Shown here: positions 1 to 32,000 of the stretch, one piece after another | Layout: the number at the start of each line of letters is the position of its first letter | Position numbering within the stretch: position 1 is the stretch's first letter | Origin: an uncultured Alcaligenaceae bacterium | GTDB taxonomy: Bacteria; Pseudomonadota; Gammaproteobacteria; Burkholderiales; Casimicrobiaceae | Direction of reading: 5' to 3' | Assembly: GCA_964517465.1 (NCBI GenBank) | Contig: CAZFEK010000028.1 | Coordinates: forward strand, 1-32,000 | Length of the DNA: 32,000 nucleotides | The notes under the pieces: model-generated | Told to the model about the DNA's origin: nothing | What the model saw: only the letters and a program-made list of their open reading frames with translations | Database searches by the model: none | Program-made: the position numbers and the translations under genes

Positions 1-1691
1 ACGGCCTGCATTATCCCGAGCCGCTTTATCCCTTCGACACCATCTGGGACGAGGCCTGGTATCTGGCGCTGTCGCAATACAACAACCGCATCTTCATGGT
101 GCCGCCGGTGCGCGGCGTCGATCACCGCATGATCAACGGCTACGTCTATATCTCGCCGGTGCCGGTGAAAAACCCTGAGGAAATCGGCAGCCGCGTGCCT
201 CACTTCATGGAGCGCGCCGGGCATTACTACAAAAACTGGGATGCCCTCGAAGCCAAGTGGAAGATCAAGATGGAAGCGACCATCCGCGAACTGGAGAAGC
301 TCCAGATTCCGCGCCTGGCCGACATGGAAGACATTTCCGTGGTCACCGATGCCATCGGCGAGTCCAAGGGCTACCATCTGCTGAAGAATTACGACGATCT
401 CATCAACCTCGGCATCAAGTGCTGGCAATACCACTTCGAGTTTTTGAACCTCGGCTATGCGGCCTATGTGTTCTTCCTCGATTTCGTGCAGAAGCTCTTC
501 CCCAGCATCCCGGCGCAGCGGGTGACGCAGATGATCTCGGGCATCGACGTGATCATGTACCAGCCCGACGAAGAGCTGAAGAAGCTCGCCAAGAAGGCCA
601 TCGAGCTGGGCGTCGACAATGCGGTGTGCTTCAGCCAGGAGTGGACCCAGGTCGAAGAAGCGCTGAAGAAACTGCCCAAGGGTGTCGAGTGGCTCACCTC
701 GCTCAACCTCTCGCGCGAACCCTGGTTCAACGTCTCCACCGGAACGGGCTGGTTCCACCACGACCGCTCCTGGAACGACGCCATGAACATTCCGCTGAAC
801 GGCATCCAGACCTACATCCAGAAAGTGAAGGCGGGCGTCAACATCGAGCGGCCCATGGAACAGGTGCGGGCCGAGCGCGATCGCATCACCGCCGAATATC
901 GCGGCCTGATCGAGAAAGAAGAAGACCGCAAACAGTTCGATGAACTGCTGGGCTGCGCCAAGACCGTGTTTCCCTACGTCGAGAACCACTTGTTCTACGT
1001 CGAGCACTGGTTCCACTCGGTGTTCTGGAACAAGATGCGCGAAGTGGCCGCCATTCTGGTCGAGCACGGCATCATCAAAGACGTGGAAGACGTGTGGCTG
1101 CTGCGCCGCGACGAAATCAAGCAAGCGCTGTGGGACGTCGTCACCGCCTGGGCCACGGGCGTTACGCCGCGCGGCACCCAGACCTGGCCCAAAGAAGTCG
1201 AGTGGCGCAAGGGCGTGATGAAAAAGTTCAAGGAATGGAACGCGCCGCCGGCCATAGGCACCGCGCCGGAAGTCATTCAGGAACCCTTCACCATCGTGCT
1301 TTGGGGGGTGACCAACTCCTCGCTCGCCGACTGGGCGAAAGTGGCCGAGGTCAAAGATCTCTCCTCGGTCAAGGAGTTCAAGGGCTTTGCCGGCAGCCCC
1401 GGCATCGTCGAGGGCAAGGCGCGCGTCTGCAAGACCGTGGAGGACATTCGCCAGTTGCAGGAAGGTGAAATCCTCGTTGCTCCCACCACGTCGCCGTCCT
1501 GGGCGCCGGCCTTCGCCAAGATCAAGGCCTGCGTCACCGATGTGGGCGGGGTGATGAGCCACGCCGCCATCGTCTGCCGTGAATACGGCATGCCGGCAGT
1601 GGTGGGCACCGGGCACGCAACCAAAATCATCCAGACCGGCATGACCATACGGGTGGATGGCTCCTCGGGCGCGATCACCGTGGCTCGCTAA
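1..1691 (+). CDS. ppsA: Phenylphosphate synthase large subunit (PEP-utilising enzyme family), 5'-truncated at window edge
   Basis: The reading frame is open from nt 3 (GLHYPEPLYPFDTIWDE...) into listed ORF 96..1691. The C-terminal mobile phosphohistidine-domain motif TSPSWAPAF...VTDVGGVMSHAAIVCREYGMPAVVGTG is present. It is followed by ppsB, ppsC and the ppc genes, as in the Thauera aromatica phenol cluster. Confidence 0.88.
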   Translation, partial: GLHYPEPLYPFDTIWDEAWYLALSQYNNRIFMVPPVRGVDHRMINGYVYISPVPVKNPEEIGSRVPHFMERAGHYYKNWDALEAKWKIKMEATIRELEKLQIPRLADMEDISVVTDAIGESKGYHLLKNYDDLINLGIKCWQYHFEFLNLGYAAYVFFLDFVQKLFPSIPAQRVTQMISGIDVIMYQPDEELKKLAKKAIELGVDNAVCFSQEWTQVEEALKKLPKGVEWLTSLNLSREPWFNVSTGTGWFHHDRSWNDAMNIPLNGIQTYIQKVKAGVNIERPMEQVRAERDRITAEYRGLIEKEEDRKQFDELLGCAKTVFPYVENHLFYVEHWFHSVFWNKMREVAAILVEHGIIKDVEDVWLLRRDEIKQALWDVVTAWATGVTPRGTQTWPKEVEWRKGVMKKFKEWNAPPAIGTAPEVIQEPFTIVLWGVTNSSLADWAKVAEVKDLSSVKEFKGFAGSPGIVEGKARVCKTVEDIRQLQEGEILVAPTTSPSWAPAFAKIKACVTDVGGVMSHAAIVCREYGMPAVVGTGHATKIIQTGMTIRVDGSSGAITVAR

Positions 1692-1845
1692 GCAGCACTT
1701 TTGCCTCGCGGGGTGAGCGGCGGCGCAAGGTCGCCAATCACCTCGCGGCGGCGGAACTTTGCCGACGGGCAACAACGGGTTTCATAGTGAGTACCAAGGT
1801 ACGAGGTTTTCACATTTCCAGGAATGGAGTCGAAGAGATGAATTT

Positions 1846-1914
1846 GGGGGATTTACAAGGGGGTCTGCCCCCTTGTTCCTGGCGGGGGATATACAAGGGG
1901 CTTCTCCCCTTGTT
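1846..1914 (+). repeat. Two tandem palindromic hairpin units (REP-like or operator-like) in the ppsA-ppsB spacer
   Basis: The unit GGGGGAT(T/A)T-ACAAGGGG(G)-loop-(C)CCCCTTGT occurs twice with a 38-nt period. Perfect stems are 1855-1863/1868-1876 (9 bp, loop TCTG) and 1893-1900/1906-1913 (8 bp, loop CTTCT). A related half-site CCCCCTTGGTT lies at 1966-1976. Confidence 0.6.
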
Positions 1915-2007
1915 GGTAAAAAGGGCTTGCTTGCCGTATACCGCCGCCCAACGGCGCCCGGCGATCCCCCTTGGTTCCGGCTTGCCTGGCTTAGGGTAGA
2001 GGGCAAG

Positions 2008-3129
2008 ATGCTGACGGGACAGCAAGGCAGCGCGGGCGCCGCGGCTGTGAATACGCGGGAACTGTGCTGGTTCGAGGAGGTGCGCAAGGACGACGTCGCC
2101 CTGGTAGGCGGCAAGTGTTCCTCCCTCGGCGAACTCATCAATGCCGGCGTGCGCGTGCCGCCGGGATTCGCGCTCACCACCAACGGGTACGCGCGCTTCA
2201 TGCGCGATGCCGGCGTGGGTCAAGACATTCCCCGCATGCTCGAAGGCGTGGGGCAGGACGATTTGGAGCGGCTGGAAAACGTGAGCCAAGCGATTCGCCA
2301 AGCGATCGAGGCGCACGCATTCGCCTGGGAAATGGAAGACGCCATCGCCGAATATTACCGCCGGCTTTCGGTGCGCTGCATGGTGCCGGCGGTGCCCGTG
2401 GCGGTGCGCTCCAGCGCCACCGCCGAAGATTTGCCCGGGGCGAGTTTCGCCGGGCAACAAGACACCTACCTTTGGATACGCGGCGTCGACGACGTGCTGC
2501 ATCATGCGCGGCGCTGTATTTCCAGTTTGTTCACGGCGCGGGCCATCGCTTACCGCATCAAGATGGGTTTTCCGCACGAAGACGTGGCCCTTTCGGTGGG
2601 TTTTCAGAAAATGGCCAACTCCTACACCGCCGGGGTGATGTTCACCCTCAATCCCGGCAACGGCGACCGTTCAGTGATCGCCATCGACGCCAATTTCGGC
2701 TTCGGCGAATCGGTGGTGTCGGGCGAAGTGACGCCGGATCATTTTCTGATCAACAAGATCACGCTCGACATTCTGGAGCGCACCATCTCCACCAAAGAGA
2801 TCACCTACACCGTCGATCCCAAGACGCAGAAGTCGGTGAAGATGGATACACCTTTCGAGAGGCAGAACGTGCAATCGGTGATCGATGAAGAAATCGTCGA
2901 ACTCGCCCGCATGGGCAAGGCCATCGAAAAACACTACGGACGGCAAATGGATATCGAATGGGCCGTGGACAAGGATCTGCCCGCGGGCGGCAACATCTTC
3001 ATCTTGCAAGCGCGCCCCGAAACGGTGTGGAGCGAGAAGCGCCAAACCGAGGCGAGCGGCACGGGCAAAGCCACTTCGGCGATGGATTTCATTTTGTCCA
3101 GCCTGCTCACGGGAAAGAAAGTGTCATGA
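2008..3129 (+). CDS. ppsB: Phenylphosphate synthase subunit with PEP/pyruvate-binding (PPDK_N-type ATP-grasp) domain
   Basis: The internal ATG at 2008 of listed ORF 1759..3129 gives 373 aa (about 40 kDa). The family-typical N-terminus is ELCWFEEVRKDDVALVGGKCSSLGELINAGVRVPPGF, followed by SSATAEDLPGASFAGQQDTYL. The 83 upstream codons run through the hairpin repeats and look non-coding. Confidence 0.88.
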   Translation: MLTGQQGSAGAAAVNTRELCWFEEVRKDDVALVGGKCSSLGELINAGVRVPPGFALTTNGYARFMRDAGVGQDIPRMLEGVGQDDLERLENVSQAIRQAIEAHAFAWEMEDAIAEYYRRLSVRCMVPAVPVAVRSSATAEDLPGASFAGQQDTYLWIRGVDDVLHHARRCISSLFTARAIAYRIKMGFPHEDVALSVGFQKMANSYTAGVMFTLNPGNGDRSVIAIDANFGFGESVVSGEVTPDHFLINKITLDILERTISTKEITYTVDPKTQKSVKMDTPFERQNVQSVIDEEIVELARMGKAIEKHYGRQMDIEWAVDKDLPAGGNIFILQARPETVWSEKRQTEASGTGKATSAMDFILSSLLTGKKVS

Positions 3130-3812
3130 TCGTCAAGAACTGGATGCAGGCCAACCCCGAGCATGTCCATGGCGACACCCTGCTCGCCGAAGCCAAACGC
3201 ATACTCACCGAACACAATCTGCAAGCCCTGCCGGTGATCGACGAGGGCCGCCTGCGGGGGCTCATCACTCGCCAGCATTGTCTGCGCGCGGCGCATTTCG
3301 TGGCGCGCACGCAAAACCCGGACGAATACAACTTCTTCGCCAACCGCCTCAAGGTGAAAGACGTGATGGTGCGCAACCCGGCCACCGTCGATGCCTCGGA
3401 CACCATGGAAGAATGCCTGCGCCGCGGGCAGGAGTTAAACGTGGGGCAGTTTCCGGTGCTCGACCAGGGCCAGGTGGTGGGCGTGATCTCGTCGAACGAA
3501 ATTCTCTCCCTGGCGGCGCATTTTCTGGGTGCTTGGGAAAATCGCAGCGGCGTCACCCTGGGTCCGCTCGATCTCAAGCCCGGCATCATCGGGCGCATCG
3601 CCGATCTGGTGGAAGGGGCGGGTGCCGAAGTGCAGGCGATCTACCCCATTGCCAGCAACGCCAACGGGCATAGGCCGACGCCGGGGGGCGGCAGGGAACG
3701 CAAGATCATCGTGCGCTTTCACAGCGCACCCGTGGAAAAGGTGGTGGCCGTTCTTGAAGCCGCGGGCCTCAAGGTGCTCGAAGCGGTGGCGGCCCGAAAC
3801 GAAACTTTGTGA
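3126..3812 (+). CDS. ppsC: CBS-pair protein, phenylphosphate synthase stimulatory subunit
   Basis: The ATG at 3126 overlaps the ppsB stop (ATGA), giving 228 aa (about 24 kDa). Two CBS-like repeats are visible (...ALPVIDEGRLRGLITRQ... and ...QFPVLDQGQVVGVISSNEIL...), with an ACT-like C-terminal half. Position and size match the third pps gene of T. aromatica. Confidence 0.8.
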   Translation: MIVKNWMQANPEHVHGDTLLAEAKRILTEHNLQALPVIDEGRLRGLITRQHCLRAAHFVARTQNPDEYNFFANRLKVKDVMVRNPATVDASDTMEECLRRGQELNVGQFPVLDQGQVVGVISSNEILSLAAHFLGAWENRSGVTLGPLDLKPGIIGRIADLVEGAGAEVQAIYPIASNANGHRPTPGGGRERKIIVRFHSAPVEKVVAVLEAAGLKVLEAVAARNETL

Positions 3813-3830
3813 AGCAGACGGAGTAGCAAC

Positions 3831-5252
3831 ATGGACCTCAGATATTTCATCGATCAATGCGAAGCGGCGGGAGAACTCGCCCGCGTCAAGACCGAGGTGG
3901 ATTGGAACCTGGAAATCTCCCACGTCTCCAAACTCACCGAAGAAAAGAAAGGGCCGGCGCTGTTGTTCGAAAGCGTCAAGGGCTACAGCACCCCGGTGTT
4001 CACCGGCGCCTTCGCCACCACCAAACGCCTGGCGATCATGTTGGGCCTGCCCCATCACCTGTCGATGTGTGAATCGGCCCAGGCCTGGATGAAAAAGACC
4101 ATCACCGCCGAAGGCCTCATCAAGGCCCGCGAAGTGAAAGACGGCCCGGTGCTCGCCAACGTGATTTCCGGCGACAAGGTCGACCTCAGCATGTTCCCGG
4201 TGCCCAAGTTTTTTCCCTTGGACGGCGGGCGTTATATCGGCACCACGGTGTTCGTGGTGCTGCGCGACCCCGAGACCAATGAAACGAATCTCGGCACCTA
4301 TCGCATGCAAATGCTCGACAACAAAACTTGCGGCGTGCAGATACTGCCCGGCAAGCGTGGCGAGCGCATCATGAAAAAGTACGCCAAGATGGGCAAGAAG
4401 ATGCCCGCCGCGGCGGTGATCGGCTGCGACCCGCTTTTGTTCATGGCCGGCACCTTGATGCACAAAGGGGCGAGTGACTTCGACATCACCGGGACGGTGC
4501 GCGGCCAGCAAGCGGAATTCCTGCTCGCACCCATGACCGGCCTGCCGGTGCCCGCGGGCGCGGAGATCGTGCTCGAGGGCGAAATCGATCCATCGAACTT
4601 CCGCCCCGAAGGGCCGTTCGCGGAATACACTGGCTACTACACCGACGAGCTGCACAAACCCATTCCCAAACCCGCGCTGGAGGTGAAGCAGATCCTCCAT
4701 CGCGACAACCCCATTTTGTGGGCCACGGGGCAGGGCCGGCCGGTGACCGACGTACACATGTTGCTCGCCTTCACCCGCACCGCCACGCTGTGGACCGAAC
4801 TCGAAAAGATGAAAATCCCCGGCGTGCAATCGGTGTGCGTGATGCCCGAATCGGCCGGACGCTTCTGGGCGGTGGTGTCGGTCAAGCAGAGCTACCCCGG
4901 TCACTCGCGCCAGGTGGCCGACGCGGTCATCGCCAGCAACACCGGCTCTTACGGCATCAAGGGCGTGATCACGGTCGACGAAGACATCATGGCGGACGAC
5001 ATCCAGCGCGTGTTCTGGGCGCTGTCTTGCCGCTACGACCCGATGCGCGGCACCGAACTCATCAAACGCGGACGCTCGACCCCGCTCGACCCGGCGCTCG
5101 ACCCCAACTCCGACAAACTCACCACTTCACGCATTCTGATGGACGCCTGCATTCCTTACGAGTGGAAACAAAAGCCCATCGAGGCGCGCATGGATGAAGA
5201 AACGCTTGCCAAGATCAGGGGGCGTTGGAACGAATACGGTATCGATCGGTGA
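3831..5252 (+). CDS. ppcB: UbiD-family subunit of phenylphosphate carboxylase (first paralogue)
   Basis: 473 aa. The UbiD-type N-terminus is MDLRYFIDQCEAAGELARVKTEVDWNLEIS, and the motif EGPFAEYTGYYT is present. GGAG sits 7 nt upstream of the ATG. Position is as in the T. aromatica cluster. Confidence 0.88.
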   Translation: MDLRYFIDQCEAAGELARVKTEVDWNLEISHVSKLTEEKKGPALLFESVKGYSTPVFTGAFATTKRLAIMLGLPHHLSMCESAQAWMKKTITAEGLIKAREVKDGPVLANVISGDKVDLSMFPVPKFFPLDGGRYIGTTVFVVLRDPETNETNLGTYRMQMLDNKTCGVQILPGKRGERIMKKYAKMGKKMPAAAVIGCDPLLFMAGTLMHKGASDFDITGTVRGQQAEFLLAPMTGLPVPAGAEIVLEGEIDPSNFRPEGPFAEYTGYYTDELHKPIPKPALEVKQILHRDNPILWATGQGRPVTDVHMLLAFTRTATLWTELEKMKIPGVQSVCVMPESAGRFWAVVSVKQSYPGHSRQVADAVIASNTGSYGIKGVITVDEDIMADDIQRVFWALSCRYDPMRGTELIKRGRSTPLDPALDPNSDKLTTSRILMDACIPYEWKQKPIEARMDEETLAKIRGRWNEYGIDR

Positions 5253-5400
5253 TGAATAAACCTGCTGCGCGTCCTCATCGCGGCGTTGGGCGCTGCTCGC
5301 GATCCTCACGTACTACCTTGTACGCTCCGGTCGCTGCGCTGCGTCCGCCTTGCGTTGAGGCCGCTCGCGACGGTTTCTTCACCGCCGATTTTTTGGAGAA

Positions 5401-5916
5401 ATGAACATGGAAAAAGCGAAAAACATCAAGCTGGTGATTCTCGACGTCGATGGCGTCATGACCGATGGCCACATCATCATCGACGACAACGGCGTGGAGT
5501 CGCGCCATTTCGATATCAAGGACGGCATGGGTGTGGTGGTGCTGATGATGTCCGGCGTGGAAGTGGCGATCATCACCTCGAAGAAATCGGTGGCCGTGCG
5601 CCACCGCGCCGAGGAGCTGAAGATCAAGCGTTTCTACGAAGGCATCAAGAAGAAGACCGAACCCTACGAGGAAATGTTGAAGGACATGGGCATCACCGAT
5701 GACCAAGTGTGCTACGTCGGCGATGATCTGGTTGACCTGTCGATGATGAAGCGCGTCGGCCTGCCGGTGGCGGTGGCCGACGCCGTGCAGGACGTCAAAG
5801 ACCGTGCCGAATATGTCACCCAGGCCCGAGGCGGGCGAGGTGCGGTGCGCGAAGTGGCGGAGTTGATCTTGAAGACCCAAGGCAAATGGGAAGCCATACT
5901 TGCCAAGGTGGGTTGA
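5401..5916 (+). CDS. ppcD: KdsC-like HAD phosphatase subunit of phenylphosphate carboxylase (about 18 kDa)
   Basis: The HAD motif I is LVILDVDGVMTDG, followed by ITSKKS and a later GDDLVDL (motif IV-like), as in the KDO-8-P phosphatase family. The ATG at 5407 is an alternative start with better spacing to GGAG at 5395-5398. The delta/ppcD label is from memory of the Thauera nomenclature, and the gamma/delta naming could be swapped. Confidence 0.82.
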   Translation: MNMEKAKNIKLVILDVDGVMTDGHIIIDDNGVESRHFDIKDGMGVVVLMMSGVEVAIITSKKSVAVRHRAEELKIKRFYEGIKKKTEPYEEMLKDMGITDDQVCYVGDDLVDLSMMKRVGLPVAVADAVQDVKDRAEYVTQARGGRGAVREVAELILKTQGKWEAILAKVG

Positions 5917-5938
5917 GCGAATTTTCAAGGAGAAGCAC

Positions 5939-7387
5939 GTGGCCGTCCCCCGCAATAACCGTGAGTTCATCGAAGCCTGCATCGCCAGCGGCGATGCGGT
6001 GCATATCAAACAGGAAGTCGACTGGGAAAACGAGGCTGGTGCCATCGTGCGCCGCGCTTGCGAGCTGGCGGCACCGGCGCCTTTCATGGAGAAGATCAAG
6101 GATTATCCCGGCTTCTCCTATTTCGGCGCGCCGCTGTCGACCTACCGGCGCATGGCCATCTCGATGGGCATGGATCCGGCCTCCAGCCTGCCGGAGATCG
6201 GCAAGGAATACGTCAAGCGCACCAACGGCGAGCCGGTTGCACCGGTGCTGGTCGACAGGAAGGACGCGCCCTGCAAGGAGAACATCCTCAAGGGCGCCGA
6301 CGTCGATCTGTGCAAGCTGCCCGTGCCGCTGGTGCACGACGGCGACGGCGGCCGCTATGTCGGCACCTGGCATGCCGTGGTGACCAAGCACCCGGTGCGC
6401 GGCGACGTGAACTGGGGCATGTACCGGCAGATGATGTTCGACTCGCGCACCATGAGCGGCGCGGTGTTCCCGTTTTCGGATCTGGGCAAGGCGCTGAACG
6501 ACTACTACCTGCCGCGCGGCGAGAGCTGTCCCTTCGCCACTGCCATCGGGCTGTCGCCTCTGGCGGCCATGGCGGCTTGCGCGCCCTCGCCCATTCCCGA
6601 ACCCGAGCTGGTGGGCATGCTCGCCGGGGAACCCGCGCGTCTGGTGAAATGCGAGACCAACGACCTCGAAGTGCCGGCCGACGCCGAGATCATCCTCGAA
6701 GGCGAAATCTGCCCCGACTACAAAGTCGAGGAGGGGCCTTTCGGCGAATACACCGGTTACCGCACCTCGCCGCGCGACTTTCGCGTCACCTTCCGGGTGA
6801 ACTGCATCACCTATCGCAACAACGCCACCATGACCATCTCCAACATGGGCGTGCCGCAGGACGAAGGGCAATTGCTGCGTTCCTTCTCGCTCGGCCTCGA
6901 ACTGGAGAAGCTCTTGAAGAGCCAGGGCATTCCGGTGACGGGCGTGTACATGCATCCGCGCTCCACGCACCACATGATGATCGTCGGCGTGAAGCCCACG
7001 TATTCGGGTGTAGCACAACAGATCGGGCAGCTCGCTTTCGGCTCCAAGCTCGGGCCCTGGTTCCACATGGTGATGGTGGTCGACGATTTGACCGACATCT
7101 ACAACTGGGACGAGGTCTACCACGCTTTCTGCACCCGCTGCCATCCGGAGAACGGCATCCACATCTACCGCAACTCGCCGGGCACGCCGCTTTATCCCTT
7201 CGCCACGCCGCACGAGCGCAAGTTCTCGATCGGCTCCAAAGTGGTGTTCGACTGCCTCTGGCCGCTCGATTGGGACAAGACCAATGACGTGCCGACCCTG
7301 GTGTCCTTCAAGAACGTCTATCCGAAGGAGATCCAGGAGAAGGTGCTGGCCAATTGGGCGTCCTACGGCTATCCGCCGGTCAAATGA
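5939..7387 (+). CDS. ppcA: UbiD-family subunit of phenylphosphate carboxylase (second paralogue)
   Basis: A GTG at 5939 is preceded by AAGGAG at 5927-5932. The listed ORF starts at a TTG at 5900 inside the previous gene. The product is 482 aa with UbiD-type N-terminus REFIEACIASGDAVHIKQEVDWENE and motif EGPFGEYTGYRT. Confidence 0.88.
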   Translation: MAVPRNNREFIEACIASGDAVHIKQEVDWENEAGAIVRRACELAAPAPFMEKIKDYPGFSYFGAPLSTYRRMAISMGMDPASSLPEIGKEYVKRTNGEPVAPVLVDRKDAPCKENILKGADVDLCKLPVPLVHDGDGGRYVGTWHAVVTKHPVRGDVNWGMYRQMMFDSRTMSGAVFPFSDLGKALNDYYLPRGESCPFATAIGLSPLAAMAACAPSPIPEPELVGMLAGEPARLVKCETNDLEVPADAEIILEGEICPDYKVEEGPFGEYTGYRTSPRDFRVTFRVNCITYRNNATMTISNMGVPQDEGQLLRSFSLGLELEKLLKSQGIPVTGVYMHPRSTHHMMIVGVKPTYSGVAQQIGQLAFGSKLGPWFHMVMVVDDLTDIYNWDEVYHAFCTRCHPENGIHIYRNSPGTPLYPFATPHERKFSIGSKVVFDCLWPLDWDKTNDVPTLVSFKNVYPKEIQEKVLANWASYGYPPVK

Positions 7388-7400
7388 GGAGAAGAACACC

Positions 7401-7655
7401 ATGAACCAATGGGAAGTGTTCGTCAACGACGTGAAAGAGCTGGCCGAAAACAGCGCGCTCGAGCTCACCATCCGCAGCCTCAATCCGGGTATCCACAAAT
7501 ACACCTACCGGCGGGTGAAGTGCGAGGTTTCCAGCGATCTCCAGAAACACGCTGACCAGTTGCAGGTGCGCTTGGGGCGCGGGCAGCTCAGCCCGAGCCG
7601 GTTCTCCATCCGGGTGCTTGGCGAAGTCGAGCGCCTGCCGGCGAAGTATCGTTGA
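7401..7655 (+). CDS. ppcC: Small (84 aa, about 10 kDa) orphan subunit of phenylphosphate carboxylase
   Basis: ATG at 7401 sits 13 nt after the ppcA stop and is preceded by GAGGAGAAG. I recognise no family motif. The assignment rests only on size and position between the UbiD-type genes, which matches the 10-kDa subunit described for T. aromatica. The gene symbol has the same naming caveat as ppcD. Confidence 0.65.
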   Translation: MNQWEVFVNDVKELAENSALELTIRSLNPGIHKYTYRRVKCEVSSDLQKHADQLQVRLGRGQLSPSRFSIRVLGEVERLPAKYR

Positions 7656-7701
7656 GCGTTTGCCCGGGTCCAGCGGAAAGGCGAAACAAGCGGGTGCCAA
7701 C

Positions 7702-9054
7702 ATGGCCTATGCCGATTTGCGGGCCTACCTCGATGACCTCGGCGACGCGCTGATCCGCGTGACCGAGCCCCTGCACCCCCGCTTCGAGGTGGCGGCGCTG
7801 CTCTCCACCCTGCAGAACGAGGGGCGTGCGGTGTTGCTGGAGCAGGTGGCGGGTTATCCCGGCCGGCGCGTCGTGGGCAACCTGCTGGCGAGCCGCGGTT
7901 TGGCGGCGAAAGCACTGGGCTGCGCGGAAAAAGACCTGGTCGCCGGCTACGTCGCGCGCAGCGCCGGGCGCGTAGCACCGGTCCGGGCGCGGGAGGTGCC
8001 GGTGCAAGCGGTGGTGCATCGCGAGCCCGGCGATGTTTCCGCCCTGCTGCCGCTGCTGACCCATTACGAAAAGGACGCCGCGCCTTTTCTCACCTGCGGC
8101 GTGGTGCTGGCGCGCGACCCGGCAAGCGGGCGGCGAGGCATGGGCATCCATCGCATGATGTGGAAAGGCGGCCGGCGTTTCGGCATGCTGCTCGCCAATC
8201 CGCCGCTGTCGCAATTCCTGGCGGCCAGCGAGGCCAAGGCTGAGCCTCTGGAGGTGGCGGTGGCGCTGGGGGTCGACCCGGCCACACTTTTGGCGGCGGT
8301 GGTCAAGACCGGACCGGGCGGCCCCGACAAGCTGGACATCGCCGGCAGTCTGCGCGGCGCGCCGGTGGAACTGGCACCGGCGCTGTCCGTGGCGCTCGAA
8401 GTGCCGGCCCGCGCCGAGGTGATCCTCGAAGGGCGCATCCTGCCGGGCCTGCGCGAGCCCGAAGGACCCTTCGGCGAAAACACCGGCTATTACTTCCAGA
8501 ACCACAGCCCGGTGATGGAAGTCACCGCCCTCACGCATCGCGAGGACTTCATCTTCCCGGCCCTGGTGCCCTGGACGGCCGAAGTGGATACGCTGCTGTC
8601 GCTCGCCGGCGGCGCCGAGTTGTTGGGCCAATTGCAAGGCCTGGTGCGCGGCGTCACCGATCTCGAAATCACGCCCGGCACGTGCAGCTTCGCCGCCGTG
8701 ATCGCGGTGAAGGACTGCCCCAAACACGAGGTGCGGCGCCTCATTCACCTCGCACTCAATCTCGATCGGCGGCTGAAAAGCGTAACCGTGGTCGATGACG
8801 AAGTGGATATCAGGAAGCCCCGCGACGTGGCCTGGGCGCTGGCCACGCGCTGGCAGCCGGCGCGCGACACGGTGCTGCTCGAAGGTCTGGAGGCTTATGT
8901 CATCGACCCATCGGTGGGCGGTGGCGCGGCCTCGAAAGTGGGCTACGATGCCACTCGCGGACCGGGTGGCGAATTTGAACGTATCGCCCTCCCGGCCGCC
9001 GCCGTGGCCCGGGCGCGCGTGGTGGCCGCATCCATTCTGGGAGCTCGTCGATGA
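7702..9054 (+). CDS. Third UbiD-family (de)carboxylase paralogue, function unknown
   Basis: ATG at 7702 gives the N-terminus MAYADLRAYLDDLGDALIRVTEPLHPRFEVAALL, typical of UbiD. The motif EGPFGENTGYYF is present. 450 aa. The stop overlaps the ubiX start. Confidence 0.85.
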   Translation: MAYADLRAYLDDLGDALIRVTEPLHPRFEVAALLSTLQNEGRAVLLEQVAGYPGRRVVGNLLASRGLAAKALGCAEKDLVAGYVARSAGRVAPVRAREVPVQAVVHREPGDVSALLPLLTHYEKDAAPFLTCGVVLARDPASGRRGMGIHRMMWKGGRRFGMLLANPPLSQFLAASEAKAEPLEVAVALGVDPATLLAAVVKTGPGGPDKLDIAGSLRGAPVELAPALSVALEVPARAEVILEGRILPGLREPEGPFGENTGYYFQNHSPVMEVTALTHREDFIFPALVPWTAEVDTLLSLAGGAELLGQLQGLVRGVTDLEITPGTCSFAAVIAVKDCPKHEVRRLIHLALNLDRRLKSVTVVDDEVDIRKPRDVAWALATRWQPARDTVLLEGLEAYVIDPSVGGGAASKVGYDATRGPGGEFERIALPAAAVARARVVAASILGARR

Positions 9055-9635
9055 AAATGGCAGTAGGAATTTCCGGCGCCAGCGGCGCGATTTACGGCAT
9101 ACGCATCCTCGAGGTCCTGCAAAAGGCGGGGGTGGAGACGCATCTGGTGATGTCCGATTCGGCCAAGCGCACCATCGCCTATGAAACCGATTATTCGGTG
9201 GAGGCGGTGAAACAGCTGGCCAGCGAAGTGCATGACATCAACGATGTCGGCGCCTGCATTTCCAGCGGCTCGTTCAAGCATGCCGGCATGGTGATCGCAC
9301 CCTGTTCGATCAAAACCTTGTCCGCGATCGCCAATTCCTTCAACACCAACCTTCTGATCCGCGCCGCGGACGTGTGCCTCAAGGAGCGCCGCAAACTCGT
9401 GCTGATGCTGCGTGAAACACCGCTGCACGCCGGCCACCTGCGGCTCATGACCCAGGTCACGGAAAGCGGCGCGGTGCTGGTGCCGCCGCTGCCGGCCTTT
9501 TACCACCGACCCAAGACCCTGGAGGACATCATCATGCAATCGGTCAACAAGGCGCTCGACCAGTTCGATCTCGATCTCGATCTGTTCAAGCGCTGGACCG
9601 GCAACGAGGAGCGCGAGGCCCTGAAGAAACGGTGA
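9051..9635 (+). CDS. ubiX: UbiX-type flavin prenyltransferase (prenyl-FMN synthase)
   Basis: There is an ATGA overlap with the upstream gene. The N-terminus MAVGISGASGAIYGIRILEVL, plus MVIAPCSIKTLSAIANS and LKERRKLVLMLRETPLH, is a close UbiX/Pad1 pattern. Confidence 0.92.
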   Translation: MKMAVGISGASGAIYGIRILEVLQKAGVETHLVMSDSAKRTIAYETDYSVEAVKQLASEVHDINDVGACISSGSFKHAGMVIAPCSIKTLSAIANSFNTNLLIRAADVCLKERRKLVLMLRETPLHAGHLRLMTQVTESGAVLVPPLPAFYHRPKTLEDIIMQSVNKALDQFDLDLDLFKRWTGNEEREALKKR

Positions 9636-9645
9636 GGAACGGAGC

Positions 9646-10053
9646 GTGGCGGTCACCGAAGCGGAAACCCTGGTGCTCTTGGGCGAAGCCTGTTCCGGGC
9701 TGGGCGAGGGAGCGAGCTTCACCCAACTCGATTGGGTGAGGCGGGAGTTTTTGTCCAGGCTTGGTTTCGAACCCTATCCGGGAACCTTCAACCTGCGGAT
9801 GAAGGGGGCTTCTTGGGACCAGGCGCGCCGGGTGCTGGCCCGAGAAGCGGGGATTGCCATTACGCCGGCGCCGGGTTTTTGCGCCGCCAAGTGTTTCCAT
9901 GTCGTGGTGGCGGGGTGCATCACTGGCGCGGTGGTGTTCCCGGATGTGGCAGATTACCCGCCGGAAAAGTTCGAAGTCATTTCGGCCGTGCCCGTGCGCC
10001 AGACGCTGGGCCTTGCCGATGGGGACGAGGTTTCGATCAGCGTGGTGTGTTGA
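9646..10053 (+). CDS. Archaeal-type CTP-dependent riboflavin kinase homologue (DUF120/RibK family)
   Basis: GTG start 10 nt after the ubiX stop. The motifs LGEACSGLGEGASF, LGFEPYPGTFNLRM and GAVVFPDVADYPPEKFEVISAVPVRQTLGLADGDEVSI parallel my memory of the MJ0056 family (SGLGEG, GFEPYEGTLNLKL, GAIVVP...IEIIAP...L.DGD). Confidence 0.7.
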   Translation: MAVTEAETLVLLGEACSGLGEGASFTQLDWVRREFLSRLGFEPYPGTFNLRMKGASWDQARRVLAREAGIAITPAPGFCAAKCFHVVVAGCITGAVVFPDVADYPPEKFEVISAVPVRQTLGLADGDEVSISVVC

Positions 10054-10086
10054 AGCACCGGCTGAGTTTTTTGCGGAGAAACGTTC

Positions 10087-10548
10087 ATGATCGGCAATAT
10101 CACCAAAGAGCTTCCCGAGCGCCTCGTTGGTTTCCTGCGGCCCGGAGCACCCGGCTTGCTGCTGAGCTGCGGCGCCGATGGTTATCCCAGCTCGGCTTAT
10201 ACATGGGTGATGGTCATCGATGCGAAGCGCCTGCGTTTCGGCGTCGACCACGGCGGCTCGGCGATGGCCAACATCGAGCGCAGCGGCCAGGCTTCGTTGC
10301 AGATCATCGGCCCGGGGAACGTGGTGTTTCTCATCAAGGGCTCGGCCCGCAAGGTCAAAGAGCGTATTGCGGCGGCGGAGCCGGCATCGATTGCCTTGTA
10401 CGAAATGGCGGTGTTTGGCGCCAAGGACCAGTCGTGGCCCGGCGTGTCCACCACGGCGCTTTGTTATGAATGGCCGGCAGAGAACCGTGCGGCCATGCTC
10501 AAGATGGAACAGGACGTTTACGCGGAAATGCGCGACCTCTCAGTTTGA
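10087..10548 (+). CDS. PNPOx-like FMN-binding split-barrel family protein (putative)
   Basis: GGAG lies 8 nt upstream of the ATG. 153 aa. The overall pattern (LLLSCGADGYPSSAYTWVMVIDAKRLRFGVDHGGSAMANIERSGQASLQIIGPGNVVFLIKGSA) fits pyridoxamine-5'-phosphate-oxidase-like general flavoproteins. The assignment is by pattern only. Confidence 0.5.
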   Translation: MIGNITKELPERLVGFLRPGAPGLLLSCGADGYPSSAYTWVMVIDAKRLRFGVDHGGSAMANIERSGQASLQIIGPGNVVFLIKGSARKVKERIAAAEPASIALYEMAVFGAKDQSWPGVSTTALCYEWPAENRAAMLKMEQDVYAEMRDLSV

Positions 10549-10570
10549 TTTTGCACCAAGAAAGACTTTG

Positions 10571-11860
10571 ATGTACTTCGATCCGAATACCGAAACGTTG
10601 CCCCGCGAAGAACTCGGGCGGTTGCAACTGGGGAAGCTCCAGGCGCAAAGCCGCGAGCTCTGGGGCAAGAACCTTTTCTACACGGAGAAATGGAAGGCTG
10701 CGGGGACGACACCGGACGACCTTCGATCGCTCAGCGATTTGGCGCGACTGCCGCTGACGACCAAGAGCGAACTGATGGAGGACCAGGCTGCCTTTGGCCC
10801 CTTTGGGCGCAACCTGACTTACCCCATCGAGCGCTATGTGCGTTATCACCAAACTTCGGGTACCACCGGTGTGCCGCTCAAAGTGCCTGACACCGAGGAG
10901 GGCTGGCAGTGGTGGGGGCGCTGCTGGGGGCATGTGCTGGCCGGAGCGGGTGTCACCGCAGCAGACCGCATATTCATGGCGTTTTCTTTCGGGCCTTTCG
11001 TAGGCTTTTGGGCCGCCACCGAAGGCGCGCGCAAACTCGGGGCAATGATGATTCCGGGGGGCGGGCGGGATTCTCCGCAGCGCCTGGAATTGATGCGTGA
11101 AGTCGGCGCCACGGTGCTGTGCTGCACGCCAACCTATGCGCTGCGATTGGCGGAGGTGGCAAGAGAGATCGGTTTCGATCTCGCGGCCATACCGATCAAG
11201 GCGACGGTGCATGCGGGCGAACCCGGTGCCAATGTGCCGGCCACCAAGGCGCGCATCCAGGAAGTGTGGAATGCGAAATGTTTCGATCATGCGGGGGCCA
11301 CCGAAGTTGGCGCGCACTCCTTCGAATGCCAGGCCCAGCCCGGCGGCACCCACCTGATCGAGAGCGAGTACATCGCCGAAGTGCTGGATCCGGCCACCGG
11401 CAAACCGGTGGCCGAAGGCGAGCGAGGCGAGTTGGTGATCACCAACCTCGGGCGTTGGGGCTTTCCCATCATTCGCTACAAAACCGGCGACATCGTGCGC
11501 ACCACGACTGAACGCTGCGCCTGCGGCCGCACTTCGCTGCGTTTCGAGGGAGGCATCCTGGGGCGCGCGGACGACATGGTGACGGTGCGCGGCGTCAACG
11601 TCTTTCCCGCCGGCGTGGAAAACATCTTGCGCAAGTTCGTGGAAATTGACGAGTACCGCGTCACGGTTTCGAAAGTGCGGCAGATGGATGAAATGGAAGT
11701 TGAGGTCGAATTGTGCGAAGGCGCGGATCCGAACATCGTGCACGCCATCGCCGAACGCCTGGATGCCGTGCTTTCCTTCCGTCCGCGGGTGCAGAGCCTG
11801 CCACGAAACGCGCTGCCCCGCTTCGAGTTGAAGGCGAAGCGGTTTCATGTGCAGCGGTGA
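10571..11860 (+). CDS. PaaK / coenzyme-F390-synthetase-type adenylate-forming ligase
   Basis: The internal ATG at 10571 of listed ORF 10220..11860 gives 429 aa. The longer form would overlap the previous gene. Motifs are YHQTSGTTGVPLKV, YKTGDIVR and GRADDMVTVRGVNVFP, and the length is typical of the phenylacetate-CoA ligase family. Confidence 0.85.
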   Translation: MYFDPNTETLPREELGRLQLGKLQAQSRELWGKNLFYTEKWKAAGTTPDDLRSLSDLARLPLTTKSELMEDQAAFGPFGRNLTYPIERYVRYHQTSGTTGVPLKVPDTEEGWQWWGRCWGHVLAGAGVTAADRIFMAFSFGPFVGFWAATEGARKLGAMMIPGGGRDSPQRLELMREVGATVLCCTPTYALRLAEVAREIGFDLAAIPIKATVHAGEPGANVPATKARIQEVWNAKCFDHAGATEVGAHSFECQAQPGGTHLIESEYIAEVLDPATGKPVAEGERGELVITNLGRWGFPIIRYKTGDIVRTTTERCACGRTSLRFEGGILGRADDMVTVRGVNVFPAGVENILRKFVEIDEYRVTVSKVRQMDEMEVEVELCEGADPNIVHAIAERLDAVLSFRPRVQSLPRNALPRFELKAKRFHVQR

Positions 11861-11918
11861 GGGCATGAAGACTCCGGGTGCGCGACGATTCCAGCGCAAA
11901 CTTTGAGTCGGGCGGGCG

Positions 11919-12698
11919 ATGCCGCTGATCCGGCGCGAAGCGCCCGCGCCCGCCGGCCAAGCCGAGCCTGGCGCATCCGTCCCGAAGGGCACGGTGGTAT
12001 ATGCCATCGGTGATGTGCATGGGCGCGACGATCTGCTGGCCGAGGTACAAGCGGGCATTCTGGCCGATTCGGGGACCCGAGACGCCAGTCGACGGGTGGT
12101 GGTTTACCTCGGCGACTACTTCAGCCGGGGGCGTGATTCGCGTGCCGTCGTCGAAGGCGTGATTCGCTGGCGCCCGGCCGGATTTGAAATCGTGACGCTC
12201 AAGGGCAATCACGAAGATCTGATCCTGCGCTTCATGCAGGGCAATCTTCGCACCGGCAAGCACTGGCTCGATTTCGGCGGCGTCGAAGCGCTGGCCCAGT
12301 ACGGCCTGCCCATGGCCGATCCCGCAGCACGGGACGACGCGACCCTGAGCGAGCTCTGCGAGCGCTGGCAGGACGAGTTGCCTGAGCATCACCTGCGCTT
12401 CCTGCTTGAACTGGTGCTCCATCACCGCGAGGGAGACTATTTCTTCGCGCATGGCGGTGTTCTGCCCGGGGTGCCGCTATCCGAGCAGAAAGAGCGAGAT
12501 TTGATTTGGATTCGCAATCGTTTCCTGCACTCCACCGTCGATCACGGTGCGGTCGTGGTTCACGGCCACTGCATTTGCGAGCAACCAGAGGTGCGCAGCA
12601 ATCGCATCGGCATCGACACCGGGGCTTATCGGAGCGGCATCTTGACCTGTTTGGTGCTCGAGGGGAAACGAAGGCAGTTTTTGCAGACGCGCGGGTGA
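11919..12698 (+). CDS. Calcineurin-like metallophosphoesterase (PrpA/ApaH-like Ser/Thr phosphatase family)
   Basis: Motifs are VYAIGDVHGRDD, VYLGDYFSRGRDS, LKGNHEDL, FFAHGG, VVHGH and IGIDTGAY. The gene is co-directional and starts 58 nt after the ligase gene. Confidence 0.8.
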   Translation: MPLIRREAPAPAGQAEPGASVPKGTVVYAIGDVHGRDDLLAEVQAGILADSGTRDASRRVVVYLGDYFSRGRDSRAVVEGVIRWRPAGFEIVTLKGNHEDLILRFMQGNLRTGKHWLDFGGVEALAQYGLPMADPAARDDATLSELCERWQDELPEHHLRFLLELVLHHREGDYFFAHGGVLPGVPLSEQKERDLIWIRNRFLHSTVDHGAVVVHGHCICEQPEVRSNRIGIDTGAYRSGILTCLVLEGKRRQFLQTRG

Positions 12699-12940
12699 GT
12701 CGTCCCCCCCCCCGCCCGCGCCAGCAGAGAGAAGCTTCCCCGCCACAAGTTTGAGTGGGGCCGCCCCGGGGGTACGCATCGTGTCGCTCACCCCCGCCGC
12801 AAACGGCCGGGCTTGCGCTCGACCCGTGGTGAAAAGCCGGAGCGGGCGCAGCCCGCGAGCCGCGCTCGCCTCCTTCCATGGGAAGGGGGAGGATCCTTCG
12901 GCGAGCCGCAGCCGGTCGGCCCATCGGCGCGAAAACGCGG

Positions 12941-13132
12941 TTACTGCGGGTTCTCGCCGGCAGAGGGATCGGCATTGCCTTCCTGCTGAGCCACGCGAAA
13001 TTCTTCCTTGGCCCAGGCGGCCAGATCCTGAGTCTTGCACCGCTCCGAGCAGAACGGGCGAAAGCGGTTCTCGGGGATCCAGGGAGTCAACTCGCCGCAA
13101 GTCGGGCAAGAAACAAGGCGGGGGGAGTTCAC
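12941..13132 (-). CDS. yacG: DNA gyrase inhibitor YacG (zinc-ribbon protein)
   Basis: The sequence [36 protein letters not shown] is present. My start is a GTG at 13132 that overlaps the zapD stop (GTGA), giving 63 aa. The listed 104-aa ORF would overlap zapD extensively. Confidence 0.8.
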
Positions 13133-13944
13133 AGATTGCAGAAGGCTAGTTCGAAATCGATGTTGCCTTCGACCACTCGCGGTCTTTCGACGCGGCTGGG
13201 TTCGAGGAAGCGCACGTTCAGCGCATATTTGTTGGCGCTGACTTCCGGCACGCAATGGGCCTCTTCCGACACACCCACACGCAGCAGTTGCGCCGTCTTG
13301 GCGGTGGTGAGCATGAGCTGGAAGACACCGTTATGGGCGGTATGCGTCACTACTTTGCCGCTGTCGCGCATCAGCCGCAGCAAGATCGCCAACGCGCCTT
13401 CCACCGGCAGCATCGGTTCGAGCCACGCGGTAAGATCCTGGCGCCTGACTTCCGCGGGCAAGTTGAGCCAGTAGTGGTAGCCCGGCAGATCGAACTCGCA
13501 CACACCTCCCGGCAGCCCGGCGCGTTGTTTGACGCCCATCAGCCATTCGCTGGACCGCATGTGCTGCCCGAGCTTGCCCTGAAGAGCGTGAAGATCAGCG
13601 CTCACGGCTTCGATTTGGGCGATGACTTGCTCGAGCGTGTCTTGCACGATCGAGGGGTTGTTGCGCCAGCCGGCAAAGATCTGGCGCTGGCGCTCCAGTT
13701 CTTGCAGCACGTCGGACTTCAAGTCTGCGCGGGCGGCGACATCGATGATTTCGAATAGCGCCAGCAATCCGACGTGATGTTCGAGCGGATCCTCTCGCGC
13801 GATGAAAAAAATCGCCCGGCGAAAAATGTCTTCGAGCCGCATGAGAGTGCGCACGCGTTCGTTGAGCGGGAATTCGTAGCGGATCACGCTGGCGGCTCGA
13901 AGAGGTTCACATTGAGATTCTGCTACAAAACGCGAGAGTTTCAA
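13129..13944 (-). CDS. zapD: Cell division protein ZapD
   Basis: The N-terminal [21 protein letters not shown] and the C-terminal [10 protein letters not shown] parallel E. coli ZapD (LFEHPLNEKMRTWLRIEFL ... LDFELACC). The start is a TTG at 13944 overlapping the coaE stop. A GTG 19 codons downstream is an alternative. Confidence 0.85.
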
Positions 13945-14594
13945 ACGTTGGTTTGATCGAGCCGGGGCTTCGGGGCCGTGGCACCGCCGTTCGGGGTCGA
14001 TCCAAGGGCGCGATAGACTTCGTCCAAGGCCCGCACCTGAGCATCGATCGCCTCAGGGGGGCCGGCGTTGTCGATGACATCGTCGGCGGCCGCAAGTCGC
14101 TCGGCCCGGCTTGCCTGAGCGGCCATGATGGCGCGCACCTCTTCGGCTTTCAGGCCACTGCGGGCCTTCACGCGGCGAATCTGTTCTTCCTCGGGGCAGT
14201 CGACCACGAGCAAGCGGTCGACCTGCGAACGATAGCGCCCGCCTTCGATCATCAAGGGGACCATCAACAGGCCGTAAGGGCCTCGCCAGTGGGCCATTCG
14301 GCGGGTTATCTCGGCTCCGATCAAGGGGTGCAGCGCGGCTTCCAGACGGGCTTTGGCTTCGGGGTTGCCGAAGACCAGGCTGCGGATCTTTGGGCGATCG
14401 AGCTCGCCGTCGGCTTGCAAAACCGCCTCGCCAAACGCAGCGCGTACCGCCTGCCAACCGCAAGCGCCTGGACGGGAGATCTCGTGGGCAATCTGATCGG
14501 CGTCCACCAGGTCGGCGCCTAAGGCAAGGAAGCGATCGGCAACCGTGCTCTTGCCCGAGCCTATGCCTCCGGTAAGGCCTACGATCAATGCCAT
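13941..14594 (-). CDS. coaE: Dephospho-CoA kinase
   Basis: The N-terminus MALIVGLTGGIGSGKSTVADRF carries the P-loop. The conserved position is after pilD and before zapD/yacG. Confidence 0.9.
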   Translation of the reverse strand: MALIVGLTGGIGSGKSTVADRFLALGADLVDADQIAHEISRPGACGWQAVRAAFGEAVLQADGELDRPKIRSLVFGNPEAKARLEAALHPLIGAEITRRMAHWRGPYGLLMVPLMIEGGRYRSQVDRLLVVDCPEEEQIRRVKARSGLKAEEVRAIMAAQASRAERLAAADDVIDNAGPPEAIDAQVRALDEVYRALGSTPNGGATAPKPRLDQTNV

Positions 14595-14609
14595 CGCGAG
14601 TGCTTGGGG

Positions 14610-15455
14610 CTAGCCCAAGTACCACTTCATCAGCGGCCGGCCCCAGAACAAGGCGAGAATTCCTGCGGCAGCGAGATAGGGTCCAAAGGGGATCGGCTGA
14701 TTGTGGTCGCCTCCGCGCAGCGCCAGCATGGTGACCGCGATGACCGCGCCGACCACCGACGAAAAGAAGATGACCACGGGTAGAACTTGCCAGCCCAGCC
14801 AGGCGCCGATGGCGCCCAGGAGCTTGAAATCGCCATATCCCATGCCTTCTTTTCCGCGCAGGAGCTTGAAGAGCCAATAAACCGTCCAGAGCGACAAATA
14901 ACCGGCCATGGCGCCGACCACGGCACTGGCCAGGTCGGTGAAAACACCGAAGACGTTGAAGAGCAGGCCAAGCCAAAGCAAAGGCAGCGTGATGTCGTCG
15001 GGCAGCAGTTGGGTGTCCAGGTCGATGAAAGTGAGGGCGATCATGGCCCAGACCAAGATCATGGCGCCGACGGCAGCCCAGCCCGGACCAAAAGCGACGG
15101 CGGCTCCCGCGGCGCCCGCTCCGGCAAGCGCTTCGACGATGGGATAACGAGCGGAAATCTGGGCCCCGCATTCGGAGCAGCGCCCGCGCAGGAAAAGATA
15201 GCTCAGAAGGGGGATGTTCTCGCCGACCGTGATCTTGTGCCCGCATGCGGGGCAGTGCGAGGCGGGCACGGCCAGGTTGAACCGTTCGGCAGCAGCGGGC
15301 TCCTTGCCGGCCAATTCCTCGCATTGCGCGGCCCATTCGCGTTCCAGCATCTTGGGCAGGCGATGAATCACCACATTGAGGAAACTGCCGATCAACAGGC
15401 CGCAAATGGCTGCGCCCAGCGCAAAAGCGCCCGGGTATAAACTCAAAAAACTCAT
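14610..15455 (-). CDS. pilD: Prepilin peptidase / N-methyltransferase (A24 family)
   Basis: There are two Cys pairs (CPACGHKI, CSECGAQI), a polytopic membrane profile and the catalytic motif GMGYGDFKLLGA. Confidence 0.9.
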   Translation of the reverse strand: MSFLSLYPGAFALGAAICGLLIGSFLNVVIHRLPKMLEREWAAQCEELAGKEPAAAERFNLAVPASHCPACGHKITVGENIPLLSYLFLRGRCSECGAQISARYPIVEALAGAGAAGAAVAFGPGWAAVGAMILVWAMIALTFIDLDTQLLPDDITLPLLWLGLLFNVFGVFTDLASAVVGAMAGYLSLWTVYWLFKLLRGKEGMGYGDFKLLGAIGAWLGWQVLPVVIFFSSVVGAVIAVTMLALRGGDHNQPIPFGPYLAAAGILALFWGRPLMKWYLG

Positions 15456-15470
15456 GCTCGCGACTTTTGG

Positions 15471-16694
15471 CTAAACCACCGCGCCGAGTTTGAAGATCGG
15501 CAGATACATGGCAATCACTAGACCGCCGATGGTCACCCCCAGCACAACCATGATCATCGGTTCGATCAGGCTGGACAGCGCCTCGATGGCGTCATCGACT
15601 TCTCGCTCGAAGAAGTCGGCGACCTTGCCGAGCATGGCATCCAAGGATCCGGATTCCTCGCCGATTTGAGTCATTTGGATGACCATGTTGGGGAAGACGT
15701 CGCGGTTTTGCATCGAAACCGTGAGACTAGTGCCGGTCGAGACTTCGGCCTGGATCTTCTTGGTCGCGTCGCGGTAGACGGCGTTACCCGACGCGCCCGC
15801 GACCGAGTCGAGCGATTCGACCAGCGGCACGCCGGCGGCGAACATCGTTTGCAGCGTCCGGCACCAGCGCGCAATGGTCGCTTTGCGCAGCACCTCTCCA
15901 ATGACGGGTATGCGCAGGGAAAGGCGATCGATCCCGTCGCGGAATTTCTGGGAAGTTCTGAAGAGGTAGATGAATCCGATCACGAAGCCGATGAGCGAGA
16001 CGGCAAAGATCCACCAGTAGTGAACTACAAAATCGGAAATCGCGATCACCATCACGGTTGGCGCGGGCAATTCGGCGCCGAAACTCGTGAAGACCTGTTT
16101 GAAGGCAGGCACCACAAAGAGCATGATCACCGCAACCACCACGAAGGCAACCACGATCACCGCGGCAGGATAAAACAGCGCCGACTTGATCTTGCTCTTG
16201 ATCGCCAGGATCTTTTCTTTGTAGGTGGCCAGGCGGTCGAGAATGGCGTCTAGCACGCCGGCCGACTCGCCTGCTGCGACGAGGTCGCAGTACAGGTTGT
16301 CGAAATACAAGGGGTGCTTGCGAAAAGCGCGGCTCAAGCTGCTGCCTGACTCTACATCGCCTTTGATCTCGAGCAGCAGGCGAGACACCCGAGGGTTGCC
16401 GTGACCTCGCGCGACGATATCAAAAGATTGCAGCAGTGGAACGCCAGCCTTCATCATGGTGGCGAGCTGGCGGGTGAAAAAGGTAATGTCCTTCTCCGAA
16501 ATCCGGCCTCCGCCTCGAAGGCTCTGTTTCTTGACCTTGAGCACCCGCACGCCCTGGCGTCGAAGCGAGGCAGTGACTACGGTCTCCGATGGTGCCCGCA
16601 GCTCGCCGCGTACCTGCTTGTTGTTGCGGTCGATGCCCTCCCAAATGTAGTTGAATTGCTTCACGTCCTTGCGGATTGCGGTCGCGGTGGCCAT
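15471..16694 (-). CDS. pilC: Type IV pilus assembly platform protein (GspF family)
   Basis: 407 aa with duplicated GspF-type repeats (FTRQLATMMKAGVPLLQS and WCRTLQTMFAAGVPLVES). It lies between pilB and pilD. Confidence 0.9.
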   Translation of the reverse strand: MATATAIRKDVKQFNYIWEGIDRNNKQVRGELRAPSETVVTASLRRQGVRVLKVKKQSLRGGGRISEKDITFFTRQLATMMKAGVPLLQSFDIVARGHGNPRVSRLLLEIKGDVESGSSLSRAFRKHPLYFDNLYCDLVAAGESAGVLDAILDRLATYKEKILAIKSKIKSALFYPAAVIVVAFVVVAVIMLFVVPAFKQVFTSFGAELPAPTVMVIAISDFVVHYWWIFAVSLIGFVIGFIYLFRTSQKFRDGIDRLSLRIPVIGEVLRKATIARWCRTLQTMFAAGVPLVESLDSVAGASGNAVYRDATKKIQAEVSTGTSLTVSMQNRDVFPNMVIQMTQIGEESGSLDAMLGKVADFFEREVDDAIEALSSLIEPMIMVVLGVTIGGLVIAMYLPIFKLGAVV

Positions 16695-16713
16695 GATTTC
16701 GTCCTAAGGCAAG

Positions 16714-18432
16714 TCAATCGTTGGTTACGGCTTCAATTTCTTCCAAGGAAGTTACCCCCGCCTTCACTTTCAAAAGGCCGGAATGTCGCAGCGTGCGTAT
16801 GCCCTCACGCCTTGCTTGATCAGAAATTTCCTTCGCATTTGCACCGCGCATGATCAAGCGACTCATTTCGTCGGTGATCGGCATGACCTCATAGATGCCG
16901 ACGCGACCCTTGTAGCCGGTCTGCTTGCAATGGTCGCAACCGACCGGACCGTAGGGTTGCCACGTTCCGTCGATGTCTTCGTGTGCGAAACCGGCCCGCA
17001 CTAGCGCTTCGTGCGGAATATCCACCGGGTGCTTGCATTGCGGGCACAGTCGCCGCGCGAGTCTTTGGGCCGAGATGAGTATGACGCTGGAAGCGACGTT
17101 GAAGGGCGCCACCCCCATGTTCATCAGACGCGTCAGCGTGGTCGCGGCATCGTTGGTGTGCAGCGTCGACAGCACGAGGTGACCTGTCTGTGCGGCCTTG
17201 ATCGCGATATCGGCAGTTTCGAGGTCGCGCACCTCGCCCACCATGATGATGTCCGGGTCTTGGCGCAGGAATGCGCGAAGCGCGAAAGCAAAGGTGAGTC
17301 CGGCTTTTTCGTTGACGTTGACTTGGTTGATTCCGGGTAAGTTGATTTCCGCCGGATCTTCGGCAGTAGAGATGTTGATGCCCGGCTCATTCAAAATATT
17401 AAGGCAGGTGTAAAGCGACACGGTTTTGCCGCTGCCGGTGGGGCCGGTCACCAGGATCATCCCGTAAGGGCGCCGAATCGCACTGAGCAGGTGTTCTCGT
17501 TGGTCCGGATCATAGCCCAGGGCTTCGATGCCCAGCATGGCGCTGCTGGAATCGAGGATACGCATCACGATTTTTTCGCCGTGCAGCGTCGGCAGGGTGC
17601 TTACCCGAAAATCGATCGATCGATTCTTGGAAAGCACCAGTTTAAGGCGTCCGTCCTGCGGCACCCGCTTCTCCGCGATGTCGAGCTTTGAAATCACCTT
17701 GATGCGCGAGGCGATCTTGTCCTTGATGACCAGCGGCGGCTGCGCCACTTCCATCAGAACGCCGTCGAGGCGGTAGCGTATGCGGTAGTATTTTTCGTAG
17801 GGTTCGAGGTGGATATCCGAGACCCCGGTGTTGATCGCATCAAGCATGACCCTTTGTAAGTACTTGACCACCGGCGCATCGTCTACATCCACGGCCTCAT
17901 CTTCGGCGGCAGCAGGTTGTGCATCTTCCTGCAAGTCCACTTCCAAGTCGTCGTTGGAGACGAGGGAAGACATACTGGTGTCGCCGGCCTCGATCACCTT
18001 GTTGATGGCAGCGCCGAGCTTGTCGTCCTCGACCACGATGGGATCCACCACCAGATTGGTCTTGAAGCGGACTTCCTCCAAGCCTTGCAGATTGGTGGGG
18101 TCCGAAACGGCTACGAAGATTCGGTTGGCCCGTTTGAAAAGCGGCAATAAGCGCCGCGTGGCGATCGTCTTCGGATCCACCACGTCTTTGGGAATCTGCT
18201 CGATCTCAAAGGACTTGAGGTCAAGCAAGGGAACGCCGAAAGTTCGGGCCGCAAATGCGGCCAGCTGAGGGGCCGTAGTCCGCTTGGCCAAAAGGATCTG
18301 CTCGACGAAGCTGATACGCGAAGCGTTGGCCTGATTTTGCAGGTTTTCGGCGTCGGTTTCGGTCAACATCCCCTGCTGGACGAGGGCGCGAGCCAAGCCA
18401 CTGACACGTTGTGATGCAGAGGTCGTCGCCAT
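16714..18432 (-). CDS. pilB: Type IV pilus assembly ATPase (GspE family)
   Basis: Walker A is GPTGSGKT. The motif DPDIIMVGEVRD and the tetracysteine motif CPQC...CDHC are present, along with a T2SSE N-terminal domain. Confidence 0.92.
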   Translation of the reverse strand: MATTSASQRVSGLARALVQQGMLTETDAENLQNQANASRISFVEQILLAKRTTAPQLAAFAARTFGVPLLDLKSFEIEQIPKDVVDPKTIATRRLLPLFKRANRIFVAVSDPTNLQGLEEVRFKTNLVVDPIVVEDDKLGAAINKVIEAGDTSMSSLVSNDDLEVDLQEDAQPAAAEDEAVDVDDAPVVKYLQRVMLDAINTGVSDIHLEPYEKYYRIRYRLDGVLMEVAQPPLVIKDKIASRIKVISKLDIAEKRVPQDGRLKLVLSKNRSIDFRVSTLPTLHGEKIVMRILDSSSAMLGIEALGYDPDQREHLLSAIRRPYGMILVTGPTGSGKTVSLYTCLNILNEPGINISTAEDPAEINLPGINQVNVNEKAGLTFAFALRAFLRQDPDIIMVGEVRDLETADIAIKAAQTGHLVLSTLHTNDAATTLTRLMNMGVAPFNVASSVILISAQRLARRLCPQCKHPVDIPHEALVRAGFAHEDIDGTWQPYGPVGCDHCKQTGYKGRVGIYEVMPITDEMSRLIMRGANAKEISDQARREGIRTLRHSGLLKVKAGVTSLEEIEAVTND

Positions 18433-18581
18433 GCTGTCGCGGGGTTATTCCGGATGAATAAACACTGTAATTTTCATGATGCCTGCTGGAATTCCTTTTG
18501 TAAAGCCATTGGCGACCCGGCAGGACGGGTCGTGCGCGAGCCTGAGAGGGCCTTTCGCCCGCTTGCGGAAGTGCAAAATCA

Positions 18582-19868
18582 TCACGTTTGCCCGGGTGAG
18601 ATCGCCCGGGTTGCCGGGTGCAGGCGAACGACTTTGACCGCCTTGTCCTGAACCTGCACGATATCTAGCACCACGCCATGCAGTTTGACGCTTACGCCAG
18701 CCTCAGGAATTTCGCCGAAATGATCGAGCAACAAGCCGTTGAGCGTTCTGGGCCCTTCCAGCGGAAAGGTCGTGGCAAGCTTGCGATTCAGAACCCGCAA
18801 GTTGGTGCTTCCCGGCACCAGCAGGCTGCCATCGGTATCACGTCGCAAGCCGTCGGCGGCACTGGGCGCCGAAGTGGTAAATTCACCGATGATTTCTTCC
18901 AGGATGTCCTCCAAGGTGACCAAACCAAGGATCTCACCATATTCGTCGACCACCAGCCCCATGCGCTGCTGGTTTTCCTGGAAGGCCTGCATCTGCGCGA
19001 GTATGGGCGTCCCCGAGGGGATGAAATAGGCCGGGCGAAGAATCGAGCGCAAACCTTCCTGGCTGATCTTTTCACTCGAAAGCAAGCTCAGCACCTGGCG
19101 CACGTGTAATACCCCCAGAACATCGTCGAACTGGCCTTCGAACACCGGCAGACGCGTGTGATAGCTGGTGGCGAGCTGCTCGCGCAAAGTGTCCTCATCG
19201 TCATTCAAATCGATCGCTTCCACTTGGCTGCGAGGGGCCATCAAGTCGTCGACCGTGATCTTCTCGAGGTCAAAAAGATTCACCAGGATACTGTGGTGCT
19301 TGTCCGGAAGGATGCGCTTGCCTTCCAGAACAAGCGATCGAAGCTCCTCGCGGGTGAGCGTGGGGGTCGTGTCTGACTTGAGGCGCAATCCCAGCAGGAC
19401 GAGCAGACCTTGGACGAAAAGGTTCACGAACCAGACGATGGGCGTGCATAGCCGCAACAGCGGGGCAAGCACATAACTCACCAGCGGCGCCAGCCGATCG
19501 GCGTGGTTGGCGGCGACGACTTTGGGGGTGATCTCCGAAAAGACCAGAATCAAGAAAGTAATGACCAGGGTGCCGCCGGCGAGCGCGAATTTCCCTTCGC
19601 CAAAAAACCTCACGCTCAAATAGGCCGTCAGCGTGGCCGCTCCGGCGTTGACCAGGTTGTTGGCCAGCAAGATCACGCCGAGCAGGCGCTCGGTGCTGGA
19701 CAGAAGTGCCAGGGCGCGTTTGGCGCCGCCGCTGCCTTGTTCGGCCTGATGTTTCAAACGGTGCCGGTTCGCCGCGATGAGTGCGGTCTCCGACATCGAG
19801 AAGAAGGCCGACAGCAGAAGCAGCACGGCCAGCGCACCCAGCAGAACCGGCAAGCCTAGCTCATCCAT
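18582..19868 (-). CDS. CNNM/DUF21-CBS-CorC_HlyC family membrane protein (YfjD-like)
   Basis: 428 aa with N-terminal TM helices, a central CBS pair and a C-terminal CorC/HlyC transporter-associated domain. Its position next to ypjD/ffh matches E. coli. Confidence 0.82.
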   Translation of the reverse strand: MDELGLPVLLGALAVLLLLSAFFSMSETALIAANRHRLKHQAEQGSGGAKRALALLSSTERLLGVILLANNLVNAGAATLTAYLSVRFFGEGKFALAGGTLVITFLILVFSEITPKVVAANHADRLAPLVSYVLAPLLRLCTPIVWFVNLFVQGLLVLLGLRLKSDTTPTLTREELRSLVLEGKRILPDKHHSILVNLFDLEKITVDDLMAPRSQVEAIDLNDDEDTLREQLATSYHTRLPVFEGQFDDVLGVLHVRQVLSLLSSEKISQEGLRSILRPAYFIPSGTPILAQMQAFQENQQRMGLVVDEYGEILGLVTLEDILEEIIGEFTTSAPSAADGLRRDTDGSLLVPGSTNLRVLNRKLATTFPLEGPRTLNGLLLDHFGEIPEAGVSVKLHGVVLDIVQVQDKAVKVVRLHPATRAISPGQT

Positions 19869-19921
19869 GGCTTAACCGTGCATGGCAAAGCGCCCTCGCT
19901 CGGGACGGTAGGCGAGCAAAC

Positions 19922-20746
19922 TCATCGCCCCAGCAGGATCTCGGCCACGAATTTCGCGCCGAAATACGCTAGCAGCAGCATGAAGGTTCCCGCCACCACC
20001 CACCAAAGCGCGGTGCGGCCGCGCCAGCCGAAGCGTTGCCGGCCAAACAGCAGACCGGCAAACACCAGCCAGGCGAGAATGCTGAACAGCACATGATGGT
20101 TGAGGCGCAGCGGCTTTTGAAACAAGAGGTCGGAAAAAAGCATGCCGCTCACCACGGTGATGGTGAGGAGCAAAAATGCAAGCGCGATCTGGCGGAAGAG
20201 CGCCCGTTCCATGGTCAGCAGCGGCGGTATCGCCTGGGTGAGCAAATTGCTGCCGCCTTGATGCAAGCGCCGGTCCACCATCATGAGCAACACCGCCTGT
20301 ACTGCGGCGACCAGAAACAAGCCGTAAGCCAGCAGTGCGATGACGATGTGCATCGCCGCCAGAACCTGATCGGCGTAAGAAAGCCAGCGCGGGGCAAGCG
20401 GAATGGTGCTGAGCACGCATGCCGCCGCGGTGACCGGCAAGACCATGGCGGACAACCCGGGCTGCTGCCGAATCAGGCTCCCAAGCCAATAGAGCACGGT
20501 GGCGAGCCACGCCACTACCGCAATGGCGTTGGTGAAGTTGATGTTGATTCCGGCGGCTCCGAGAACGGTATGGAATAGGAGCAGCCCGTGTATGACGAGC
20601 AGCAGCGGTAGCAGGAAGCGCTCCAGCTCGTACATCCAGGTCGGGCTGCCCGGGCTGCGCACGGCCCACAAGCGCCGCCAGCCGATCACCGCCAGGGCGG
20701 CATAGGCGAAGGCGAGGAGGATATAAGGTACAATCAACGGCTGCAT
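19922..20746 (-). CDS. CcsA-related cytochrome c assembly family inner-membrane protein (YpjD-like)
   Basis: 274 aa and polytopic. It is divergent from ffh, as ypjD is in E. coli. The assignment is mainly by synteny and hydrophobic profile. Confidence 0.7.
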   Translation of the reverse strand: MQPLIVPYILLAFAYAALAVIGWRRLWAVRSPGSPTWMYELERFLLPLLLVIHGLLLFHTVLGAAGININFTNAIAVVAWLATVLYWLGSLIRQQPGLSAMVLPVTAAACVLSTIPLAPRWLSYADQVLAAMHIVIALLAYGLFLVAAVQAVLLMMVDRRLHQGGSNLLTQAIPPLLTMERALFRQIALAFLLLTITVVSGMLFSDLLFQKPLRLNHHVLFSILAWLVFAGLLFGRQRFGWRGRTALWWVVAGTFMLLLAYFGAKFVAEILLGR

Positions 20747-20791
20747 CGCTGGCTCCGAGCCAGTTTATACCATTCTTTTTCGTTCCCGCCC

Positions 20792-22138
20792 ATGCTCGAA
20801 AATCTCACGCAACGCCTCTCTGGCGTGATCAAAACCCTGCGTGGCGAGGCCCGGCTCACCGAGGGCAATGTTCAGGACGCGCTGCGCGAAGTGCGCCTGG
20901 CCCTGCTCGAAGCCGATGTCGCGCTGCCGGTGGTCAAAGACTTCATCAACCGGGTGAAGGAGAAGGCGCTCGGGGAAGCCGTGATTGGTTCGCTGACGCC
21001 GGGACAGGCCTTGATCGGCGTGGTGCATCGCGAGCTTACCGCCACCATGGGCGGGGAGGCGGTCGAGCTCAACCTGGCGACGACACCTCCGGCAGTGATT
21101 CTGATGGCCGGCCTGCAGGGGGCGGGCAAGACCACTACCGTGGGCAAGCTGGCCAAGCGCTTGCGGGAGCAAAAGAAGAAAGTGCTGGTGGTCAGCTGCG
21201 ACGTCTATCGCCCAGCCGCCATCGCCCAGTTGCAGACCGTGGCCGAACAAAGCGGGGCCGATTTCTTTCCGTCCTCGGTAGGCCAAAAGCCGGTGGAAAT
21301 TGCGCTTGCCGCAGTCGACTACGCCCGCAAGCATTATCATGAAGTGCTCTTGGTGGACACCGCCGGACGGCTCGCCATCGACGAAGCGATGATGCGTGAA
21401 ATTGCCGAGCTTCACGCGGCCCTGAAGCCGATTGAAACCCTTTTCGTCGTCGACGCCATGCAAGGCCAGGATGCGGTCAATACCGCCCGGGCGTTCAAGG
21501 AAACGCTGCCGCTCACCGGCGTCATCCTCACCAAGCTCGACGGCGATGCTCGGGGCGGCGCCGCGCTGTCGGTTCGCGCCGTGACCGGCGCTCCGGTGAA
21601 ATTTGCCGGCGTGGGCGAAAAGCTCGGCGGCCTGGAGGTTTTTCATCCGGAACGCATGGCCTCGCGCATCCTGGGCATGGGCGACGTGTTGTCGCTGATC
21701 GAGGATGCCAGGAAAAGCGTCGACGTGGCCGAGGCGGAGAAGCTTGCGCGCAAAGTCAAATCCGGCAAGGGCTTCGACCTCGATGATTTCAAAGCGCAGA
21801 TCGGTCAAATGCGGAAAATGGGGGGGCTGCAAGGCCTGCTGGACAAGCTTCCGGCGCAATTCGCGCAGGCTGCCCAGGGAGGACAAGTAGACGATAGGGC
21901 GGTGTCGCGCCTGGAGGGCATCATCAATTCCATGACTCCCGGCGAGCGCGCCAAGCCTGAGCTCATCAAAGCCTCGAGAAAGCGCCGCATCGCGGCCGGC
22001 GCCGGGGTGTCGGTGCAGGAAGTGAACCGCTTGCTCAATCAATTCGAGCAAAGCCAAAAAATGATGAAAATGATGGCGAAGGGCGGCATGCAAAAGCTCA
22101 TGCGGGGCATGAAGGGCATGCTGCCCGGGTTGCGCTAG
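20792..22138 (+). CDS. ffh: Signal recognition particle protein Ffh
   Basis: The N-terminus is [48 protein letters not shown]. GTPase motifs [15 protein letters not shown] and [10 protein letters not shown] are present, with a Met-rich M domain. Confidence 0.95.
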
Positions 22139-22219
22139 GTCCAAGAAGCTTCGCTTGGGCGATTTCGGCCAAGGCCTCCCGCTGCCCGGATGGTTTCGGG
22201 AAATCGGGAAACATCCGAG

Positions 22220-22249
22220 TTGGCAGGCGATTGATTTTCGGGCTATAAT
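22220..22249 (+). promoter_or_regulatory. Sigma70-type promoter of the rpsP-rimM-trmD-rplS operon
   Basis: TTGGCA (22220-22225), an 18-nt spacer, then a perfect TATAAT (22244-22249), 37 nt upstream of the rpsP ATG. Confidence 0.55.
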
Positions 22250-22286
22250 TCCAGTCTTTTTTCGACTCGATTTCAGGTTCCCAGAA

Positions 22287-22553
22287 ATGGTTGTCATTCG
22301 GCTTGCTCGTGGCGGCGCCAAGAAGCGCCCGTTTTTTAATGTGGTCGTTGCGGACTCGCACAACCGGCGGGATGGCCGGTTCATCGAGCGCGTAGGCTTC
22401 TACAATCCCATCGCTCGTGATTCGGAAGAGGGCCTGCGCCTCGCACTCGATCGCATCGACTATTGGCGCAAAAACGGCGCCCAGGTTTCCGAGACCGTGG
22501 AGATGCTGGTCAAGAAGGCTGGCAAGCAGGTTGCAGCGCCCGCCCAGGCCTGA
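22287..22553 (+). CDS. rpsP: 30S ribosomal protein S16
   Basis: The internal ATG at 22287 gives [41 protein letters not shown], 88 aa. Confidence 0.95.
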
Positions 22554-22575
22554 CCAGGCGCCCCGTCTGCTCGTC

Positions 22576-23082
22576 ATGGGGCAGGTCGTTGGCGCTTACG
22601 GGGTTCAGGGCTGGCTGCACCTTCGCTCGTTTGCCCAAGACGAGGAGAGCCTGCTGAGCCAAAGCCATTGGTGGCTGGCTCCCGCGGGCACGCCAGAAGA
22701 ATCCGGTGATCGCTGGCGCTCTCGCGAGGTGCTGGAAGCGCGGGTTCACGGCAAGGCCCTGGTAGCGCATTTGGCGGGGGTGCCGGATCGCGAGGCGGCC
22801 GCCCGGATGCGCGGCACGCTGGTAGCGGTGCCGAAAGACAGTCTGCCGCCGGCGAGTAAAGGCGAGTATTTCTGGGCGGACCTGATCGGTCTGGCGGTAG
22901 TCAACCTCCGCGGCGAGGCCCTCGGCCAAGTGGCCGGATTGTTGGAGACTGGCGCGCATGATGTGCTGCGCGTCGCCGGCGCGGACGGAAAGGAAAGGCT
23001 CATCCCCTTCGTTGCGGCCTATGTCGGGGAGGTGGACCCTGACGCAGGAAAAATCGTGGTCGACTGGGAACTCGACTACTGA
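22576..23082 (+). CDS. rimM: 16S rRNA processing protein RimM
   Basis: The sequences GQVVGAYGVQGWLHLRSF and EYFWADLIGLAVVN...ETGAHDVL are present. An in-frame TTG at 22531, inside the rpsP 3' end, would give an N-terminal length closer to E. coli RimM, so the start is uncertain. Confidence 0.88.
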   Translation: MGQVVGAYGVQGWLHLRSFAQDEESLLSQSHWWLAPAGTPEESGDRWRSREVLEARVHGKALVAHLAGVPDREAAARMRGTLVAVPKDSLPPASKGEYFWADLIGLAVVNLRGEALGQVAGLLETGAHDVLRVAGADGKERLIPFVAAYVGEVDPDAGKIVVDWELDY

Positions 23083-23103
23083 ACCGTGAAGTGGAGACGC
23101 GGC

Positions 23104-23865
23104 ATGCGCATCGACGTAGTGACGCTGTTTCCGGAAATGGTCTATGACGCTGCGCGCTGGGGTGTGACCGGGCGCGCACTGGAGTTGAATCGGTGGCAGC
23201 TGGCCTGCTGGAATCCGCGGGATTTCGCCAGCGACAACTACCGCAGCGTGGATGACCGCCCCTACGGAGGCGGGCCGGGAATGGTAATGCTGGCCGAACC
23301 GCTAGGCCGGGCGGTGGCCGCAGCGCGATGCGCGCAGTGGGCCAACTGCGGCGGCGCGGGGAAGCTGGTGTATCTTTCGCCGCAGGGCCGGCAATTGGAC
23401 CATCGCCTGGTGATGGATTGGGTTCGAGAACCGGGGTTGATCCTGCTGGCCGGGCGTTACGAGGGTATCGACGAACGATTTCTGAAGCGCGAAGTTGATG
23501 CCGAAGTCTCCTTGGGCGACTATGTGCTTTCGGGGGGCGAGTTGCCCGCGCTGGTGCTGATCGATGCCCTGGTGCGGCAAATGCCCGGCGTGTTGAATGA
23601 TGCCGAATCCGCGGTTCAGGAGTCTTTCGTCGCGGGGCTTTTGGATCACCCGCAGTTCACCCGCCCGGAGGTGTATGGCGGAGAGGCAGTTCCGGCGGTA
23701 TTGTTGTCCGGGCACCACCGCGAGATCGCGCGCTGGCGATTGAAGCAAGCGCTGGGGAGAACCTGGCAAAGGCGCCCGGAGTTGATCGAGTCGCGGCAAT
23801 TGAGCCGTGAGGAAACGCAGTTGCTGGAAGAGTTCCGGCGCGAAACGAAACCGGATTTGAGCTAA
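23104..23865 (+). CDS. trmD: tRNA (guanine37-N1)-methyltransferase
   Basis: ATG at 23104 with GGAG 8 nt upstream. Motifs are [49 protein letters not shown] and [14 protein letters not shown]. Confidence 0.93.
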
Positions 23866-23969
23866 GTAGTGGGCCGGATGGTTTGCCGGCAATCAACAAA
23901 CGGCGGTATCAGGCGGCGGCCTGCTCTGCCCCCAAGGCCAAGAGCCATATTTTGGAAAGGAAATACGCT

Positions 23970-24332
23970 ATGAACCTGATTCAACAAATCGAGCAGGAAG
24001 AAATCGCCCGCCTGGGCAAGACCGTTCCTGAATTTGCGCCGGGCGACACGGTGGTAGTGAATGTCAAAGTGGTCGAAGGAGACCGCAAGCGTGTCCAGGC
24101 TTATGAGGGGGTGGTCATTGCCAAGCGCAATCGCGGCTTGAATTCCTCTTTCATCGTGCGCAAGGTTTCCAGCGGCGAAGGGGTCGAACGCACCTTCCAA
24201 ACCTATTCCCCGATGATCGACAGCATCGAAGTCAAGCGCAAGGGCGATGTGCGCCGCGCCAAGCTCTACTTCTTGCGCGAGCGTTCCGGCAAGTCGGCCC
24301 GGATCAAAGAAAAACTCGAGCACAAGAAATAA
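23970..24332 (+). CDS. rplS: 50S ribosomal protein L19
   Basis: The internal ATG at 23970 gives [51 protein letters not shown], 120 aa. Confidence 0.95.
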
Positions 24333-24356
24333 CACTCCGGCAGCTTACCGCCTTCC

Positions 24357-24385
24357 AAAAAAGCGGCCCGCAGGCCGCTTTTTTT
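24357..24385. terminator. Bidirectional rho-independent terminator between convergent rplS and rsmI
   Basis: AAAAAAGCGGCC-CGCA-GGCCGCTTTTTTT. The 7-bp stem is 24362-24368/24373-24379 with a 4-nt loop. It is flanked by an A6 run on one side and a T7 run on the other. Confidence 0.85.
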
Positions 24386-24438
24386 GATCGAATCAGCAAC
24401 CGCGCCGATCCAAGCGGGGCAAGGGCATTCACCCCGAT

Positions 24439-25326
24439 TCAGCGTTTCTTCGTTTGGCGCGCTTCGATTCCCGTTGCGTGTTCGTAGAGCACCTGCCGGG
24501 GCACGCCGGTGATTTTTGCGGCAAGCTTGGCGGCGCGTGTCGGCGGCAGTTCGTCGAGCAGCAGGCGCAGAATTTCCTCGGCGCGGGCATCGAGCACTTG
24601 GGCCGGCGTTTCAGTTGCGGCTTCGACGATGAGGACAAATTCTCCGCGCTGACGGTTCGCGTCTGCCTCCAGCCAATCCGGCGCCTCGCCCAGCTTGCAG
24701 CGATGCACTTGCTCGAAGAGTTTGGTGAGCTCCCGGGCGATAACCACCGGGCGCTGGGCGCCCAGCACCGCGGCGAGATCGGCGAGGCAGGCGGCGACAC
24801 GATGCGGGGCCTCGTAGAGCACCAGGGGCAAACCCAATCGATCGAGCGCTGCGACGCGCTGCCGGCGTGCTGCCGTCTGGGTCGGAAGGAAGCCGGCAAA
24901 AACGAAGCTCGTTTCACCTTGTCCGGCAACCGACCACGCTGCGGCGAGTGCCGACGGGCCGGGTACCGGAACCACCGGAAAGCCGGCTGCCCGCACCGCC
25001 GCCACCAGATGTCCGCCGGGGTCGCTCAGCGCCGGTGTGCCGGCATCGGTGACCAGGGCGATTTGCTCGCCCTGGGCAAGATATGCGATCACTTTGGCGC
25101 TGGCGGCGCGCTCGTTGTGCTGATGGAGCGCAAAACAGGGGGTGCGCAAGCCGAAATGAGCCAAAAGGCGCGCGCTGTCGCGGGTGTCTTCCGCGGCGAC
25201 GCGGTCGACCATGGCAAGCGTGTCCAAGGCGCGCTGCGTGATATCGCGCAGATTTCCGAGCGGCGTCGCCAGCACATATAATGTGCCTTTCGCGGCCGTA
25301 GCGGGCGGATCATGAGGGCGGGTCAT
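24439..25326 (-). CDS. rsmI: 16S rRNA (cytidine1402-2'-O)-methyltransferase
   Basis: The sequence GTLYVLATPLGNLRDITQRALDTLAMVDRVAAEDTR resembles E. coli RsmI. The second ATG (25326) gives an N-terminal length like E. coli, while the listed ORF starts at 25359. Confidence 0.9.
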   Translation of the reverse strand: MTRPHDPPATAAKGTLYVLATPLGNLRDITQRALDTLAMVDRVAAEDTRDSARLLAHFGLRTPCFALHQHNERAASAKVIAYLAQGEQIALVTDAGTPALSDPGGHLVAAVRAAGFPVVPVPGPSALAAAWSVAGQGETSFVFAGFLPTQTAARRQRVAALDRLGLPLVLYEAPHRVAACLADLAAVLGAQRPVVIARELTKLFEQVHRCKLGEAPDWLEADANRQRGEFVLIVEAATETPAQVLDARAEEILRLLLDELPPTRAAKLAAKITGVPRQVLYEHATGIEARQTKKR

Positions 25327-26436
25327 ACGCGAGGCAGGGAGCGGCAGGGGGCAGGCCATTGGGTTTGGCTAGGTTTGGTCTTGCTCGCCCTGGCCGCGGC
25401 CGAGCGCGCATTGTGCGCCGAGCCTGCGACGGCGGCAAGCGCCGGCAGCGGCGAAGCCAAAGCTCCCACGGCGGTTGCGCCGCGTTATGCGCTGATCCTG
25501 CCGCTGGATGTGGCCGACTTTCGCGCGCCCGCGGAGGCTTTGCGCGCCGGCTTTCTCGCAGCGGCTCAGGTCGGCGGGGAAAGCCCCTGGGTGCGGGTCG
25601 TGGCGCACGGGGAGGGCGGCGCAACCCAAGCGTTTCTTCAAGCCGAAAAGGCTGGAGCGGCGGTCATCGTCGGGCCGCTGACGCGCAGCGACGTGGGCGC
25701 GCTGCTGACCCAGCGCCAACAGTTCCCGCCTACCTTGCTGCTCAATGCTCCGGAGCAACGCGGGACCCTGCCCGAGCAGGTGGCGGTGCTGGCGCTTTCG
25801 GTGGAGGCGGATGCGCGACAACTGGCGCGCTTGGCCTGGAAAGAGGGGCGCGAGCGGTTTGCCGTGATCGCCGGCAGTGCTCCGCTCAACAAGCGCTTTC
25901 TTGCCGCCTTTGCCGAAGAGGCGGAATCGCTGGGCATGAGCGTGGTGCATCGCGCCAATTTTGGGGGCGATACCAGCCTGCTGCCGATGATCCGGCAGGG
26001 CGTGGAAGCGGCCAATGCCGATGCCATGGTTCTTGCTCTGGATGCGGGCGAAGCACGGGTGGCCCGCGGCTATCTCTCCTCGCTTCCGGCGTACGCCAGC
26101 GGGCAGGTATTCGACGATCGTGCCGCGACCGAATTGGTGGAGTTGGCTAACGTGCGCTTCGTCGAGATGCCTTGGCTGGCGCAAGCCGATCATCCCGCCG
26201 TAATGGCTTATCCGAGACTGGACTTGGCCGATGCAACCGCGCAACGGCTCTACGCTTTGGGGATCGATGCTTACCGCGTCGCACGCCTCATGACCCGGGG
26301 CGTGTCGCTGAATAAGCTGGAACTCGACGGGGTGACCGGCCAGCTTTCGGGCCGGCAGGGCGCCATCCTGGTGCGTGAAGCGCTGGCGCTGGTGGTGCGG
26401 CAAGGCGAGGCGGTGCCGATCGACACCGGACGATGA
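25312..26436 (+). CDS. LpoA/LppC-like penicillin-binding-protein activator (periplasmic-binding-protein fold), putative
   Basis: The signal-peptide-like N-terminus is MRAGHTRGRERQGAGHWVWLGLVLLALAAA. The position is divergent from rsmI and upstream of yraN-diaA-dolP, exactly as lpoA (yraM) sits in E. coli. The family call is mostly from synteny. Confidence 0.65.
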   Translation: MRAGHTRGRERQGAGHWVWLGLVLLALAAAERALCAEPATAASAGSGEAKAPTAVAPRYALILPLDVADFRAPAEALRAGFLAAAQVGGESPWVRVVAHGEGGATQAFLQAEKAGAAVIVGPLTRSDVGALLTQRQQFPPTLLLNAPEQRGTLPEQVAVLALSVEADARQLARLAWKEGRERFAVIAGSAPLNKRFLAAFAEEAESLGMSVVHRANFGGDTSLLPMIRQGVEAANADAMVLALDAGEARVARGYLSSLPAYASGQVFDDRAATELVELANVRFVEMPWLAQADHPAVMAYPRLDLADATAQRLYALGIDAYRVARLMTRGVSLNKLELDGVTGQLSGRQGAILVREALALVVRQGEAVPIDTGR

Positions 26437-26783
26437 AGACGGCCGGTTCCGCAAAAGGCGCCGCGGCCGAGAACCTGGCCGAGCGCTTTCTTTGCGCGCA
26501 GGGGCTCGAGCTGGTCGAGCGCAACTTTCGCTGCCGAGGCGGTGAAATCGATTTGATCTTGACCGACGGCGATACCATGGTTTTCGTCGAAGTCCGCCTG
26601 CGCAGCAGCGAGCGCTTTGGCGGCGCCGCGGCGAGCATCGACGCCAAGAAGGTGGCGCGTTTGCGCCTTGCCGCGCAATACTACCTCGCCGGCCGAGGCG
26701 CAACACCAGCGTGCCGGTTCGATGCCGTGCTGCTTGATGCCTTGGAGGGTGGAAACATCGAATGGCTGCGCGACATCTTTTGA
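26433..26783 (+). CDS. yraN: YraN family (UPF0102) putative endonuclease
   Basis: ATGA overlap with the upstream gene. The sequence AENLAERFLCAQGLELVERNFRCRGGEIDLILTDGDTMVFVEVRLRSS is typical of the family. Confidence 0.85.
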   Translation: MKTAGSAKGAAAENLAERFLCAQGLELVERNFRCRGGEIDLILTDGDTMVFVEVRLRSSERFGGAAASIDAKKVARLRLAAQYYLAGRGATPACRFDAVLLDALEGGNIEWLRDIF

Positions 26784-26908
26784 ACCTAGAAACCTCAGTC
26801 GGGCGTGCAGCGTGGTCACCCTTGAGGTGATGACCCAGACTCGCCCGCTGACTTGGCCCAGCCTGACTGGCAGCGAATCGATGAGCGGTCAACTGAGGTT
26901 TCTAGGTT
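26783..26908. repeat. 126-nt element bounded by a perfect 17-bp inverted repeat (structured RNA or MITE-like)
   Basis: AACCTAGAAACCTCAGT (26783-26799) pairs perfectly with ACTGAGGTTTCTAGGTT (26892-26908). There are inner nested stems CGGGCG 26800-26805 / CGCCCG 26842-26847 and TCACC 26816-26820 / GGTGA 26826-26830. The left arm begins inside the yraN stop codon. Confidence 0.5.
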
Positions 26909-26974
26909 GAAGCTTGCCCGGGCGAGGAGCCGGACTGCTACAATCCGCGCTGATCTCCGGCCGTTGTTGATTCC

Positions 26975-27571
26975 ATGATCGATTTGCCCGCGCGGGTAAG
27001 GGAACAATTCACCGAAGCTTCTCGGGCCCTTGCCGACACCGGCGAGCTCTTGGCGCCGCGCATCGCGCAGGCGGCTGAGCTGCTGGTCCAGTGCCTTTTG
27101 CGTGATGGCAAGCTTCTGGTTTGCGGCAATGGCGCGGAGGCGGCGCAGGCGCAGCACTTGGTTGCCAAGTTGCAGGGGCGGTTTCGGCGCGTGCGACCCG
27201 GCTTGCCGGCCATTGCCCTGTGCGGGGACAGCGCCACCCTGACCGCTTTGGCCAACGACTACGGATATGAAGAGGGCTTCGCCAAGCAAGTCCAGGCCTT
27301 GGGCCATGCCGGCGACACCTTGGTGGGTTTTTGTGCGAGCGGGAACTCTTCCAACCTCCTGGCGGCGATTAATGCGGCGCAGGAGCGAGGCATGCCCGTG
27401 CTTGCGCTCACCGGGCGGCATGGCGGCCAGACCGGTGAACTGTTGGGCCGGGCCGATGTCCACCTGGGCGTGCCGCACGACGACCCGGCGCGGGTGCAAG
27501 AGATGTTCGTTCTGATCATTCACTGCTTATGCGAAGCCATCGATCTGATGTTGCTTGGCGAGGAGGACTAA
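26975..27571 (+). CDS. diaA: SIS-domain protein, DnaA initiator-associating factor DiaA type
   Basis: The sequences LLVCGNGAEAAQAQHLVAKLQGRF, PAIAL, ALANDYGYEEGFAKQVQALGHAGD and RVQEMFVLIIHCLCEAID are close to E. coli DiaA (CCGNGTSAANAQH ... RIQEMHMLTVNCLCDLID). Confidence 0.85.
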   Translation: MIDLPARVREQFTEASRALADTGELLAPRIAQAAELLVQCLLRDGKLLVCGNGAEAAQAQHLVAKLQGRFRRVRPGLPAIALCGDSATLTALANDYGYEEGFAKQVQALGHAGDTLVGFCASGNSSNLLAAINAAQERGMPVLALTGRHGGQTGELLGRADVHLGVPHDDPARVQEMFVLIIHCLCEAIDLMLLGEED

Positions 27572-28140
27572 TGCAGAAACTCTGGCTGGCTCTGGCAATC
27601 ATCGCAGCAAGCGCTGCTCTTTCGGGATGTTTTCCGCTCGTGGCCACCGGCGTCGGCGTCGGCGCGATGATGATCGATGACCGGCGAAGCTCGGGCGCCT
27701 ATATCGATGATGAAGTGATCGAGAACAAGGCGCTCATTCGGCTGGGCGAAAAGCTCGATGCCCGCGCGCATGTCAATATCACCAGTTTCAATCGTGTGGT
27801 TCTGCTCACCGGAGAAGTGCCCGATGATTCGGCCAAGCGGATCGCCGAAGAGGTGGCGCGCAGCCAAACCAATGTGCGCAACGTCGTCAACGAACTGGTG
27901 GTCGGGCCTTATACGGCCTTTTCCAGCCGCAGCAACGACACCCTGACCACCTCCAAAGTCAAAGCGCGTTTCGTCGACGCCAACAAGTTCTCCGCCAATC
28001 ACGTGAAAGTCGTTACTGAAAACGGCGTTGTGTTTCTTATGGGCATGGTCAAGCCGCAAGAGGCAGTGGACGCCTCGGAACTGGCCCGCAATACCAGCGG
28101 CGTGTTGCGCGTCGTTAAGGTCTTTGAGTACATCAATTGA
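27571..28140 (+). CDS. dolP: Dual-BON-domain outer-membrane lipoprotein (DolP/YraP)
   Basis: ATG at 27571 overlaps the diaA stop (TAATG), with AGGAGGA upstream. The signal peptide has the lipobox LSGC. There are two BON-type repeats. Confidence 0.85.
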
Positions 28141-28643
28141 GTAGCAAAGCGCCTCTGGCGCCGCCCAGCTTCCTCGACAAGCTGGCGATGGACGCAAACC
28201 TGGAAGAGCGTGTGGCGCATTTGCCGCGGCCGCTGGTGTTCACCAACGGATGTTTCGACATTCTGCACCGCGGGCACGTCAGTTATCTCGATCAGGCGCG
28301 CTCACTCGGCGCCGCCTTGGTGGTCGGAGTGAACTCGGATGCGTCGGTGCGCCGCCAGGGCAAGGGCGGGGACCGCCCGCTCAATCCCCTCGAGGATCGC
28401 ATGGCGGTGCTGGCGGCTTTGGCCTGCGTCGATTTGGTCGTGCCCTTCGAGCAGGACACTCCGCTGCCGCTGATTCTTCGTTGCCGGCCCGACGTGCTGG
28501 TGAAAGGCGGCGACTGGCCGGTGGAGCGTATCGTCGGGGGGGTGGAAGTCACGCGGTGGGGCGGGCGGGTGGTTTCCATTCCCTTCCTCGTGCAACGGTC
28601 GACTACGGCGCTGGTAAGGCGTATCCGGGAAATCCAGGAATAG
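28137..28643 (+). CDS. hldC: D-glycero-beta-D-manno-heptose-1-phosphate adenylyltransferase (stand-alone RfaE domain II)
   Basis: Motifs are [59 protein letters not shown] and LVKGGDW. The TTG at 28137 overlaps the dolP stop (TTGA) and retains the family-typical PSF..K N-terminus. ATG at 28188 is the alternative start. Confidence 0.8.
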
Positions 28644-28704
28644 TTGCGGCGTAACGGCTCGGCGGGCGATTGCCAGCCCCGCCCCTGACCGCTATCCTGC
28701 GCGC

Positions 28705-31700
28705 ATGCTTCCCAATGCGGCTGCAACCGATCTGAGCCCGTCTGCGGCGAATCCCGCGCGCCGGCTATTGTCGCCGGTACTCGGTGGTTTGCTGGTTTTT
28801 GGGCTGGGGGTAAGCATTACGCTCTGGCTCTCGCTGCGCGTGGGAGACCACGCGCAGCGAGAAGTGCAGGAGCGCTTCGAAGCCCGGGGCAGTTACCTTC
28901 TGGCCCACTTCTCGCGTCGCCTCGATGACCTGGAAAACCTGATTCTCGGCCTTCAGGGCGTGTTTATCGCTTCGGCTGAAGTGAGTCGGAGCGAGTTCCA
29001 CCAATACGCGGCCAATCTTGATTTGGCGAAACGGCTTTCCGGGCTGCAAGCCATTTCTTTTCATCGCCGGGTGCTGCACGCCCAGAGGGGCGCATTCATC
29101 GCCCGGGTGCGGGCTGACCGCAGCCTCGCTGCTGAGGGTTATCCCGAGTTTGACCTGCGCCCGCCGGGGGACCGGCCGGAGTATCTGATTGCCGACTATG
29201 TCGAACCCATGGCCGGGAATCTCGCGGTTTTTGGCTTCGACGTCGCGACCCAGCCCAGCAATGCCGACGCCATTCGTGAAGCCCGCGACACGGGGCGCTT
29301 CCGGGTGTCGGAGCCGTTTCAGGTGGTGCAGTCTCCTGATGGCTCGCCGCGCGTCGTGCTGCGCGCACCGGTGTATCGCCGCGATTCTTTGCGCGACACG
29401 ATCGATCAGCGGCGCCAGGCTCTCGCGGGTTTCGTGGTGCTGACGATGGAGACTCGGACCTCGTTCCGCGACTTGTTTCGGGGATTGCTCGCCTCCGGCG
29501 AGCACCTGGTGATCGAAGATCTGGGGCTGGTCAGCGGCGGCGTTTCGGGGCCGGGTAAATTGCTGGCGGAAATGGGCGTCAACGGGGGGCCGGGAATCCT
29601 GCAGCGGGAAATGCCGATCGAGTTCGGCGGCCGCCGGTGGAGGTTGTTGCATACCGTCAACGCGGCGTGGGTTGATAGCCAGCCGGCGCAACAGGGGGCC
29701 TTTCGGGTGCTTGCCGTAGGTCTGCTCCTGTCCTTGCTCCTGGCGGCGCTCTTTCAGGTGCTGGCGGGGGCTCGCAATCGAGCGCTGGGATTGGTTAACG
29801 AACGCACCCGCATGCTGCGAGCCACTTTGGACAACATGTCGCAGGGCATCAGCGTTTTTGATGCCGATCTGCGGCTGCTGGGCTACAACCGGCGCTTTGG
29901 AGAGCTGCTCGGGTTTCCGGAGAATTTCTTTCGCGAAGGTTTGTTGTTCGCCGATTTCATTCGCTACAACGCCGAGCGCGGCGAATACGGCCCTGGCGAG
30001 GTTGAGGAGCAGGTGCAGGAACGCGTCGATTTGGCGAGGCGCTTCGAGGCTCATCGCCTGAAGCGGACTCGACCCGACGGCACGGTGCTGGAGATCGTCG
30101 GAAAGCCCCTGCCCGGCGGGGGCATGGTCACGACCTACACCGATATCACGGCGCAGGAGCGCGCGCGCGAGGCGATGCAGGCCTCGGAGGCGCGTTACCG
30201 CACCTTGGTGCAGATGTCACCCGATGCCGTATTTGCTCACCGCGAGGGCCGCATCATACTCGCCAATCCGGCCGCGGCACAGCTGCTGGGCGCCCCGTCG
30301 GTGGAAACTTTGCTCGGGGTGGCGATCGCGCAAATCGTGGATCCCAAAGATTGGCCTCGGGTGCAGGAGCGCATCGCGCATCTGGTATCGGGATTGACCG
30401 ATCATGTCGCTTTGAGCGAGCTGAGCTATCGCCGGCTGGACGGGCGCAGCATCGATGTGGAATCGACCGGCACGCTGATCGATCTCGACGGCGAGCCGGC
30501 GGTGCTCACGGTGGCGCGAGACATCACCGAGCGCAAACGCATTGCCGACCAGGTTCAGCGCGAGCGCGATTTTCGCCAGCATCTGATCGAGTCGATTCCC
30601 GGAGTCTTTTATCTGTTCGATCATACGGGACGCTTCATACTCTGGAATCGAAACTTCGAGCGGGTCGTGGGCTATACCGCAGAGGAGGTGAGCAAGGCGC
30701 ATCCGCTCGATTTCTTTGCCGGGGCGGACAAGGAATTGATCGCTGAGCGCATCGGCAAGGTATTCGTCAGCGGCATGGCCGAAGCTGAGGCGAAGTTCTT
30801 GCACAAGAACGGCACCGGCAGGCCCTATCATTTCACCGGCGATCGGGTGAGCTTGGAGAACGGCGAATTCGGGCTGGTGGGGGTCGGCATCGACATATCC
30901 GAGCGGGTCCGCATGCAGGAGGCGTTGCAGCGTCAAACCGAAGTCATGCAGACGACGCTCGAACACCTTCCCCAAGGAATTAGCGTAACCGACGCGGATT
31001 TGCATATGCGGGCGGTGAATCGTCGCTACTTCGATCTCTTGGATATTCCCGAATCGCTGCGCCACGAAGGTGTGCCGCTGGAGGCTTTGTTTCGCTGCAA
31101 CGCGCTGCGCGGAGAATATGGTCCCGGCGATCCGGACGCCTTGGTGCAGGAGCGCATGGAGCGAGCGAGGCGGTTCGAACCACACCACTTCAAGCGGGTG
31201 AGGCCCAACGGGATGGTGCTCGACATCCGGGGCACCCCCTTGCCGGGCGGAGGATTCGTCAGCTCCTACACCGACGTTACCGAACAGGAGAGCGCTGCCG
31301 AAGCGCTTCGGCAGTCGGAAAAGCGCTACCGCATGCTCATCGATTTGTCGCCCGATGGCATCATCGTGCATCGGCACCGACGCATTCTGATCGCCAATCC
31401 GGCGGCGGCCAAACTTTGTGGGCTGGACTCACCGGAGGAAGCGATCGGGCGCGACGTGCTCGATTTCATCGACCCCGGTTTCCATCAACTGGTGCGCGAT
31501 CGTGTTGCGCTTCTGGAGCGCGAGCCGGAGCGTTTTCGCTTGCCCCGATCGGAAATCGCGTATCTGCGCGCCGATGGCAGTTCCGTGCCGGTGGAGGGAA
31601 CCGCCACGGTGATTGCGCTGGAGGATGGCCCGGCCATCATCTCGGTCTTGCGCGACATCACCGAGCGCAGGGAAGCCGACAATCTGATCCGGCGAGAGCG

Positions 31701-32000
31701 CGATTTCAGCCGCAAGCTGATCGAGTCGGTGCCCGGCATTTTTTATCTTTTCGATGCTTCCGGCCAGCTGCTCTTGTGGAATCGCAATTTGGAAACGCTG
31801 CTGGGGAGGTCAAGCGAGGCAGTGGCCAGGATGTCGGCCCTGCAAATCTTCCAAGACGGCGATTGGTACGAGTTGCGCCGGGCTGCTCGCAGGGTGGTCA
31901 AAGTGGGGGCGGCGAACCTCGAAGCGAGTCTGCTGGCGGCAGATGGAAGGAGGATACCGCATTACATCACTGGCGTACGTTACGAGGTGGAGGGGCGAGC
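28705..32000 (+). CDS. Membrane sensor protein with periplasmic CHASE domain and at least six cytoplasmic PAS domains, 3'-truncated by window edge
   Basis: This ORF is absent from the ORF track because it has no stop in the window. I translated the frame of ATG 28705 by hand to nt 31998 and found no stop. TM1 is LLSPVLGGLLVFGLGVSITLWLSL. A CHASE-like region follows (EFHQYAANL...LQAISFHRRV...PEYLIADYVEP...NLAVFGFDV), then TM2 FRVLAVGLLLSLLLAALFQVLAG. After that come repeated PAS modules, each ending in ...DITER/DITAQE. The output domain lies beyond the window. Confidence 0.85.
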   Translation, partial: MLPNAAATDLSPSAANPARRLLSPVLGGLLVFGLGVSITLWLSLRVGDHAQREVQERFEARGSYLLAHFSRRLDDLENLILGLQGVFIASAEVSRSEFHQYAANLDLAKRLSGLQAISFHRRVLHAQRGAFIARVRADRSLAAEGYPEFDLRPPGDRPEYLIADYVEPMAGNLAVFGFDVATQPSNADAIREARDTGRFRVSEPFQVVQSPDGSPRVVLRAPVYRRDSLRDTIDQRRQALAGFVVLTMETRTSFRDLFRGLLASGEHLVIEDLGLVSGGVSGPGKLLAEMGVNGGPGILQREMPIEFGGRRWRLLHTVNAAWVDSQPAQQGAFRVLAVGLLLSLLLAALFQVLAGARNRALGLVNERTRMLRATLDNMSQGISVFDADLRLLGYNRRFGELLGFPENFFREGLLFADFIRYNAERGEYGPGEVEEQVQERVDLARRFEAHRLKRTRPDGTVLEIVGKPLPGGGMVTTYTDITAQERAREAMQASEARYRTLVQMSPDAVFAHREGRIILANPAAAQLLGAPSVETLLGVAIAQIVDPKDWPRVQERIAHLVSGLTDHVALSELSYRRLDGRSIDVESTGTLIDLDGEPAVLTVARDITERKRIADQVQRERDFRQHLIESIPGVFYLFDHTGRFILWNRNFERVVGYTAEEVSKAHPLDFFAGADKELIAERIGKVFVSGMAEAEAKFLHKNGTGRPYHFTGDRVSLENGEFGLVGVGIDISERVRMQEALQRQTEVMQTTLEHLPQGISVTDADLHMRAVNRRYFDLLDIPESLRHEGVPLEALFRCNALRGEYGPGDPDALVQERMERARRFEPHHFKRVRPNGMVLDIRGTPLPGGGFVSSYTDVTEQESAAEALRQSEKRYRMLIDLSPDGIIVHRHRRILIANPAAAKLCGLDSPEEAIGRDVLDFIDPGFHQLVRDRVALLEREPERFRLPRSEIAYLRADGSSVPVEGTATVIALEDGPAIISVLRDITERREADNLIRRERDFSRKLIESVPGIFYLFDASGQLLLWNRNLETLLGRSSEAVARMSALQIFQDGDWYELRRAARRVVKVGAANLEASLLAADGRRIPHYITGVRYEVEGR

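Follow-up and report, generated by a model that had tools for sequence, protein, structure and literature searches.

From reduced FMN and dimethylallyl phosphate, UbiX makes prFMNH2 by prenylation, an activity established for the family. Bacteria already make FMN with RibF. Cofactor systems attached to UbiD enzymes have been described, namely the phdABC operon with its maturase PhdC, and LpdD (PMC13040415, PMC10865409); the original prediction, which held that no such toolkit on a UbiD system had been characterized, is outdated on this point. PhdC, described in 2024-25 as a prenyl-FMN (prFMN) maturase, activates UbiD enzymes, and so does the distant YclD; in place of O2, the oxidant can be ferricyanide (PMC13040415). 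In E. coli, dimethylallyl phosphate is supplied by promiscuous ThiM or by Nudix enzymes that convert dimethylallyl diphosphate to the monophosphate for prFMN, and its source is a recognized loose end (PMC12359138).

The window analyzed here is a stretch of 32,000 nucleotides from an uncultured Alcaligenaceae bacterium, in which six genes (7702-12698) follow those for phenylphosphate synthase (pps) and phenylphosphate carboxylase (ppc). We lean towards reading this tail, from its sequence, as the distal part of a pps-ppc operon that holds a prFMN supply and maturation unit plus two further genes. Three or four of its genes (those for UbiX, a RibK-like protein, a split-barrel protein and perhaps a third UbiD paralogue, “UbiD3”) look like a conserved prFMN unit, and for the last two no link to it was seen. 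Of the proposal that all six form one cofactor module, the part concerning these three or four genes gained support, and the part concerning the ligase and the phosphoesterase did not.

The phenol cluster and its six-gene tail

All genes described below lie on the forward strand. ppsA (3-1691), for the PEP-utilising subunit of phenylphosphate synthase, has its 5′ end cut by the window edge; its frame runs without a stop from as far back as base 3 and it matches NF006152 at 1057 bits over profile positions 80-608. ppsB (1759-3129), for the PEP/pyruvate-binding subunit, matches PEP synthase over that enzyme's N-terminal half (394 bits), shares 69-96% identity with the ppsB genes of related loci and likely has its true start internally, at residues MLTGQQ. 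ppsC (3126-3812) encodes a protein with CBS-domain matches and is syntenic with the CBS gene of KH32C and other loci. All four carboxylase genes match NCBIfam equivalogs, three of them above cut-off: ppcB (3831-5252; beta subunit, UbiD family; TIGR02724, 1035 bits versus 469), ppcD (5401-5916; delta subunit, a KdsC-like HAD phosphatase; TIGR02726, 301 versus 282) and ppcA (5900-7387; alpha subunit, UbiD family; TIGR02723, 1043 versus 565). The 84-residue gamma subunit, ppcG/ppcC (7401-7655), covers profile positions 1-83 of 84 of TIGR02725 and scores 127.2 bits versus 135.55 when the extended ORF is used.

The six co-directional genes predicted 3′ of these are real, with junctions and families as described; ORFs and junctions were read directly from the sequence, and the families were borne out by Pfam and NCBIfam profile searches. 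UbiD3 (7702-9054, 450 aa; Pfam UbiD_N/UbiD/UbiD_C) begins 46 nt after ppcG, and its stop overlaps the start of ubiX (9051-9635, 194 aa) in an ATGA. Gaps of 10, 33, 22 and 58 nt then precede, in order, the gene for the DUF120 protein, an archaeal-type riboflavin kinase homologue (9646-10053, 135 aa, GTG start), that for a small split-barrel flavin-binding protein (10087-10548, 153 aa), that for a PaaK-family acyl/aryl-CoA ligase (10571-11860, 429 aa; AMP-binding and AMP-binding_C_2) and that for a calcineurin-like (PPP/ApaH-like) metallophosphoesterase (11919-12698, 259 aa), with which the cluster ends. Scanning positions 7300-13300 gave no sigma-70-like promoter, and fewer terminator-like sites than in shuffled sequence. 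These results fit a single transcription unit for the tail of the phenol cluster, co-transcription being suggested by the spacing.

In L060 (Logan SRR10064596), a metagenome assembly independent of the window, the same split-barrel protein occurs in the same gene order, and the products called automatically there have the very same lengths (450, 194, 135, 153, 429 and 259 aa); the L060 gene at the ppcG position carries PF09662. The same six-gene composition occurs in three species-level genomes (L007, L009 and L015), and variants occur in dozens more. Because of this match and recurrence, we regard the arrangement as conserved and not due to chance. Among 38 related loci with full flanks, taken from genome loci retrieved by patterns from the window's DUF120 clade and thus not representative of bacterial DUF120 genes at large, UbiX is present in 38, UbiD3 in 36, ppcA in 34, the PaaK-like ligase in 25, and the split barrel and the phosphoesterase in 24 each; a Nudix gene, absent from the cluster in the window, is present in 28. 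From these counts the core of the cluster is UbiD3-UbiX-DUF120.

UbiX, the DUF120 protein and UbiD3

The UbiX assignment is secure by profile scores (NF004685, 267 bits versus a cut-off of 188; TIGR00421, 251 bits). The DUF120 protein matches PF01982 (CTP-dep_RFKase) at 108 bits and, in the PDB, the RibK MJ0056 (E = 2e-11). It retains SGLGEG, GTFN and E110, in keeping with the GxGEG, GT[LF]N and Glu of its clade, a UbiX-linked bacterial group of which it is, on sequence grounds, a member. The predicted association with ubiX was seen repeatedly: in 45 of 47 usable DUF120 loci there is a same-strand UbiX gene no more than 9 kb away. These loci were picked by clade-derived patterns and take in Binatia operons without phenol genes. 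Direct adjacency recurs in three phyla, being found in phenol clusters of Betaproteobacteria and Chloroflexota and in the non-phenol operons of Binatia. Single-chain UbiX-DUF120 fusions form five protein clusters of 47-100% identity, located in multi-UbiD carboxylase clusters or at a locus with the LpdD chaperone. The order in Binatia is DUF120, UbiX, type-2 IPP isomerase (TIGR02151, 412 bits versus 281) and two split barrels, one of which shares its best NCBIfam model (NF005232) with the split barrel of the window. On contig L058 the order is UbiX, DUF120 and a split barrel 37% identical to that of the window. Thus, split-barrel homologues lie 3′ of UbiX and DUF120 outside any phenol context.

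UbiD3 scores 265 bits against TIGR00148 (cut-off 245), and its best PDB match is HmfF (6h6x, 259 bits). Unlike PpcA and PpcB, which keep the Asn of the N-x-G-x-[YH]-R motif, UbiD3 lacks this residue, the motif reading R[GA]MG[IV]HR in 48 of 48 orthologues with alignment coverage. Carboxylase clusters of several kinds hold a UbiD3-like gene together with UbiX, among them clusters in which such genes stand beside UbiX-DUF120 fusions and clusters that probably act on other substrates.

Proposed roles and competing readings

In the reading that we prefer, the DUF120 protein would be a flavin kinase like archaeal RibK, dependent on a nucleotide and converting riboflavin to FMN close to UbiX, which would then form prFMNH2 from reduced FMN and dimethylallyl phosphate. 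The split barrel would bind flavin and perform, or assist in, the O2-independent oxidation that turns prFMNH2 or the radical form of prFMN into the active iminium, as PhdC and YclD do; alternatively, it may reduce FMN for UbiX. The abundant PpcA and PpcB would next receive the cofactor. UbiD3, translationally coupled to ubiX, is a candidate acceptor or carrier of the cofactor, or may be a separate decarboxylase. The PaaK-like enzyme would most simply be an aromatic-acid CoA ligase of the pathway, for example one converting 4-hydroxybenzoate to 4-hydroxybenzoyl-CoA. In most relatives the Nudix enzyme would convert dimethylallyl diphosphate to dimethylallyl phosphate, a reaction that could plausibly furnish the prenyl donor. 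Because that gene is absent here, the donor would have to be supplied by a gene located elsewhere, the phosphoesterase being a less likely source.

A much broader reading, in which all six genes form a self-contained toolkit with the phosphoesterase making dimethylallyl phosphate and the PaaK/F390-like enzyme acting on the flavin, for example by adenylation, seems to us very improbable. All six genes stand close together on a single strand, the phosphoesterase is, for want of a Nudix gene, the sole cluster-encoded candidate of pyrophosphatase type, and it is weakly similar to two enzymes that cleave P-O-P bonds, ApaH and PrpE; the ligase to some extent resembles F390 synthetase (116 bits), which adenylates a deazaflavin. 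However, PaaK models are the best for the ligase (249-289 bits, under their equivalog cut-offs), its PDB matches are PaaK (4r1l, 245 bits) and 2-hydroxyisobutyryl-CoA synthetase (225 bits), and it is absent from UbiX-DUF120 modules outside phenol clusters. Its placement in the cofactor module is not supported by these results, and it looks like a normal acyl-CoA ligase, the simplest reading being that it serves the pathway. The phosphoesterase (PF00149 Metallophos, 39 bits; weak matches also to PrpA and, in the PDB, to RLPH2 and lambda phosphatase) has, judging from homology, been recruited from a widespread family: only one of the 80 best metagenome loci, picked by similarity to it, holds a UbiX/phenol cluster, and its neighbors elsewhere are heterogeneous. 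Both phosphoesterase and Nudix genes are found in 21 of the 38 loci, the phosphoesterase only in 3, Nudix only in 7 and neither in 7. The two thus usually co-occur instead of standing in for each other, and the idea that the phosphoesterase makes the prenyl donor was not supported.

If, on the other hand, ubiX alone served the cofactor, the other five would be pathway or passenger genes, with UbiD3 as a 4-hydroxybenzoate (de)carboxylase, the PaaK-like enzyme as the CoA ligase, and DUF120, the split barrel and the phosphoesterase as genes of general flavin metabolism or stress that had drifted into the operon. The split barrel, ligase and phosphoesterase each lack a copy in about one third of related clusters, which counts against a cofactor unit, the split barrel is barely over its Pfam cut-off (PF01243 PNPOx_N, 29.2 versus 28.1), and the EGPFGE catalytic motif is intact in UbiD3, which resembles HmfF, a true decarboxylase. 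We nevertheless consider this distinctly unlikely, given the adjacency and fusions of UbiX and DUF120, the split barrels beside them outside phenol contexts and the UbiD3-like genes accompanying UbiX in clusters probably acting on other substrates. It is also possible, but unlikely, that the module is as proposed and that DUF120 is not a riboflavin kinase, being instead a kinase from prenol to dimethylallyl phosphate (a source for this donor being the loose end noted above, with no Nudix gene in the window) or a non-catalytic partner of UbiX for flavin or prFMN hand-over. The riboflavin-contact motif, PxxTxx in archaeal RibK, is Px[VM]x[DG]Y in the UbiX-linked clade (PDVADY in the window), a conserved Cys (FCxA) stands where archaeal enzymes have F or G, and some members have a degenerate glycine loop (e.g., SDLGRA, SGRQEA or KGKGEA). 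Because of the altered motif and the clade-specific Cys, the substrate may differ from that of RibK. Scores far under the RibK equivalog cut-offs (60 versus 168; 88 versus 279) and the general presence of RibF also count against a kinase supplying FMN. Against this, almost every member retains the phosphate-binding residues and the Glu that ligates Mg, riboflavin phosphorylation is the sole known activity of the fold, FMN is a UbiX substrate, making fusion to a flavin kinase the simplest reading, and most DUF120 clusters have Nudix and would have no need of another route to dimethylallyl phosphate. The predicted supply of FMN by the kinase homologue is favored by linkage, fusions and kinase motifs, and weakened by the scores and the contact motif.

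Comparison with described systems

The cluster type is already known since 2000, and no description of the UbiX-RibK-like link was found in the literature. The suggestion that the split barrel handles or oxidizes prFMN has gained a precedent in PhdC. With an AF2 model of the window protein (pLDDT 84), a Foldseek search of the PDB returned 2q9k first and PhdC (9nk4) second (TM 0.63, E = 3.9e-5), although many unrelated split barrels score nearly as well. The family profile reaches PhdC at E of about 0.002, among its top matches. The two proteins are only 18% identical, and in the profile alignment PhdC Glu47 falls on an invariant Trp. The catalytic residues of PhdC are not clearly kept, and the suggestion is weakened in this respect. 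PhdC is a split-barrel prFMN maturase of 153 aa and the window protein also has 153 aa; on the model and profile matches, the latter looks like a remote relative of this maturase.

Organization of the phenol cluster and its tail

A pps-ppc cluster occupies the left end of the window on the plus strand, where profile searches place the phenylphosphate synthase genes ppsABC ahead of the genes for the carboxylase beta, delta, alpha and gamma subunits. The 5′ end of ppsA (1057 bits) is cut by the left window edge, its reading frame being open from base 3, and ppsB and ppsC lie between it and ppcB (3831-5252). These are followed by ppcD (5401-5916), ppcA (5900-7387) and ppcG (7401-7655). The products of ppcB, ppcD and ppcA exceed the cut-offs of their NCBIfam equivalogs; the ppcG product, scored as an extended ORF, reaches 127 bits over the full model with a cut-off of 135.55. 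A further ppcG match obtained by tblastn at 28633-28749 on the minus strand (36% identity over 39 residues, E 7e-4) is probably due to chance. The order ppsABC-ppcBDAG is that found in KH32C and in more than 30 genomes, and KH32C was the sole match when plasmids were searched for the cluster. Clusters of this type have been on record since 2000, and that of Thauera aromatica presumably also carries ORFs downstream of ppcBDAG. No function is assigned to the downstream ORFs of pps-ppc clusters in the literature searched.

The six genes of the tail are all on the plus strand. They encode a third UbiD paralogue (UbiD3; 7702-9054), the flavin prenyltransferase UbiX (9051-9635), a homologue of archaeal riboflavin kinases with a DUF120 domain (“RibK-like”; 9646-10053), a split-barrel protein (10087-10548), a PaaK-like ligase (10571-11860) and a metallophosphoesterase (11919-12698). 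Read from the sequence, the junctions are a 46-nt gap after ppcG, an ATGA overlap, and gaps of 10, 33, 22 and 58 nt; the overlap and the four gaps after it are exactly as claimed in the original prediction of six co-directional genes. Its family assignments also held in profile searches, the match of the split barrel to PNPOx_N being marginal (29.2 bits versus a cut-off of 28.1). The same split-barrel protein, gene order and called gene lengths are present in an independent metagenome assembly (L060).

No sigma-70-like promoters were found inside the tail, and terminator-like sites numbered 3 versus 5.8 expected from shuffled sequence. It is a reasonable inference that there is a single transcription unit. 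The corresponding cluster of strain EbN1 is induced by phenol via PheR (PMC10715001). The Rfam search gave no match, and therefore no FMN riboswitch, and no tRNA was found. The phosphoesterase gene is taken as the last gene of the cluster because housekeeping genes on the opposite strand come next (yacG, zapD, coaE, pilD, pilC, pilB and others). The housekeeping region (12941-31377) also contains genes for a CorC-type transporter, a cytochrome c assembly protein and an LppC-like protein as well as rimM, trmD and rsmI, so that core chromosome abuts the phenol cluster, with no obvious shift in base composition. Between the two lies a 240-nt convergent intergenic region (12699-12940) that is very G+C-rich and begins with a run of nine C residues; no terminator-like hairpin was called in it.

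The RibK-like gene and its tie to ubiX

Using the DUF120 clade as probe, 53 genome loci were fetched; further contigs were added, and the cluster proteins were mapped onto all of these by tblastn. Gene counts refer to the 38 loci whose flanks were long enough. UbiX is encoded at 38 of these, UbiD3 at 36 and ppcA at 34, followed by a Nudix hydrolase (28), the PaaK-like ligase (25), the split barrel and the phosphoesterase (24 each) and a transporter (10). UbiD3, UbiX and DUF120 are the invariant core of the tail, and the presence of the remaining genes varies. Most often the order is ppsABC, ppcBDAG, UbiD3, UbiX, DUF120, Nudix, split barrel, PaaK-like ligase, phosphoesterase, to which Aromatoleum loci add the transporter. 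A composition exactly like that of the window, without Nudix, was found in three species-level genomes (L007, L009 and L015).

The DUF120 protein of the window has no exact copy in the protein collection, where its best match is 86% identical. The closest genomes are those of Rhodocyclales, Casimicrobiaceae, other betaproteobacterial MAGs and Candidatus Desulfobacillus denitrificans. Compared with the Casimicrobiaceae MAG L009, the proteins are 96-99% identical between ppsA and ppcD, 94% for ppcA and only 67-91% from ppcG onward. The drop implies a partly separate history of the tail, and the mosaic similarity (3-7655 versus 7656-12698) suggests recombination within the operon.

The strongest result of the analysis is that the RibK-like gene is tied to UbiX, also outside phenol catabolism. 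The original prediction had proposed looking for such co-occurrence across genomes, and a same-strand UbiX gene is indeed located within 9 kb of DUF120 at 45 of the 47 loci sequenced on either side of it; of the other two, one is on a contig that stops short. The ubiX gene of the window encodes a UbiX flavin prenyltransferase by profile search (NF004685, 267 versus 188; TIGR00421, 251 versus 109).

Three Binatia loci (L050, L051 and L052) encode, in order, an XdhC-like protein, DUF120, UbiX, a type-2 isopentenyl-diphosphate isomerase (TIGR02151, 412 bits versus a cut-off of 281) and two split barrels, YhbP-like and then NF005232-like, and no ppc or UbiD genes were found within 10 kb of these operons. 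The Binatia operons (10007-13224 in L050, 5121-8307 in L052) lie beside XdhC/YqeB molybdenum-cofactor maturation genes. Another contig outside the phenol context, L058, encodes UbiX, DUF120 and a split barrel 37% identical to that of the window, followed by unrelated genes. UbiX and DUF120 form one reading frame with both Pfam domains in the Chloroflexota locus L048 (9389-10423), and a search of the protein collection yielded UbiX-DUF120 fusions of 328-340 amino acids in five separate clusters (47-100% identical) from different samples. Neighborhoods of two fusion genes (L063 and L065) contain several UbiD paralogues, ParA-like ATPases and a Phenyl_P_gamma-like gene. A third (L064) contains phenylphosphate-synthase-like genes and a gene for an LpdD_chaperone (PF21758) protein. 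Gene fusion and repeated adjacency in three phyla are classic evidence for a shared pathway. A literature search gave no paper meaningfully linking prenyl-FMN (prFMN) or UbiX with DUF120 or riboflavin kinase.

Two other observations were made during the survey of these loci. An apparent fusion of DUF120 with a split barrel in L043 proved artefactual: it results from a long ORF in an alternative frame, and its two halves are encoded in different frames. L055 is a marine-type phenol cluster in which the gene after UbiX encodes a GTP cyclohydrolase of the FolE2 type (11339-12133; NF010200, 294 bits versus 215), for which a link to flavin or pterin precursor supply is possible.

The DUF120 protein of the window matches PF01982 over its full length (108 bits versus a cut-off of 25; profile positions 2-121 of 121) and, in a PDB search, aligns full-length with the archaeal CTP-dependent riboflavin kinase MJ0056 (E 2e-11). 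Judged against a published list of RibK motifs (GxGEG, GTLN and a Mg-ligand Glu; bioRxiv 10.1101/2021.04.15.440061), it has an SGLGEG loop, the GTLN-type motif PGTFN and the Mg ligand E110. G18, G20, G22, T47, N49 and E110 are invariant in 15 members of the clade and the loop residue E21 is not; in a few members of the UbiX-linked clade the glycine loop is degenerate. In place of the riboflavin-contact motif PxxTxx, the window protein has PDVADY and its UbiX-linked clade as a whole has Px[VM]x[DG]Y. Contacts of RibK to riboflavin are described as mainly backbone-mediated, and the change therefore leaves riboflavin as a possible substrate. A Cys within an FCxA motif is also conserved in the clade, at a position occupied by Phe or Gly in archaeal enzymes. 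In the window this is the first of two (Cys79 and Cys83, GFCAAKCF); the second, four residues later, is usual in the clade, and both are absent from archaeal riboflavin kinases.

The simplest reading of DUF120 is a local flavin kinase, because FMN is a substrate of UbiX. Full RibK membership is weakened by the scores at equivalog level (NF040694, 60.5 versus 168; NF010762, 87.8 versus 279), by the changed PxxTxx motif and by the cysteine of the clade, so that the substrate may be a changed one, or the protein may have a role in handing over the flavin.

Other genes of the tail and their possible roles

UbiD3 is a full-length member of its family, with three UbiD domains (PF20695, PF01977 and PF20696) above their cut-offs and a TIGR00148 score of 265 versus 245. 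Its closest match in a PDB search is the furandicarboxylate decarboxylase HmfF (259 bits), and it does not reach the phenylphosphate carboxylase alpha or beta equivalogs (TIGR02723, 80 versus 565; TIGR02724, 93 versus 469). The E-x-P-F-G-E motif is present as EGPFGE at residues 254-259 and is kept in all orthologues with alignment there. At the Asn position of the N-x-G-x-[YH]-R motif the window protein has Gly146 (RRGMGIHR), and Gly or Ala replaces the Asn in 48 of the 48 orthologues with the motif aligned. That Asn, which we take to be a ligand of the Mn2+ anchoring the prFMN phosphate, is present in PpcA and PpcB of the same operon and in HmfF, E. coli UbiD and AnInD. UbiD proteins encoded beside the UbiX-DUF120 fusions in L063 and L065 have UbiD3 as best match (40-42% identical) and are also without the Asn (KWSMGIHR, AQSLGIHR, LRGMGIHR). 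The residues replacing it are Gly, Ala or Ser. UbiD3 accompanies UbiX in clusters whose substrates probably differ, and its stop overlaps the ubiX start. Its role may therefore be independent of the substrate; acceptance or hand-on of the cofactor is a speculative example.

An AlphaFold (AF2) model of the split-barrel protein, built from 22 homologues, has a pLDDT of 84, and this predicted monomer has the small split-barrel (HpaC-like) flavin-binding fold. The best Foldseek match in the PDB is an uncharacterised Exiguobacterium protein (2q9k, TM 0.74), and the second is 9nk4, “prenylated-FMN maturase PhdC” (TM 0.63, E 3.9e-5), which like the window protein has 153 residues. Profile searches of the PDB gave a similar picture when the family was drawn broadly to include the homologues from Binatia, L055 and L058 (2q9k, E 1.3e-4; PhdC entries, E 0.0017-0.0021). 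Note that the PhdC profile match spans the N-terminal half only and that Rv2991 scores equally. Neither a narrow family profile (only 2q9k, E 0.9) nor the single sequence (only spurious antibody matches) reached PhdC. The conserved residues of PhdC are Glu47, Glu136 and Trp138, the latter two forming a C-terminal ExW before the last helix. In the sequence-based profile alignment, Glu47 falls on the invariant W40. The window protein has a nearly invariant E128 adjoining an invariant W129, and its C-terminal helix (131-150) begins shortly after them. The likeness to PhdC that is indicated by model and sequence would thus be a remote one.

In its genetic context, the split barrel is encoded with UbiX and UbiD, two genes after ubiX in the window, and its homologues come after UbiX-DUF120 in L058 and Binatia as well as in 24 of 38 clusters. 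A second, YhbP-like kind of split barrel recurs in the Binatia module and at the fusion locus L063. A flavin reductase supplying FMNH2 to UbiX would be equally compatible with these data as a maturase, because PhdC is itself structurally among the HpaC-like flavin reductases.

In most related phenol clusters (e.g., L003, L004 and L008), DUF120 and the split barrel are separated by a Nudix gene, whereas only a 33-nt gap (10054-10086) separates them in the window; no Nudix gene was found anywhere in the 32-kb window at E 1e-3. The Nudix proteins of the relatives matched no specific equivalog. The phosphoesterase was considered as a replacement for Nudix and rejected, because the two mostly co-occur (both in 21 loci, phosphoesterase only in 3, Nudix only in 7, neither in 7). 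Enrichment of the phosphoesterase beside ubiX was also rejected: relatives number more than 500 in a metagenome scan, and only 1 of the best 80 of these loci is a phenol/UbiX cluster, with no housekeeping neighbors in common with the window. The Pfam content of genes near the relatives in these best 80 loci is heterogeneous and mutually unrelated. The proposal that the phosphoesterase makes the prenyl donor is therefore unsupported, such a role being at most a less likely one in this Nudix-less cluster.

The phosphoesterase matches PF00149 (39.3 bits versus 21.5), and its GDxHG, GDxxxRG and GNH[ED] motifs, which read GDVHG, GDYFSRG and GNHE, are of the PPP/ApaH type. It scores 26-34 bits against the specific subfamilies ApaH, PrpE and PrpA/B, whose cut-offs are 176-750. 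Its best PDB match is weak (28 bits) and is to the plant Rhizobiales-like phosphatase 2, a phosphotyrosine-specific PPP enzyme. As phenylphosphate is likewise an aryl phosphate, action on it or on a phospho-enzyme intermediate is conceivable.

The ligase has PaaK-type adenylating domains (PF00501 and PF14535), and its PDB matches include PaaK (4r1l, 245 bits) and 2-hydroxyisobutyryl-CoA synthetase (225 bits). The phenylacetate-specific equivalogs were not reached (TIGR02155, 248 versus 646; NF041878, 289 versus 700). The gene is absent from the non-phenol UbiX-DUF120 modules. A 4-hydroxybenzoate-CoA ligase, named Hcl2 in EbN1, is required by the phenol pathway (PMC10715001), and because of this requirement it is the simplest role for the PaaK-like enzyme. 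The reading of the tail as a cofactor module stands for about half of its genes and is unsupported for the last two.

A candidate prenyl-FMN pathway and its known counterparts

Taken together, the genes would fit the following scheme. Riboflavin would be phosphorylated by the DUF120 kinase, and the resulting FMN would be reduced, for which the split barrel and a general reductase are possible agents. FMNH2 would then be prenylated by UbiX with dimethylallyl phosphate, a reaction established for the family. The dimethylallyl phosphate would come from the diphosphate by action of the cluster Nudix in most relatives and from a source elsewhere in the window organism. Conversion of prFMNH2 to the iminium form may be aided by the PhdC-like barrel together with an anaerobic oxidant, and the cofactor would be loaded into PpcA and PpcB, perhaps, speculatively, via UbiD3. 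The 4-hydroxybenzoate formed by the pathway would be converted to its CoA ester by the PaaK-like ligase.

In its most general form, offered here as a tentative and rather doubtful proposal, the scheme describes a previously unrecognised, portable pathway of prFMN synthesis and maturation around UbiX in bacteria that run abundant UbiD-type carboxylases without O2. It would combine a UbiX-coupled, sometimes fused, RibK-type flavin kinase, a PhdC-like barrel oxidising prFMNH2 independently of O2, and an Asn-less UbiD serving as cofactor acceptor or carrier and not as a substrate decarboxylase. The original prediction held that nothing comparable had been characterised, which is out of date, since LpdD, PhdC and YclD are already described. 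Three features appear to be new: the conserved, sometimes fused pair of UbiX and RibK-like protein, the split barrels that accompany it, and the UbiD paralogue without the Asn.

Biocatalysis has a demand for UbiD enzymes as carboxylases and decarboxylases, and many of them resist activation in heterologous hosts. Accessory factors beyond UbiX are stated to be necessary for UbiD activation, and the anaerobic oxidant that matures prFMN is stated to be unknown (PMC10865409, PMC13040415). The accessories described so far are only LpdD and PhdC/YclD. The set of UbiX, DUF120 and split barrel, located beside phenol carboxylase genes and multi-UbiD clusters in organisms of anoxic habitats, provides clonable candidates for local FMN supply, O2-independent cofactor maturation and possibly a cofactor carrier. 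These are relevant to enzymes that have resisted activation, phenylphosphate carboxylase and E. coli UbiD among them.

Several known systems can be compared with the tail. In Mycolicibacterium fortuitum, phdABC encodes a UbiD decarboxylase (PhdA), a UbiX homologue (PhdB) and the maturase PhdC, which forms the iminium species by oxidising the prFMN radical and can use ferricyanide in place of O2 (PMC13040415). PhdC and the very distant YclD of Priestia megaterium both activate E. coli UbiD in cells; PhdC-like sequences were found by BLAST only in Actinomycetota, and the physiological prFMN oxidant in strict anaerobes is stated to be unknown by the PhdC authors (PMC13040415). The window resembles the PhdC/YclD systems in having a small split-barrel flavin-binding protein encoded with UbiX and UbiD. 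It differs in that the protein is only 18% identical to PhdC, leaves Glu47 unmatched in the profile alignment and has adjacent E128-W129 instead of ExW, and in that the host pathway is O2-free. Chaperones of prFMNH2 of the LpdD/VdcD type are accessory proteins that assist in activating UbiD enzymes and whose genes accompany that of UbiX (PMC10865409). A protein with an LpdD_chaperone domain is likewise encoded at the fusion locus L064, whereas the six-gene tail is without an LpdD homologue, and fold and proposed chemistry differ.

Archaeal RibK (MJ0056) shares with the window protein the full-length PF01982 domain, the GxGEG loop, GT[LF]N and the Glu ligand. The window protein differs in being bacterial, in scoring below the equivalog cut-offs, in its changed PxxTxx and its own Cys, and in belonging to a clade located beside or fused to UbiX. 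For the prenyl donor, the E. coli Nudix hydrolases NudB/F/I/J and ThiM are sources of dimethylallyl phosphate (PMC12359138), a precedent that fits local supply in the clusters of the relatives, whereas the window itself is without Nudix. The pps-ppc clusters of Thauera aromatica and Aromatoleum/Azoarcus share with the window the order ppsABC-ppcB-D-A-G and, after it, the genes for a third UbiD, UbiX and DUF120, a likeness based on the annotation of the KH32C plasmid and on the Aromatoleum loci L019-L031. In Aromatoleum and KH32C, Nudix and transporter are present and the split barrel is mostly absent, whereas the window has neither Nudix nor transporter and carries both split barrel and phosphoesterase.

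What the first reader, a model, noticed from the sequence alone, without database searches (positions are those of the whole stretch)
9646..10053. Archaeal-type (CTP-dependent) riboflavin kinase homologue immediately downstream of ubiX in a bacterium
The 135-aa product carries SGLGEG, GFEPYPGTFNL and a C-terminal GAVVFP...EVISAVP...L.DGDEVSI. These are the signature blocks I recall from the Methanocaldococcus MJ0056 (DUF120) riboflavin kinase family.

Bacteria normally use the bifunctional RibF (RibCF) enzyme. A stand-alone archaeal-type kinase fold placed 10 nt after a prenyl-FMN synthase gene is therefore unexpected. Its substrate could be riboflavin, a prenylated flavin, or even the prenyl alcohol giving DMAP. 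That question is open.
Basis: partly seen in the sequence, partly recalled or inferred. Interest (0 to 1): 0.7.

Follow-up and report, generated by a model that had tools for sequence, protein, structure and literature searches.

The report
Archaeal-type flavin kinase beside UbiX
A small bacterial gene that resembles the riboflavin kinase of archaea sits as a fixed member of the anaerobic phenol-degradation operon, right after the enzyme that prenylates FMN. It most likely makes the FMN needed to build the prenylated-flavin cofactor; it is a real and conserved gene that has not been studied experimentally, but it is not a new kind of protein.

Summary
The ORF at 9646-10053 (+) is real. It is a 135-aa member of Pfam PF01982 (CTP-dependent riboflavin kinase/DUF120; E 4e-31). 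Its predicted fold matches TaRbkR and MJ0056 (TM 0.84 and 0.73-0.77). The phosphate loop, T-x-N, catalytic Glu and Arg are all kept, as are 4 of 5 flavin-contact residues.

It is not an oddity of this window. It belongs to the pps-ppc anaerobic phenol operon: ppcBCAD, a third UbiD paralogue, UbiX, DUF120, a PhdC-like protein, a PaaK-like ligase and a Metallophos protein. In 36 of 38 betaproteobacterial species representatives, including Aromatoleum aromaticum EbN1, the homologue lies within 300 bp of ubiX. The same adjacency recurs in Chloroflexota, Firmicutes, Desulfobacterota, Nitrospinota and Acidobacteriota.

The next gene (10087-10548) is structurally closest to an uncharacterised Exiguobacterium protein and then to the prFMN maturase PhdC. 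Relatives of the kinase are fused to PNPOx-like domains, to the FMN-dependent type-2 IPP isomerase, to an MFS transporter and to phosphatases of three different folds.

Best reading (about 0.5): an active NTP-dependent (probably CTP) riboflavin kinase that feeds FMN to UbiX, as part of a co-transcribed prFMN supply and maturation module. Activity, nucleotide preference and substrate are untested. It is already auto-annotated in public genomes, and I found no paper on it.

The parts
9646..10053 (+). The finding itself: a 135-aa stand-alone archaeal-type (PF01982/DUF120) kinase, with a GTG start.
   Evidence: Pfam E 4e-31. PDB MJ0056 E 2.4e-11 and TaRbkR E 1.9e-8. AF2 model pLDDT 93.2. Foldseek 5trd TM 0.84 and 2vbu/2vbv/2oyn TM 0.73-0.77. 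Conserved G18/G20/G22, T47/N49, E110 and R118.
9636..9645 (+). The 10-nt gap between ubiX and the kinase gene; a GGAG ribosome-binding site lies within GAGGAACGGAGC.
   Evidence: Read directly from the sequence. No promoter-like site was found, and terminator-like sites were fewer than in shuffles.
9051..9635 (+). UbiX flavin prenyltransferase (FMNH2 plus DMAP(P) gives prFMNH2). Its start overlaps the stop of the upstream UbiD paralogue (ATGA).
   Evidence: NF004685 266.7 bits and TIGR00421 251.4 bits, both above cut-off. Closest PDB match is A. niger PAD1/UbiX 6qlg, E 3.9e-59; Q163 aligns with AnUbiX Q203.
7618..9054 (+). Third UbiD-family paralogue ('PpcX'-type), upstream of ubiX. The true start is probably the ATG near 7702.
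   Evidence: Pfam UbiD_N/UbiD/UbiD_C. TIGR00148 264.9 bits, above cut-off; it does not reach the phenyl_P_alpha or phenyl_P_beta cut-offs.
10087..10548 (+). 153-aa FMN-binding split-barrel protein, PhdC-like: a candidate prFMN maturase or flavin-handling partner.
   Evidence: Pfam PNPOx_N 29.2 bits against 28.1. AF2 pLDDT 88.3. Foldseek: 2q9k TM 0.78, then seven PhdC prFMN-maturase entries at TM 0.63-0.69, E about 1e-6, over the full length. A homologue is present in 22 of 38 related betaproteobacterial loci.
10568..11860 (+). PaaK-like AMP-forming ligase, a conserved downstream member of the operon. Its role is not established; it may be the 4-hydroxybenzoate-CoA ligase.
   Evidence: Pfam AMP-binding and AMP-binding_C_2. 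Best NCBIfam hits are PaaK models, below cut-off. Conserved position in related loci.
11919..12698 (+). Calcineurin-like metallophosphoesterase, the last conserved gene of the block.
   Evidence: Pfam Metallophos E 1.3e-9. Conserved after the ligase in many related loci.
3831..7655 (+). Four phenylphosphate carboxylase genes: a UbiD-type subunit (TIGRFAM phenyl_P_beta) at 3831-5252, the HAD/KdsC-like subunit (phenyl_P_delta) at 5401-5916, a second UbiD-type subunit (phenyl_P_alpha) at 5900-7387, and the small subunit (phenyl_P_gamma) at 7401-7655. The UbiD-type subunits are the presumed users of prFMN.
   Evidence: TIGR02724 1034.8, TIGR02726 301.3 and TIGR02723 1042.8 bits, all above cut-off. 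TIGR02725 scores 128.8 bits, just below its 135.55 cut-off, but Pfam Phenyl_P_gamma reaches 129.9 against 25.
1..3812 (+). Phenylphosphate synthase genes: ppsA (cut off by the window start, ending at 1691), ppsB (1759-3129) and the CBS-domain ppsC (2958-3812).
   Evidence: NF006152 1057 bits; PEP-synthase N-terminal-type hits; CBS-domain hits. Frame 3 of bases 1-95 continues the PpsA sequence of EbN1.

Best explanation
The gene encodes an active small-molecule kinase of the archaeal RibK type. It phosphorylates riboflavin to FMN with a nucleoside triphosphate, CTP by homology.

It is co-transcribed and probably translationally coupled with ubiX inside the phenol-induced pps-ppc operon. Its job there would be to raise the local FMN supply for UbiX, which needs stoichiometric FMN to make prFMN for the three UbiD-family proteins encoded just upstream. 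It may also supply FMN to the PhdC-like flavin-handling protein encoded just downstream.

Shown: family membership, fold, conservation of catalytic and most flavin-site residues, conserved adjacency to ubiX across phyla, the PhdC-like fold of the next gene, and domain fusions of relatives to flavin-related proteins.

Inferred: kinase activity, riboflavin as substrate, CTP as donor, co-transcription, and the physiological role in prFMN supply.
For: 1. Family and fold.
- PF01982 E 4e-31.
- AF2 pLDDT 93.2.
- Foldseek hits only TaRbkR and MJ0056 with E below 1e-8; the next hit is at E above 0.1.

2. Active site, using the TaRbkR residue list in PMC5397151, mapped through alignment A1.
- G102/G104/G106 = G18/G20/G22.
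- T131/N133 = T47/N49.
- R203 = R118.
- The putative base E195 = E110.
- Flavin site: F165 = F78, P185 = P99, Y190 = Y104.
- G18, G20, T47, N49, P99, E110 and R118 are invariant in A1. In the 87-sequence A5, T47, N49 and P99 are invariant and G18, G20, G22, Y104, E110 and R118 are at least 90% conserved. F78 is conservatively replaced in some sequences.

3. Context in this window.
- The gene lies 10 nt after ubiX. The ubiX start overlaps the stop of the UbiD paralogue. There is no promoter-like site and no excess of terminator-like sites.

4. Conservation of the context.
- The order ...UbiD-like, UbiX, DUF120 is the same in A. aromaticum EbN1, in metagenomic contigs and in 36 of 38 betaproteobacterial species representatives (UbiX within 300 bp).
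- UbiX adjacency is also seen in Chloroflexota, Firmicutes, Desulfobacterota, Nitrospinota, Acidobacteriota and one alphaproteobacterium.
- None of 27 Bathyarchaeia loci has it.

5. The next gene is PhdC-like by fold. PhdC is an experimentally shown prFMN maturase (PMC13040415).

6. Fusions of close DUF120 relatives point to flavin.
- PNPOx_N (L064, P0284, P0293).
- FMN-dependent type-2 IPP isomerase (P0339, above the equivalog cut-off).
- An MFS transporter (P0253).
- HAD_2 phosphatases.

7. GTP cyclohydrolase II genes (riboflavin pathway) lie nearby in EbN1 and next to UbiX-DUF120 in a Nitrospinota locus.
Against: - No activity data exist, and I found no paper on any bacterial member.
- The protein scores far below NCBI's equivalog cut-offs for archaeal RibK: 60.5 against 168, and 87.8 against 279.
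- One flavin-contact residue is changed (Ta Tyr115 becomes V31), with a clade-specific W30 beside it. C79 and C83 are invariant in the bacterial clade and absent from archaeal RibK. The pocket may therefore differ.
- By general knowledge, bacteria already make FMN with RibF, so the need for a second kinase is an assumption. I could not check for ribF in this genome.
- About half of the bacterial members, mostly Alpha- and Gammaproteobacteria, have no UbiX within the 8-kb block fetched and no conserved partner.
- The recurrent fusion to phosphatases of three different folds is not specifically predicted by this model.
Confidence: 0.5

Rival explanations
1. It is a kinase, but for a different substrate connected with UbiX chemistry. 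Candidates are prenol (giving DMAP), a dephosphorylated prenylated flavin (salvage), or reduced riboflavin.
For: - Clade-specific changes next to the flavin pocket: Tyr115 becomes V31, with invariant W30, C79 and C83.
- The score is well below the RibK equivalog cut-offs.
- The tight link to UbiX rather than to riboflavin genes.
- Relatives are fused or adjacent to phosphohydrolases (HAD_2, His_Phos_1, LMWPc, Nudix), which hints at phosphate-ester traffic beyond FMN.
Against: - Four of five flavin-contact residues and the catalytic Glu are kept.
- Fusion partners such as PNPOx_N, IDI-2 and MFS point to FMN or riboflavin.
- All 48 DUF120-linked UbiX enzymes (the window's and 47 from related loci) carry Gln or His at the position that accommodates the DMAPP beta-phosphate, never the Phe of DMAP-specific PaUbiX. 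A dedicated DMAP-forming kinase is therefore not obviously needed (PMC6541611).
Confidence: 0.17
2. It is a non-catalytic flavin- or nucleotide-binding protein. It could be a chaperone that hands FMN or prFMN to UbiX or UbiD, as LpdD does for prFMNH2, or a sensor, as the kinase domain of RbkR also acts.
For: - Small accessory proteins that bind prFMN species are known in UbiX/UbiD operons: LpdD (PMC10865409) and PhdC (PMC13040415).
- The RibK domain of RbkR doubles as a CTP/FMN sensor (PMC5397151).
- The host presumably already has RibF (general knowledge).
Against: - Residues needed only for phosphoryl transfer are invariant or at least 90% conserved over 87 homologues that go down to 39% identity: the G-x-G-x-G backbone loop, T47/N49 and E110.
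- There is no DNA-binding domain; the protein is 135 aa with a single domain.
Confidence: 0.13
3. It is an ordinary second riboflavin kinase whose position next to ubiX has no functional meaning and is simply inherited with a mobile operon.
For: - The whole pps-ppc block moves between phyla: Chloroflexi copies nest among betaproteobacterial ones in the tree.
- Many Alpha- and Gammaproteobacteria carry the gene with no UbiX nearby.
Against: - Adjacency to UbiX recurs in rearranged clusters and in loci where no ppc homologue was detected nearby (L022, L023, L028, L084, L089, L116). It survives gene-order changes, for example L003, where DUF120 follows the UbiD paralogue and UbiX lies 2 kb away.
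- DUF120-PNPOx fusions parallel the DUF120/PhdC-like adjacency seen here.
Confidence: 0.15

Closest known systems
MjRibK (MJ0056), the stand-alone CTP-dependent riboflavin kinase of Methanocaldococcus jannaschii (EC 2.7.1.161; PDB 2VBV, 2OYN, 2P3M)
   Same: It has the same single-domain size (about 130 aa). The Pfam family is the same and the predicted cradle-loop barrel matches (TM 0.73-0.77). The SGLGEG loop, G-T-x-N motif, catalytic Glu, Arg and C-terminal DGD motif are shared.
   Different: - Only 28-32% identical.
- The host is bacterial and presumably also has RibF.
- The gene is embedded in a catabolic operon next to ubiX, not a housekeeping gene.
- Tyr (Ta115) is replaced by Val, with a neighbouring invariant Trp.
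- An invariant Cys pair (C79, C83) is present.
- It scores below the NCBIfam ribK_Meth cut-off.
Kinase domain of RbkR from Thermoplasma acidophilum (PDB 5TRD, 3CTA)
   Same: It is the best structural match (TM 0.84, E 7e-11). The CTP-site motifs described in PMC5397151 align residue for residue.
   Different: RbkR carries an N-terminal winged-helix DNA-binding domain and regulates riboflavin genes. The window protein has no such domain.
UbiX/UbiD accessory proteins: PhdC/YclD (prFMN maturase) and LpdD (prFMNH2 chaperone)
   Same: All are small genes co-transcribed with ubiX that help deliver active cofactor to UbiD enzymes (PMC13040415, PMC10865409). The window's operon holds a PhdC-like gene directly after the kinase.
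   Different: The kinase is unrelated to them in sequence and fold. It would act before UbiX, on precursor supply, rather than after it. No kinase is mentioned among UbiX/UbiD accessory proteins in the three UbiX/UbiD papers I text-searched for 'kinase'.
Plant bifunctional FMN hydrolase/riboflavin kinase AtFMN/FHy (recalled from memory, not checked here)
   Same: It is a riboflavin kinase fused to a HAD-type phosphatase. Many relatives of the window protein have the same kind of architecture, with DUF120 fused to HAD_2.
   Different: The plant kinase domain is of the canonical, RibF-like type, which is not homologous to PF01982. The window protein itself is not fused to anything.

Membership tests
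PF01982 / CTP-dependent riboflavin kinase (RibK, EC 2.7.1.161) | Profile match above the family's curated threshold, over the whole domain. | tested here: met
   107.9 bits against a gathering cut-off of 25; model positions 2-121 of 121.
PF01982 / CTP-dependent riboflavin kinase (RibK, EC 2.7.1.161) | NCBIfam equivalog-level score, i.e. the same function as archaeal RibK or RbkR. | tested here: not met
   NF040694 ribK_Meth 60.5 bits against 168; NF010762 87.8 bits against 279. NCBI names the Aromatoleum homologue only 'DUF120 domain-containing protein'.
PF01982 / CTP-dependent riboflavin kinase (RibK, EC 2.7.1.161) | Cradle-loop barrel fold of MJ0056/RbkR. | tested here: met
   AF2 pLDDT 93.2, pTM 0.85. 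Foldseek 5trd TM 0.84; 2vbu/2vbv/2oyn TM 0.73-0.77. These are the only hits with E below 0.1.
PF01982 / CTP-dependent riboflavin kinase (RibK, EC 2.7.1.161) | Nucleotide-phosphate site: the G-x-G-x-G loop, the G-T-L-N motif and the L-R motif (Ta G102, G104, G106, T131, L132, N133, L202, R203; PMC5397151). | tested here: met
   G18, G20, G22, T47, N49 and R118 are conserved. There are two conservative changes: L132 to F48 and L202 to V117.
PF01982 / CTP-dependent riboflavin kinase (RibK, EC 2.7.1.161) | Flavin site and catalytic base (Ta Y115, F165, P185, Y190, E195). | tested here: inconclusive
   F78, P99, Y104 and E110 are kept. Y115 is replaced by V31, with an invariant W30 adjacent. Four of five are met; the effect of the change on substrate is unknown.
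PF01982 / CTP-dependent riboflavin kinase (RibK, EC 2.7.1.161) | CTP-dependent phosphorylation of riboflavin to FMN. | not testable with these tools
   This needs an enzyme assay. No published assay of a bacterial member was found.
RbkR (bifunctional regulator/kinase of Archaea) | N-terminal winged-helix DNA-binding domain fused to the kinase domain. | tested here: not met
   The protein is 135 aa with a single PF01982 domain at residues 16-133. It matches only positions 87-217 of the 224-position NF010762 model.
Canonical riboflavin kinase (RibF C-terminal domain / eukaryotic RFK) | Homology to the RibF-type flavokinase fold. | tested here: not met
   No Pfam flavokinase hit. Foldseek to human RFK 1nb0 and 1q9s gives E 0.19-0.23 and TM about 0.3.
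prFMN supply/maturation module of UbiX-UbiD systems (operational grouping, not a curated family) | Conserved co-location and same-strand arrangement with ubiX and a UbiD-family gene across taxa. | tested here: met
   36 of 38 betaproteobacterial loci have UbiX within 300 bp. Adjacency is seen in six further phyla or classes, and in none of 27 Bathyarchaeia loci.

The most novel reading that the evidence does not exclude
The block UbiD-paralogue, UbiX, DUF120 kinase, (Nudix), PhdC-like protein is a self-contained, oxygen-independent 'prFMN factory' carried by anaerobic aromatic-carboxylation operons. In this reading the archaeal-type kinase makes FMN on the spot and perhaps channels it to UbiX. 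The PhdC-like protein then matures prFMNH2 without O2.

That would make the bacterial W30/C79/C83 subfamily of DUF120 a functionally distinct, UbiX-dedicated class of flavin kinase. It would also give a handle on how strict anaerobes and denitrifiers activate UbiD carboxylases.
Probability: 0.3. Interest if true: 0.7.

Novelty: new member of a known kind. Interest (0 to 1): 0.45.

Why it matters
UbiD-family (de)carboxylases are wanted as biocatalysts, and they are central to anaerobic degradation of phenol, benzene and PAHs. They are often inactive when expressed heterologously because prFMN supply and maturation fail (PMC10865409, PMC13040415).

A conserved kinase gene wedged between ubiX and a PhdC-like gene suggests that nature solves the supply problem by adding a dedicated FMN-producing step. 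If so, co-expressing this 135-aa protein could raise prFMN loading. It could also help to reconstitute phenylphosphate carboxylase and related anaerobic carboxylases.

The result also corrects the general statement that RibK orthologues are absent from Bacteria (PMC5397151). A subfamily is present in at least ten bacterial phyla.

Tried and rejected
I replaced it with a hand-made degenerate DNA pattern. That pattern requires F25, W30 and P45, so the taxon sample is biased towards this subfamily.

2. Alphaproteobacterial members: I scanned 81 neighbouring ORFs against Pfam and found no recurrent partner; the most frequent families occurred three times. This was a dead end.

3. Gammaproteobacterial DUF120-HAD fusions: their neighbours are an epimerase and an MFS_3 transporter, not UbiX. 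They remain unexplained.

4. I tested whether the presence of Nudix tracks the DMAP- or DMAPP-type residue of UbiX. It does not. All linked UbiX enzymes have Gln or His whether or not Nudix is present. The simple idea that Nudix makes DMAP for a DMAP-specific UbiX is therefore not supported. The Nudix best resembles NAD+ diphosphatase, below cut-off, so an FAD-to-FMN role is equally open.

5. Sequence-only comparison of the PNPOx-like protein with PDB gave spurious antibody hits. A profile search gave only weak PhdC hits, E 0.06-0.4. The relation appeared only at the level of fold.

6. The PNPOx domains of the fusion proteins match the window's PhdC-like family only at superfamily level: hhalign probability 72-91%, with gapped alignments.

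7. Literature: eight full-text searches found nothing on DUF120/RibK in UbiX or phenol clusters. The classic Thauera papers (Breinig 2000; Schuhle and Fuchs 2004) are not held.

8. There is no FMN riboswitch or any other Rfam family in the window.

9. There is no compositional sign of recent transfer: GC is 0.635 for the gene against 0.621 for the window.

10. The direction of archaea-to-bacteria transfer cannot be decided from the NJ tree, because the sampling was biased by the pattern.
Full report
**1. Observation**

The ORF at 9646-10053 (+) exists, starts with GTG and encodes 135 aa.

The gene upstream (9051-9635) is a UbiX-family flavin prenyltransferase, above NCBIfam cut-offs. The gap between the two genes is exactly 10 nt and contains a GGAG.

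The protein matches Pfam PF01982 (CTP-dep_RFKase/DUF120) with E 4e-31, at 107.9 bits against a cut-off of 25, over the whole model. In the PDB it matches MJ0056 (E 2.4e-11) and the kinase domain of Thermoplasma RbkR (E 1.9e-8).

**2. Fold and active site**

An AlphaFold2 model built on 87 homologues has mean pLDDT 93.2 and pTM 0.85. Foldseek against the PDB returns only RbkR (5trd, TM 0.84, E 7e-11) and MJ0056 entries (TM 0.70-0.77) with significant scores. Every other hit has E above 0.1, including the canonical human riboflavin kinase at TM about 0.3.

The RbkR paper lists the conserved CTP-site and FMN-site residues of the family, and proposes E195 as the base (PMC5397151):
- CTP site: G102, G104, G106, T131, L132, N133, L202, R203.
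- FMN site: Y115, F165, P185, Y190, E195.

In my alignment with MjRibK and TaRbkR these map as follows:
- G102/G104/G106 map to G18/G20/G22.
- T131, L132, N133 map to T47, F48, N49.
- L202, R203 map to V117, R118.
- Y115 maps to V31.
- F165, P185, Y190, E195 map to F78, P99, Y104, E110.

Among the mapped active-site residues, G18, G20, T47, N49, P99, E110 and R118 are invariant across the bacterial and archaeal sequences aligned. Over 87 bacterial-type homologues reaching down to 39% identity, T47, N49 and P99 are invariant, and G18, G20, G22, Y104, E110 and R118 are at least 90% conserved.

The machinery for phosphoryl transfer is therefore intact.

Differences from archaeal RibK:
- The flavin-stacking Tyr is replaced by Val, next to a Trp (W30) that is invariant in this clade.
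- C79, A81 and C83 (GFCAAKCF) are invariant.
- The scores lie far below NCBI's equivalog cut-offs for RibK/RbkR.

**3. Where the gene sits**

The window is the anaerobic phenol operon. Its genes, in order:
- ppsA, cut off by the window start, then ppsB and ppsC.
- Four phenylphosphate carboxylase genes (ppcBCAD), matching the TIGRFAM subunit models phenyl_P_beta, delta, alpha and gamma.
- A third UbiD paralogue.
- UbiX.
- The DUF120 kinase.
- A PNPOx-like protein.
- A PaaK-like ligase.
- A metallophosphoesterase.

The stop of the UbiD paralogue overlaps the ubiX start (ATGA). No promoter-like site was found in 7000-13500, and terminator-like sites were fewer than in shuffled sequence. No riboswitch or other Rfam family is present.

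**4. The arrangement is conserved, not unique**

In Aromatoleum aromaticum EbN1 the orthologue (61% identity) occupies the same slot. The order there is ppsABC, ppcBCAD, UbiD-like, UbiX, DUF120, Nudix and an outer-membrane MetA-type protein, with a GTP cyclohydrolase II gene 4.5 kb further on. Two metagenomic contigs show variants of the same cluster.

All of them contain a true DUF120 domain. Comparing their ORFs with the window's proteins gave these counts:
- 36 of 38 betaproteobacterial loci have UbiX within 300 bp.
- 29 of 38 have a Nudix gene.
- 22 of 38 have the PNPOx-like gene.
- UbiX adjacency also occurs in Chloroflexota (L028, L080; L116 at 572 bp), Firmicutes (L016; L022 at 1.2 kb), Desulfobacterota (L109), Nitrospinota (L023, together with a GTP cyclohydrolase II gene), Acidobacteriota (L084) and Rhodospirillales (L089).
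- None of 27 Bathyarchaeia loci has it.

In a neighbour-joining tree the window falls in a clade whose members all carry UbiX, UbiD or ppc neighbours. This tree is a rough guide only, because the pattern biased the sampling.

Alpha- and Gammaproteobacterial members form another group without a conserved partner. The window itself has no Nudix, GTP cyclohydrolase II or MetA homologue. Its composition gives no sign of recent transfer.

**5. The neighbouring gene strengthens the module reading**

The 153-aa protein at 10087-10548 barely reaches the PNPOx_N threshold, and sequence searches of the PDB were uninformative.

Its AlphaFold2 model (pLDDT 88.3) is closest to 2q9k, an uncharacterised Exiguobacterium protein (TM 0.78). 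Next come seven entries of PhdC, the prenylated-FMN maturase of Mycolicibacterium fortuitum (TM 0.63-0.69, E about 1e-6, aligned over the full length). These rank ahead of generic PNPOx-like proteins.

PhdC, and its distant relative YclD, have been shown to oxidise the prFMN radical to the active iminium form and to activate UbiD enzymes. PhdC also works with ferricyanide in place of O2 (PMC13040415).

The kinase is therefore flanked by the enzyme that consumes FMN to make prFMNH2 and by a protein whose fold is that of the enzyme that matures it.

**6. Domain fusions of relatives**

A full scan of 1.84 billion representative proteins found 1092 relatives with E at or below 1e-3, many of them multi-domain. 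Pfam and NCBIfam scans of 20 of these, plus four locus proteins (DUF120-HAD_2 in L031 and L046, DUF120-PNPOx_N in L064; L117 has no recognised second domain), show DUF120 fused to:
- PNPOx_N domains (three cases).
- The FMN-dependent type-2 isopentenyl-diphosphate isomerase, which makes DMAPP (P0339; 348 bits against a cut-off of 281).
- An MFS transporter.
- A glyoxalase-fold domain.
- Phosphatases of three unrelated folds: HAD_2 in either order in most cases, and His_Phos_1 and LMWPc once each.

The flavin-related partners support a flavin substrate. The phosphatase fusions are not explained by my model. They recall the plant FMN hydrolase/riboflavin kinase and the HAD phosphatases of riboflavin synthesis; both comparisons come from my own knowledge and were not tested here.

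**7. What about DMAP?**

In E. coli, Nudix hydrolases (NudB, F, I, J) and ThiM can make DMAP for prFMN synthesis (Wang et al. 2018, as cited in PMC12359138). I tested whether the Nudix gene of related clusters goes with a DMAP-specific UbiX. It does not.

The window's UbiX is most similar to the DMAPP-specific A. niger enzyme (6qlg, E 3.9e-59). Its Q163 aligns with AnUbiX Q203, the residue that binds the DMAPP beta-phosphate. The DMAP-specific PaUbiX has F181 at that position (PMC6541611). All 48 DUF120-linked UbiX proteins have Gln (45) or His (3) there, with or without Nudix.

The cluster Nudix resembles NAD+ diphosphatase best, though below cut-off. Whether it acts on DMAPP or on a dinucleotide such as FAD is open.

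**8. Mechanism proposed**

During anaerobic growth on phenol the operon is expected to express two UbiD-type carboxylase subunits and a third UbiD paralogue, each presumed to need prFMN. UbiX consumes one FMN per prFMN made.

The co-translated archaeal-type kinase would convert riboflavin to FMN next to UbiX. CTP as the phosphate donor is inferred from homology only. The PhdC-like protein would then handle or oxidise the product. Section 9 lists which of these steps are shown and which are inferred.

**9. Shown, inferred, and rival readings**

Shown: homology, fold, residue conservation, gene order and its conservation, fusions, and the fold of the neighbouring gene.

Inferred: enzymatic activity, substrate, nucleotide donor, co-transcription, the physiological role, and the presence of RibF in the host (from general knowledge that bacteria use RibF; PMC5397151).

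I put about 0.5 on the mechanism above. The rivals are:
- A different UbiX-related substrate (0.17).
- A non-catalytic binder or chaperone (0.13).
- A bystander second riboflavin kinase (0.15).

**10. Novelty**

The protein is a member of a known family, and public pipelines already label it 'CTP-dependent riboflavin kinase' or 'DUF120 domain-containing protein'. It has been in sequenced genomes for years, for example that of A. aromaticum EbN1.

I could not find any paper that discusses a bacterial member, its link to UbiX, or a kinase among UbiX/UbiD accessory proteins. One paper states that RibK orthologues are absent from Bacteria (PMC5397151), which these data contradict.

I therefore file the finding as a new member of a known kind, in a context that is conserved but has not been studied experimentally. 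Interest is moderate.

Noticed in passing
window 10087-10548 (+): The 153-aa protein right after the kinase is structurally PhdC-like: TM 0.63-0.69 to seven PhdC prFMN-maturase entries, and TM 0.78 to the uncharacterised 2q9k. A PhdC-type protein inside a strictly anaerobic carboxylation operon bears on how prFMN is oxidatively matured without O2.
   Followed up: partly
window 9051-9635 (+), residue Q163; UbiX genes of 47 related loci (within L001-L124): All 48 DUF120-linked UbiX enzymes (the window's and 47 from related loci) carry Gln (45) or His (3) at the position of AnUbiX Q203 / O157 UbiX H164, the DMAPP beta-phosphate contact. None has the Phe of DMAP-specific PaUbiX, whether or not a Nudix gene is present.
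   Followed up: yes
L031, L046, L051, L090 (Gammaproteobacteria); P0250, P0260, P0263, P0270, P0294, P0315, P0309 and others: Close relatives of the kinase are fused to phosphatases of three unrelated folds: HAD_2 in either order, His_Phos_1 and LMWPc. Why a kinase should recurrently be fused to a phosphatase is unexplained. In L031 and L090 the neighbouring genes are an epimerase and an MFS_3 transporter.
   Followed up: partly
P0339 (487 aa): A type-2 (FMN-dependent) isopentenyl-diphosphate isomerase is fused to a C-terminal DUF120 domain. This puts a DMAPP-forming flavoenzyme and the flavin kinase in one polypeptide. The source organism is unknown.
   Followed up: partly
L064:3553-4587 (Chloroflexi); P0284, P0293: DUF120-PNPOx_N fusion proteins mirror the adjacent DUF120 and PNPOx-like genes of the window. 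Their PNPOx domains match the window's family only at superfamily level (hhalign probability 72-91%).
   Followed up: partly
window 9646-10053, residues W30, C79, A81, C83 (also C16): A clade-specific signature is absent from MjRibK and TaRbkR: an invariant Trp next to the replaced flavin-stacking Tyr, and two invariant cysteines on one strand (GFCAAKCF).
   Followed up: no
window 10053-12698 compared with L002:10500-11048 and 29 of 38 related loci: Most relatives have a Nudix hydrolase directly after the kinase; its best family match is NAD+ diphosphatase-like, below cut-off. This window, like its closest relatives L049, L066 and L081, lacks it. No Nudix homologue occurs anywhere in the 32 kb.
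   Followed up: yes
window 10568-11860 (+) and 11919-12698 (+): A PaaK-like AMP-forming ligase and a calcineurin-like metallophosphoesterase are conserved at the end of the block in many relatives. Their roles were not examined; the ligase may be a 4-hydroxybenzoate-CoA ligase, and the phosphoesterase might act on DMAPP or a nucleotide.
   Followed up: no
window 7618-9054 (+): The third UbiD paralogue does not reach the phenyl_P_alpha or phenyl_P_beta cut-offs. Its listed TTG start overlaps the small-subunit gene (7401-7655), so the real start is probably the ATG near 7702 (MAYADLRAYL...).
   Followed up: no
L014-type loci; L005/L080 (Chloroflexi); L003: Chloroflexi copies of the whole ppc-UbiX-DUF120 block nest among betaproteobacterial ones in the tree, which suggests transfer of the entire operon between phyla. 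In L005 the gene after DUF120 is a HAD-PPDK_N fusion.
   Followed up: no
L106 (Archaeoglobi), L111 (Rokubacteria): An Archaeoglobi RibK lies 0.9 kb from a UbiD-family gene. In a Rokubacteria locus the DUF120 frame reads straight on into a molybdopterin-binding oxidoreductase, which is either a fusion or an assembly frameshift.
   Followed up: no
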